From: Lingula anatina
Lineage: Eukaryota; Animalia; Brachiopoda
Length of the DNA: 64,000 nt
Assembly (NCBI GenBank): GCA_051362555.1
Contig: CM120647.1
Location: forward strand, 12,190,651 to 12,254,650
Direction: 5' to 3'
Within the stretch, counting starts at the first letter, position 1. Every line of letters begins with the position of its first letter. Shown here one piece after another: positions 1 through 64,000 of the stretch. The notes under the pieces were generated by a model. That model did no database searches, was not told the origin of the DNA, and was given only the letters and a program-made list of their open reading frames with translations. Made by a program: the position numbers and the translations under genes.

Positions 1-897
1 CCACGATATTAAAGAGCACAGTGGGATCAGAGGCGGTTCACAACAGACGGGGTTTACTTTTAGCGAGACCATAAGAGGAGAGAATAAAAAAAAATACATT
101 CAAGTAGTCTGTAATTACTGGTGCGATTGCAGCCATGGAAATTTTGAGTAAAGTATTATTGGCAAATAATTAAGCCGAGGAGATATAGTTTTTCTACCGA
201 ACACGGTTAACAGGTGGTATGACGGGCTGTTATACCGTAAAAAGCTGCAGAATCAAAACAACTTGGATCGTATTCATTGATAGGCCTCCTCTGTATGTTC
301 CTATTAAGACGACTTCGGAAGTTTTTTTTTTTTTTCTTTCTTTTTGGTTTTGCGTTGAGAGAACGCTTGGTTTCACCTTTGACGTTGTAGAGCACGAGGA
401 CGGCCACAGCTGTTCATACCTCTGCGGTTTTAGTATTGAGTAGTCTTTACTCTTTCCAATATCGACTGCGGACTTGCCACGGTACTGTATGGTCATATGA
501 ACAGTCTTGAGAAGCAAGGGCCCAAGATAGGAAAGGAGGGGCATTAAAAGACAAAACGTGTGCCTGATAAAAGGAATAGAGGTGACGCGACTTCTGTAAA
601 AAAAAAATCAAAAGTTTTCTCTCTTCTAATCCCACCAAGAAGAAAGCACATTTTGATGAAATGCAAGCCATACGGAGTTAGTTATAGCTCAATTTAAGTT
701 CAAGATCTTTGGCACCAATATAAGGACTTTTAACTGAAGAGAAAGGAAATATAATTGTCGACGCAGATGTAAACTGTCTAAAGTATACCGTATTATTAGG
801 CAAAAGGTAATTTGCTAAGTCCCACGAGCGCCCTCATTCGTTCTCGTCTCGTGACATCCCGATTCAGGGGCTAGGTCGTTGTCGTGAAGGACTGACG

Positions 898-1002
898 TGC
901 CTCATCCGGGACTCGAACCCGTGACCTTGCGTTACCAAGGTTGATGACGCTTTGGATGTCTCATTTGCATCCTTGCACGCTACCGACTGCTCCGTGACAG
1001 AC
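898..1002 (-). ncRNA. Degenerate tRNA-like Pol III element (element 1 of the array unit; copies start at ~2304, 3716, 5128, 6532, 10760, 12164, 13566, 14970, 16371, 17775, 19181, 26136, 27532)
   Basis: Minus strand reads GTCTGTCACGGAGCAGTCGGTAGCGTG-CAAGG...CCTTG...AGGTCACGGGTTCGAGTCCCGGATGAGGCA. It has an A-box/D-loop-like motif (983-994), a perfect B box GGTTCGAGTCC (909-919) inside a T-arm CGGG/CCCG, and a CAAGG/CCTTG stem at anticodon-stem spacing enclosing 30 nt. Acceptor and D stems pair poorly, so it is not a canonical tRNA. Confidence 0.6.
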
Positions 1003-1074
1003 CCGCCCACCCTCCGTACGTGCGAGTTTCCTCTTAAAGTAATCAATGGCAATTTTGAAGAAGTCAATTCTGGC

Positions 1075-1173
1075 AAAAAAAGAATGACACAGTAGCTCCT
1101 GTGACTCGAACCAGCGTCCGAGTATTTGTCTGTATGCCAGGCAGCAGAGTTACCACGCAGCCACGACAGCTCC
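1075..1173 (-). ncRNA. ~100-nt putative Pol III transcript with A box, B box and T7 terminator (element 2 of the array unit; vault-RNA-like panhandle or tRNA-Ser-derived); one copy per unit
   Basis: Minus strand reads GGAGCTGTCG-TGGCTGCGTGG (A box)-TAACT...GGTTCGAGTCA (B box)-CAGGAGCT...TTTTTTT. The 5' AGCT..GTGGCTGCG can pair with the 3' CGAGTCAC..AGCT. Confidence 0.45.
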
Positions 1174-4100
1174 GTTGATACGCAGTGATCAGATGGTAAC
1201 TTTCAACCTCGTCACGGAGAGCGCCAGATTGGGTGTACATGTGCAGGCCTGCTGTCCCAATCGACAATCCGGGAGCCGCCTTTCAGCCCACGCAACCCCA
1301 GTCCCCGACATGAACGGTAAATTTCAGTGATGCACACGAAGTCGTGTTTGTCAACCCGACTCGGAGCTCGGAGTTTGTTTTATACTAAGATTGATTTTGG
1401 CTTTACCCACGATATTAAAGAGCACAGTGGGATCAGAGGCGGTTCACAACAGACGGGGTTTACTTTTAGCGAGACCATAAGAGGAGAGAATAAAAAAAAA
1501 TACATTCAAGTAGTCTGTAATTACTGGTGCGATTGCAGCCATGGAAATTTTGAGTAAAGTATTATTGGCAAATAATTAAGCCGAGGAGATATAGTTTTTC
1601 TACCGAACACGGTTAACAGGTGGTATGACGGGCTGTTATACCGTAAAAAGCTGCAGAATCAAAACAACTTGGATCGTATTCATTGATAGGCCTCCTCTGT
1701 ATGTTCCTAGTAAGACGACTTCGGAAGTTTTTTTTTTTTTTCTTTCTTTTTGGTTTTGCGTTGAGAGAACGCTTGGTTTCACCTTTGACGTTGTAGAGCA
1801 CGAGGACGGCCACAGCTGTTCATACCTCTGCGGTTTTAGTATTGAGTAGTCTTTACTCTTTCCAATATCGACTGCGGACTTGCCACGGTACTGTATGGTC
1901 ATATGAACAGTCTTGAGAAGCAAGGGCCCAAGATAGGAAAGGAGGGGCATTAAAAGACAAAACGTGTGCCTGATAAAAGGAATAGAGGTGACGCGACTTC
2001 TGTAAAAAAAAAATCAAAAGTTTTCTCTCTTCTAATCCCACCAAGAAGAAAGCACATTTTGATGAAATGCAAGCCATACGGAGTTAGTTATAGCTCAATT
2101 TAAGTTCAAGATCTTTGGCACCAATATAAGGACTTTTAACTGAAGAGAAAGGAAATATAATTGTCGACGCAGATGTAAACTGTCTAAAGTATACCGTATT
2201 ATTAGGCAAAAGGTAATTTGCTAAGTCCCACGAGCGCCCTCATTCGTTCTCGTCTCGTGACATCCCGATTCAGGGGCTAGGTCGTTGTCGTGAAGGACTG
2301 ACGTGCCTCATCCGGGACTCGAACCCGTGACCTTGCGTTACCAAGGTTGATGACGCTTTGGATGTCTCATTTGCATCCTTGCACGCTACCGACTGCTCCG
2401 TGACAGACCCGCCCACCCTCCGTACGTGCGAGTTTCCTCTTAAAGTAATCAATGGCAATTTTGAAGAAGTCAATTCTGGCAAAAAAAGAATGACACAGAA
2501 GCTCCTGTGACTCGAACCAGCGTCCGAGTATTTGTCTGTATGCCAGGCAGCAGAGTTACCACGCAGCCACGACAGCTCCGTTGATACGCAGTGATCAGAT
2601 GGTAACTTTCAACCTCGTCACGGAGAGCGCCAGATTGGGTGTACATGTGCAGGCCTGCTGTCCCAATCGACAATCCGGGAGCCGCCTTTCAGCCCACGCA
2701 ACCCCAGTCCCCGACATGAACGGTAAATTTCAGTGATGCACACGAAGTCGTGTTTGTCAACCCGACTCGGAGCTCGGAGTTTGTTTTATACTAAGATTGA
2801 TTTTGGCTTTACCCACGATATTAAAGAGCACAGTGGGATCAGAGGCGGTTCACAACAGACGGGGTTTACTTTTAGCGAGACCATAAGAGGAGAGAATAAA
2901 AAAAAATACATTCAAGTAGTCTGTAATTACTGGTGCGATTGCAGCCATGGAAATTTTGAGTAAAGTATTATTGGCAAATAATTAAGCCGAGGAGATATAG
3001 TTTTTCTACCGAACACGGTTAACAGGTGGTATGACGGGCTGTTATACCGTAAAAAGCTGCAGAATCAAAACAACTTGGATCGTATTCATTGATAGGCCTC
3101 CTCTGTATGTTCCTAGTAAGACGACTTCGGAAGTTTTTTTTTTTTTTTTTTTTTCTTTCTTTTTGGTTTTGCGTTGAGAGAACGCTTGGTTTCACCTTTG
3201 ACGTTGTAGAGCACGAGGACGGCCACAGCTGTTCATACCTCTGCGGTTTTAGTATTGAGTAGTCTTTACTCTTTCCAATATCGACTGCGGACTTGCCACG
3301 GTACTGTATGGTCATATGAACAGTCTTGAGAAGCAAGGGCTCGTGATAAGAAAGGAGGGGCATTAAAAGACAAAACGTGTGCCTGATAAAAGGAATAGAG
3401 GTGACGCGACTTCTGTAAAAAAAAATCAAAAGTTTTCTCTCTTCTAATCCCACCAAGAAGAAAGCACATTTTGATGAAATGCAAGCCATACGAAGTTAGT
3501 TATAGCTCAATTTAAGTTCAAGATCTTTGGCACAAATATAAGGACTTTTAACTGAAGAGAAAGGAAATATAATTGTCGACGCAGATGTAAACTGTCTAAA
3601 GTGTACCGTATTATTATTCAAAAGGTAATATGCTAAGTCCCACGAGCGCCCTCATTCGTTCTCGTCTCGTGACATCCCGATTCAGGGGCTAGGTCGTTGT
3701 CGTGAAGGACTGACGTGCCTCATCCGGGACTCGAACCCGTGACCTTGCGTTACCAAGGTTGATGACGCTTTGGATGTCTCATTTGCATCCTTGCACGCTA
3801 CCGACTGCTCCGTGACAGACCCGCCCACCCTCCGTACGTGCGAGTTTCCTCTTAAAGTAATCAATGGCAATTTTGAAGAAGTCAATTCTGGCAAAAAAAG
3901 AATGACACATTAGCTCCTGTGACTCGAAACAGCGTCCGAGTATTTGTCTGTATGCCAGGCAGCAGAGTTACCACGCAGCCACGACAGCTCCGTTGATACG
4001 CAGTGATCAGATGGTAACTTTCAACCTCGTCACGGAGAGCGCCAGATTGGGTGTACATGTGCAGGCCTGCTGTCCCAATCGACAATCCGGGAGCCGCCTT

Positions 4101-7100
4101 TCAGCCCACGCAAACCCAGTCCCCGACATGAACGGTAAATTTCAGTGATGCACACGAAGTCGTGTTTGTCAACCCGACTCGGAGCTCGGAGTTTGTTTTA
4201 TACTAAGATTGATTTTGGCTTTACCAACGATATTAAAGAGCACAGTGGGATCAGAGGCGGTTCACAACAGACGGGGTTTACTTTTAGCAAGACCATAAGA
4301 GGAGAGAATAAAAAAAAAAAAATACATTCAAGTAGTCTGTAATTACTGGTGCGATTGCAGCCATTGGAATTTTGAGTAAAGTATTATTGGCAAATAATTA
4401 AGCCGAGGAGATATAGTTTTTCTACCGAACACGGTTAACTGGTGGTGTGACGGGCTGTTATACCGTAAAAGCTGCAGAATCAAAACAACTTGGATCGTAT
4501 TCATTGATAGGCCTGCTCTGTATGTTCCTAGTAAGACGACTTCGGAAGTTTTTTTTTTTTTTTTTCTTTCTTTTTGGTTTTGCGTTGAGAGAACGCTTGG
4601 TTTCACCTTTGACGTTGTAGAGCACGAGGACGGCCACAGCTGTTCATACCTCTGCGGTTTTAGTATTGAGTAGTCTTTACTCTTTCCAATATCGACTGCG
4701 GACTTGCCACGGTACTGTATGGTCATATGAACAGTCTTGAGAAGCAAGGGCCCAAGATAGGAAAGGAGGGGCATTAAAAGACAAAACGTGTGCCTGATAA
4801 AAGGAATAGAGGTGACGCGACTTCTGTAAAAAAAAAATCAAAAGTTTTCTCTCTTCTAATCCCACCAAGAAGAAAGCACATTTTGATGAAATGCAAGCCA
4901 TACGGAGTTAGTTATAGCTCAATTTAAGTTCAAGATCTTTGGCACCAATATAAGGACTTTTAACTGAAGAGAAAGGAAATATAATTGTCGACGCAGATGT
5001 AAACTGTCTAAAGTATACCGTATTATTAGGCAAAAGGTAATTTGCTAAGTCCCACGAGCGCCCTCATTCGTTCTCGTCTCGTGACATCCCGATTCAGGGG
5101 CTAGGTCGTTGTCGTGAAGGACTGACGTGCCTCATCCGGGACTCGAACCCGTGACCTTGCGTTACCAAGGTTGATGACGCTTTGGATGTCTCATTTGCAT
5201 CCTTGCACGCTACCGACTGCTCCGTGACAGACCCGCCCACCCTCCGTACGTGCGAGTTTCCTCTTAAAGTAATCAATGGCAATTTTGAAGAAGTCAATTC
5301 TGGCAAAAAAAGAATGACACAGTAGCTCCTGTGACTCGAACCAGCGTCCGAGTATTTGTCTGTATGCCAGGCAGCAGAGTTACCACGCAGCCACGACAGC
5401 TCCGTTGATACGCAGTGATCAGATGGTAACTTTCAACCTCGTCACGGAGAGCGCCAGATTGGGTGTACATGTGCAGGCCTGCTGTCCCAATCGACAATCC
5501 GGGAGCCGCCTTTCAGCCCACGCAACCCCAGTCCCCGACATGAACGGTAAATTTCAGTGATGCACACGAAGTCGTGTTTGTCAACCCGACTCGGAGCTCG
5601 GAGTTTGTTTTATACTAAGATTGATTTTGGCTTTACCCACGATATTAAAGAGCACAGTGGGATCAGAGGCGGTTCACAACAGACGGGGTTTACTTTTAGC
5701 GAGACCATAAGAGGAGAGAATAAAAAAAAAATACATTCAAGTAGTCTGTAATTACTGGTGCGATTGCAGCCATGGAAATTTTGAGTAAAGTATTATTGGC
5801 AAATAATTAAGCCGAGGAGATATAGTTTTTCTACCGAACACGGTTAACAGGTGGTATGACGGGCTGTTATACCGTAAAAGCTGCAGAATCAAAACAACTT
5901 GGATCGTATTCATTGATAGGCCTGCTCTGTATGTTCCTAGTAAGACGACTTCGGAAGTTTTTTTTTTTTCTTTCTTTTTGGTTTTGCGTTGAGAGAACGC
6001 TTGGTTTCACCTTTGACGTTGTAGAGCACGAGGACGGCCACAGCTGTTCATACCTCTGCGGTTTTAGTATTGAGTAGTCTTTACTCTTTCCAATATCGAC
6101 TGCGGACTTGCCACGGTACTGTATGGTCATATGAACAGTCTTGAGAAGCAAGGGCCCAAGATAGGAAAGGAGGGGCATTAAAAGACAAAACGTGTGCCTG
6201 ATAAAAGGAATAGAGGTGACGCGACTTCTGTAAAAAAAAAATCAAAAGTTTTCTCTCTTCTAATCCCACCAAGAAGAAAGCACATTTTGATGAAATGCAA
6301 GCCATACGGAGTTAGTTATAGCTCAATTTAAGTTCAAGATCTTTGGCACCAATATAAGGACTTTTAACTGAAGAGAAAGGAAATATAATTGTCGACGCAG
6401 ATGTAAACTGTCTAAAGTATACCGTATTATTAGGCAAAAGGTAATTTGCTAAGTCCCACGAGCGCCCTCATTCGTTCTCGTCTCGTGACATCCCGATTCA
6501 GGGGCTAGGTCGTTGTCGTGAAGGACTGACGTGCCTCATCCGGGACTCGAACCCGTGACCTTGCGTTACCAAGGTTGATGACGCTTTGGATGTCTCATTT
6601 GCATCCTTGCACGCTACCGACTGCTCCGTGACAGACCCGCCCACTCCGTACGTGCGAGTTTCCTCTTAAAGTAATCAATGGCAATTTTGAAGAAGTCAAT
6701 TCTGGCAAAAAAAGAATGACACAGTAGTTCCTGTGACTTGAACCAGCGTCCGAGTATTTGTCTGTATGCCAGGCAGCAGAGTTACCACGCAGCCACGACA
6801 GCTCCGTTGATACGCAGTGATCAGATGGTAACTTTCAACCTCGTCACGGAGAGCGCCAGATTGGGTGTACATGTGCAGGCCTGCTGTCCCAATCGACAAT
6901 CCGGGAGCCGCCTTTCAGCCCACGCAACCCCAGTCCCCGACATGAACGGTAAATTTCAGTGATGCACACGAAGTCGTGTTTGTCAACCCGACTCGGAGCT
7001 CGGAGTTTGTTTTATACTAAGATTGATTTTGGCTTTACCCACGATATTAAAGAGCACAGTGGGAACAGAGGCGGTTCACAACAGACGGGGTTTACTTTTA

Positions 7101-7530
7101 GCGAGACCATAAGAGGAGAGAATAAAAAAAAATACATTCAAGTAGTCTGTAATTACTGGTGCGATTGCAGCCATGGAAATTTTGAGTAAAGTATTATTGG
7201 CAAATAATTAAGCCGAGGAGATATAGTTTTTCTACCGAACACGGTTAACAGGTGGTATGACGGGCTGTTATACCGTAAAAGCTGCAGAATCAAAACAACT
7301 TGGATCGTATTCATTGATAGGCCTGCTCTGTATGTTCCTAGTAAGACGACTTCGGAAGTTTTTTTTTTTTCTTTCTTTTTGGTTTTGCGTTGAGAGAACG
7401 CTTGGTTTCACCTTTGACGTTGTAGAGCACGAGGACGGCCACAGCTGTTCATACCTCTGCGGTTTTAGTATTGAGTAGTCTTTACTCTTTCCAATATCGA
7501 CTGCGGACTTGCCACGGTACTGTATGTAGT

Positions 7531-7633
7531 AAATAATGCACTGTCCACGAGCCCGATATCCACGATAGCAGGCCGAGCGTCAGCGAGGCATGCTATCGTG
7601 GATATCGGGCGAGGGGGTAACAGTGCATTATTT
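7531..7633 (+). other. Left subterminal hairpin of the Crypton
   Basis: Outer arms AAATAATGCACTGT/ACAGTGCATTATTT; perfect 20-bp inner arms 7551-7570 and 7591-7610; tip GCC-GA-GC-GTCA-GC-GA-GGC. Confidence 0.9.
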
Positions 7634-7969
7634 GTCATACATACTAAGGGAAATCGTGCATGTTCCTCACCCAAACCCCCTAACTTTGAATAGAACACGC
7701 TGATATCACCGCGCATGGAGTGATATCAAAGAATGGACTTTTCCCGCGCTTACGCCGATAGTTTCTGTCTAATTGTGGTCACCGTCCAATTATTTTCATT
7801 TGTGTGAATGGTTTGTGGTTGCGTGTGCTTTGCCGGAGATATGGGTCAGTGGTTTTTCTGTGAGAAGTTGGCTGCCCATCTCCCGCACGTGGCAGTTTCC
7901 TGCCCATCTCCCGCACGTGGCAGTCACTCTCATTCATTTTTCGGCAAAGCTGACAGCTACATTGTAGAA

Positions 7970-10064
7970 ATGCTGTTTTCTGATGTTTCGGACGATGAAC
8001 TCGTGAGCGCAAGTCAAACGGCAGAGAAATCTCATTATGAAACTGTGCAACAATTTTCTGACATTTCTGACGACGAACTTATAAGCGCAAGTCAAAAGGC
8101 AGAGAAGTCTCATTTTGAAACTGTGCAACAATTTTCTGACATTTCGGACGACGAACTTATAAGCGCAAGTCAAAATGCAGAAATGTGTTATTTAGACGCG
8201 AAGCAGCAGCAGGAGCAGCAGGCTTTCTCGGCTGAGATGAAGGTGCGTATAACAAAAATACACATTTTTCATTTATGTTTATCTTTTCCATATGTATTAC
8301 CACTACATAATTATACGACAAAATGCATTTGTACCTTGACATTTGAACGGATGAGATTCATTGCTTTCGAAAAACGTGAAAATTGACATATTTGACAAAA
8401 TGCGTTTTCTTATGATATTATCCTGTTTTTAAGAGGGGAATAGCAGTAAAAGGTTCGCTATCCCAGTAACAGATGAGGAAATGGAGTTGCGCTCAAAAGC
8501 AAGCTTACCTAAGAACACGTTGCGTCGTAACATGTGGGCACTTAATACATGGAATAAGTGGGCAGTGGCGCGAAACAACACACGGTTGCACGGTTATCAA
8601 GGAAACGACATTGCCATTAATAAATGGAATAAAATAATGAAACCACTGACAAATCTCTCTGACGAGGAACTTCAGTACTGGATATCCAAATTTATACTGG
8701 AGGTGAGAAAAGAGAACGGTACGGAATATCCTCCAAGGACACTCCTGTCCCTTGTGATGGGACTGCAGAGTTACATTCGCACTGAGTCGAAGCGAGGGAT
8801 TGATTTATTAAATTCTGATCAATTTGTGGGTCTCCGACAAGTATTAGATTCTGAGATGAAACGTCTTTCTCATACTGGCCTTGGATGTAACACCAAAAAG
8901 GCCCAAGCAATTTCTTTGGAGGATGAAAGCAAGCTGTGGTCATCGAAAGCGCTGGGCGACTATAATCCCAAAGTACTCGTGCGTACACTGCACTATTTGA
9001 ATGGCAAAAATTTCGGATTACGAGGTGGACAGGAACATCGACGACTGCAATATAAATCACCTCAAATTACGCTCCACGAACCTGAAGGTGAAATTGCTTA
9101 TTTGAAATATTCAGAAGACGTCTCTAAAACGTGTCAAGGTGGCCTAAAACATCGCAAATTAGTACCAAAGCAAGTGACCCATTTTGCTAACGCAGACTGC
9201 CCGGAGCGATGCCATGTAAGGATTTACAAGAAATATATGGAATTATCCCCCAAAGATAACAGAGACGATTCTTTTTACCTCCAGCCTTTGCAGAAATGGC
9301 GGGAAAACGTATGGTTTAGTCGACAGCCGATTGGTGTGAATACCCTGTCAAACTTCACCCGAGAAACGTGTGAAAAGGCTGGCCTGAAAGGATTCTACAC
9401 CAACCACTCTCTGCGGGCAACTACTGCGACGCGTCTCTTTCGGAGAGGTGTCGATGAGCAGCTAATTATGACCAAAACAGGGCATCGTTCAGTCGAAGGT
9501 AAATATCATCAATACCATACATAGACAGCAAAATTTAAGTGCGTGTAACTGTTTTGTATTAATCTAAAATTTCACAATAATTTAGATTAATTCTTGATTG
9601 TCTCTCAACTGCTGTTGGCCTAGACTCCAGGCAAATTCATTTTGCCCGGAAGATCCCCACTGATGTCTTTTTAAGTATTATTTTATTTTATAGTACTAAT
9701 GGGTTTATGCACAGATTTTACAACATACACTTTGGTTACAATCAATTGTGATGTTATTTTCATTTACTCATTTATTAGGGAAAGGGGCTCATATTTTACC
9801 AGTATATTATCCTTTAGTATTATTTCGTTTCTTTCGGATATGTTTCTAGGCGTTCGTTCATATACACGGCCGTCTGAACAACAGGAACAACACATCAGCA
9901 GAATCCTTGACGGGAGTGATGATGGTCCGACGCCGCCGAAAATACGCACTCAGACAGACGTCAGTGATGAAAGTGTAACACAAACAGATTCTTCTTTGAG
10001 TAGACTTATCGATTTAACAAATCAGCCGGTTGTATTTCAGAATTGCAATTTCCAATTTCATTAA
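7970..10064 (+). CDS. Crypton tyrosine recombinase (DUF3504/ZMYM-QRICH1-KCTD1-like domain); spliced, exons ~7970-8242, ~8436-9498, 9850-10064
   Basis: Motifs EVRKENGTEYPP, FGLRGGQEHR (Arg), SKTCQGG (Lys), TNHSLRAT (His-x-x-Arg) and TGHRS (His). GT-AG intron 9499-9849 restores EG-VRSY, with the presumed catalytic Tyr at 9861-9863. The first donor AAG|GTGCGT (8243) is clear but its acceptor is uncertain. Confidence 0.88.
7976..8180 (+). repeat. 78-bp coding tandem repeat (26-aa acidic motif FSDISDDELISASQxAEKSHxETVQQ, ~2.6 copies) in the Crypton N-terminal exon
   Basis: Visible in the translation of ORF 7808-8386. Confidence 0.85.
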
Positions 10065-10126
10065 AATATAAATTAAATGCCTGACGTTGTTTCCTTCTTA
10101 TTTTTCTGTTTTCAGTGACTATTCAT

Positions 10127-10246
10127 GTAAAATTCGAGAAAAAAAGCGAGATATCGAGCTTTTTTTCGAGGATTTTACCGAGTCACCACGAGACACGCTA
10201 TCATAAAGTGCGAGCGAAAGCGAGCACTTTTTGATAGCGGGTCGAG
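10127..10246 (+). other. Two right subterminal hairpins of the Crypton (10127-10178 and ~10189-10246)
   Basis: GTAAAATTC-GA-GAAAAAAAGC-GA-GATATC-GA-GCTTTTTTTC-GA-GGATTTTAC, and CGCTATCATAAAGTGC-GA-GCGAAAGC-GA-GCACTTTTTGATAGCG. Confidence 0.88.
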
Positions 10247-13200
10247 TTAACAGCATTGTTTGTGTGAACTGAACCATGCGGTTGGTTGGGCAGTAACAAT
10301 GATATCAGTCCCTGCAATCCTTTTGTTTAGATATCAGCCCCGTGGTATGTATGGTCATATGAACAGTCTTGAGAAGCAAGGGCCCAAGATAGGAAAGGAG
10401 GGGCATTAAAAGACAAAACGTGTGCCTGATAAAAGGAATAGAGGTGACGCGACTTCTGTAAAAAAAAAATCAAAAGTTTTCTCTCTTCTAATCCCACCAA
10501 GAAGAAAGCACATTTTGATGAAATGCAAGCCATACGGAGTTAGTTATAGCTCAATTTAAGTTCAAGATCTTTGGCACCAATATAAGGACTTTTAACTGAA
10601 GAGAAAGGAAATATAATTGTCGACGCAGATGTAAACTGTCTAAAGTATACCGTATTATTAGGCAAAAGGTAATTTGCTAAGTCCCACGAGCGCCCTCATT
10701 CGTTCTCGTCTCGTGACATCCCGATTCAGGGGCTAGGTCGTTGTCGTGAAGGACTGACGTGCCTCATCCGGGACTCGAACCCGTGACCTTGCGTTACCAA
10801 GGTTGATGACGCTTTGGATGTCTCATTTGCATCCTTGCACGCTACCGACTGCTCCGTGACAGACCCGCCCACCCTCCGTACGTGCGAGTTTCCTCTTAAA
10901 GTAATCAATGGCAATTTTGAAGAAGTCAATTCTGGCAAAAAAAGAATGACACAGTAGTTCCTGTGACTCGAACCAGCGTCCGAGTATTTGTCTGTATGCC
11001 AGGCAGCAGAGTTACCACGCAGCCACGACAGCTCCGTTGATACGCAGTGATCAGATGGTAACTTTCAACCTCGTCACGGAGAGCGCCAGATTGGGTGTAC
11101 ATGTGCAGGCCTGCTGTCCCAATCGACAATCCGGGAGCCGCCTTTCAGCCCACGCAACCCCAGTCCCCGACATGAACGGTAAATTTCAGTGATGCACACG
11201 AAGTCGTGTTTGTCAACCCGACTCGGAGCTCGGAGTTTGTTTTATACTAAGATTGATTTTGGCTTTACCCACGATATTAAAGAGCACAGTGGGAACAGAG
11301 GCGGTTCACAACAGACGGGGTTTACTTTTAGCGAGACCATAAGAGGAGAGAATAAAAAAAAAATACATTCAAGTAGTCTGTAATTACTGGTGCGATTGCA
11401 GCCATGGAAATTTTGAGTAAAGTATTATTGGCAAATAATTAAGCCGAGGAGATATAGTTTTTCTACCGAACACGGTTAACAGGTGGTATGACGGGCTGTT
11501 ATACCGTAAAAGCTGCAGAATCAAAACAACTTGGATCGTATTCATTGATAGGCCTGCTCTGTATGTTCCTAGTAAGACGACTTCGGAAGTTTTTTTTTTT
11601 TCTTTCTTTTTGGTTTTGCGTTGAGAGAACGCTTGGTTTCACCTTTGACGTTGTAGAGCACGAGGACGGCCACAGCTGTTCATACCTCTGCGGTTTTAGT
11701 ATTGAGTAGTCTTTACTCTTTCCAATATCGACTGCGGACTTGCCACGGTACTGTATGGTCATATGAACAGTCTTGAGAAGCAAGGGCCCAAGATAGGAAA
11801 GGAGGGGCATTAAAAGACAAAACGTGTGCCTGATAAAAGGAATAGAGGTGACGCGACTTCTGTAAAAAAAAAATCAAAAGTTTTCTCTCTTCTAATCCCA
11901 CCAAGAAGAAAGCACATTTTGATGAAATGCAAGCCATACGGAGTTAGTTATAGCTCAATTTAAGTTCAAGATCTTTGGCACCAATATAAGGACTTTTAAC
12001 TGAAGAGAAAGGAAATATAATTGTCGACGCAGATGTAAACTGTCTAAAGTATACCGTATTATTAGGCAAAAGGTAATTTGCTAAGTCCCACGAGCGCCCT
12101 CATTCGTTCTCGTCTCGTGACATCCCGATTCAGGGGCTAGGTCGTTGTCGTGAAGGACTGACGTGCCTCATCCGGGACTCGAACCCGTGACCTTGCGTTA
12201 CCAAGGTTGATGACGCTTTGGATGTCTCATTTGCATCCTTGCACGCTACCGACTGCTCCGTGACAGACCCGCCCACCCTCCGTACGTGCGAGTTTCCTCT
12301 TAAAGTAATCAATGGCAATTTTGAAGAAGTCAATTCTGGCAAAAAAAGAATGACACAGTAGTTCCTGTGACTCGAACCAGCGTCCGAGTATTTGTCTGTA
12401 TGCCAGGCAGCAGAGTTACCACGCAGCCACGACAGCTCCGTTGATACGCAGTGATCAGATGGTAACTTTCAACCTCGTCACGGAGAGCGCCAGATTGGGT
12501 GTACATGTGCAGGCCTGCTGTCCCAATCGACAATCCGGGAGCCGCCTTTCAGCCCACGCAACCCCAGTCCCCGACATGAACGGTAAATTTCAGTGATGCA
12601 CACGAAGTCGTGTTTGTCAACCCGACTCGGAGCTCGGAGTTTGTTTTATACTAAGATTGATTTTGGCTTTACCCACGATATTAAAGAGCACAGTGGGAAC
12701 AGAGGCGGTTCACAACAGACGGGGTTTACTTTTAGCGAGACCATAAGAGGAGAGAATAAAAAAAAATACATTCAAGTAGTCTGTAATTACTGGTGCGATT
12801 GCAGCCATGGAAATTTTGAGTAAAGTATTATTGGCAAATAATTAAGCCGAGGAGATATAGTTTTTCTACCGAACACGGTTAACAGGTGGTATGACGGGCT
12901 GTTATACCGTAAAAGCTGCAGAATCAAAACAACTTGGATCGTATTCATTGATAGGCCTGCTCTGTATGTTCCTAGTAAGACGACTTCGGAAGTTTTTTTT
13001 TTTCTTTCTCTTTGGTTTTGCGTTGAGAGAACGCTTGGTTTCACCTTTGACGTTGTAGAGCACGAGGACGGCCACAGCTGTTCATACCTCTGCGGTTTTA
13101 GTATTGAGTAGTCTTTACTCTTTCCAATATCGACTGCGGACTTGCCACGGTACTGTATGGTCATATGAACAGTCTTGAGAAGCAAGGGCCCAAGATAGGA

Positions 13201-16200
13201 AAGGAGGGGCATTAAAAGACAAAACGTGTGCCTGATAAAAGGAATAGAGGTGACGCGACTTCTGTAAAAAAAAAATCAAAAGTTTTCTCTCTTCTAATCC
13301 CACCAAGAAGAAAGCACATTTTGATGAAATGCAAGCCATACGGAGTTAGTTATAGCTCAATTTAAGTTCAAGATCTTTGGCACCAATATAAGGACTTTTA
13401 ACTGAAGAGAAAGGAAATATAATTGTCGACGCAGATGTAAACTGTCTAAAGTATACCGTATTATTAGGCAAAAGGTAATTTGCTAAGTCCCACGAGCGCC
13501 CTCATTCGTTCTCGTCTCGTGACATCCCGATTCAGGGGCTAGGTCGTTGTCGTGAAGGACTGACGTGCCTCATCCGGGACTCGAACCCGTGACCTTGCGT
13601 TACCAAGGTTGATGACGCTTTGGATGTCTCATTTGCATCCTTGCACGCTACCGACTGCTCTGTGACAGACCCGCCCACCCTCCGTACGTGCGAGTTTCCT
13701 CTTAAAGTAATCAATGGCAATTTTGAAGAAGTCAATTCTGGCAAAAAAAGAATGACACAGTAGCTCCTGTGACTCGAACCAGCGTCCGAGTATTTGTCTG
13801 TATGCCAGGCAGCAGAGTTACCACGCAGCCACGACAGCTCCGTTGATACGCAGTGATCAGATGGTAACTTTCAACCTCGTCACGGAGAGCGCCAGATTGG
13901 GTGTACATGTGCAGGCCTGCTGTCCCAATCGACAATCCGGGAGCCGCCTTTCAGCCCACGCAACCCCAGTCCCCGACATGAACGGTAAATTTCAGTGATG
14001 CACACGAAGTCGTGTTTGTCAACCCGACTCGGAGCTCGGAGTTTGTTTTATACTAAGATTGATTTTGGCTTTACCCACGATATTAAAGAGCACAGTGGGA
14101 TCAGAGGCGGTTCACAACAGACGGGGTTTACTTTTAGCGAGACCATAAGAGGAGAGAATAAAAAAAAATACATTCAAGTAGTCTGTAATTACTGGTGCGA
14201 TTGCAGCCATGGAAATTTTGAGTAAAGTATTATTGGCAAATAATTAAGCCGAGGAGATATAGTTTTTCTACCGAACACGGTTAACAGGTGGTATGACGGG
14301 CTGTTATACCGTAAAAAGCTGCAGAATCAAAACAACTTGGATCGTATTCATTGATAGGCCTGCTCTGTATGTTCCTAGTAAGACGACTTCGGAAGTTTTT
14401 TTTTTTTTTTTTCTTTTTGGTTTTGCGTTGAGAGAACGCTTGGTTTCACCTTTGACGTTGTAGAGCACGAGGACGGCCACAGCTGTTCATACCTCTGCGG
14501 TTTTAGTATTGAGTAGTCTTTACTCTTTCCAATATCGACTGCGGACTTGCCACGGTACTGTATGGTCATATGAACAGTCTTGAGAAGCAAGGGCCCATGA
14601 TAAGAAAGGAGGGGCATTAAAAGACAAAACGTGTGCCTGATAAAAGGAATAGAGGTGACGCGACTTCTGTAAAAAAAAATCAAAAGTTTTCTCTCTTCTA
14701 ATCCCACCAAGAAGAAAGCACATTTTGATGAAATGCAAGCCATACGGAGTTAGTTATAGCTCAATTTAAGTTCAAGATCTTTGGCACAAATATAAGGACT
14801 TTTAACTGAAGAGAAAGGAAATATAATTGTCGACGCAGATGTAAACTGTCTAAAGTATACCGTATTATTATTCAAAAGGTAATTTGCTAAGTCCCACGAG
14901 CGCCCTCATTCGTTCTCGTCTCGTGACATCCCGATTCAGGGGCTAGGTCGTTGTCGTGAAGGACTGACGTGCCTCATCCGGGACTCGAACCCGTGACCTT
15001 GCGTTACCAAGGTTGATGACGCTTTGGATGTCTCATTTGCATCCTTGCACGCTACCGACTGCTCCGTGACAGACCCGCCCACCCTCCGTACGTGCGAGTT
15101 TCCTCTTAAAGTAATCAATGGCAATTTTGAAGAAGTCAATTCTGGCAAAAAAAGAATGACACAGTAGCTCCTGTGACTCGAACCAGCGTCCGAGTATTTG
15201 TCTGTATGCCAGGCAGCAGAGTTACCACGCAGCCACGACAGCTCCGTTGATACGCAGTGATCAGATGGTAACTTTCAACCTCGTCACGGAGAGCGCCAGA
15301 TTGGGTGTACATGTGCAGGCCTGCTGTCCCAATCGACAATCCGGGAGCCGCCTTTCAGCCCACGCAACCCCAGTCCCCGACATGAACGGTAAATTTCAGT
15401 GATGCACACGAAGTCGTGTTTGTCAACCCGACTCGGAGCTCGGAGTTTGTTTTATACTAAGATTGATTTTGGCTTTACCCACGATATTAAAGAGCACAGT
15501 GGGATCAGAGGCGGTTCACAACAGACGGGGTTTACTTTTAGCGAGACCATAAGAGGAGAGAATAAAAAAAAATACATTCAAGTAGTCTGTAATTACTGGT
15601 GCGATTGCAGCCATGGAAATTTTGAGTAAAGTATTATTGGCAAATAATTAAGCCGAGGAGATATAGTTTTTCTACCGAACACGGTTAACAGGTGGTATGA
15701 CGGGCTGTTATACCGTAAAAGCTACAGAATCAAAACAACTTGGATCGTATTTATTGATAGGCCTGTTCTGTATGTTCCTAGTAAGACGACTTCGGAAGTT
15801 TTTTTTTTCTTTCTCTTTGGTTTTGCGTTGAGAGAACGCTTGGTTTCACCTTTGACGTTGTAGAGCACGAGGACGGCCACAGCTGTTCATACCTCTGCGG
15901 TTTTAGTATTGAGTAGTCTTTACTCTTTCCAATATCGACTGCGGACTTGCCACGGTACTGTATGGTCATATGAACAGTCTTGAGAAGCAAGGGCCCAAGA
16001 TAGGAAAGGAGGGGCATTAAAAGACAAAACGTGTGCCTGATAAAAGGAATAGAGGTGACGCGACTTCTGTAAAAAAAAAATCAAAAGTTTTCTCTCTTCT
16101 AATCCCACCAAGAAGAAAGCACATTTTGATGAAATGCAAGCCATACGGAGTTAGTTATAGCTCAATTTAAGTTCAAGATCTTTGGCACCAATATAAGGAC

Positions 16201-19200
16201 TTTTAACTGAAGAGAAAGGAAATATAATTGTCGACGCAGATGTAAACTGTCTAAAGTATACCGTATTATTAGGCAAAAGGTAATTTGCTAAGTCCCACGA
16301 GCGCCCTCATTCGTTCTCGTCTCGTGACATCCCGATTCAGGGGCTAGGTCGTTGTCGTGAAGGACTGACGTGCCTCATCCGGGACTCGAACCCGTGACCT
16401 TGCGTTACCAAGGTTGATGACGCTTTGGATGTCTCATTTGCATCCTTGCACGCTACCGACTGCTCTGTGACAGACCCGCCCACCCTCCGTACGTGCGAGT
16501 TTCCTCTTAAAGTAATCAATGGCAATTTTGAAGAAGTCAATTCTGGCAAAAAAAGAATGACACAGTAGCTCCTGTGACTCGAACCAGCGTCCGAGTATTT
16601 GTCTGTATGCCAGGCAGCAGAGTTACCACGCAGCCACGACAGCTCCGTTGATACGCAGTGATCAGATGGTAACTTTCAACCTCGTCACGGAGAGCGCCAG
16701 ATTGGGTGTACATGTGCAGGCCTGCTGTCCCAATCGACAATCCGGGAGCCGCCTTTCAGCCCACGCAACCCCAGTCCCCGACATGAACGGTAAATTTCAG
16801 TGATGCACACGAAGTCGTGTTTGTCAACCCGACTCGGAGCTCGGAGTTTGTTTTATACTAAGATTGATTTTGGCTTTACCCACGATATTAAAGAGCACAG
16901 TGGGATCAGAGGCGGTTCACAACAGACGGGGTTTACTTTTAGCGAGACCATAAGAGGAGAGAATAAAAAAAAAATACATTCAAGTAGTCTGTAATTACTG
17001 GTGCGATTGCAGCCATGGAAATTTTGAGTAAAGTATTATTGGCAAATAATTAAGCCGAGGAGATATAGTTTTTCTACCGAACACGGTTAACAGGTGGTAT
17101 GACGGGCTGTTATACCGTAAAAGCTGCAGAATCAAAACAACTTGGATCGTATTCATTGATAGTCCTGCTCTGTATGTTCCTAGTAAGACGACTTCGGATG
17201 TTTTTTTTTTTCTTTCTTTTTGGTTTTGCGTTGAGAGAACGCTTGGTTTCACCTTTGACGTTGTAGAGCACGAGGACGGCCACAGCTGTTCATACCTCTG
17301 CGGTTTTAGTATTGAGTAGTCTTTACTCTTTCCAATATCGACTGCGGACTTGCCACGGTACTGTATGGTCATATGAACAGTCTTGAGAAGCAAGGGCCCA
17401 AGATAGGAAAGGAGGGGCATTAAAAGACAAAACGTGTGCCTGATAAAAGGAATAATGGTGACGCGGCTTCTGTAAAAAAAAAAATCAAAAGTTTTCTCTC
17501 TTCTAATCCCACCAAGAAGAAAGCACATTTTGATGAAATGCAAGCCATACGGAGTTAGTTATAGCTCAATTTAAGTTCAAGATCTTTGGCACCAATATAA
17601 GGTCTTTTAACTGAAGAGAAAGGAAATATAATTGTCGACGCAGATGTAAACTGTCTAAAGTATACCGTATTATTAGGCAAAAGGTAATTTGCTAAGTCCC
17701 ACGAGCGCCCTCATTCGTTCTCGTCTCGTGACATCCCGATTCAGGGGCTAGGTCGTTGTCGTGAAGGACTGACGTGCCTCATCCGGGACTCGAACCCGTG
17801 ACCTTGCGTTACCAAGGTTGATGACGCTTTGGATGTCTCATTTGCATCCTTGCACGCTACCGACTGCTCCGTGAGAGACCCGCCCACCCTCCGTACGTGC
17901 GAGTTTCCTCTTAAAGTAATCAATGGCAATTTTGAAGAAGTCAATTCTGGCAAAAAAAGAATGACACAGTAGCTCCTGTGACTCGAACCAGCGTCCGAGT
18001 ATTTGTCTGTATGCCAGGCAGCAGAGTTACCACGCAGCCACGACAGCTCCGTTGATACGCAGTGATCAGATGGTAACTTTCAACCTCGTCACGGAGAGCG
18101 CCAGATTGGGTGTACATGTGCAGGCCTGCTGTCCCAATCGACAATCCGGGAGCCGCCTTTCAGCCCACGCAACCCCAGTCCCCGACATGAACGGTAAATT
18201 TCAGTGATGCACACGAAGTCGTGTTTGTCAACCCGACTCGGAGCTCGGAGTTTGTTTTATACTAAGATTGATTTTGGCTTTACCCACGATATTAAAGAGC
18301 ACAGTGGGATCAGAGGCGGTTCACAACAGACTGGGTTTACTTTTAGCGAGACCATAAGAGGAGAGAATAAAAAAAAAAATACATTCAAGTAGTCTGTAAT
18401 TACTGGTGCGATTGCAGCCATGGAAATTTTGAGTAAAGTATTATTGGCAAATAATTAAGCCGAGGAGATATAGTTTTTCTACCGAACACGGTTAACAGGT
18501 GGTATGACGGGCTGTTATACCGTAAAAAGCTGCAGAATCAAAACAACTTGGATCGTATTCATTGATAGGCCTGCTCTGTATGTTCCTAGTAAGACGACTT
18601 CGGAAGTTTTTTTTTTTTTTTTTCTTTTTGGTTTTGCGTTGAGAGAACGCTTGGTTTCACCTTTGACGTTGTAGAGCACGAGGACGGCCACAGCTGTTCA
18701 TACCTCTGCGGTTTTAGTATTGAGTAGTCTTTACTCTTTCCAATATCGACTGCGGACTTGCCACGGTACTGTATGGTCATATGAACAGTCTTGAGAAGCA
18801 AGGGCCCATGATAAGAAAGGAGGGGCATTAAAAGACAAAACGTGTGCCTGATAAAAGGAATAGAGGTGACGCGACTTCTGTAAAAAAAAATCAAAAGTTT
18901 TCTCTCTTCTAATCCCACCAAGAAGAAAGCACATTTTGATGAAATGCAAGCCATACGGAGTTAGTTATAGCTCAATTTAAGTTCAAGATCTTTGGCACAA
19001 ATTTAAGGACTTTTAACTGAAGAGAAAGGAAATATAATTGTCGACGCAGATGTAAACTGTCTAAAGTATACCGTATTATTATTCAAAAGGTAATTTGCTA
19101 AGTCCCACGAGCGCCCTCATTCGTTCTCGTCTCGTGACATCCCGATTCAGGGGCTAGGTCGTTGTCGTGAAGGACTGACGTGCCTCATCCGGGACTCGAA

Positions 19201-20263
19201 CCCGTGACCTTGCGTTACCAAGGTTGATGACGCTTTGGATGTCTCATTTGCATCCTTGCACGCTACCGACTGCTCCGTGACAGACCCGCCAACCCTCCGT
19301 ACGTGCGAGTTTCCTCTTAAAGTAATCAATGGCAATTTTGAAGAAGTCAATTCTGGCAAAAAAAGAATGACACAGTAGCTCCTGTGACTCGAACCAGCGT
19401 CCGAGTATTTGTCTGTATGCCAGGCAGCAGAGTTACCACGCAGCCACGACAGCTCCGTTGATACGCAGTGATCAGATGGTAACTTTCAACCTCGTCACGG
19501 AGAGCGCCAGATTGGGTGTACATGTGCAGGCCTGCTGTCCCAATCGACAATCCGGGAGCCGCCTTTCAGCCCACGCAACCCCAGTCCCCGACATGAACGG
19601 TAAATTTCAGTGATGCACACGAAGTCGTGTTTGTCAACCCGACTCGGAGCTCGGAGTTTGTTTTATACTAAGATTGATTTTGGCTTTACCCACGATATTA
19701 AAGAGCACAGTGGGATCAGAGGCGGTTCACAACAGACGGGGTTTACTTTTAGCGAGACCATAAGAGGAGAGAATAAAAAAAAATACATTCAAGTAGTCTG
19801 TAATTACTGGTGCGATTGCAGCCATGGAAATTTTGAGTAAAGTATTATTGGCAAATAATTAAGCCGAGGAGATATAGTTTTTCTACCGAACACGGTTAAC
19901 AGGTGGTATGACGGGCTGTTATACCGTAAAAGCTACAGAATCAAAACAACTTGGATCGTATTTATTGATAGGCCTGTTCTGTATGTTCCTAGTAAGACGA
20001 CTTCGGAAGTTTTTTTTTTTTTCTTTCTTTTTGGTTTTGCGTTGAGAGAACGCTTGGTTTCACCTTTGACGTTGTAGAGCACGAGGACGGCCACAGCTGT
20101 ACACACCTCTGCGGTTTTAGTATAGAGTAGTCTTTACTCTTTCCAATATCGTCTGCGGACTTGCCACGGTACTGTATGGTCATATGAACAGTCTTGAGAA
20201 GCAAGGGCCCAAGATAGGAAAGGAGGGGCATTAAAAGACAAAACGTGTGCCTGACGCAGATGT

Positions 20264-20713
20264 TGTTGTGTATAAGTAGGTCAGCTTATGACGTCACCAT
20301 ATCGCGAGAGCATGAGTATCTCGAGAGCGTTAGTTTAGACAGACGCTGGAATATGAACGGATAGGAGACGGAGTTTTGTTTTGGGACCTTTTGAAGGAGA
20401 ATATTTTTATTTGGAACCTATTTACCACTGAACCGACACTCATATTTTCTACTGGAACTTGCATCGTAATTACTGTGGGATTTCATCGGACACTTTCACT
20501 GAACTTTGAGCCGATTTATCTCCATTCACTCTCCAGTCGACGGATTCACATCGGACTTTCACACAGGACACTTCATGCTTTCAGGTTTATTTGTGTATTA
20601 AGAATAGCTTATTGTTATTGTCATTAGTTTATTTAGTTTTAATAAAATATTAAAACTTCTTTAAATCTTTTGTCATTGATTTTTGCTGGCATTGGGTACT
20701 CTGACCCGTAACA
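20264..20713 (+). repeat. 5' LTR (450 bp)
   Basis: TGTTGTG...GTAACA; matches 25551-26004 except for a 4-bp indel; AATAAA at 20641. Confidence 0.96.
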
Positions 20714-20717
20714 GAAT

Positions 20718-20735
20718 TGGGGGCTCGTCCGGGAT
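20718..20735 (+). other. Primer binding site complementary to the tRNA-Pro 3' end
   Basis: TGGGGGCTCGTCCGGGAT is the reverse complement of ATCCCGGACGAGCCCCCA and lies 4 nt after the 5' LTR. Confidence 0.92.
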
Positions 20736-20810
20736 AATTTTTGATTTTCTTATCGGTAGCAATTTTTGTGTGCAAATTTACTACAGTAGCCAGCAGAAAT
20801 CAATTCCACC

Positions 20811-23800
20811 ATGGTATTCTCTGTCACTGAATTTCTCCAATCTCCATCGGTGGCAGACTTTGAAGCTTTGAAAAAAGATGAGTTAGTTGCCATAGCTTTA
20901 CATTTCAATTTAGTTGTGAAATCATCCATGAAAAAACAAGAGATTAGAGGAATAGTAGTGAAGAAACTTGTAGATGAACAAATATTTAAGTCTGATGATT
21001 TACCGCCAATAGTTAAGGCAGAAACCAACATTTCAGAGTATGAATTTGAACTGGAGAAGTTAAGAATAGATAGACAGTTTCAGTTAGAAAAAGAAAGGTT
21101 AGAAAGAGAAGAAAGAGATAAAGATAGGCAGTTTCAGTTGGAAAAACTAAGATTAGAGCACAGTGAAAGATCAACTTCACATGTCAGGTATGAATTTGAT
21201 GCGGCAAAGAACATTAGGTTAGTTCCTAAATTCCAAGAAAAATCAGTTGATAAATTTTTCCCACAATTTGAAAAAATAGCAGAACATCTCCAATGGCCGT
21301 TTGAAGTATGGCCCACACTTTTACAAAGTGTTTTGGTAGGGAAAGCTGCTGAGGTGTATTCAGCTCTGAGTTTAGCAGAAAGCTCAGATTATGAAAAGGT
21401 GAAGTCGGCTATTTTAAAGGCATATGAATTGGTGCCAGAAGCTTACAGACAAAAATTTAGGAAACAGAAGAAAATAGAAACTCAGACTTACGTAGAATTT
21501 GCTAGAGAGAAAGAAGACTTATTTGATAAGTGGTTTAGATCCAAAAAGATTGAAAAGAATTTTGCAAATTTACGTCAACTTATTCTAGTAGAAGAGTTTA
21601 AGGAATGTGTTTCCCAAGATCTAAAAATCCATTTAGAAGACAAGAATGTTGAAACTCTTGAGCAAGCAGCAGTTATTTCGGATTCATACGCCCTATCCCA
21701 TAAGAAAAACTTTGTACCTACATGTAGATCTCAGTCTCCCATCCAGTCTCCCAAAAACAATATTCTCTGTCCCAAGTCACCACATTACCGTGGTTCCACA
21801 ACCCCACAGCCGGGTCGTTTTGAGTCACCTCAAACTGTAGGGTCATCCCCAACTTGCAATTACTGCAAGAAAAAGGGTCATCTCATTGGTGAATGTATCA
21901 AACTTAAGATGAAAAATGACCTTCTAAAGCGACAGACAAATGCCTGTGCAGCTTTAAGAAATGATAGGAAAGCCTTAAATTTGTTACGTGCTGACACTCC
22001 TGATGTCCAGGATTCAAAGTCCAGTTTTGTTGATTCTGTGGAGGATCATTATAAGCCCTTTTTGTCTCAGGGATTTGTTTCACTCAGTGATTCTAGCAAA
22101 GCTTTACCTGTTCAGATTTTGAGAGATACTGGAGCTGCCCAGACTCTGCTGTTAGAGGGCGTGTTGCCTTTGTCTGAGGAGACGTCTATTGGTAGTTCAG
22201 TTTTATTACAGGGTGTTGAGCTAGGTGTCATTGATGTTCCCCTTCACAGAGTTTATCTGAAGTCAGATTTAGCTACTGGACCAGTTATTGTAGGTGTTCG
22301 ACCTACTCTTCCCATTCAAGGCATTTCCTTGTTGCTAGGCAACGATTTAGCAGGTGGTAAAGTGATACCTGATCCCATTGTTTGTGAGAAAACAATTTCT
22401 GATGTCGTTTCTGATGATGAGGAAGACGACTTGTACCCAGCCTGTGTTGTTACGAGGGCAATGGCTTCAAAACAAAAGGCTGAGGCTGATGGTACTCTAG
22501 TAGTGGATAAAGCTGATCCACTTAAAGAAATTTCACTTAGTGAAACGTTTATGACAACCATTGATGACAGTTTACCTGTAGAGTCATATGAAACCAAAGT
22601 GCCAGTTGACATTAATGTGTCTCTGAAGGCATCTACTGTTGAGTATGATTTGTCATTTGACAAGGGTAAGGACACCCTCAGTCATGAACAGTTACTGTTG
22701 GAACAAAGTAAAGATCCAGATATTGTCAGACTTACTAAAAGAGCTCTTCCAATGGAAGAAACAGCAAAAGTCGGAGAGTGTTTTTACCTCAAAGACAGCA
22801 TCTTTATGCGAAAATGGCGTCCACCTGATGCATCACCTGACGAGGTGTGGCGTATTATTCACCAGGTAGTGGTTCCTGTAGTATATCGCAAGGATATCAT
22901 GAGTTTAGCTCACGACACCCCTATGGCAGGTCATTTAGGTGTAAATAAGACCTGTATCAAAATTTTGAGTCATTTTTATTGGCCAAAATTGAGAAAGGAT
23001 GTGTCTGAGTTTTGCAAGTCTTGTCATGTATGTCAGATGGTAGGAAAACCAAACCAGAAAATACCATCTTTTCCCCTGCAACCCATTCCAGCCTTTGAGG
23101 AACCTTTTAGTAGGGTGTTAGTTGATTGTGTAGGACCTTTGCCTAAAACTAGGTCAGGGAATCAGTATTTACTTACCATAATGTGTACCTCCACTCGGTT
23201 CCCTGAAGCTATACCTCTGAGGAATATTAAAGCAAAGACCATAGTCAAGGCCCTTGCTAAATTTTTCTGTTTTGTAGGTATCCCCAAGGCTATTCAGTCA
23301 GACCAGGGCTCAAACTTTATGTCAGGGTTGTTTCAGCAGGTCATGCATGAATTAGGTATTAGGCAGTACAAGTCTTCTGCTTACCACCCTGAGTCTCAAG
23401 GTGCACTGGAGCGTTTTCACCAGACCCTCAAAACCATGATAAAAACACATTGTTACCAGAATGAAAAGGACTGGGATGAAGGGGTTCACCTTGTGTTGTT
23501 TGCTGCACGAGAAGCTGTGCAGGAGTCCTTGGGGTTCAGTCCCTTTGAATTAGTGTTTGGTCATACTGTCAGGGGACCATTGAAATTATTGAGGGAGAAA
23601 TGGTTGACTGAGACTAGTGATCTCAATCTTTTAGACTATGTGTCTACTTTCAAAGAAAGATTATTCAGTGCTTGTAAATTAGCTCAAGAAAATCTCAAGG
23701 GTTCTCAAGCAAAAATGAAAACATGGTATGATAAAAATGCTAGGAACAGAGAGTTCAAACCAGGTGAAAAAGTACTGGTATTTTTACCTCTCAATGGTCA

Positions 23801-24521
23801 ACCTTTACAAGCCAGATATTTTGGCCCTTACGAAATTGAAAGCAAGATTAGTGATGTTAACTATGTAGTTAAGACACCAGGCAGGCGAAAAGAAAAGCGA
23901 GTGTGTCATGTTAACATGTTGAAAAAGTATGTTGATAGAAGTGATTTGAAGTCAGTAGAATCCGTTTCAACTGTGACCAATGTTAAGTCATGTACTGAAA
24001 ATGAAATTAGTGTGGACACCAGTGAAAATGACTTTAACCAAAGTGCTTATTTGAAGAATTCTGAAATCCTGAGAGACCTTGATGTGAAACTTGAACATTT
24101 GACCAGTCATCAGAAAGAAGAGGTTCAACGATTGATTACTGATTACCAGGATATTTTCCCTGATGTTCCAAAAAAGACGAATGCTGCTCTTCATGACATC
24201 AGTGTAGGGGATGCTCAGCCTATCAAACAGCACCCATACAGACTGAATCCAATAAAGCTTCAGTATATGAGAAAGGAAGTTCAATATATGCTGGAAAATG
24301 ACATTATTGAACCAAGCAGTAGTGACTGGAGTTCACCATGCATTCTTGTCCCAAAGTCAGATGGAACTTATCGCTTTTGCACAGATTTCCGCAAAGTAAA
24401 TTCTGTTACCAAAACAGACTCCTATCCTATCCCACGAATTGATGATTGCATAGATAGAATTGGCAGTGTGAAATTTGTCAGCAAATTTGACTTGCTGAAG
24501 GGTTATTGGCAAGTACCCTAA
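20811..24521 (+). CDS. Gag-protease-integrase-RT (N-terminal part) polyprotein, ending at a premature TAA
   Basis: CCHC knuckle CNYCKKKGHLIGEC; protease LRDTGA; integrase HHCC (HDTPMAGH...CHVC) with catalytic core (VDCVGP, QSDQG, ERFHQ); then RT start (SPCILVPK, DFRKVN, DLLKGYWQVP*). Confidence 0.93.
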   Translation: MVFSVTEFLQSPSVADFEALKKDELVAIALHFNLVVKSSMKKQEIRGIVVKKLVDEQIFKSDDLPPIVKAETNISEYEFELEKLRIDRQFQLEKERLEREERDKDRQFQLEKLRLEHSERSTSHVRYEFDAAKNIRLVPKFQEKSVDKFFPQFEKIAEHLQWPFEVWPTLLQSVLVGKAAEVYSALSLAESSDYEKVKSAILKAYELVPEAYRQKFRKQKKIETQTYVEFAREKEDLFDKWFRSKKIEKNFANLRQLILVEEFKECVSQDLKIHLEDKNVETLEQAAVISDSYALSHKKNFVPTCRSQSPIQSPKNNILCPKSPHYRGSTTPQPGRFESPQTVGSSPTCNYCKKKGHLIGECIKLKMKNDLLKRQTNACAALRNDRKALNLLRADTPDVQDSKSSFVDSVEDHYKPFLSQGFVSLSDSSKALPVQILRDTGAAQTLLLEGVLPLSEETSIGSSVLLQGVELGVIDVPLHRVYLKSDLATGPVIVGVRPTLPIQGISLLLGNDLAGGKVIPDPIVCEKTISDVVSDDEEDDLYPACVVTRAMASKQKAEADGTLVVDKADPLKEISLSETFMTTIDDSLPVESYETKVPVDINVSLKASTVEYDLSFDKGKDTLSHEQLLLEQSKDPDIVRLTKRALPMEETAKVGECFYLKDSIFMRKWRPPDASPDEVWRIIHQVVVPVVYRKDIMSLAHDTPMAGHLGVNKTCIKILSHFYWPKLRKDVSEFCKSCHVCQMVGKPNQKIPSFPLQPIPAFEEPFSRVLVDCVGPLPKTRSGNQYLLTIMCTSTRFPEAIPLRNIKAKTIVKALAKFFCFVGIPKAIQSDQGSNFMSGLFQQVMHELGIRQYKSSAYHPESQGALERFHQTLKTMIKTHCYQNEKDWDEGVHLVLFAAREAVQESLGFSPFELVFGHTVRGPLKLLREKWLTETSDLNLLDYVSTFKERLFSACKLAQENLKGSQAKMKTWYDKNARNREFKPGEKVLVFLPLNGQPLQARYFGPYEIESKISDVNYVVKTPGRRKEKRVCHVNMLKKYVDRSDLKSVESVSTVTNVKSCTENEISVDTSENDFNQSAYLKNSEILRDLDVKLEHLTSHQKEEVQRLITDYQDIFPDVPKKTNAALHDISVGDAQPIKQHPYRLNPIKLQYMRKEVQYMLENDIIEPSSSDWSSPCILVPKSDGTYRFCTDFRKVNSVTKTDSYPIPRIDDCIDRIGSVKFVSKFDLLKGYWQVP

Positions 24522-25475
24522 ACTGACAGAGCTAAAGAAATTTCAGCATTTGTGACTCCGGATGGATTGTACCAGTACAAAGTTATGCCATTCGGGATGA
24601 AGAACTCGCCGGCCACGTTTCAACGGATGATTCATTTACTTCTGCGTGATCTTAAGGGATGTGAAGCCTATATTGATGATGTCATTATCTACAGTGACAC
24701 CTGGAAGGAGCATCTCCAGATTATGCGTGAATTCTTCAACATACTGGTGAAAGCAAATCTCATTGTGAACCTGGCAAAGAGTGAATTTTGTCAGGCTACT
24801 GTAGAGTATTTAGGTCACAGAGTAGGTCAGGGTTTAAGTACACCTATCATGGCTAAGGTAGAAGCCATCTCAGAGTTTCCAGTTCCTACCAACAAGAAAG
24901 AATTGATGAGATTTCTAGGTATGGCAGGGTTTTACAGAAAATTTTGCCCAAATTTTTCCTCTGTTGTTAGTCCACTTACTAACCTCTTAAAAAAGAGGGT
25001 GATATTTAATTGGACAAAGGACTGTGATGAGTCCTTCGGGAAAATTAAGGCAATCCTTATGAGTAGTCCAGTTTTGTCAGCTCCAGATTTTGAGAGGCAA
25101 TTTAAACTTGCTGTTGATGCTAGTGATGTAGGAATAGGAGCTGCTTTATTCCAGGAAAATGATGACAATGTAGATAGAGTTGTTTCTTACTTTTCAAAGA
25201 AACTTACAAAATGTCAGAAAAACTATTCTACTATTGAGAAGGAATGTCTTGCTTTGTTGTTAGCTTTACAACACTTTGATGTGTATTTGAATGTTACTTT
25301 ACATCCTATTCTTGTCTACACAGACCATAATCCACTCACATTTTTGCACAAAATGTCAAATAAGAATCAGAGACTGACAAGGTGGAGTTTGTTGTTACAA
25401 GAGTATGATATTGTTATTAAACATATTAAGGGCAAAGACAATGTCATTGCAGATGCCCTTTCAAGAGTGTCATAA
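24522..25475 (+). CDS. Remainder of pol (RT YIDD motif and RNase H), same frame as the upstream ORF after the stop
   Basis: MPFGMKNSPATFQR, YIDD, DASDVGIGA, YSTIEKE, TDHNPL and ADALSR motifs. Confidence 0.92.
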   Translation, partial: TDRAKEISAFVTPDGLYQYKVMPFGMKNSPATFQRMIHLLLRDLKGCEAYIDDVIIYSDTWKEHLQIMREFFNILVKANLIVNLAKSEFCQATVEYLGHRVGQGLSTPIMAKVEAISEFPVPTNKKELMRFLGMAGFYRKFCPNFSSVVSPLTNLLKKRVIFNWTKDCDESFGKIKAILMSSPVLSAPDFERQFKLAVDASDVGIGAALFQENDDNVDRVVSYFSKKLTKCQKNYSTIEKECLALLLALQHFDVYLNVTLHPILVYTDHNPLTFLHKMSNKNQRLTRWSLLLQEYDIVIKHIKGKDNVIADALSRVS

Positions 25476-25540
25476 TTGGACATATATATGCATTATTTAG
25501 AGTGTAAAATTTAAGTTTTCATTGATATTCAAACTTTTTA

Positions 25541-25550
25541 AGGGGGGAGG
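25541..25550 (+). other. Polypurine tract
   Basis: AGGGGGGAGG immediately before the 3' LTR. Confidence 0.9.
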
Positions 25551-26004
25551 TGTTGTGTATAAGTAGGTCAGCTTATGACGTCACCATATCGCGAGAGCAT
25601 GAGTATCTCGAGAGCGTTAGTTTAGACAGACGCTGGAATATGAACGGATAGGAGACGGAGTTTTGTTTTGGGACCTTTTGAAGGAGAATATTTTTATTTG
25701 GAACCTATTTACCACTGAACCGACACTCATATTTTCTACTGGAACTTGCATCGTAATTACTGTGGGATTTCATCGGACACTTTCACTGAACTTTGAGCCG
25801 ATTTATCTCCATTCACTCTCCAGTCGACGGATTCACATCGGACTTTCACACAGGACACTTCATGCTTTCAGATAGGTTTATTTGTGTATTAAGAATAGCT
25901 TATTGTTATTGTCATTAGTTTATTTAGTTTTAATAAAATATTAAAACTTCTTTAAATCTTTTGTCATTGATTTTTGCTGGCATTGGGTACTCTGACCCGT
26001 AACA
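25551..26004 (+). repeat. 3' LTR (454 bp)
   Basis: Direct repeat of 20264-20713. Confidence 0.96.
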
Positions 26005-28522
26005 ATGAAAACTGTCTAAAGTATACCGTATTATTAGGCAAAAGGTAATTTGCTAAGTCCCACGAGCGCCCTCATTCGTTCTCGTCTCGTGACATCCCGA
26101 TTCAGGGGCTAGGTCGTTGTCGTGAAGGACTGACGTGCCTCATCCGGGACTCGAACCTGTGACCTTGCGTTACCAAGGTTGATGACGCTTTGGATGTCTC
26201 ATTTGCATCCTTGCACGCTACCGACTGCCCCGTGACAGACCCGCCCACCCTCCGTACGTGCGATTTTCCTCTTAAAGTAATCAATGGCAATTTTGAAGAA
26301 GTCAATTCTGGCAAAAAAAAAATAATGACACAGTAGCTCCTGTGACTCGAACCAGCGTCCGAGTATTTGCCTGTATGCAAGGCAGCAGAGTTACCACGCA
26401 GCCACGACAGCTCCGTTGATACGCAGTGATCAGATGGTAACTTTTATCCTCGTCACGGAGAGCGCCAGATTGGGTGTACATGTGCAGGCCTGCTGTCCCA
26501 ATCGACAATCCGGGAGCCGCCTTTCAGCCCACGCAACCCCAGTCCCCGACATGAACGGTAAACTTCAGTGATGCACACGAAGTCGTGTTTGTCAACCCGA
26601 CTCGGAGCTCGGAGTTTGTTTTATACTAAGATTGATTTTGGCTTTACCCACGATATTAAAGAGCACAGTGGGATCAGAGGCGGTTCACAACAGACGGGGT
26701 TTACTTTTAGCGAGACCATAAGAGGAGAGAATAAAAAAAAACATTCAACTAGTCTGTAATTACAGCCTTGGAAATTTTGAGTAAAGTATTATTGGCAAAT
26801 AATTACGCCGAGGAGATATATTTTTTCTACCGAACACGGTTAACAGGTGGTATGACGGGCTGTTATACCGTAAAAGCTACAGAATCAAAACAACTTGGAT
26901 CTTTTTCATTGATAGGCCTGCTCTGTATGTTCCTAGTAAGACGACTTCGGATGTTTTTTTTTTTTCTTTCTTTCTTTTTGGTTTTGCGTTGAGAGAACGC
27001 TTGGTTTCACCTTTGACGTTGTAGAGCACGAGGACGGCCACAGCTGTTCACACCTCTGCGGTTTTAGTATTGAGTAGTCTTTACTCTTTCCAATATCGAC
27101 TGCGGACTTGCCAGGGTACTGTATGGTCATATGAACAGTCTTGAGAAGCAAGGGCCCAAGATACGAAAGGAGGGGCATTAAAAAACATAACGTGTGCCTG
27201 ATAAAAGGAATAGAGGTGACGCGACTTTTGTAAAAAAAAATCAAAAGTTTTCTCTCTTCTAATCCCACCAAGAAGAGAGCTCATTTTGATGAAATTTCAA
27301 GCCATACGGAGTTAGTTATAGCTCAATTTAAGTTCAAGATCTTTGGCACCAATATAAGGACTTTTAACTGAAGAGAAAGGAAATATAATTGTCGACGCAG
27401 ATGAAAACTGTCTAAAGTATACCGTATTATTAGGCAAAAGGTAATTTGCTAAGTCCCACGAGCGCCCTCATTCGTTCTCGTCTCGTGACATCCCGATTCA
27501 GGGGCCAGTTCGTTGTCGTGAAGGGCTGACGTGCCTCATCCGGGACTCGAACCCGTGACCTTGCGTTACCAAGGTTGATGACGCTTTGGATGTCTCATTT
27601 GCATCCTTGCACGCTACCGACTGCTCCGTGACAGAGCCGCCCACCCTCCGTACGTGCGAGGATCCTCTTAAAGTAATCAATGGCAATTTTGAAGAAGTCA
27701 ATTCTGGCAAAAAAGAATGACACAGTAGCTCCTGTGGCTCGAACCAGTGTCCGAGTATTTGCCTGTATGCAATGCAGCAGAGTTACCACGCAGCCACGAC
27801 AGCTCCGTTGATACGCAGCGATCAGATGGTAACTTTCAACCTCGTCACGGAGAGCGCCAGATTGGGTGTACATGTGCAGGCCTGCTGTCCCAATCGACAA
27901 TCTGGGAGCCGCCTTTCAGCCCACGCAACCCCAGTCCCCGACATGAACGGTAAACTTCAGTGATGCACACGAAGTCGTGTTTGTCAACCCGACTCAGAGC
28001 TCGGAGTTTGTTTTATACTAAGATTGATTTTGGCTTTACCCACGATATTAAAGAGCACAGTGGGATCAGAGGCGGTTCACAACAGACGGGGTTTACTTTT
28101 AGCGAGACCATAAGAGGAGAGAATAGAAAAAAAAAACATTCAAGTAGTCTGTAATTACTGGTGCGATTGCAGCCATGGAAATTTTGAGTAAAATATTATT
28201 GGCAAATAATTAAGCCGAGGAGATATAGTTTTTCTACCGAACACGGTTAACAGGTGGTATGACGTGCTGTTATACCGTAAAAGCTACAGAATCAAAACAA
28301 GGTGAATCGTATTCATTGATAGGCCTGCTCTGTACGTTCGGAACATGAAGTAAAACTACATTTAGAAGTTTGCAATGTTCCTAACTACGCGTGACTGATA
28401 CATAATTTAAACATGCGTTATACTTCTTCCGCTCCCTGCACTCAGACTGTCCTACTAGCAGGGTAGATCTATCTCAGCATGGACTGTCGTTCAGGCCCAG
28501 TCAATGTAATCACCTTAATTTT

Positions 28523-28525
<3 letters not shown>

Positions 28526-28560
<35 letters not shown>
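28526..28560. repeat. Poly-C tract (35 nt) just outside the array end
   Basis: Direct observation. Confidence 0.9.
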
Positions 28561-28561
<1 letters not shown>

Positions 28562-29186
28562 CAAAGCAATATGAACAACATCATGGACCACAAAATTTTC
28601 CCGACTTTACCCAATTACTTTAAGTTACGGGGGATGTGCCCGGCATTTAAGCCGCTTAAACTGAAAGCAATTTACCGAGAATCCCCGAGGAATTAGTTCG
28701 ATACAGATAGTACGATAATATTATGGGAACACGACCTCAGACAACAATTACCACGTGAACTATCAATTGAGTTTCCGTGGTGGAGGGTCACGCTCTCTTG
28801 GTGCTCTTTTTGTTTTAAAAAGCTTTTAAATACTCAGTACTTATATACTGTTTTAATGTTCCTAAAATGTGTCCGACCGTTTGCTATATGTAATTTGAAG
28901 AAACAAAATGTAATTTCCTGTAACAATACATTATTACTATTATTATCATTATTTGAAGGACATAATGGGTTCACATAAAATTGCCGTCTATATAAATTTA
29001 AACAAGTACGCTATAAGTACGAGTAAGCATACGCTTTGCTTCACAAAGACCAGGATCATTGTTAGGTACGTTAAAATCTGTTTCCTTTATTTATTATGTT
29101 AAAAACAGGTTCAAGTGGTTTATCTCTCTCTCTCTCTCTCTCTCTCTCGTACAATGTAGTACTCACACAAACATACATGCGGCGTG

Positions 29187-29227
<41 letters not shown>

Positions 29228-29302
29228 GCGCACACATACTGCAGCCATGGTTACTGTTACACTCATACAATGTTTTCTCTTATAGAATACTCTAAACTCA
29301 TC

Positions 29303-30240
29303 ATGCGATTTGTGCCTGTGCAAGTGCTGTTTGTTCTGCTCTGTATGGCTGAAGCAACTATTTCTGGTGCAAGAGAAGGTTAGTACTCGTACGCTGTTAA
29401 TAGGTTAGTACTCTACGACAGTAGAGTTATATGAAATTCAAAAGGTGCGTTTAGAGTAAGTTTGAGACGCGACAACACGATAGCGCATGAAACCAGCATA
29501 ATTAAAACATCTCACTGAAAGTTAAACTTATTTTTAGCTGTTCAGTTATCAATTTATTTTAGAGCAACAAGTGGAGAGAAAGGAAAAACGTGAAATTGTC
29601 CCGTGTGAAAAGCAAGCCGTCTATCATGACAAAGTTGAAAAGCGAGAAGCCAGATCTGCACAGCGTAAGAGGCGTGATGAGGAGGGATTGTCTCTATGGG
29701 CCACGGAGGAAAATTTGCACCGCACCACAAGAAGTCAGACCTCGCAACCCTTCGTTGCAAAGAATTCCCGGGTTAACAAGCGTCAAAGACGCCATGAAGA
29801 GGAATTGTTGAACTGGGTCGACTTTCACCACACTAAGCGAAGAGAGACGCCTCGAACTTGGGTTGCAAAGCGTACCCAACATAACAAGCGAAGTGATAAT
29901 CAGACTGGGAGGCACAGGAAAATTCTCCGTCGCAAGCGGCATGCGACACTTTTCAGCGAGACTGCCGGGGAATCCTGTCGAGACAAACGGGGTGCTGGGG
30001 CCAAGGAGGTGCTTTGGGAAAAGGAAAACGTGCATAAAGACAAGCGAAGCGCGAGATTTGTCACCTCGGTGGACGATAACCATACCCCCAAAAAGGTGCC
30101 GTATTGAAGACTGCGATGTCGACACCTGTGGGTCAAAATGCAACAAGCACGTGAAAATAGGGGGCGCCTGCATCAATGATCGGTGTGTCTGTCTGGGAGC
30201 ACCGTGTATGAATCTGGCAGTGCTCCAGAATAAAACTTAA
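29303..30240 (+). CDS. Secreted precursor: signal-peptide exon (29303-29378), KR/RR-rich exon (from 29563) and C-terminal 8-Cys CS-alpha/beta defensin-like domain in the +1 frame (possible frameshift near 30085-30094)
   Basis: MRFVPVQVLFVLLCMAEATISG looks like a signal peptide. A phase-1 GT-AG intron (29379-29562) joins it to an ORF with many dibasic sites that stops at 30107. The overlapping frame gives KR-CRIEDCDVDTCGSKCNKHVKIGGACINDRCVCLGAPC. TATA box at 28989 and a probable 5' UTR intron 29066-29285. Confidence 0.7.
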
Positions 30241-30412
30241 TGATAAACTCTCCGTGCTTTTGTTTATTGAAAACCAACTTTAATGCGCATGTTCCAGTAG
30301 ACAAATTCAGACAAATGGTTGATGTGGAGGAATTAGTCTCTCTCTCTATCATTTTCCGCTCTTTTTTCCATCTACACCGATAAAGCAACGTGTTATTATC
30401 ATGAATACTGTC

Positions 30413-30448
<36 letters not shown>

Positions 30449-30664
30449 CCCCCTCTTTTCCCATCTAAACCCATAGAGCAACGTGTTATTATCATGAATA
30501 AGTTCTATCCCAACAGTCGTGTTAATTGCCCATTCAGCCATGACAACAGCAGTTATTGTTTGAAAAAGCTTTTGGAATATGTTTTGTTTAGCAAATTTGA
30601 TGCAGTCGGATATTCCAGTCCATTTCAGCCAATTAAGCTTCCAGTAATAGGAGGCCTAGCTTTC

Positions 30665-30726
<62 letters not shown>

Positions 30727-31803
30727 GTAATTTGGACACAGGAAGCTACATCTTATGGTTTGTATAAAGGTTTATGCAACTGGTATTAAATAATTTATAT
30801 CGCTTTCCTGGAAGTGTAGTAAAATTGAGTGCAATTCCTTTTCAGAAGTAACTCGATATGTTGCAATGACTAGCGCTGACCTGACACCTAAATTATTGCA
30901 CTATTTGAACTTTATATGTCGAGTCATGTTATGGCTTTTTTTTTCATATGTTTAAGCGCAATGCGAGTTAAGTAAAGTGCCATGTAATTATCCTTTCTCC
31001 CCAAATGAATATCCTTAACCACCATTAAACTAGATGGGATCATTATTCTGGCAGTATACCTTAATTGATGTTATGTTATATATAAAGCTATAATTTAGGT
31101 GCTGTAGCTATACAGGGGCTCACAATGTTCCACCTTAATGTTTACCATACATCCCTTTACCTATGACCGGGAGGACATAACCAAGTGGTGTACTTGTTAA
31201 AATAAATCTTCTCCTTCTGTATACGCCCATCATGTCCATAATAGCCATAATCTAAATTCATTCTTTTTTTTTTTTTTTTTTTTTTTTGGGGGGGGGGGGG
31301 ATGGCAATTTATTGGGTGGTCCTCGTTGGTTCCAAATTCATTGGCCAAGGAGAGACCATTGGATATTAGGGGTTCATCGTCATGTTAATGTATTACAAAC
31401 AGCGTGTTTGTCTCAAAGGTGCTACGCCAAATTATACATACATACATAGAGAAAGGCATAGCTATAAATGTATATATTTGACAATTGACCATTAACCCGT
31501 GGGACACACGCTATTACACGTAATTACTAACCTTAACGACAACACAAGGCAAATAGTTTGATAGATAAAAACTTCAAAAAATACCATGCACATTAACTTA
31601 AAAAATATAGATCATCTGAAGATGAGAGTGAGTCAAAGCAGATACTTAAACATACGTTATCGTAAGTTAGCCATATATGATAATATAGCAGAAAAACCGG
31701 GCACTAGCACACCATGGGCAGACGCGTGCACCTATCGTAATGTTAAACGTTATCTTTTTTTTATTTCATTTCATTTAATCTTATTATTCCTTTTTCCTAA
31801 TAT

Positions 31804-31846
<43 letters not shown>

Positions 31847-31962
31847 TTCATCTCTATGATACAAGTCAAATTCGTTAACAATTAGATATGCAAATAATGG
31901 TACTTTCTTTGGGAAAGGAAATTTCACCTTCAGCGTGTTTATAATGACGTGGTCAAGATCAG

Positions 31963-32140
31963 GCCCTGATTCACAAAATAATTAAATAAATACAATTAAA
32001 TAAACAAAATAAATAAATAAACACATAACCTAAGTCAAGTCCCTTGGCTGCGAACATAATTGTCAAAGTTACATGGTCCTATCAGAAACAGTGTTACATC
32101 ACTCTCATGGAAATCCTAGTCAACTGCTTAAGTGTTTTTT

Positions 32141-32187
<47 letters not shown>

Positions 32188-32193
32188 TAGGGT
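31963..32193. mobile_element. Small MITE (PIF/Harbinger-like, CAG target duplication) containing a (TG)n tract
   Basis: Imperfect TIR GCCCTGATTCACA / TGTGAATTAGGGT, with CAG on both sides. Confidence 0.5.
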
Positions 32194-34374
32194 CAGGCAA
32201 TCTGGCAATCTGGCTCTTAGGTTCTTTGTAAAGGCATTGAGGGAAATGTCACTACCTGTAGTTTATCTATATCTGTTCTAGGCAGGGTGGATAGTAAGAA
32301 AGGGCTATGGATATTATAGGGAAATAAGCTTATGTTTGATTTTCACCTCGATCAACATTTTGGACATTGACGGGACCAGGATTTGCCGATGCTTGTGTGT
32401 GTGTGTGTGTGTGTGCGTGTGTGTGTGTGTGTTTGCGTGCGAGCGCGTGTGTGTGTTGGGAGGGACACAACGAATGGTTTGGCAAATATGAATTAAATTA
32501 CTAAGAAATGTTTACTGCGTTACTCGTATGTACTAAACAGGGATGGGATGCAACTTGCTCACTTTTGTCTCGTTTTTCTTGTTTCACTGCTCTCTAGGGA
32601 AGGTAGACGAAAGGGTAACTCTGAAGATAATAGAGGGTATTATTTTGGCCTCCTTCCCCTGCGATTCGCAGTTTTTTTTTTCTATTTTTAGCTCTAGATT
32701 TCATTTGCCAAGAACGCCGTACGTAAAATCTTACACTGACATCTTAAGTGTCTACGGGCGGGCTCCGTTCTGTACGTTAACATTATATGCGTCTGCGTGT
32801 TATTTCTCTAACATGACCTTGAGGGAATAATCGGTCAGTGGGTTGAAAAGAGAGCGTATAGCTCCTACGATTCTTAGTGCATGTGGAAACAAGAAAACGC
32901 AACACTTCAGATTCATACAATCGAATTACTCAAAGATAAAAAATTGAACTATTGATAAATTGTTTTGCCTCCTAAAACCACCAAAGATGGTAGGCAAAGA
33001 GACCAACAACAGGTTAAACCATCATCACAATCAAGTTGCACCAACACTGCCCGTAGGGATTTACTCGCAGTACACATGCTCTGTACGGACATTGCATGGC
33101 AAATGCAATCTAGGCTTATTATAGATAGTCCGATTTGCATGGATTGACAAAAATTATTTATCGATGTTTCCGAACTGATCTCGACCGCATCGTCATCCCA
33201 GGGTTTGGAGAAGAGTAGTCATAACCAGAATTTATGTACGTATTATTTTTTTCTGGATGCTTTTTTTTCTGTAGGTCCTGTAGAATAACAATCTATTGTG
33301 CAACATACGTGTATGAAAGCACCTTTTAGTGTCAGTTTTATATTGGCATCATCCTCGAATGGTAACCCTCACTTCACGCAGAAAATCGCACAATCTCGTC
33401 TCGTATATGACGTCAAGTCAAGTCTATCTGAGATGATTTTCGTTTTGATTTCCGAACAATATCAATACATACATGTTACTTGAAGGATTAAAGAACTAAA
33501 ATAGAAATTTCAAGCAGAATTCATGGTTAAGTGACGTTAAAAAAGCGAGGTGTGCAATCAGTAGCTTTTTTTCCGTGGATACCAAATATTTTTCACTTCC
33601 GTTCAACTTGCATTTAGCCAACACATTTAATTTTTTCTGTACTTGTGAATATATATCATTTTTTTCCTTGCAAATAGGATATTTACGAATTATTCCTCAT
33701 GCAAATAAATAAAAAAAGAGACGCAATCGTATTTACACATAATTAATATTTTATTCATTTTTGTAATATATTCGGTCCATAAAATATATAACAGATGATG
33801 TGAAAAAAGTGACTTATATTAAGGGAGCCAAGTGTCACTGTGTAAAAACATCCATTTCGACAGCTCATATAGACGTTTGACGGCTTGATGTCTCTTCGAA
33901 GTGGGCGTGGCATATGATTGACATAATGACGTGAGGAGTGGTGGTTGTGGGTGCATGGTCGTCTTGTTCAGCTGTAATTGTCGGTTCTCCTTGATTCAAC
34001 TTGAAAGTTTGACTGTAAGAAATGAAAAAAAATATAGATATGAAGTCCATGTCTTGTTTCCAAAAGAGCTCTTTTAGCAACAGTGCTGTGGCAGCGTGGA
34101 GGAAGGACAGTGAAATGGCACAGCTAGGTGACAACAAAACGGTTCAAACTGACACTGAGAAGTCTGACCTTCCTAGCAAATGCTACATGTAAATAGTAAA
34201 GAATACTTTGTCAATAATTTACACAGTAAAGGGAAACAAAACTTGTAAAATCAAACTCAAACGAACTACATTGCGATACGTTTTGAAAATTGAAGGCGTG
34301 TGACGTTTTTCTTTCAGCCATCCAGTAGATTGAAGTACCAAATGTTAAAAAGTAACCCACCTTTCTCTTCAAAT

Positions 34375-34698
34375 CTAACCATAGAATGGCTTCTTAAGGC
34401 CATGAGCATAGCCGAAGTTGATTGGGCGCTTGTAGCCGAAGTTCAGGGGACGGACATAGCCGAACTTAGCTGGGAAGCGAAGACCACCGTATCCGTAACC
34501 GCCGTAGCCTCCGTATGGGAGCCCGTGTCCACCGTATCCGCCTACTGGGATACCTTGGCTATAGCTCTGGGAACCTCTGTAGCCGTTTGGGAAGTAGAGG
34601 AGTCTTCCGCTGTTGTCTGGGGCAGGGTAGTACTTGGTGCCGGGGACAGCGGCGGCGATGGCCACGATGGCAATAAGGCAGGCGGCTTTGAGCATCAT
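34375..34698 (-). CDS. Secreted Gly/Tyr-rich structural-type protein, copy 1 (107 aa)
   Basis: MMLKAACLIAIVAIAAA signal peptide and GGY repeats; TATATAA box upstream (~34773-34779); 3' UTR intron 34360-34013; paralogues at 40796, 45017 and 51084. Confidence 0.9.
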   Translation of the reverse strand: MMLKAACLIAIVAIAAAVPGTKYYPAPDNSGRLLYFPNGYRGSQSYSQGIPVGGYGGHGLPYGGYGGYGYGGLRFPAKFGYVRPLNFGYKRPINFGYAHGLKKPFYG

Positions 34699-35693
34699 CT
34701 TGATGTTTTCGGTGTTCTGGAGAGCGTTCGGTGATTCAGGAGGCTTCTGACCATCCAAGTCAGAGGCCCCTCTTATATACTTGACCAATGGTTAATACAT
34801 CGCGTGGTCAGAGAGATTTTCAAGACAACACGTATTATATTGTTTGCGTTAATGACACGGTACATGGCCAGTTGCTGTGAGAATGTGCTGAATGCTTGTT
34901 AGTGAGATTTGAGATGATTTTCAGAGATTGACGTTCAAAATAGCAACATTAGATGCGATGGAAGAAAAAAACATTTTCCATGGTTATAAAAAATTTCGCG
35001 ATTGAATCTATTGTAAGTCATTCATAGATATGTAACGAGAATGACAGAAATGAATACATGGTCATTTTCACATCATATTGTCATATTGTCAACGACTATT
35101 TAAGCTATTTCTCTTATTAAGAAAGAATAACGTATTGTAGCAAAACCGAAAATAATAATGTGTGTTAAAACATGATTACCTAAAGATCCTTGAAACGTTT
35201 TGTATTAAATTACAAAAAAAAAATTATCGAAACAATGTCCATTGTAACTAAAGAACGCTGCGTTGTTCTGTCATGGTAAATGACTGATATATTTATGAAC
35301 ATCTATGATTAATTCTAGTGATGGACAATAATTTAAAACCCTTCAAGTATTTATAATCATTTATGATTAACTATAATAGTATCCATTTGCCAGCTGCAAC
35401 AAAATGTGCAAGAAAACAATGTGCAAGTGTCTATACCACTTAATGTATCACAGTTTTTAAATGATTTGAATTGGCACTTTGGCGTGTTCTTGGACAAGAA
35501 GCATTTGTTAGCTGACAAGACATCGAAAGACCAAGGCAATTGTTCATCGTTTAATTAATCTGCCCCAGATTAAATGACAGGTGTAATTAGAGGGGGAAGA
35601 GGACACGAGACACTGTGTGGGGATAGTGACAAGTGGGGATTGTGATTAACTGGGGCCAAATTTTTGGCACCTGGGTGCCATAACAAACTCTCT

Positions 35694-35729
<36 letters not shown>

Positions 35730-36249
35730 AACATTAAAAGCTTTACAACTATTTCTATTACAACCAAAAACCGACTTAGTGGAGGAATGATGCAAGGTAT
35801 TTTGGAAAATTACCGAGATCTTAATGTGTCTGTGGAATGAAACAATTTTAAATGATTCGAAGTAAATGCTGTGAAAGGGACGGGGTGCAGTTTTCCATTA
35901 AAATGACAAGTTGAAGAGAAGTCTGTTTTCTAATAAATCATGTAGGCCTCTGAAATAATTGCTTGATTTATGTATTATTTACCATGAATTATTTATATTG
36001 CAATAAAAAGACCCAAAGCTCATTGTTTGCCATTAAAAGATTTTTAGGTGGTGATACTCAAACAAATATCTTTAAGGCTTTACCTAAAAGAAAGAGTCAT
36101 ATCCTTATGTGTTAGTAGAGAGAATACCCCCCCTTCTATAAAACCAAAGGGAAAAAAGGACAGAAAAAAGCTGACCGTGAATGACGACCCTGTCAGTGTC
36201 AGCACACCTGACGATTTTTTTCTTTAAGATACAAGTCGACTTCTTTTAT

Positions 36250-36313
<64 letters not shown>

Positions 36314-37126
36314 GATAACTCAATAACACATGTATATCTTCTGTGCTTTCAATGATGCCGTAGTCAACACCAATGGAGAAAAACTGGGCTGACGCTAGGC
36401 CGTCACCTCGATCTGTTGCTGACTCAAAAAACCACAAGCGAACTCTCTAATAGCAAACAGGCTTGCATGATGACAAAAAAAAAAGGTTAAGTATTTGAAA
36501 CGAGTTTGATGATATTGGCGCATGTGAATGTAGCGTGAATGGGGTTTCACAAAAACAATCGGGTCGTGTGATAAAACATGGTTCCACGTCCTGAAGTGCC
36601 TCTCAAAAACAACAAAGAAAATGGATAAATAAATTACCTGTTTGGCTTAACATTAAGACAAACAGGTAACCATTGGCTTTATTAAAATATATCATATTCA
36701 GCCTGACTCGTACTAGTAGAAGGGGGTAATTGTAGATATATCGGGGATAAACGTCTGTGATAAAACCAATGACACACATAATGAGGATGGGTATCTTGGC
36801 CATTGATAAAAGCCATTGTCGGTAATTAGAGATCTCATTTAAGATACTGTGTGCATGTGCCTGTTTTACCTTGTAACCACAATAAATGAACACTTGGCTA
36901 GTTGGGGGTGTGGCGGCAGATCCTGATATTTTTATTCATCTTGAAGACAATTACATTTTTACCTAGATATTTAAAGGTGTTTATCGTTTCGTTAAAAGGG
37001 CGACGTCGCCATTCTAACAAGGCGTTGTCATTATTCTGCATATCCGTGGAGGTTGTTTGCTATTTTTGAATGAGGTATTTATATATTCTGAATTGTAAGC
37101 AGATCTTCACGCTTTAGAGAACAACA

Positions 37127-37294
37127 CAGGGGCGGATCCAGAGATATTTTCTGACAATCTTCCAAATGATCTTTGTTGAACCATCCTTCATTTTTGACCG
37201 TCTTCCGACAGAAAAAAATAGATACTCGTCATTGCAAACTTGAAAATCTGACCGTCTTCCGGAAAACCCGGAGGACGGTCTCAATCCACCCCTA
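37127..37294. mobile_element. 168-bp MITE with 5-bp TSD CAACA
   Basis: Ends CAGGGGCGGAT...ATCCACCCCTA; the paralogous site at ~43857 is empty; a second, end-truncated copy lies at ~40462-40625. Confidence 0.8.
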
Positions 37295-37693
37295 CAACAG
37301 TATTTTTTCACAATATCCTCAAATCAAGCAGCCATGATGGAGCTGGGGAGAAAAAACATTACGTGTATATCGTTTTAAGCGACAGTGAAGTTGGTCTCCA
37401 TATGTGTTGCTTACAATCCCCTCTTGTCACTGTTCCAACAAGGTGTCGCGTGTCCTTCCCTTCCCTCTAATTATACCTGTCATTGTAATCAGGGACAGAT
37501 TAATTACACGATGAACAATTGCCTAATTAAGTATCTTTGTCTGTCGTCAACTGACAAACGCTTCTTGACCTACAAAATCCAAAGGAACCAAGTCAAATAA
37601 GATAGACGCTGTGATGCATTTAGAGCTTTCCACACTTGCATTTTGTTCTCGGACACATTTTGATAAAGCACGCCTCTGATTAAGATGTAGTAT

Positions 37694-39847
37694 TAGCCTT
37701 TTTCATCTTTTCCGGAAATGGAAATTGCATTGTGGGGAGGGGAGCCTGCTACGTCGAAACACTTACAGCGGTGCTAAAAACCATGGCTGGGTTTACGTGC
37801 TTTTTGTCCCGCTACTACAATAACAGTAAGCGAGATCGACACATGAGGTTTAATAAGGTCCCAACAAACCCGTTAGAATGAAAAATATGGTAGAAAGAAA
37901 GGAAAATATAGCAGGTTTGGATCATTAGCAGGGCACCGCGTTTGCGCTGAACATTTCGAAGGCGGGAAGAAAAACTATAATATTAGGAGATCAACGGTGC
38001 TTTAATAAAAAACAGAAATGCTTAGTTAAACAACGGATATAACGAACTATCGGCAAACAGAATTCGGGGGTAAAAATTGCGAGAAAAAAAAACATTATAA
38101 AGATTTGAAGAAAAAATTGAAGAATAGGCCGGGGCCTAAAAATTAAGAAAAGACTTCAAGCATGAGATTATGGAAAAAGAAAGTAAAAGCTGTGAAGTTT
38201 TACACGGGGATTCTACTTACAAAAAATTCAAGAATTTTCACGACTTTTTGTGTAACAACAAAGAGAAGGTTTGAAAAGTTTTGTATGTAATATCCTTTTT
38301 GTGTGTGTCTTATTGATAAGTGATCATTTAAATGTTGTAGACCCATCACAGGTTTTAGTCTCTAATAACCCTTAGCAGGGTGGGTTCTATTTTTTTTAAC
38401 GTGAGACGTTAATAAAATTTTTATTATTATGTATTCAGTCCCGTATACGTATTACTGATTTGTACAAACGGGGCTCATATTATCAAGATCAACAGAGACA
38501 TACGAAGAAGAAAGTACATCGGCTCTTGTTGAACGCGTTACCGACGAAATAAAAAGTTATTTATTTCTGAACTCAATGACAAGAGAATGGGAAAATACAA
38601 AAAATGCAGAAAAGCCTTTCTGTAAGCTACACGTACATAATACATGTATGGTAAAGACAAAATGGATAATAAACATAATCCAACAACGTATTTGTAAAGT
38701 AATACAAATATGCTTAGTATTAAAGTAGGCCTACGTATATTTAACTGTCTTAGATAGTTGAAAAGTATGAAATGTGTGGGAAACACTTTATTTGAATGAT
38801 TTAATTGTCTGTGATTGAAAACGATGAAAATACGCATGAAAACATTTTAAAATCAAAGAATTTGGCCTCTTGCTATAATTTTGTTTTTGTTTCAGTTTGA
38901 CAAAATTTTCATACTTGTCAGACCGAAAGGCTGACATTTTTTACCTGTCGTAAATTTGTAGATATATACTAGAGTACGTAAGACACGATAAACTTTAATT
39001 ATCGGCTGGGAAAGAGTCGAGAATTCCTGTCTCACTTATTTAACACTTAAAAGGTTTTAATTACATAGGAAAGGTCGTAGTTTAGGCCGCCCGCCTAACC
39101 GAACAATTGAACAAGTAACACCTGATGCCTTATCAGGTACCAAACGATTTAATCGGTTCACCGACGAACGATCTGCGTGTCAGTTTTACCTGTATACACA
39201 GTAGCTACGAGTCAAACAATGCAGGAAATCTTTTCATTTTATCACTTTAAAAATCTCTTAAGATATCCTTCAAACAATACATAAAAATCGTAATGAATTG
39301 ACACTGCCGTTACATGAGGTGATATCGCCGCAGCTTGCATATATACATGTACAAAATTGTGAAGACGTAGGCCTGCGCACCTGTCCACACTCTTGAAAGC
39401 TGTGTACGAGCCTACTGGCTATTTTGATTATATATATATAAAAATAACGAGTCTCTTTCGCATATCTTTATTTTCGGAAGCATTTAAAAGAACTCCGAAG
39501 CTTTAGTTCGTAATCACTATTGAAAATGCAGCCAAGGCTCGGACGCTTAGGTGAAGTCTAGTTGTAAAGCGCATCGTATTTAAACTGAGAAAGAAAATAT
39601 TTATTGCTTGATTCCACGTCCAAATACCTGTCCTTGCCTACAGTTTACGCATTTCTGTGCTTCAGCCACCTTTTAAGTTTGACAGAAAGCAATACACGCT
39701 TTATACGACCTTTTTATATGCGCACCTTGTACATCATCTACACCTAGCATTGCCATGCTGGAAACAGCAGAGGACCACTATGACCCCTGTGGCGCGCGGT
39801 TCCTGTTATGCGCACTTCGTATTTCCGCAAAAGATGAAAAAGGTCTA
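37694..39847. mobile_element. 2.15-kb non-autonomous DNA transposon with ~27-bp TIRs and 6-bp TSD TAGTAT
   Basis: TAGCCTTTTTCATCTTTTCCGGAAAT ... ATTTCCGCAAAAGATGAAAAAGGTCTA; TAGTAT at 37688-37693 and 39848-39853; absent from the duplicated block at ~44235; no transposase ORF. Confidence 0.82.
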
Positions 39848-40461
39848 TAGTATAGTAGGAATTGTACTAAAAATGCAACTGGCGAAGGACTTAGATTAGA
39901 ATTAATCATAAATGTTTATAAATGGATGAGTTACTAACCATTATCGTTCAACTACGAGATATCACTAGAATTAATCATAAATGCTCATAAATACACCCGT
40001 TATTTACCATTATAGGACAACGAAGCGTTCTTTAGTAACTATGAGTTTTGTTTTTATAATCGCTTGCTATTTAATAAATATGTTTTTGGGCATTTTTCGA
40101 CAATCTTGTATTTACATACATGGACTTTTTTACGATTTAAATACAATACGAAACTTTTTTTTTCTTAAACAAGTAAATTGCTGAAATAACCGTTAAGACT
40201 TTACCACAAAATTAACCATTTATTTATTTCTGTCATTATGTCTTCACATGTATTACTTACATGAATTACTTACGATATTGATTTAACACGAAACACCCTC
40301 TTCGGTACGGAAAACGTAAGTAAAGGTAGGCAATTTTTCACATAATGCTACCAAGTATGTTCTTCTTTTCTCTTCCCATTAGAAGAGAAATGACACTGTA
40401 ATTTGACATTACTCTCTGAAAATTATCTCAAACTTCACTGACAAGCATTCTTACAGCAGTT

Positions 40462-40625
40462 GGGGCGGATCCAGAGATTTTTTTCTGACAGTCTTCCACA
40501 TTTTCCATTTTTGTTGATCCATCCTCCATTTTTGACCGTCTTCCGACAGAAAAATTAGGTACTCATCAATGTAAACTTAGAAATTTGACCGTCTTCCGGA
40601 AGACCCAGAAGACAGCCTCAATCCG
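40462..40625. mobile_element. Second copy of the 37127 MITE, ~90 bp upstream of the TATA box of Gly/Tyr gene copy 2
   Basis: Similar to 37127-37294; absent from the paralogous promoter at ~44846. Confidence 0.75.
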
Positions 40626-40714
40626 GGCATGTACCGAGACATTAACGCAAACAACATAATACGTGTTGTCTTGAAAATCTCTCTGACCACGCGATGTAAT
40701 AACCATTGGTCAAG

Positions 40715-40721
40715 TATATAA
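40715..40721 (+). promoter_or_regulatory. TATA box of Gly/Tyr gene copy 2 (equivalents at ~44936, 51001 and minus-strand ~34779)
   Basis: TATATAA about 25-30 nt before a TCAG Inr-like site and ~80 nt before the ATG; position conserved in all four paralogues. Confidence 0.75.
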
Positions 40722-40795
40722 GAGGGGCCTCTGACTTGGATGGTCAGAAGCCTCCTGAATCACCGAACGCTCTCCAGGTCACCGAAAACATCAAG

Positions 40796-41119
40796 ATGAT
40801 GCTCAAAGCCGCCTGCCTTATTGCCATCGTGGCCATCGCCGCCGCTGTCCCCGGCACCAAGTACTACCCTGCCCCAGACAACAGCGGAAGACTCCTCTAC
40901 TTCCCAAACGGCTACAGAGGTTCCCAGAGCTATAGCCAAGGTATCCCAGTAGGCGGCTACGGTGGACACGGGCTCCCATACGGAGGCTACGGCGGTTACG
41001 GATACGGTGGTCTTCGCTTCCCAGCTAAAGTCGGCTATGTCCGTCCCCTGAACTTCGGCTACAAGCGCCCAATCAACTTCGGCTATGCTCATGGTCTTAA
41101 GAAGCCATTCTATGGTTAG
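40796..41119 (+). CDS. Secreted Gly/Tyr-rich protein, copy 2 (107 aa)
   Basis: Identical to copy 1 except one F>V change; 3' UTR intron 41135-41695; AATAAA at ~41941. Confidence 0.9.
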   Translation: MMLKAACLIAIVAIAAAVPGTKYYPAPDNSGRLLYFPNGYRGSQSYSQGIPVGGYGGHGLPYGGYGGYGYGGLRFPAKVGYVRPLNFGYKRPINFGYAHGLKKPFYG

Positions 41120-42370
41120 ATTTGAAGAGAAAAGGTAAGCCATATTTTTGTTGTACTCGAAGTGAATATTTTGTCTTCGTGTGGATGTAACAAAATGTCA
41201 CAAATTTTCGATTTTCACAATACCCAAATCGTTTTCATCATATTTCGAAGAATTTTGATTTTACACTTTATTCTCTTCAACTGCACCGTGGCCTTTAGAG
41301 TTTGTAACTTTGACAAAAAGTATTTTATAGTAGCCATGTAGCATTTGCTTAAAGAAGTCCAAATACGCAATGCCAAATTGGACGTTAATTGTCTTGTCTC
41401 TCATGGCCTTGGCCGTCTCCAAGACTGTCCTAGCATCTGTCAGAATAACTTATTTTTAACGCAATTCTTTTTTGAAACCTTATGCGAAAAATACAATAAT
41501 GGTAATTTAGAGGGGTTGTTTTCAGACAACAGATGACTTGCTTATCAGAAAGAAATGTACTGACTGCTTATAATAATTACTTTTGTTAGCTTCAATGATG
41601 GCCAACTTGCGAAAGTATTCCTGGTCACGTTTCTAATAGAGTAGTTTTGAAATTAGAGTTTAAGCTTCATATTTTCTTTTGCTTTGATTCTTCAGACTTT
41701 CAGGTTAAATAGAAGAGGACCGACAGTAACAGCTGAAAAAGACAATGTGTCCACAACCACCACTCCTTACGTCATTATGTCAGTCATAGGCCACGCCCAC
41801 TTTGAAGAGACATTGCACCATCTAGTGTCTAAATGAGCTGTCAAAAAGGACGTATCCACAGTGACACTTGACTCCCTTAACGTAATTTATCGTCACAAAA
41901 TGTTAAATATCTTATATTTTGTGGAAGGAATATTATACAAAATAAATAAAATATAAAACCTTTTGTAAATACGACTTAATCTTATTTTATTATTATTATT
42001 TTTTTTTTTTTTTACATTAGGAAAAAATCAGTGCTTTCTCTCTCTCTCTCTCTCTCTCTCTCATAGAGAGGGATAATCAAAAGAGGATAAATTTTAAAAA
42101 CATATGCGTGCGCCATTAACATACTTGGATTTAATAGTATCAATTTCAACCGCATTTTAAAAGGCAATAAACAAATAAATGTTCTACGTATTGCAAGCCG
42201 AGACAAGCGCATGATAAAATTGTTCATCGTGTAATTAATCTGTCCCAGATTAAAATGACAGGTGTAATTAGAGGGGGAAGAGGGCACGAGACACTGTGTG
42301 GGGGCAGTGACAAGAGGGGGTTGTTATTAACTGGAGACAGATTTTACTGGCGCCTTAACTGGGTGTCATA

Positions 42371-42458
<88 letters not shown>

Positions 42459-42983
42459 CATTAAACATAGAACTCATTGCAGCTATTTCTATTATTACTA
42501 AAAAACGACTAAGTGGAGAAATATATTTTGGAAAATTACCGGCGAGCGATATTAATTTGTCTGTGGAAAGAAACTGTTTTAAATGATAGTAATGAAATGT
42601 TATAAAAGGGTCGGGGGTGCAGTTTCTCTATTAAAATTACACATTGAAGAGGAGCCTTTTTCTAATAAATCATGTAGGATTCTGAAATAATTGCCTAATT
42701 TATGTATTATTGATAATGAATAATTTATATTGCAGTATAAAGACCGAAAGCTCATTGTTTGCCATTAAAAGATTTTTAGGTGGCGATACTCAAACAAAAT
42801 ATCGCTAAGACTGTACTACTTAAGAGAAAGAGTCATATCCTTATGTGTTAGCAGAGAGAACCCTTCCCCCCCCCCCCAAAAAAAAAAAAAATGAAAAGTG
42901 AAAATCTGACCGTGATTGGTGACCCTGTCAGTGTCATAACGACGAAATTTTCTTATTTTAAGATACAAGTAGACCTCGCTGAT

Positions 42984-43057
<74 letters not shown>

Positions 43058-45016
43058 GATAATTCAATAACACGTGTATCATCTCCACAGGGCTGCTGAC
43101 GCTAGGCCGTCGCCTCGATCTGTTGCTGACTCTAAAAACCAAAAGTAATCATTTTGAGGGCAAACTGTTTTGCATGTTGACAAAAAAGTTTAAGCGTTTG
43201 AAACGAGTTTGATGATATCGGCATATTCACCTTTGGTAGTCTTATCTCCATCGTAGAATGAAGAGCGAATGGGGTTTCACAAAAATAATCGGATCGTGTG
43301 ATAAAACATAGCTCCACGTCCTGAAATGCCTCTCAAAAATAAAATAATAATAAAATGAAGAAATAAATTACCTGTTTTGTTTAACATTAAGACAAACAGG
43401 TAACCATTGGCTTTATTAATATATATCATATTCATCCTGGCTCGCACTAGTAGAAGGGGGTAATTGTAGATATATCGGGGATAAAGGTCAGTGATAAAAC
43501 CAATGACACACATAATGAGGCTGAGTATCTTGGCCATTGATAAAAGCCATTGTCGGTAATAAGAGATCTCATTTAAGATACTGTGTACATGTGCCTGTTT
43601 TACCTTGTAACCACAATAAATGAACACTTGACTAGTTGGGGGTGGGGCAGCAGATCCTGATTTTTTATTCATCTGGAAGTCAATTACATTTTTACCCAGA
43701 TACTTGTAGATGTTTATCATTTCGTTAAAAGCTCGACGGCGCCATTCTAACAAGGGGGGTTCATTATTGTCCGGAGAAATTCTTTGCTATTTTTGAATGA
43801 AATACAAAGATATTTATATATTCTGAACTGTGAGCAGATCTTCAATCTTTAGAGAACATCAGTATTTTTTCACAATATCCCCAAATCAAGCAGTCATGAT
43901 GGTGCTGGAGAGAAAAAAACATTACGTGTATATCGTTTTAGGCGCCAGTGAAATTTCTCCACATATGTGTTACAATCCACACGTGTCACTGTTCCCACAA
44001 GAAGTCGCGTGTCCTCTTCCCCCTCTAATTATATCTGTCATTTTAATCAGGGACAGATTAATTACACGATGAACAATTGCCTTGGTCTCTTTATCTTTTG
44101 TCAACCAACAAATGCTTCTTGTCCTAGAAAATCATGAAGAATCAAGTCAAAGATAGAGGCTGCGATGCATTTAGGGCTTTCCACACTTGTATTTTGTTCT
44201 CTGGCAAATTTTGATAAATCACGCCTTTCATTAATATATAATAAGAATTTTACAAAAGCTGTAACTGGCTTAGGACTTACATTAGAACAAATCATAAATG
44301 TTTATAAATGGATGACTTACTTACTATTATCGTCCAACTACGGGATAGCACTAGAATTAATCATAAATGTTCATAAATACTTCCATTATTTACCATTCTA
44401 TAGGACAACGAAGCGTTCTTTAGTTACAATGGGAATTGTTTTTATAATCAATTGTGATTTAATAGAAAATGTTTTGGGCGTTTTTCGACAATCATGTATT
44501 TACATGTATGGATTTTTTTACGATTTAAATACAATACGGAATTTTAATTTTTCTTAAACAGGTAAATTGCTGAAATAACCGTTAAGACTTTACCACAAAA
44601 TTGACCATTTATTTATTTCTGTCATTATGTCTTCACATGTATTACTTACATGAATTACTTACGATATTGATTTAACACGAAACACTGTCTTCGGGACGGA
44701 AAACATAGGTAAAGGTAGGCAATTTATCACAAAATGCTATCAAGCATGTTCTTCTTTTTTCTTCACAGTAGAAGAAAAATGACACTGTGGCATTATTCTC
44801 TGAAAATTATCTCAAACTTCACTGACAAGCATTCTTACAAAAGTTGGGCATGCACCAAGCCATAAAGGGAAATAATATAATACGTGATGTCTTGAAAATC
44901 TCTCTGACCACGCGATGTAATGACTATTGGTCAAGTATATAAGAAGGGACTCTGACTTGGATGGTCAGAAGCCTCCTGAATCACCGAACGCTCTCCAGAA
45001 CACCGAAAACATCAAG

Positions 45017-45340
45017 ATGATGCTCAAAGCCGCCTGCCTTATTGCCATCGTGGCCATCGCCGCCGCTGTCCCCGGCACCAAGTACTACCCTGCCCCAGAC
45101 AACAGCGGAAGACTCCTCTACTTCCCAAACGGCTACAGAGGTTCCCAGAGCTATAGCCAAGGTATCCCAGTAGGCGGATACGGTGGACACGGGCTCCCAT
45201 ACGGAGGCTACGGCGGCTACGGATACGGTGGTCTTCGCTTCCCAGCTAAGTTCGGCTATGTCCGTCCCCTGAACTTCGGCTACAAGCGCCCAATCAACTT
45301 CGGCTATGCTCATGGTCTTAAGAAGCCATTCTATGGTTAG
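45017..45340 (+). CDS. Secreted Gly/Tyr-rich protein, copy 3 (107 aa)
   Basis: Protein identical to copy 1; 3' UTR intron 45355-45826. Confidence 0.9.
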   Translation: MMLKAACLIAIVAIAAAVPGTKYYPAPDNSGRLLYFPNGYRGSQSYSQGIPVGGYGGHGLPYGGYGGYGYGGLRFPAKFGYVRPLNFGYKRPINFGYAHGLKKPFYG

Positions 45341-46145
45341 ATTTGAAGAGAAAGGTAAGCCATATTTTTGTCTTGCCCTTAGTGAACATTTCTTCTGTCG
45401 TGTGGATGTAACAAAACGTCACAAGGTTTCGATTTTCGTAACTCAGAACGTTTTCATCATATTTCGAAGATATTTGATTTTACACTTTATTCTCTTTAAC
45501 TGTACCGTGGCCTTTAGAGTTTGAAACTTAGGAAAAATATTTTAAAGTAGCCATGTAGCATTTGCTTAAAGAAGTCCAAATACGCAATGCCAAATTGAAC
45601 GTTTATTGTCTTGTCTTTCAAGGCCTTGGCTGTCTCCAAGACTGTCCTAGCATCTATCAGAATAACTTATTTTTAACGCAATATCAGAAAGAAATGTACT
45701 GACTGATTATAATAATTATTTATGTTAACTTCAATGATGGCCAACTTGCGAAAGTATTCCTCGTCACGTTTCTAATAGAGTAGTTTTGAGTTAAGCTTCA
45801 TATTTTCTTTTGTTTTGTTTCTTCAGACTTTCAAGCCTAATCAAAGAGGACCAACAGTTACAGCTGAAAAAGACAATGTGTCCTCAACCACCACTCCTTA
45901 CGTCATTATGTCAGTCATAGGCCACGCCCACTTTGAAGAGACATTGAATGAGCTGTCGGAATGGACGTATCCACAGTGACACTTGACTCCCTTAACGTAA
46001 TTTATTGTCACAAAATGTTAAATATCTTATATTTTGTGGAATTAATATCATACAAAATAAATAAAATATAAAACCTTTTGTAAATACGACTTAATCTTAT
46101 TTTATTATTACTTTTTTTTTACATTAGTAAAAATCAATGCTCTCG

Positions 46146-46190
<45 letters not shown>

Positions 46191-47329
46191 AGAGAGCAGG
46201 ATAATCAAAACAAGATATATTTTAAAACATGTACGTGTGCCATTAACAAACTTGGACTTAATGGTATCAGTTTCAACGACATTTCAAGAGGCAATAAATA
46301 TATATATATATATATATATTTTTTACGTATTGCAAGCTGAGACAAGCGCATGAGAAAAAATTACAAATCGTATAACAAGTTCTCAGCACAAAAAAAAAAG
46401 AAAAAAGCATAGAAAAATGACCCTCAATTGACTTCAATTGATGTTATCATTGGCTTATTTTCGCTGTAGTGACACATTATCTGTGTTATTGGTTTTATCA
46501 AGGTATTTAAGGAAATGTCAACGGGTTATCTAGTTGGGCAGTGACCTAAAGTGAGTGGATGTAAATTATCGGGCAGTAATGCTTAATTGTTTACTTCATT
46601 TTACGCTGGTGGATATAGGAGTTTTCCAAGCGAGGGACGGAGGGGGAGGGGAGAATGAGGGAGCAGAAACAGTCGCTCTGCATATTTTGACGAGAAGAGT
46701 TTGACTCTAATATGTAGGGCACATGGATGGAAAAATGTGCTTAGTTTTGTCGCTTTTCGTTTGCAGTACTATTTTGGAGAGAGAGCCTTAATTTTGCAGT
46801 GGCTACGTTACGATGTCATGGAACACTGTCGTTTCTGTTTGTCCACAATTTGCTGTACTCAAACTGTGACTGAGACAACATTGACCAAACAACCGAAGCA
46901 ATTGTGGCAGCTTCTCTATAGCAATTGCCTCTCTTGACAGACTCCTCAGATGCTGTGGCCATTTTTTGGTTGGTATCTGTATACATCAGTTTATCATACA
47001 TTATTATATTTTTTTACATCATAGTCATTGTATCAATAAAAAAAATATTAAGCTGAACAGTGTTGAATTTGGTCACCTATAAAAGAACACCTCATCATTA
47101 TGTAATGAAAGTTAAAATACTTTACCTTTTTTAAAACTATTTATTTATCTATTTTATTCATTTATTATTTATTTATTTATTTTACTTTACGTCCAGAGAC
47201 ATATGGTTGTACAAGGCATATATCTAAACCGGAGAAGCGTTTTTTTTTTTTTTTTTTTTTTTTTGCTAATCACTGACTTCTGTTACACGATATGTGCCAG
47301 TTAATCCAAACGAGAAAATTTCAAAATAC

Positions 47330-47585
47330 ATATTATAGGCGTAAAATAACGATTACGAAAAGAGCATTGCAATGTTACAAAAAAGATAATAAAAATAAAT
47401 AATAATAAATTATAATATTATAGGCGTAAAATAACGATTACGAAAAGAGCATTGCAATGTTACAAAAAAGATAATAAAAATAAATAATAATAAATTATAA
47501 TATTATAGGCGTAAAATAACGATTACGAAAAGAGCATTGCAATGTTACAAAAAGGATTATAAAATAAATAATAATAAATTAAATT
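47330..47585. repeat. 85-bp AT-rich tandem repeat, 3 copies
   Basis: GGCGTAAAATAACG recurs at 47338, 47423 and 47508. Confidence 0.9.
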
Positions 47586-48040
47586 ATGTCTAACGTCATT
47601 TTTCTGAGTTTGCAAATGAATAATTTAAGTCCCGTAGTCACTCATTTTTACCCCTATACTTGCCCAACTTGAAAAATAGAGGTTTATACAATTTTTTTTT
47701 CCAAAAGGGCGATTGTATTTTAAACTCCTAGGACCATCCCTGCATGCATACCAAGACCAATTTAAATAAAATATAATAAAATAACGAATCTTGTATGGGA
47801 CAATTTTAGGATAAATTTAAGAAAGAGTTTAAGCCGTATGAGTTGACCAGGGTGGTCATAAAGTGTTCACACCTGCTACTGAGTTTTGGTGATATAATTG
47901 ATGGCTGGACGGGTCGTGTTAAGTAAAAATATGTTAGTGGCATTATAAGGTCTTAGGGTACAGACGCTGAAATAGGTCAGGTGCACGTGGGGTGCTTTGC
48001 CATGAAAGAGCTAACACATTTTTACTTATCTTACAAACTG

Positions 48041-48088
<48 letters not shown>

Positions 48089-48978
48089 TGTATGAAAGAA
48101 CCTAAAGTTTCTGGAATAATTCAAGTACATTTCGTCAAAAACAAAAACCCTTTCTGTGCCATTTATCGCCGTTAAGCGTTGATCTTGTGTTTTGTATAAC
48201 ACGCCAAAGAGATAAGAAAAATACAAGGTGAAGAACCTTAATAATTATAACTGCCTATATGTTAAATATAGTAATTAAAAGCGTCCCGTTGGTTTAACTG
48301 TGTTGAGATTTGAGTACTCTCTCGTTGTCACGCTATTGGCGTGTTCTGTCCAGGTGAGATGGACTGATTAGAGTATGAGGAAACAGAGAACTCGTTCAGT
48401 TCGCATTTTATAATTATCCAGCTCCATCCCGTTTAACAGAACTGCGTACAGTGTACTAGTACACATGTACGTGTAGATGTACATTGCTTCTTTACCAAGA
48501 GTGTTGTTGCGGTTTTGCCCAATTGAAAAAAAATAAAATGCTCCGAAGGTGGGGCTTATATATGTATATACCAGCACATGTAAGTGAGTTTCTTTAATAG
48601 ATGGGGACCACATAATTACTACAATAAAAGTGACTCTGATAGTGAGGGCATGAAGTAAATAATTTTACCTTTTAAGAGTTGAAAATATCAATATAAGCAA
48701 CAGAAAGCTATGCATGGGGATTGCTCAATTGTGATGCGTAGAATATGCACAACTGCTTAGAGTTAAAATCACTGTTGACTAACTACAGTGTAATGTACTA
48801 ATTTGCAAAGGTTTTGTTCAGTCTGTTTGTTATTAAAGCTTTAACTAAAACGATGGCCTACTTCAACTAAAACGATGCGAATTTATCCTCGTCAATATCA
48901 AACATGATGCGGCATCCTGGTACTTCCATGTGCTACATGTATAAATATATACACTCTTTATTTCTGCATTGGGATTTA

Positions 48979-49227
48979 GGCTCCGTTCACATGACAAATA
49001 TATTTTCTAAAAATCTATTTGCGGTATTTTGTGATCACGGTCTGTGCCCTGAATACCACACGGCGTAATTACGGGCAGCGCGAGCCAGTTTCTTCCAAAG
49101 CTGTAATTAATTCTCGGCGCCGCAAGTAATTACGCAGTGGGGTATTCAGGGCACAGACCGTGATCACAAGATACCGCAAATAGATTTTTAGATTTTTAGA
49201 AAAGAGATTTTTCATGTGAACGGTCCC
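48979..49227. mobile_element. Near-palindromic MITE (PIF/Harbinger-like) with TTA TSD
   Basis: GGCTCCGTTCACATGA...TCATGTGAACGGTCCC, long internal inverted arms, TTA on both sides. Confidence 0.85.
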
Positions 49228-51083
49228 TTAGCATCTTTATTTGAAAAACCTGTCTACTTGCCGAACACGTGACCACACCCTGCGAACCAATCAGATATCG
49301 TTTTGCAGGATAAATTTGAATTGTTAGATTTGCAGATTGGCTGATTTATTACCAGACACGTGCATATTTTACATCTCAAAAAGAAAATGACATCCCTGTT
49401 TGCCATAAATAGTACGACTCCGTGTATCCCTAAAACGATTTGTTGTGTTCTCCTGCAATATTCCAGTGCCATTAATTCAAATATTTTATGTCCCAAAAAT
49501 TTACATCCCTGTTCGCCATAGAGGGCACGTCTCCGTGTATCTCTAAAACGATTGGCTGTGTATTGGTGCAATATTTCAATGCCATTAATTTGGATTTTAC
49601 TCCCATATTTTGTTGTCCATTAAAGCGAGTAATACCGGAGCGGTAGTACTTAGTATTGAGACGAGGCGCATATTTTAATCTGGATGTTTTTGATATATGG
49701 GAATACTTTATATCGTTTTAAAACACGCTCTACGTGTTGTGTGGCCTTACAACAATCTACTGGTAGTACTTTAAGTTGAAAATAATACAGCATTGATATT
49801 GTATGTTCAAATGAATGTAAAAAATTTACGGAGACTGTTCGCAGGAGTTTTGCTCGTAAAAGAGAGCGAGAGAAAAACCATAAAATAAAGATCTACGTTG
49901 TTTGTTACAATGTCCAAGTTTTCGGCTTTCTGCCTTTTTCAGGCTCGGACATTGCACCAAACGCAGTGAACCTTCATAGATGCATTATCACATGTCACAT
50001 AGGGTTACACTACATCTTTAAGACAGCGGCGGCGCTGGGGGCGGTATTATGAAAAATTCAGTAGGCCGAGGAAGTTTCGGGGCTGCTATTATAACCCAAG
50101 TTCCCATGAATGGATACTATAATCGTACATCACCGAGACTGAAATTAAGTAGATGCTGATTAACGCTACGACATGCCAGACGAGAGGCTCTAGTTATTCA
50201 GTTTCAATGTCATTATCATGATGAGAAACGGCAAGGCCTTACGTGCGTGTGAAACTTGATATAAATAACAAATCTGGGTGAAAATGAAAAAAAAAATAAC
50301 TAAGGGCAATGTTTTTGTACAAAATAATAATAATAATAATAATAATGATAATCCGTGGCACAACCTCTGGTTACAAACATCTGCGGCGTTGTAGCGAGGT
50401 GTTTTAAGGGCATTAAGCAGCGTATGTATAAGTAGGTATAATGACAATTTGGAATGAATAAGATAATTTGAAATAAAATCTTTTGTAAAACAAGAATTCA
50501 CAAGATTCCGTGTGTATTAGGTAGATACATGTAATACATAATGATTTTAACACAGACACCATTTTTAGAGAGGGCTGTCGACGTTATTCATGGAAAAAGG
50601 AAAAAATGAGAAGGTTCAGTGAACTAGACGAACGAATAAAATGGCATGAAAAAAAGTTTCCTCCCTATCTCTTTTCTCTTCCCAGAAATGAAATAACCAA
50701 CAAAAACGAGACCAATCCAAACATTTGCCGCACGAATCAAGGGGGCATGTTTTTGTCCTACCCACTTCCCCGAAATTCAGCAAAATTCTGGCCCCGCCAA
50801 TGTAGTGTTCATAGGGCCTTACCAGTTTAAATGGCCTTCATGTCCTTAGCACAGAGAGTCGTCGACGTCTTAAAAGACCCCAGTTTACCCTCCCATTATG
50901 CGGTTGTTGAAGGATGAAATTACGGTACAATTTTAACGACCAGTCCTTATCTGTAATCTGAAATCTCCCCCACCACGCTACGGACTGGCCACCGCTGGAG
51001 TATAAAAGCCGGTCAGTTAGCGGTGACCAGTCAGCAGTCTCCTAGGCCAGCCAACGCCAACCTCAAACGCTGAGATCGCCAAG

Positions 51084-51473
51084 ATGATGTTCAAAGTCGC
51101 CTGTCTTCTTGCCACTGTGGCCTTTGCCGCCGCCGTTCCCGGGACCCAGTACTACCCAGCTTCTGACGGCAGCAACAGGATCATTTACTATCCAAACGGC
51201 TACTCTGGCTCCGGCAGTTACGGACAAGGCATTCCCCTTAGCGGTCACGGAGGCTACGGCGGCTATGGCTACGGAGCTGGCTACGGTGCTGGTATTGGAG
51301 CTGGCTACGGTGCTGGCTACGGAGCCGGCTACGGAAGCGGCTATGGTGGTGTCTTCGGATACCCTGGCTTCGGTTATGGTGGTGGACTAGGCGGATTCCG
51401 CATGCCGTTTGGATTCGGTGGCAACTACTTCCACAGACCTGCTTACAAGAATCCCGTTCCTTACTACGGTTAA
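51084..51473 (+). CDS. Secreted Gly/Tyr-rich protein, divergent paralogue with GAGY repeats (129 aa)
   Basis: Signal peptide, shared VPGTxYYPAxDxS.R..Y.PNGY motif, C-terminal YYG, TATAAAA at 51001, 3' UTR intron ~51493-52455. Confidence 0.9.
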   Translation: MMFKVACLLATVAFAAAVPGTQYYPASDGSNRIIYYPNGYSGSGSYGQGIPLSGHGGYGGYGYGAGYGAGIGAGYGAGYGAGYGSGYGGVFGYPGFGYGGGLGGFRMPFGFGGNYFHRPAYKNPVPYYG

Positions 51474-52843
51474 GATGCATTCCATACCAAAGGTACATAT
51501 GTTTATCATGAAGCTTAGATTGTATTTTACGGTTCGGATTTTACATCTGTTCATTATTTAAGTACTAATACGAGGGGGTTCTTAATTAAAATATTATGGC
51601 CCGTATATTATCGATTTAAAACCATTATATGAGTTTTTTCACAAATGTGCAATTTTTCCACAGTGATATACATGATATACGGTATATTATTTTTAAAAAT
51701 TTATCCTGATAAAATTGTCAGTTCATCTAGAAATGTTACTTTGAACTAAAATTCTCTGAAGCACAACCACTTACCATCGTCGACCTACGTCCTTAAAATG
51801 ACAACCATCCCTGTCTTAACTCTGAGTTTCTGCCAAGGGCAGATCTTGTATAAATCCTACAAATATCATATTAAGAAACATAAAGCCCGCTTGTCGCCTT
51901 GCAGCTGCAACATTTGTACTCCCAAATGCGTCCGTCACATAGCACTATAGATTATGAATCTTTTTCGATTTCACGTCCTCAGGCGAAAGATTTTTTAGAG
52001 AATTATGAAGTAAAGGGTTGCCTTAAGCAAAGCATCTCCTTTTATATTTGCTTGCGTGTAAAATCATGCCCTTTTTCATATCGGGCAACGCATTCGTGCG
52101 TTTTGCCCTTATTATGCTTTTAGCGCTTTTTAGACAGTTAATCTACAAGACATTTATGTTTTTCCTCCGCCTTCTATTCCCGGCGTGCAAACTCTTCATT
52201 TTCATAATTAATACCAAGATCAGAAATACCGTTAAGTTAAGTTTCCCACTAAACCTCGAATGAACGTTCCATTGAGAACCATTTTTGTAACGCCTTTATC
52301 TCTTTAAATGACGGGGTCTTTAATTTAAATTCACTTAGAGCGTAAACAGGCGCATCAAACGGTAAAATGGCTTTTACCTGGGGGATCAATTTTGATAACA
52401 TTTTTATTGTAGGCGAAATAAGTATAGTGATGAAGTTCCTCCTATTTTCTTTCAGTTTTAATTCCGAAAATGAAGCGGATCGCCAAAAGTGACAACACCT
52501 TGAAGAAACGAAAGCGTTCCGATAAAGAACCTAAATGTATTATCTCAACACCCTTTTCCACACACATGGTGCTTGGCGCAGACCACTTTAAGACATCAGG
52601 AGATTAAAACTCTGCAAAATTTAGGGACATAACATCGGCAAAAGACTCTCTCTTATCGGATGAAACTGTGCCTGAAGAAATTTACGTGTGATATAGGCCA
52701 TGCGGCGCCTTACCATTGCTTGGGAGCTTTAAAATCGCCATTTGATTATGATGGCATGTACATGTGAATAAATTATGTTTTGTTAAATATGTTTTATTTC
52801 TTTTTTCATTGCCGTCAAAACAGCTGGTCTCGCTTCTTGTCTC

Positions 52844-52877
<34 letters not shown>

Positions 52878-52892
52878 CTGTGTGTGTGTGTG

Positions 52893-52926
<34 letters not shown>

Positions 52927-54172
52927 CAAAATGATACCAATTGTTATTATAAAAAAGATAAATAAATAAATAAAAAAAGAATGCTAGACACAAAACGTAT
53001 TACTAAAGAAATAAAGCGAGAAAAAGACCCAGGCCCAATGTAAAAATGGGCTGTCATTGCCCCACATAGGCTAACATAATTTGGTTTTGACATAGTGAAG
53101 AAGAATATTTCTACGATCTGTAAACACCTGCTGTGCCAAGCTGCAGGTAGAACACACATATAGCGCGCGTTGTCCTATTTTTCCTTTATCTCAGTCTTGG
53201 AGAATGTGGATGATTACATGGGCGACAAACGGTAATTTCTGGCCTGTGGAGGATGAAAACTTATCAGTGAGATTAAACGATTAGCGGTACAGTATGTGCT
53301 CCGTCAGGAATAAAGATTGTTGTCCCTAAGTTTAAGGGCATCCATGCATTTCAGTTAACGATCTTATTCTGATGGGTGGTAATGGAGATGTGGATTTGCT
53401 TGTAGGCTTACGCTGTTATAATGCAAAATTGTGGATTTTTTTTAAGGAAATGAATTGCATGTTTAGAACTACATAAACATGTTTGGTTAGTCTACTGTAT
53501 GATTATTTATTTATTTTATTTATTTATTATTATTATTTTTTTTTTTTTGGATTGCTTTAGATAGGGCCTAAAGGAAGCATTCCTAAGGATTGTCACAACT
53601 CCCGTATTAAAATTCGTTGACCACCGTGAACAAATTAAAACCTGTTATCTTCAGTTATAGGTGAGATAAGAGGAGAAATATTACTCTTTTTTCAATTTTG
53701 AATCTCCGTAAGCTCTTAAGAGCAGTTCCTACCAGTAGGCCTATATCTTCCATCATACAAGGTGCTGGGCATATGCATGTAGCCGTTTTTCTAGAATCGT
53801 GTTTTTCACGATAATAGTTTCTGGTTGCCAGAATCGTGGTTTTTTTTTTTTTTTTTTTTTGAAAAGCTTAATTGGAATCTAGACACAATCTAAGACACTA
53901 ACTTCAGCGCCTTGATATCAGTGGTATATGAAAGCGGGTATGAATATATTGCAAGCCACCATTCTTAATTTATTTGAAGCAGTGGCATTGCGTTAGCTGT
54001 GACAAAACAACACAATTCAACCTCTCCGCTTGAAGTCGCCACCAGTCCTGTTGACCGATGCAGTGCTAACGTGTTGCAGACTTATCTTGTCAGTTTGCAG
54101 ACAATTGGCGTTGGTCAAGAGAGATAAACATCGGTAGCTCAATTACCTGTAGCTTGGGATAACTGAAAAAAT

Positions 54173-54257
54173 CAAAATGGCGAGCGTTTCCTACCACATC
54201 GCCAACTTACTGGAGAAGGTAAGTCGCCGGCTCTACTCATGGAGTCCGCCATCTTGG
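54173..54257. promoter_or_regulatory. Two YY1-type motifs (AAAATGGCG over the start codon; CCGCCATCTTGG in intron 1)
   Basis: Both match the CGCCATNTT consensus, in opposite orientations, at a housekeeping gene start. Confidence 0.5.
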
Positions 54258-57200
54258 ATTGTTTCCTTGTTTCGTCGTAAATAATAATAGGCGTTTTTTT
54301 TCCAATAAAACAAAGACTGATGCAAGATGTGAATAAATGTCTGTCTTGTTTTTAATGGGGTCCCGAATTCAACTGGAAATCGTGCTGTACGAATGCCACG
54401 AAGACTTGTTCTAGAGTTGTTTTAAACTTTTTTGATCATTGTATTTTGACACATGACAAGTGCACTATGGTATCTGTCACCGAAAATACTTCACTGGCTT
54501 AATTTTATTGTTTCATTTCACAGTAACACCTCTGTCTGATTATAATCAGGTCTGTTTTCCTGATTGCCAGATTGCCTCTTCAAAGACCATGCTAATTCAA
54601 CCAAGCTGAAAAAAATTAGTTATGGTCAGCATAGCAAAAAATATACTAGTATTTACTTGTCCAAGTATGCTATCTGAAGGAGATTTTAGGATGTTTCCTC
54701 TTTTTCACTTTTTGAATCAGGTTATACAATAATCTGGACAGCCTGTTTCGTGCTGTCATCATATTTGAAGATTGCATTCAGTTATACAAGGACCTTTATT
54801 TCATGTAAAATATCAGAGCAAAATAAAATATACATTGATTTTTCCAGTGTAACACATCTGCACTTGTTTGGCTAAATGGTGTCAGTTGTTAAAGTATGAT
54901 ACTGTAAAATATCACATCCGCTTTTATATAAAGCATTATATGACTAGGACATCTTAATAATCTGAAGGTACATTGTCCCAAAGGTTCATTGGTCTGACAA
55001 TTGTAGGCACAAGCCTCTGAAAACTTTATTGCTAGTACACTATACACTTTATTAATGCATTAATTCAGACTGCCAAAACTTCAAACCAACAAACCTTCAG
55101 ACTAATGCTACAAGTAAGTGCTCTATTGTTTGTCAACATCTAAGAAAACAATAACTTTTTTAGCCATCTATACACGAGATACAGTGAGGAAAAAAATTAA
55201 CAATTTCTCCATGTTTGCAGATGACGTCCAGTGACAAAGACTTTCGTTTCATGGCAACCAATGACTTGATGGCAGAACTTCAGAAAGACTCCATAAAACT
55301 GGATGATGACAGTGAGAGAAAGGTGGGACATCAGTAACCCTAGCCCCTCCCCTTATCCCTGCCCACTTAAGAGTGACAGGTGTCAATCAAAAGTCTGGAC
55401 TACGTATCATTTAGTAAATTTTAGTCAAATGCTAATTATAAACATGCCTAAATTCAGCTTAAGAGAATGTACTACTTTCACTGTGTGTTAACATGGTTAT
55501 AAAAATTTCCTCTCTTTTTAGCATGCTCAAGAAGTCTAATTTTTTTCTAGGTGGTAAAGATGTTGCTAAAACTGCTAGAAGATAAGAATGGAGAAGTACA
55601 AAACTTAGCAGTAAAATGGTATGATTTTAATTGAATGTACTAGTGGATTGATTTTGTTGAAAAGAAAAATTCTTTAACCAACCAGATTGGTACATGTTTG
55701 AAAATTCTTAAAACAGCCAGATATTTGGGCCAGCAGCTATGAAAATTTTGCACTACTGAAGGAAATTTTGTCAGACTGGCTGTAAATTTATAATGGTGGC
55801 TCTTAATATTATTGCCAGTAAGGGGCTGACACAATTTTCTATCAGTCCTTGAAATATCTTATCCGCCATGAATGGTAGGATAGCCAGTTCCATAATGTCT
55901 ACAGACTTGACGATGATTAAGACTACAATAATAATAGTAATAATAATTATTATTGTAAGCCAAAGTGATAACTGTAGTATGTCATGGGTTCATAAGTATA
56001 CAGAAAAATACTGGTACCTGGGGTTACCGTAGCGCTAGCAATTTTTTTGGCTTAGCCAAATCACCACATTTTTGTCAATTTGTTATCAAAATGGTAGTAA
56101 TTTGACTAAAACAAGTCAAGTCAGGCCTTTTTTCTTTAGCCAATTTAATTCAGTTTTAGCATTTGGCTAAATTGGCGAGTGTTAGCGCTACCCCAGGGTA
56201 CTGAACTTAGCTGTAAAACAGATTTTTTTACTCCACGATAGCTACATTTTCACTCTATCAGTCTGTAGTGTGTCTAGCACTCATGTCATAAAGGCTCAGT
56301 CCTGACCATTACCCCTGTTTACTTCCAGTCTTGGTCCACTGGTGAACAAGGTGAAGGAGTTCCAGGTGGAGACCATAGTAGACACACTGTGTAGTAATAT
56401 GATGTCAGACAAGGAACAGCTCAGAGATATATCCAGCATAGGTGAGGAGGAAGTGCATGAACATGCACACAAAGACACACACATACACAGGCGCACACAC
56501 ACACACAGACGCATGCATGTGCATACACATACACACAGACATATGCACCCGTACGAACTCATACTTGCACACACACTTGCACATCCATATTTGCACACGC
56601 ATACATACACACACAATCACCAGTGCATGCATGCACGGAAACATTAAGAAGCACAAGCGAGGTAGCAAAGCATGCACTCTGCCACATATGCAGTACAAAT
56701 GAATATATGCATATAACCAGTACACATGTGCGTGGGCTAGCAGTATGTGCAGGTATAAAAATGCACAAGTCAGCTTTAAGCATAAAATTGCACACAAAAA
56801 TTTGTTTTGGAAAGAAATAATTGTAAGTAACAGCTTCATGTCCCTTATTTTAATTGGGAAATGTCAGACATTATTCCAGTAACTTTTCAGATCTTTTTAG
56901 CAGGTGATAAAAAATATGCCTTGCACCATATGGTTGAATAAGAAATGTTTAAGAACTTCATTGCAGGTTTGAAGACGGTGATAAGTGAGCTACCGCCCTC
57001 ATCCACTGTTCTAGCCGCCAGTATATGCAAAAAGATTACAGGGAGATTAACCAGTGCCATCGCTAAGGTAGCCTCTTGCTGTTGATGAAATAAAATGATT
57101 TTAGCAAATGGAAGAAACATGTTTTTTGAAATTTTCTACCAATGAGGCATGATAAACTAAGTCAAGTCAGTGAGTGGTGTAATTTATTTTTAGGAATCTG

Positions 57201-60200
57201 ATTGTTAGAAATATTAAATTAATCTTCCAGCAAGAAGATGTCTCAGTCCAGCTTGAGGCCTTGGACATCTTGGGGGATTTGCTCAGCAGATTCGGAGGTA
57301 AGGCACTGTGGACAATTCATAAGTATTTTTTATCTTAAAAAAGCATTGACATATTTCTTGAATGCAGACCTTTTGTCATGAAGAGTACCTTGTTTCACCA
57401 GAATTCAAACTCTTTATTATGCAGAGACTTCTTAGTGTCAGATTAAATGCCTGAAACCTTCTGTCTTTCATGAATAAAAAAATGCTATTTTTAGTCAAAG
57501 AGTCTGAGAGTAACAGATGTTGTACACATAAGATGTGCTGTTTTCTAGAATTTGCAATTTTTTTCATAATAATTGTAATTATTTGAATTATTATATTACG
57601 TTTATTGCTCAGAAAGCTGTTGTATTTGGCAGTGAGAAGACAGTAGAATTATACCATTTAGAGCTTAATTAACTACACAAGAATTATTTTACATATGTTA
57701 TCTGGTATTATTTCAGGTTTGTTACTTTCTTTCCACCCCTCAATCCAGCAAGCTTTGCTGCCTCAGTTGTCCAGCCCAAGACTGGCTGTTAGGAAGAGGG
57801 CTATTTTGGCTATAAGTAAGTAGTTTTAAATAAATAAATAAATGAATATGATATTTTTTAATGTAGAAATATTTTTCACACAGGACAAATTTAGAATGAA
57901 AAAACAAAGGGCCATTTTTTGGCTATAAGTTGGCATTTGAAAACAACAGACGGGAAAAGTAAGTTCACAAGCAGAAGTAGTATTCATACAGGAACTATTT
58001 TGAAGGGAAAGTGGTCTTACAAGTGTATGACTGGATTTCTTAGAAACTACAAGTTTGTGTGACTAAGGTATTAGTGTCTTATCTTCAAAAGTTATGTTAG
58101 ACTATGAGCGGGGGGGGGGGGGGGGGGTGCATTTTGTCTGGAAAAGGTCATCTCTGAGTCAAAATTTGATCCAAGTTCTCGTGTCTCAAGTTGTTCCAAC
58201 TAAATAGGCAGGTTAAAAGGTCCATTATTCTCCAAAGAAAGAACAGAAACTCCTTTTGAAATTGCTGGCTACCTGCCTGTCTATTTGAGCAACATTTGTC
58301 TCTGTATTTGTTTCTATCCAGAACTTGTGTTTCAGGTCACTTGGTGATGAGTTGCAACAACAGTTTGTTTGTGGAGTTGATTGATTTCCTGTTGAAAGCA
58401 TTGTCCAAGAATGCATCTACATCTACCACTAGAACTTATATACAGTGCATAGGAGCCATCAGGTAATGAGAAGTTAAGATAAATGACTCGATCAATTAAT
58501 GACTCAATCTTCGCAGTGGGGCAAATTTATGTCTCACAGATTTTTAATTTTTGAATTGTTCAAATTGTTTTTCTGTGTAGCATTTGCTGGGCTTTTACTG
58601 TTATGATAAAACTGTATGGTAGCCACTTTTTCAGTTTTGTTTCTGTCACTCAGGAATGATCCAATTTATAACCTTAAAAAATACGTCTGTAAAATTCACA
58701 TTTCTCCACATTGAAAAGATCGAGTCATCTTGTGTACTTTATTTTAGACAGAACTAAATAGCACTTTAAGAAATCTTTCAAGACCTTCGCCAAGGACAAA
58801 TGCAATGAAAAATATTAAATCAGAAATTTAAGGAAACCTGTATTCTGTATTAATTGAATTTGATTTATATTTCCAGTCGTCAAGCTGGCCACAGGATAGG
58901 AGAGCATCTCGAAAAAATTGTTCCACTTATCGTGAAATTTTGCAAAGTTGAAGACGATGAGTTGAGGGAGTATTGCATTCAAGCTTTCGAATCCTTTGTA
59001 AGAAGATGCCCCAAAGAAATTTCTCCGCATATTGGCACGGTAAGTTCAAAGGGCAGCGGTCATGACTGGTGTTTAAATGAGGAGAGAGACGGGGACTTGC
59101 CTCTCTGCAAAACTAACGTTGAGCGCTAGTTCAACTTTTTTGACTGAAAATTATCATTTTCATTGACCATAGATTAATTAGTAGTGGCTTATTTTTAATT
59201 ACTAAAAATACTTATAGTAAAGACCAATATTTGACTCAACTTCTTTATTTCTTTTTTTGAATTATTTTTTACTTAATGATATTTTTATGAAAAACTGGGC
59301 CTAGATTGGCCTGTTTCACATCTCAGAGGCACGTCTTGACTTCCAGAAAACATTTAGTAGATCTTCTCAAGTTTCAAATATTAGAGTTAATATTTTTGCC
59401 TTTTTATGTGCATGACAATAATGAAAACAGATTGAAACCACGATTTTTCCAGAAATCCATATATTTGTGTGTTGTCCCCCACCCTCTCCCCAAGCCTCCA
59501 TTTATAACGGCATTCCTTTAATGTTTCCATCTTCAAATTTTCAGTACCTCTTTCAATACTGTAATAAAGGTTTCCTTATTTTGATTTTTAGATCATAACC
59601 CTATGTCTAAGCTATATTTGCTATGACCCAAATTACAACTATGACGATGAAGATGATGAAGACACTATGGAAATGGAGGCAGATGAAGACGAAGAGGGGT
59701 AGGTAGTGCTTGCTGGAATAGAGGAGGGGGTGAAGAGTGTATGATGGAATTGAAATGTTTAAACGTTTTTTAAAAGAATAAAATGAAATTATAAAAACAA
59801 AAAGAGAACATGTGGGTAGTGCTTGCTGAACCAACCATTGGATTTTTTTCAGCTGTAACATGTGCTCCAATTTTCTTAAAGAATGTTCAGACTAAATGTT
59901 AAAGACTTTTTTTTTTTTATTATATTTTGAAAATCTGATGTTTATGTTCTTATTTGTAATAGGAAACCTGTAAGATGAAAAGTATTTGTCACAGACTGAC
60001 ATATGTATGGATTATCTCTGGGCTGCAGTTAATGAATATTTGTGCATACATATAACCACATAATCACCTCTGCAGTGTTGTGATTGGCTACCATGAATCC
60101 TTAGCTGATTATTTTTCTCTTTCCCCCGCAGGAGTGATGACGAGTACAGCGATGATGACGACATGAGCTGGAAGGTCAGACGTGCGTCCGCTAAATGTCT

Positions 60201-61013
60201 GGACGCCATTATTAGCACCAGGCACGAAATGCTGCTTGACCTGTACAAAAATGTTTCCCCAACTCTGGTCAATAGGTTTAAAGGTATTTAAAGAAAATAA
60301 TTAAGTAAGTGTGAAATAAGGAGAGAAATTTAAAAAGAGTGAAATAAGAAATAAAGTAAATTTACTGAACTCTTGATGCCCATTTAAAGTACATTTCAAA
60401 GTAATTTTTTTTTCTTCAAGTTAAAATTAAACTTTTGTGAAAATACTAAGTTGAAATTATTATACCAATGTTAAGTAAAAAGTTTTTCTCAGTCACTGGG
60501 AGTATTTTTCAAGAACTGCTGTATGTAATTATTTTATCTTCAGAACGAGAAGAGAATGTGAAGTCAGACATATTCCATGCATACATCTCTCTACTGAGGC
60601 AGACCAGGCCGACAGTGTCTGCAGACCCTGATGCCATGGAGCAAGGAGAGGGGTAAGTGTCAAGTATTGTGTTAGAGGAGACACAGCATTGTGATTTGTC
60701 CCTCTGCTGATTGTTACATTGTTACATAATTACAACCCAGTGGCTACCAGAGACTGCTAATGACGTTGATACATACAATTTTACCTTCCAGGCCAGTCAT
60801 CATGCTGCAGTCTCAGATCCCTTCCATCATCAAGGCCATCCACAAGCAGTTGAAGGAGAAGAGTATCAAGACGCGCCAGTGCTGCTTTGCTCTGCTCACA
60901 GAGCTGGTGCAGGTGCTTCCCGGGGCTCTCACGGATCACATACAGGCCTTGGTTCCCGGAGTGATCTTTTCCTTAGGGTAGGCGGTCATACATAATTGTT
61001 TCTTCCAACAGGC

Positions 61014-61090
<77 letters not shown>

Positions 61091-62348
61091 GGTACCGATT
61101 AAAAATGTTTTTTAATATCCTACATTGTGTTATTTCATAGTGACTGTAAATGATACTAACCACAGAATAAATCTATAGAAATAATAGTAATGAAAGAAAG
61201 CTTCTGGACATAATCCACATTCCAGCTCCATCTGTGGTAACCAGCTGGCTAGAGGCCACTCTGTAGTTGAATGGAATTCACTGTCATTATTTCATTTCAG
61301 AGACAAGAACTCCAGCTCCAACATGAAGATAGACACTTTGTCTTTTCTGAACTGTCTGATGTCACATCACATCCCGACCGTATTCCACCCACATGTACCC
61401 GCTCTCATCAAGGTGAGTATTCCAGCCACATGTACCTGCTCTCATCAAGGTGAGTATTCCACCCACATGTACCCGCTCTCATCAAGGTGAGTATTCCACC
61501 CACATGTACCCGCTCTCATCAAGGTGAGTATTCCACCCACATGTACCTGCTCTCATCAAGGTGAGTATTCCACCCACATGTACCTGCTCTCATCAAGGTA
61601 TTCCACCCACATGTACCCGCTCTCATCAAGGTGAGTATTCCACCCACATGTACCCGCTCTCATCAAGGTGAGTATTCCACCCACATGTACCTGCTCTCAT
61701 CAAGGTGAGTATTCCACCCACATGTACCTGCTGTCATCAAGGTGAGTATTCCACCCACATGTACCCGCTCTCATCAAGGTGAGTATTCCACCCACATGTA
61801 CCTGCTGTCATCAAGTTGAGTATTCCACCCACATGTACCCGACTCATCAAGGTGAGTATTCCACCCACATGTACCCGCTCTCATCAAGGTGAGTATTCCA
61901 CCCACATGTACCCGCTCTCATCAAGGTGAGTATTCCACCTACATGTACCTGCTCTCATCAAGGTGAGTATTCCACCCACATGTACCCGCTCTCATCAAGG
62001 TGAGTATTCCACCTACATGTACCCGCTCTCATCAAGGTGAGTATTCCACCCACATGTACCTACTCTCACTTAGGTATTTCTCTCTAAGCTAAATGCCAAA
62101 ATTTTTCAAAAGTGAATTTGAACATATGGCTCAAAAACGTTGCTCTTGCACATTTCAGTTATTCAGGTATCTAATCTATAAAGTTAGAATCCAGACATTT
62201 TAAAATATTACACGTCCGGAACTTTAAATTGATTATATATGTCCAATATTTCAGCCTATAGTGGCAGCAGTGGCAGATCCCTTCTATAAGATCACATCAG
62301 AGGCTCTCCTTGTCACCCAACAGCTGGTGAAAGTCATCAGACCCCTAG
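54177..62348 (+). CDS. CAND1: Cullin-associated NEDD8-dissociated protein 1, first 15 coding exons (continues beyond window): 54177-54218, 55221-55322, 55551-55618, 56329-56441, 56967-57067, 57231-57297, 57717-57815, 58336-58462, 58877-59039, 59592-59698, 60132-60283, 60544-60652, 60792-60977, 61301-61412, 62255-62348
   Basis: Spliced translation [71 protein letters not shown]...[17 protein letters not shown]...[13 protein letters not shown] matches the recognised CAND1 sequence. All introns are GT-AG with consistent phases. Confidence 0.97.
56018..56196. mobile_element. 179-bp MITE with 5-bp TSD GGTAC in CAND1 intron 3
   Basis: CTGGGGT(taccg)TAGCGCTA...TAGCGCTACCCCAG flanked by GGTAC. Confidence 0.72.
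61380..62075 (+). repeat. 37-bp minisatellite (~19 copies) built from the 3' end of CAND1 exon 14 plus its splice donor
   Basis: Unit GTATTCCACCCACATGTACCCGCTCTCATCAAGGTGA. Confidence 0.95.
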
Positions 62349-62357
62349 GTAGGTGTG

Positions 62358-63313
62358 CAGGGCTCGACATTAGCGCCTGTCCGCCTGTCCGGGACAGGTA
62401 AAAATTCAGTTCGGACAGGTGAAGTTGCAGGGTTGGCTGTCCGACGGACAGGTCATGTTTTATGAGAAATTTGGATCAAAAATCTTTAAAAAAATCATTT
62501 TTTGTTGCATACTAACGTCTTTTTGCCTCTTCCTAGACAACATTGAAAAGAGTGACCTACTTTTGGCACAAAACACATGCAGTCGCAAAACGAAGTCTGA
62601 GCAAACTTACCGCCAAATTATGAAAGTGAACACCCTCCAGAACTTCATCGGACAAAATTTATTCACATATCAGGTTCACTACTGAACATTTATTTAGTTA
62701 AAATCTACGTGCTCTAGTAATAAAGACACTTCCAAAAACAGAAACTACACAAGTACTGGGATGAACTGGCTATATCTAGTTCGTTGTCAAGGCAACATAC
62801 TGCCTGTCAATCAAACACGTGGTATGCTATCTACTCACTATAGAAAGTGAAATCTTTGGGACTGAAGATCTTGTTGAAATGTTGTTTATTTGCCAAAATA
62901 TAACCTGAAATTTTGTATGATGCTTTCTTTAATGACTCTAGCATCACCTCTGTTATTTACAGTTTAAAATTTAGTGCTGGAATATGATAAATTAACATTG
63001 CTCTCATATACCAGTGTTATATTGATGTAAGGAAGAAATAAGTAATAACAAATATGAGAATTTAAATAGAAAGAAGGGGAACCTTTTTATGCTGATTTTA
63101 TTTAATTCATATATTTTTTAAAAATCAAACATGTGATAACCCCTTAAGAAGTTAAATTGTTGACATAAATATAAGTAAAGTATTATAAAATGAATATAAA
63201 ATAATGAATAAATAAAATAATATATATAATTTTCATTGAACTTTATTCAAATATTATAAAATTTGAATATTTTTATAAAATTATTTTAACAGTACCACCT
63301 CCCCACTTCCCGC

Positions 63314-63353
<40 letters not shown>

Positions 63354-63744
63354 CTTTGGTTAAACTTCATGTGAATCTGTTATCAAATTGCAGACTTATA
63401 ATTAGTAGACCCTGTACCCCAAATCCTAGAAGAAGCCCTGATGTTAAATATCAGACTTATATGCAAGATTAAATCTTCAGGGGTTCACAAGTATGAAAAA
63501 ACAACTTTTTATCTGAACATAAATTCACTTTAAGGTGCATTTTCGGGGCTCATATGACTGAATGTTTTGGTAATATATACATTAATTTAAATGTATGACT
63601 ACACGTATTAATTGACAAAGTTCAAAGGTATGAATAGAAAAAAATATTGGTTTTGTGGACAGGTTGGATTGAAAATCGGACAGGTCAAATATATGAGCAC
63701 CTGTCCGAAGGACAGGTGCTCACAAAAGTTAGTGTCTAGCCCTG
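62358..63744. mobile_element. 1.39-kb non-autonomous hAT-like DNA transposon with 5-bp TSD GTGTG in CAND1 intron 15
   Basis: TIR CAGGGCTCGACATTA / TAGTGTCTAGCCCTG; subterminal CCTGTCC/GGACAGG repeats; GTGTG on both sides. Confidence 0.82.
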
Positions 63745-64000
63745 GTGTGACCTGTAGTTTATGCTGTAGTGACACTTGATATAGGGGTGGCATTGTCTTG
63801 ATACACCTAGCTTATGCTGCAGTGATTCGTGGTATAGAAATGTCATTATAGCAGTGCCTTGCCCCTTTTACAGGAATGAGAGTTTTCAGACTATCGGCAG
63901 ATTTTAAACTTTAAAAGGAGTCAAAAAAAATCATTTTGAGATCTATGCAGATCTGCAATAGAAAATGGGGGGGGGGTCTGGATTCCATGCCATATTTTCA

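What the first reader, a model, noticed from the sequence alone, without database searches (positions are those of the whole stretch)
7521..10353. Crypton ends look built to fold as a single strand: an internal complement of the joined-end junction
Seen: joining the right end to the left end through one TGTATG core gives CCCGTGGTA-TGTATG-TAGTAAATAATGCACTGT. The reverse complement of internal 7620-7650 reads CCCTTAGTA-TGTATG-ACAAATAATGCACTGT. In an excised circle the junction would therefore extend the left hairpin, pairing the core TGTATG with CATACA (7636-7641) and leaving a small asymmetric bulge beside it. Established: Cryptons are thought to move as circles via a tyrosine recombinase. Integron attC sites and CTX phage attP are folded-ssDNA substrates of tyrosine recombinases, and DIRS1 elements carry an internal region complementary to their ends. 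Inference: this animal Crypton may recombine through a folded single-stranded circle, a mechanism I do not know to be described for Cryptons.
Basis: partly seen in the sequence, partly recalled or inferred. Interest (0 to 1): 0.88.

Follow-up and report, generated by a model that had tools for sequence, protein, structure and literature searches.

The report
Crypton transposon with integron-like folded end
This animal jumping gene and its relatives carry an internal mirror of their joined ends inside a hairpin whose mismatches favour one DNA strand, so they likely insert as a folded single strand, as bacterial integron cassettes do, which gives a testable mechanism for a transposon group whose chemistry has not been worked out.

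Summary
The element is a CryptonA transposon (DUF3504 tyrosine recombinase, catalytic residues present) in a 1.4-kb tandem array; 13 empty sites fix its ends. One correction: other copies start at 7523-7526 and end at 10352, so the crossover is likely 7525|7526 and the 6-bp duplication is not required. The internal complement recurs in sequence-distinct relatives: 4-12 contiguous matches beside the crossover in 11 of 12 representatives, each with the junction strand 2 nt longer. Ends were fixed independently for only 4 groups. Three further signs point to one folded DNA strand. Tandem G.A mismatches lie on the junction strand (26 vs 0; fresh set 6 vs 0; controls 2 vs 1). GCGN(N)AGC mini-hairpin loops cap 8 of 19 hairpins on that strand and none on the other. 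The crossover is fixed across 63 ends despite unmatched targets. Best model (0.7): integron-like single-strand exchange resolved by replication. No circle or enzyme activity was shown, and several relatives stayed unresolved. Not found in my paper searches. This scan noted the same layout before on other genomes (7 unchecked notes).

The parts
7526..10352 (+). CryptonA element proper; crossover inferred at 7525|7526 and 10352|10353
   Evidence: empty sites; starts and ends of other copies; register shared with relatives
7521..7526 (+). left copy of the hexamer; 7521-7525 is likely target DNA resembling the right end
10348..10353 (+). right copy of the hexamer; 10353 is likely the first target base
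7526..7544 (+). left arm of the junction: an imperfectly paired zone, 2 nt longer than its partner, then a 14-bp perfect stem (7531-7544)
7551..7610 (+). upper stem of the left hairpin (arms 7551-7574 and 7587-7610)
7575..7586 (+). hairpin apex: tandem GA/GA mismatch (7575-7576 with 7585-7586) closing a GCGNNAGC mini-hairpin (7577-7584)
   Evidence: motif defined in PMC13037366 (search listing and passages)
7620..7650 (+). internal complement of the joined ends: 7620-7633 pairs with the left arm, 7637 faces 10352, 7637-7650 complements 10339-10352
7866..7921 (+). two 28-nt direct repeats upstream of the gene; role not tested
   Evidence: gene-less derivatives join 7929 to 10303
7970..8242 (+). 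recombinase exon 1, with acidic 78-nt repeats
   Evidence: sequence, protein record P0001, donor site; splicing not seen in reads
8433..9498 (+). recombinase exon 2: QRICH1, DUF3504 and phage-integrase domains; R262, K297, H390, R393, H416 in P0001 numbering
9850..10064 (+). recombinase exon 3 with the putative catalytic tyrosine (Y425 of P0001)
10127..10243 (+). two downstream hairpins (10127-10178, 10192-10243) with top-strand GA mismatches; the second has a GCGAAAGC apex; skipped in the common gene-less derivative
10303..10352 (+). right end kept by gene-less derivatives; its last 14 nt complement 7637-7650

Best explanation
This is a CryptonA DNA transposon whose joined ends can pair with an internal complement, and it likely moves as a folded single strand that its tyrosine recombinase would exchange with the target on one strand only. 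Shown by sequence: the element's ends, the recombinase motifs, the internal complement, the 2-nt excess on the junction strand, the one-sided mismatch and loop bias, and the fixed crossover. Inferred steps: (1) the top strand of the left end folds, on a replication template or as a cruciform; (2) one top-strand exchange joins 10352 to 7526, and replication releases a top-strand circle while one daughter can keep the element; (3) in the circle the junction pairs with 7620-7650, giving a well-paired arm 5' of the cut and a bulged spacer 3' of it, like the unpaired central spacer of attC; (4) the recombinase cuts that strand and the target's matching strand just after a weak motif (two conserved bases at -3 and -2); (5) replication resolves the junction. 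This predicts invariant ends and no true target duplication.
For: Recurrence: 4-12 contiguous matches beside the crossover at a 2-nt offset in 11 of 12 representatives (read). L035 by manual anchor gives 32 of 35, L041 33 of 35, and L037 12 of 12 at offset 2. Covariation: own-pair matches are 6-12 of 12 against 1-7 between unrelated groups, with recombinases about 30-55% identical between groups in their best segments. Left stem: 21 of 53 pairs change on both sides in 8 sequences while GA/GA mismatch columns stay. Strand bias: G.A mismatches are 78 top vs 10 bottom and tandem GA 26 vs 0 in 10 hairpins; 26 vs 7 and 6 vs 0 in 8 fresh hairpins; 54 vs 56 and 2 vs 1 in 20 control hairpins. Mini-hairpin motif at the centre in 8 of 19 on the junction strand, 0 of 19 on the complement, 0.0055 expected per window. 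The junction strand folds more stably in 11 of 12. In L037 the bias follows the junction and lies antisense to the gene. Crossover: right junction -6 to -2 30 of 30, -1 29 of 30, +1 13 of 30; left junction -1 13 of 33, -2 31 of 33, -3 27 of 33, +1 33 of 33. attC shows an unpaired spacer, a purine skew and replicative resolution (PMC5027507, passages and section 22). An active CryptonF both excised cleanly and rose in copy number (PMC9977147, passages).
Against: No circle junction was seen: no end-to-start joint among the rows shown (15 of 42); one contig links 10352 to 7523 across 35 other letters. By ungapped 12-nt count the 2-nt offset is best in only 7 of 12; L029, L025, L028 and L026 score as well or better elsewhere, and the automatic anchor failed for L035. 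Six single-copy right ends (L029, L056, L067, L052, L026, L035) and that of L041 were located with the help of the complement, which is circular. L021, L022 and L069 have a left hairpin but no convincing partner in their contigs. The distal complement is loose in this family: most copies read A at 7645, and one subfamily also differs at 7648 and 7650. G.T wobble bias is weak (38 vs 25). Downstream hairpins show no common strand bias (3 top, 7 bottom, of 14). Representatives are related, so pooled counts overstate independence. The fold is nearer Cre (Z 18.4, rmsd 3.1, 281 aligned) than integron integrase (Z 14.6, rmsd 4.0, 261 aligned). A fixed crossover also fits strand-biased exchange on duplex DNA, as in bacterial SE elements (PMC9345347, passages).
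Confidence: 0.7

Rival explanations
1. The fold is real but serves an earlier step. The internal complement would splint or template the closing of a single-stranded copy, or the hairpin would prime second-strand synthesis, as proposed for DIRS, and the recombinase would then act on a duplex circle with strand bias.
For: Same layout as the DIRS internal complementary region (PMC8969392, passage). Mini-hairpins mark priming sites of single-stranded phages (PMC13037366, passages). All strand-bias data fit. SE elements exchange one strand with no attC-like repeat detected (PMC9345347, passages).
Against: A splint would pair well on both sides of the nick, yet the bulged zone starts 1-2 bases 3' of the crossover in every alignment read. 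A conserved 2-nt excess has no evident use in splinting. No reverse transcriptase ORF lies in the element.
Confidence: 0.15
2. The internal complement is a duplex decoy or autoregulatory binding site upstream of the gene, kept 2 bp short so that it cannot recombine; the palindrome would be a by-product.
For: It lies between the left end and the start codon; an inverted copy of both arms would bind recombinase; covariation with the ends is expected of a binding site too.
Against: Duplex binding gives no reason for tandem G.A mismatches and mini-hairpin loops on one strand only, nor for 100-260 nt of compensated stem between the sites.
Confidence: 0.08
3. The complement is a fossil: an old fold-back duplication of a circle junction, kept in step with the ends by template switching or gene conversion, with no present role.
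For: Palindromes can homogenise their arms without selection (own knowledge). The distal part is degenerate in the D-type families and in gene-less copies.
Against: Conversion would erase mismatches, not keep a fixed 2-nt excess and fixed GA/GA columns across families; the right end lies 2-3 kb from the complement in integrated copies.
Confidence: 0.05
4. The structure forms in RNA, and the element is copied by a reverse transcriptase supplied in trans.
For: In most families the favoured strand is the sense strand of the gene; DIRS elements offer the precedent.
Against: The gene model has two sense-strand introns (splicing not confirmed in reads). L037 folds on the antisense strand. The mini-hairpin is much less stable in RNA (PMC13037366, passage).
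Confidence: 0.02

Closest known systems
CryptonA DNA transposons (DUF3504 group; Kojima and Jurka 2011, PMC3212892; about the first 20,000 characters, passages and supplement file 1 rows seen)
   Same: Single DUF3504 tyrosine recombinase gene, animal host, 2-3 kb, abundant gene-less derivatives, no terminal inverted repeats.
   Different: That paper found no terminal repeats in animal Cryptons and lists CryptonA termini as n.d. in the rows seen; the words hairpin and palindrome do not occur in it. The junction complement, 2-nt bulge and strand bias are additions.
Integron attC sites and IntI (PMC5027507, passages and section 22)
   Same: Folded single-strand site recognised largely by structure, an unpaired spacer beside the cut, purine skew favouring one strand, one exchange resolved by replication (all inferred here, shown there).
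   Different: attC is one contiguous site of 57-141 bp; here the full site forms only when the ends join. The extra bases lie on the junction strand next to the cut. The recombinase is carried inside the element and is structurally nearer Cre than IntI.
DIRS-1-type retrotransposons with an internal complementary region (PMC8969392, passage)
   Same: An internal stretch complementary to both termini, and a tyrosine recombinase.
   Different: No reverse transcriptase, gag or inverted terminal repeats; predicted introns are kept; the complement closes a long terminal hairpin.
CTX phage attP(+) with XerCD (mechanism recalled; one mention seen in PMC9345347)
   Same: A single-stranded circle folds back to build a recombination site and integrates with the help of replication.
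   Different: CTX uses host enzymes and one chromosomal site; this element encodes its enzyme and uses loose targets.
Bacterial SE elements (PMC9345347, passages), Starships (bioRxiv 10.64898/2026.09.21.753150, passages), CryptonF-1_cRei (PMC9977147, passages)
   Same: Tyrosine-recombinase elements with circles (SE, Starship), one-strand bias (SE), or excision plus copy gain (CryptonF).
   Different: No folded junction site is described in the passages seen; CryptonF needs a near-identical 5-bp target.

Membership tests
CryptonA | DUF3504-type tyrosine recombinase as the only gene | tested here: met
   PF12012 E 1.7e-33, PF25561, PF00589; no other ORF of 200 aa or more in the element
CryptonA | catalytic R-H-R-Y residues kept (unlike domesticated ZMYM/QRICH1) | tested here: met
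   motifs at R262, H390/R393, H416, Y425 of P0001; R262, K297, H390 invariant in 112 aligned proteins; activity not tested
CryptonA | dispersed multicopy element with gene-less derivatives | tested here: met
   different flanks at both ends, and a 7929-10303 joint in 4 of 4 DNA runs; absent from 13 sister units of the array
CryptonA | no terminal inverted repeats, no true target duplication | tested here: met
   relatives
CryptonA | placement inside the CryptonA clade with named Repbase members | not tested
   no tree built; Repbase sequences not available here
Crypton (Goodwin model) | constant 4-6 bp direct repeat at both ends in all copies | tested here: not met
   present in this copy but other copies share only 0-3 of the five bases 7521-7525; relatives match mainly at -3 and -2. 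PMC3212892 also reports none for animal Cryptons.
Crypton (Goodwin model) | circular intermediate | tested here: inconclusive
   no end-to-start joint shown; L037's contig ends 12 nt past a right-to-left junction, which may be a tandem pair
Integron attC/IntI system | IntI integrase with attI and a cassette array | tested here: inconclusive
   IntI chain 2a3v scores below Cre; no cassette array seen; the IntI-specific insertion was not examined. Not filed as an integron.
Integron attC/IntI system | site recombined as a folded single strand | not testable with these tools
   sequence signs only
DIRS retrotransposons | reverse transcriptase/RNase H gene | tested here: not met
DIRS retrotransposons | internal region complementary to both termini | tested here: met

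The most novel reading that the evidence does not exclude
CryptonA elements are eukaryotic transposons that recombine a folded single DNA strand by structure rather than sequence, an integron-like chemistry reached separately on a Cre-like enzyme. The site assembles only when the two ends join, with a fixed 2-nt bulge beside the cut and tandem G.A pairs and mini-hairpin loops selecting the strand. This would explain why animal Cryptons lack terminal repeats, accept loose targets and can gain copies while excising.
Probability: 0.65. Interest if true: 0.9.

Novelty: new variant of a known kind. Interest (0 to 1): 0.8.

Why it matters
Crypton transposition rests on a 2003 model of a circle made by ordinary site-specific recombination, and animal Cryptons fit it badly because no terminal repeats were found. 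This finding gives the cut position, the strand and the substrate, so a few oligonucleotides and one purified enzyme can test the mechanism. If true, it would be a single-strand tyrosine-recombinase reaction in eukaryotes; the cases I know of are bacterial (own knowledge). It also gives a rule for calling Crypton ends, and raises the question whether the domesticated relatives ZMYM2-4 and QRICH1 bind structured DNA.

Tried and rejected
No whole genome is held for the window. Scans of viral contigs and of prokaryote genomes found no relative. Rfam gave only chance-level hits and ARAGORN none. A sliding fold scan timed out. The unanchored search for a partner of each hairpin (34 entries) was weak: only L005, L020, L017, L035 and L041 reached p<=0.05 for the upstream hairpin, and the window did not. 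The shared right edge of L057/L078 was not the element's end; their left ends were not found, so that family is untested. L043, L058, L039, L045, L073, L066, L065, L070, L074 and L046 were unresolved, and L032 and L034 end too early. One search pulled in false hits for families A and D and was replaced by the hand-listed ends, where L017's left end is off by one base. No RNA holder was listed, and three RNA runs (about 6, 6 and 25 in 100 read) gave too few reads on the gene to show splicing; this is no evidence on expression. Bottom-strand cutting was considered and set aside: the base next to the crossover on the homologous side is the least matched (13 of 33), and the strand bias favours the top strand. 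Paper searches: Crypton + tyrosine recombinase + inverted repeats; + hairpin + single-stranded + recombinase; CryptonA; + internal complementary region; + circular intermediate, transposition, target site; + stem-loop, non-autonomous, termini. None showed this layout for Cryptons in listings or in the passages read. Not seen: Goodwin 2003, Kojima's 2020 review, Repbase Reports and Dfam entries, and preprint supplements; a Repbase note on these ends could exist.
Full report
What is there. Window 7526-10352 is a DNA transposon inserted in one unit of a 1.4-kb tandem array. Thirteen empty units carry the hexamer TGTATG once and the filled unit carries it twice. The gene has three predicted exons (7970-8242, 8433-9498, 9850-10064). 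Exon 2 matches DUF3504, QRICH1 and phage integrase. The best database protein, P0001, is 99% identical and is labelled Lingula anatina by its source, so the host is likely that brachiopod. Catalytic motifs are present. The model (mean pLDDT 83.5) aligns best with Cre-type chains (Z 18.4, rmsd 3.1, 281 residues) and less well with integron integrase (Z 14.6, rmsd 4.0, 261 residues). The element is a CryptonA by domain content; no tree was built.

The observation. It is correct as written. With the register taken from the left stem alone, the last 12 nt of the right end match 10 of 12 at an offset of 2 nt and 1-5 at nine other offsets, about 1e-4 per offset by chance. An unanchored search did not reach significance for this element (p~0.25).

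A correction. In contigs and reads of the same organism, other copies start at 7523, 7524, 7525 or 7526 and end at 10352. The 6-bp duplication is therefore partly a chance match, and the crossover is likely 7525|7526 and 10352|10353, the register that relatives also give. Contig depth is some 50-fold higher on the left end than on the gene (a hint only), and a joint from 7929 to 10303 appears in 4 of 4 DNA runs. So gene-less derivatives keep the left hairpin and about 50 nt of right end, and skip the two downstream hairpins. Most copies read A at 7645, which breaks one wobble pair, and one subfamily differs at 7648 and 7650 too (only 40 of 304 and 40 of 181 variant rows are shown).

Relatives. 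A metagenome scan returned 80 loci. Copy-to-copy alignment fixed the ends of three families without using any hairpin: A (L001), B/C (L005, L020) and D (L025 and others). With the window these are four independent groups. Six single-copy loci (L029, L056, L067, L052, L026, L035) and L041 had their right ends located with the help of the complement, which is circular and weighs less. In 12 representatives an offset of 2 nt is best by ungapped 12-nt count in 7; L029, L025, L028 and L026 score as well or better at another offset, and the automatic anchor failed for L035. Read by eye from the same call, 11 of 12 have 4-12 contiguous matches ending at the crossover at that offset. L035 by manual anchor gives 32 of 35 and L041 33 of 35. 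L037, examined afterwards, has the layout on the strand opposite its gene, with 12 of 12 at offset 2 and 2-4 elsewhere. Own-pair matches are 6-12 of 12 against 1-7 between unrelated groups. L021, L022 and L069 have left hairpins without a convincing partner, and about a dozen loci lack an end or stayed unclear, so the layout is not shown for all CryptonA.

One strand is favoured. A duplex palindrome has no reason to prefer a mismatch type by strand. In 10 left hairpins G.A mismatches number 78 on the junction strand and 10 on the complement, and tandem GA/GA 26 and 0. In 8 hairpins not used before they number 26 and 7, and 6 and 0. In 20 control hairpins from flanking DNA they number 54 and 56, and 2 and 1. 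G.T bias is weak (38 vs 25), and 14 downstream hairpins show no common bias. In an alignment of 8 related left ends, 21 of 53 pairs change on both sides while the GA/GA columns stay. The GCGN(N)AGC mini-hairpin sits at the centre of 8 of 19 hairpins on the junction strand and 0 of 19 on the complement, against 0.0055 expected per window. That motif is unusually stable in DNA and much less so in RNA (PMC13037366, listing and passages); the stability of tandem sheared G.A pairs is my own knowledge. The virtual junction folds more stably on the junction strand in 11 of 12. attC sites show a like purine skew on their recombined strand (PMC5027507). The representatives are related, so these pooled counts are not independent trials.

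The crossover is fixed. Over 33 left and 30 right ends of families A, B/C and D, right ends keep positions -6 to -2 in 30 of 30 and -1 in 29 of 30, while +1 matches in 13 of 30. Left ends keep +1 in 33 of 33 while -1 matches in 13 of 33; the target matches mainly at -2 (31 of 33) and -3 (27 of 33) (one row is off by a base). Three right ends run on into the left end of another element (L049, L050, L033). A two-strand exchange across an unmatched 6-bp spacer, resolved passively, should leave about half the copies with the spacer at the other end (inference); none of the 27 other right ends shows that. One exchange followed by replication fits, and so does strand-biased exchange on duplex DNA.

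Mechanism. The paired arm lies 5' of the crossover and the bulged zone 3' of it on the favoured strand. Tyrosine recombinases stay bound to the 3' end of the cut and pass on the 5'-OH strand (established chemistry), so a top-strand cut places the bulge where attC has its unpaired spacer (PMC5027507). I infer copy-out of a top-strand circle, folding of the junction on 7620-7650, one exchange with a loose target, and resolution by replication. This would also account for CryptonF elements excising cleanly while gaining copies (PMC9977147), though CryptonF ends were not examined here. Confidence 0.7. The main rival (0.15) is that the fold closes or primes the circle and the enzyme acts on duplex DNA.

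Novelty. Kojima and Jurka found no terminal repeats in animal Cryptons. A 2026 CryptonA paper has no occurrence of hairpin, circular or single-stranded (PMC13465315), and neither hairpin nor single-stranded occurs in the Starship circle preprint. Six searches showed no description of this layout; Repbase, Dfam and subscription papers were not seen. Seven earlier notes of this scan report the same layout in other genomes. They are unchecked, and I took from them only the lead that the hairpin can lie at the gene's tail. Verdict: known family, new and testable mechanism; interest 0.8.

Noticed in passing
window 1-20254 and 26005-28339: Tandem array of a 1.4-kb unit, 96-99% identical; no tRNA gene or Rfam family found, though short tRNA-like pieces are visible by eye.
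   Followed up: partly
window 20264-26004: Gypsy-type LTR retrotransposon in the same array: terminal repeats 20264-20713 and 25551-26004 are 99% identical; its coding region is listed as two abutting ORFs.
   Followed up: no
window 8431-8433: The predicted acceptor of intron 1 reads AA in this copy, whereas all laid contigs of four DNA runs read G at 8432; this copy may splice differently.
   Followed up: partly
window 7976-8209: Three 78-nt repeats encode an acidic N-terminal repeat; P0001 has one fewer. Family A loci carry long 27-nt repeat arrays upstream of the recombinase match.
   Followed up: no
L049 4122/4123, L050 2178/2179, L033 6580/6581: Head-to-tail joins between different Crypton families exactly at the crossover, so element ends likely serve as targets for each other.
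   Followed up: partly
L037 1-2048: Distant relative with the folded junction on the strand opposite its gene; the contig ends 12 nt past a right-to-left junction (tandem pair or circle).
   Followed up: partly
L056 3040-3061, L069 about 2160-2180, L043 just past 2884, L053 about 1200-1218: A shared GC-box-like motif (GGCGTGG) just inside the known or presumed right end, downstream of a long hairpin.
   Followed up: no
window 33700-46400, 47330-47587 and 61380-62078: Nested older repeats and two short tandem arrays in the self-comparison.
   Followed up: no

Follow-up and report, generated by a model that had tools for sequence, protein, structure and literature searches.

Why do the hairpins at the ends of a recombinase-encoding transposon repeat one and the same non-Watson-Crick motif, and does that motif mark one strand of the DNA as the active one? 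We examined this question in a 64,000-nucleotide stretch of the genome of the brachiopod Lingula anatina (the window; contig CM120647.1, positions 12,190,651 to 12,254,650 of the forward strand). An original prediction, made from the letters of this stretch, held that tandem G.A mismatches render three terminal hairpins strand-specific and imply selection on the folded plus strand.

The element and its recombinase

The hairpins lie in an element that, judged by its gene, catalytic set, ends, copy pattern and animal host, is of the CryptonA type. It comprises the following features.

7526..10352, plus strand: CryptonA-type DNA transposon of 2,827 bp, inserted after TAT within one unit of a 1.4-kb host tandem repeat
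7970..10064, plus strand: tyrosine recombinase gene with three exons (7970-8242, 8433-9498 and 9850-10064) and a single product of 517 aa
10303..10352, plus strand: right end retained in short non-autonomous copies (joint 7929 to 10303, found in 4 of 4 DNA runs and in 4 RNA reads)
10344-52, plus strand: first arm-like word, GGTATGTAT, which closes the right end; the identical nine letters terminate the related element L008

The boundaries were taken from empty repeat units in the window and from a 2,827-bp skip in all four DNA runs, and loose ends of RNA reads at 7523 and 10352 mark the edges of the insert. The 1.4-kb host repeat spans 465-18749, approximately the first 19 kb of the window, with 12 matches to the marker of one unit and one unit interrupted; its contig depth was very high in the DNA runs. 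Comparison of empty and filled repeat units revealed neither terminal inverted repeats nor a true target duplication, and in relatives the only short homology at the ends is 2-3 bp of shared TA(N). Within 7526-10352 we found no inverted terminal repeats and no reverse transcriptase or RNase H frame; nor does the element contain a Rep gene, the recombinase being its only gene. Scans of the window for tRNAs and Rfam families (the latter at gathering score, SECIS and others included) returned no matches.

Host copies were viewed via contigs of the four DNA runs. These contain non-autonomous derivatives with joints from 7929 to 10303 and from 7824 to 10303, showing a multi-copy element, and the varied flanks around it in RNA reads fit multiple copies. 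Contig depth was approximately tenfold higher over the left end than over the gene, a ratio of depth that does not equate to copy number.

The recombinase matches DUF3504 (E = 1.7e-33) and Phage_integrase (E = 2e-8) in Pfam, and is 99% identical to a protein record named from L. anatina. All of the catalytic residues are present (R288, H416, R419, H442 and Y451; motifs LRGG, HSLR, TGH and RSY), and this intact R-H-R-(H)-Y set appears to separate the product from the domesticated ZMYM/QRICH1 gene. The predicted structure (pLDDT 84.5) matched the folds of QRICH1 and Cre, with Cre at E = 1e-7 compared with 2e-4 for the integron integrase 2a3v, which is no closer; the predicted fold is silent on the form of the substrate. 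Position 8432 is A in this copy and mostly G in contigs of the four DNA runs. The A removes the AG acceptor of intron 1, and this copy is probably spliced incorrectly. The N terminus of the recombinase is encoded by three 78-bp acidic, SDDEL-like repeats (7976-8209), and loci of the L001 family carry long expansions of a similar upstream repeat.

Terminal hairpins and their tandem G.A mismatches

Three hairpins, here called H1 to H3, flank the gene.

7533..7644, plus strand: left hairpin H1, a long stem that starts 7 nt from the terminus
7549-50/7611-12 and 7575-76/7585-86, plus strand: GA/GA loops of H1, with the cap GC-GTCA-GC at 7579-82
10127..10178, plus strand: right subterminal hairpin H2, with GA/GA loops at 10136-37/10168-69 and 10148-49/10156-57, 10 bp apart
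10189..10246, plus strand: right subterminal hairpin H3, with GA/GA loops at 10190-91/10244-45 and 10212-13/10222-23
10216-19, plus strand: H3 cap GC-GAAA-GC

All six symmetric C-GA-G/C-GA-G loops that had been predicted were located, two in each hairpin, together with the two predicted GC-GNNA-GC caps (GTCA in H1 and GAAA in H3, both on the plus strand); the tip of H2 is one G-C pair and ATAT. The stability in DNA that was ascribed to sheared G.A pairs and to mini-hairpins of this type agrees with published work, in which NMR of DNA hairpins found that CGAG/CGAG forms sheared pairs (PMC10085684) and GCGN(N)AGC caps are described as far more stable in DNA than in RNA and as present at phage and plasmid priming sites (PMC13037366).

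In the non-coding ends, 12 of the 13 plus-strand CGAG words fall inside symmetric GA/GA loops. The complementary word CTCG occurs three times, always in the coding region and never in the non-coding ends. A scan of the whole window for two-by-two loops found GA/GA at 7 of 583 positions (6 with repeats dropped), four of them inside the element. Folding energies were far below those of shuffled sequences for the plus strand (z = -12.6 for H1 and -7.8 for H2 and H3 together) and also for the minus strand (z = -11.9 and -7.1). The predicted strand specificity was thus upheld in part: the models give the plus strand an advantage of 3.5-3.7 kcal/mol, but both strands fold well in silico, and 'strand-specific' is, on these calculations, a matter of local structure and not of fold versus no fold.

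To assess conservation, we scanned metagenomes and obtained 39 loci in several families, with approximately 40-55% protein identity to the window element; candidates in viral contigs (47) and genome contigs (13) included no relatives. Because the families are related by descent and a single assembly series supplied most of the loci, the counts that follow are not independent. Left ends were examined in seven families (the window element, L008, L001, L005, L023, L020 and L038), and in all seven the coding strand has one or more GA/GA loops. Six of the seven have a CGA-GC-GN(N)A-GC-GAG cap, and the GC-GNA-GC form of the cap varies at N. When 11 hairpins of the seven families were aligned arm to arm (tips anchored by the motif, and two misaligned non-autonomous hairpins excluded), GA/GA accounted for 20 of 24 two-by-two loops and TC/TC for none. 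A blind survey beside stems of at least 12 bp gave GA/GA in 8 of 26 loops, from five families, compared with 0 of 13 in the background formed by the 44 kb of the window outside the element; its single TC/TC loop belongs to an inverted element. Scored across Crypton families in these two ways, as the original prediction had proposed, mismatch types are non-random.

The stems have changed around these loops. Between the window element and L008, 15 stem pairs differ and are still paired, 30 are identical and 3 are unpaired, and the loops are unchanged. The closing pairs also differ among families yet stay Py-GA-Pu (CGAG/CGAG, CGAA/TGAG and TGAA/TGAA), and near-identical copies have fixed GA positions save for single changes. 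Collectively, the coding-strand loops in 7 of 7 families, the changed stems and the covarying closing pairs support the predicted selection on the folded plus strand, and comparative sequence evidence indicates that the hairpins are real, conserved Crypton end structures under plus-strand selection and not products of decay.

The original prediction treated the three hairpins as equivalent, and this is not supported. H2 and H3 are missing from the L001 and L005 families, which have other right-end hairpins without GA/GA, and from the short host copies with the 7929-to-10303 joint, which keep H1 and the last 50 bp of the element. As these copies skip H2 and H3, the two are not needed in cis. 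Only one other family, L008, has a matching layout, with different stems and the cap GC-GAA-GC for H3. H2 and H3 therefore look like selected but accessory plus-strand structures of one clade, and could serve the full-length element as, for example, a priming or protective signal. Four RNA runs with 15-49 reads each, none over 10028-10223, were too few for mapping of transcript ends.

Related caps also occur elsewhere. A different short host repeat carries GCGAGCGAGCGAAGCGAGCGAG, a doubled GA/GA with a GAA cap and without a long stem (L029:4600-4630; L010:405-430; L022, minus strand, near 1019 and 1089; and L013, minus strand, near 1703), sometimes in 70-bp tandem units, and the cap is thus not exclusive to Crypton left ends. 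In viral contigs, the cap motif was found in 122 stretches in 27 of 64 parts (approximately 300 estimated), compared with 36 for a GA-to-AG control. We set these stretches aside as evidence: the longer stem is mostly missing (15 of 149 have at least 6 of 10 flanking pairs), and they may be coding.

Joined ends, target sites and strand polarity

Beyond its mismatches, and beyond what the original prediction described, H1 has a foot that copies the junction formed when the two ends of the element are joined.

7526..7532, plus strand: 7-nt junction spacer at the left terminus, a putative recombinase spacer, with the same geometry in L008, L005, L001 and L023
From 7533, plus strand: second recombinase-arm-like word, directly after the 7-nt spacer
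7625..7644, plus strand: H1 foot, which repeats the joined ends in inverted orientation around a 5-nt spacer (7632-36); its segment 7637-44 is the complement of the right terminus

The foot is complementary to the right end and then to the left end of the element. In the modelled junction of the window element, the foot pairs with 13 of the final 16 nt at the right end, as a unique best match (8/9). Across five elements, 11-14 of these 16 nt pair in every case, with the complement of the right end being the unique best match in just three. In all five families (the window element, L008, L005, L001 and L023), the junction reads TAW-7 nt-WTA and its inverted foot copy TAW-5 nt-WTA; the L020 foot likewise has a 5-nt spacer. 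Folds of the modelled junctions were lower in energy for the plus strand in four of five (in one by just 0.4 kcal/mol) and for the minus strand in L005, by 0.9 kcal/mol. The modelled junction also occurs naturally, in tandem joints of L026, L030/L032 and L031. Joints of this head-to-tail kind link different Crypton families (L026:3243 and 3559, L030:2178, L031:4122 and L032:2479), as if one element had inserted exactly at the right end of another. At L026:382-1954, the left end resembles that of the L005 family at 97%, and the attached recombinase gene resembles the L005 one at only approximately 67%, a discrepancy that suggests swapping of ends between families.

The flanks of relatives define the target. 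Of the 21 distinct non-tandem left flanks, 17 have TA at -3/-2, and 10 of 21 right flanks have it at +8/+9; both are raw counts made by eye, with four reverse-strand self-hits dropped. Targets take the form TA-N8-TA, symmetrical around a 6-bp centre. Neither duplex copy of the junction, with 7 or 5 nt, fits this 6-bp spacing; a folded 7/5 hybrid averages 6. With queries that excluded the spacer itself, we found that 22 of the 23 distinct left ends retain the element spacer (the lone exception, L025, is rearranged), as do none of 21 right ends outside tandem joints. The cut made by a tyrosine recombinase falls where the arm meets the first base of the spacer (PMC4246890). Given this cut site, the one-sided retention points, indirectly, to the plus strand, which also bears the GA/GA loops, as the only strand transferred. 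Junction polarity is thus an independent indication that the strand under selection is the one exchanged. A double exchange with unbiased segregation would be expected to leave two classes of junction; the polarity could alternatively arise from biased repair after a double exchange.

A proposed folded-strand route and its alternatives

We consider it probable, from the sequences compared here, that the folded plus strand is the substrate and that insertion involves one exchange of this strand only, followed by replication. The H1 foot would pair with the joined ends to form a bulged recombination site, in which folding gives a 7/5 spacer averaging the 6 of the target and the bulge would block a second exchange. 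The enzyme would cut after TAW on the plus strand and join this strand to the target, and host replication would finish insertion. Folding of the plus strand would start from, and be marked by, sheared GA/GA pairs and GNA or GNNA caps, and in excision the H1 foot may likewise splint the two ends. The exchanged strand could be a free circle or be extruded from the duplex. Against this reading stand the folding of the minus strand, the dispensability of H2 and H3 in cis, the unique best matches in only three of five elements, the relatedness of the families compared, a predicted fold no nearer to integron integrase than to Cre, and the clean excision recorded for CryptonF. A further-reaching version, which we put forward tentatively as somewhat short of probable, would make CryptonA a eukaryotic single-strand transposon: the foot would splint the ends, the plus strand alone would peel out as a circle and leave the donor intact, the same fold would integrate, the sheared-G.A code would mark the active strand, and H2 and H3 would be host-primase signals of the autonomous circle.

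The mechanism of Cryptons is described in PMC13565253 as undemonstrated by experiment, with a double-stranded circle assumed. In that published model (the Goodwin model; PMC3212892 and PMC13565253), the duplex junction would be the site, and the hairpins would extrude as cruciforms or take part in copying the circle as accessory or priming signals. The junction does have inverted arm-like words around its 7-bp spacer, priming sites of phages and plasmids carry GCGAAAGC-type caps (PMC13037366), and clean excisions of CryptonF are recorded in Chlamydomonas (PMC9977147). A duplex circle, however, accounts neither for a foot whose copy of both ends is shorter by exactly two bases in five of five families nor for the split in spacer retention between left and right ends, and we regard it as unlikely. 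The hairpins might instead act as RNA, in the 5' leader and the 3' UTR, where structures with tandem G.A pairs would regulate expression or bind the enzyme. H2 and H3 lie downstream of the stop codon and travel with the full-length element only, and GAAA is also an RNA tetraloop (PMC13037366). Yet the caps are mostly GNA triloops or GTCA/GCCA, a DNA-type motif; H1 begins 7 nt from the terminus and is retained in copies without the gene; ATTAAA words at 10060 and 10072 precede H2; and junction complementarity and spacer polarity are left unexplained. A role as RNA is on balance improbable, with H2 and H3 the more plausible candidates for it than H1.

Two further explanations make the mismatches incidental. 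CGAG, of which one strand of the ends has 13 copies, might be a direct-repeat binding site for a protein on duplex DNA and the mismatches a by-product, but 12 of the 13 words are exactly opposed in stems, and other families have CGAA/TGAG or TGAA/TGAA with closing pairs that are still complementary; we judge this very improbable. Random decay or micro-inversion of once perfect palindromes, which the original prediction had already argued against, is hardly credible. Transposons often have palindromic ends, and some copies are indeed decayed (L024, L025 and L038), but neither 20 GA/GA against no TC/TC loops nor GA positions fixed in near-identical copies fit with it, and the 15 compensated pairs relative to L008 show stems maintained with their loops kept.

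The folded-strand route is known from bacteria and is not shown for Cryptons. The element resembles described CryptonA elements (PMC3212892; Glomhopper, PMC13465315) in its single DUF3504 recombinase with an intact tetrad, absence of terminal inverted repeats, short homology at the insertion site and abundant non-autonomous copies. Published animal Cryptons are described as lacking terminal repeats (PMC3212892), whereas here a subterminal hairpin carries an inverted copy of the joined ends and a conserved mismatch code. Our literature search, with Repbase Reports and most subscription papers outside its reach, found no description of Crypton hairpin ends or of the H1-foot design; the words 'hairpin', 'palindrom' and 'inverted' are absent from the accessible supplements of PMC3212892, as are 'hairpin' and 'palindrom' from the accessible text of PMC13465315.

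A close parallel is attP(+) of CTXphi, recombined by XerCD (PMC4246890), in which a pair of inverted recombinase sites separated by approximately 90 nt becomes a single site when the plus strand folds, a single strand is exchanged and replication completes integration; the Crypton likeness lies, in silico, in the 7-nt versus 5-nt spacers. CTXphi differs in using host Xer and only dif, and in having its own Rep, whereas the Crypton has its own enzyme, a loose TA-N8-TA target and no Rep. By analogy, Crypton ends would work like the folded attP(+) without being a member of that system. Integron attC sites, recombined by IntI, share conservation of structure over sequence and minimal crossover homology, and their strand choice by unpaired bases and replicative resolution would be shared under the folded-strand reading; they differ in having single extrahelical bases, an enzyme encoded apart and a whole site per cassette (PMC4792948). 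The Crypton site would exist only once both ends are joined, with a TAW/WTA core in place of RYYYAAC/GTTRRRY and no cassette array. DIRS elements also combine a tyrosine recombinase with an internal segment complementary to the start and end of the element (PMC6681497); they differ in their reverse transcriptase and inverted terminal repeats, both missing here, and the Crypton segment is the foot of the left-end hairpin. IS200/IS605 elements, which move by peel-and-paste, have strand-specific subterminal hairpins, a single-stranded circle and hairpin-foot sequences that pair with cleavage sites (PMC13565253; PMC3201880), but use an HUH (Y1) enzyme and a single-stranded target and not a tyrosine recombinase.

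The ends define exact substrates in the form of the joined ends, the 7/5 folded site, the TA-N8-TA target and the active strand. If the folded-strand route is correct, the single-strand recombination of integrons and CTXphi would also operate in animal genomes, and it would explain how an element without a replicase gains copies. Annotators would gain a rule for locating Crypton ends, which are hard to define, and the fold would hint at the DNA shapes read by the ancestors of ZMYM, QRICH1 and KCTD1 proteins.

The word GATATC also recurs in the non-coding ends, at 7555, 7601, 7702, 7722, 10150, 10301 and 10330. The whole element has 8 copies, compared with 7 in 44 kb elsewhere, and two lie within the right end kept by short copies; GATATC may be an accessory binding word.
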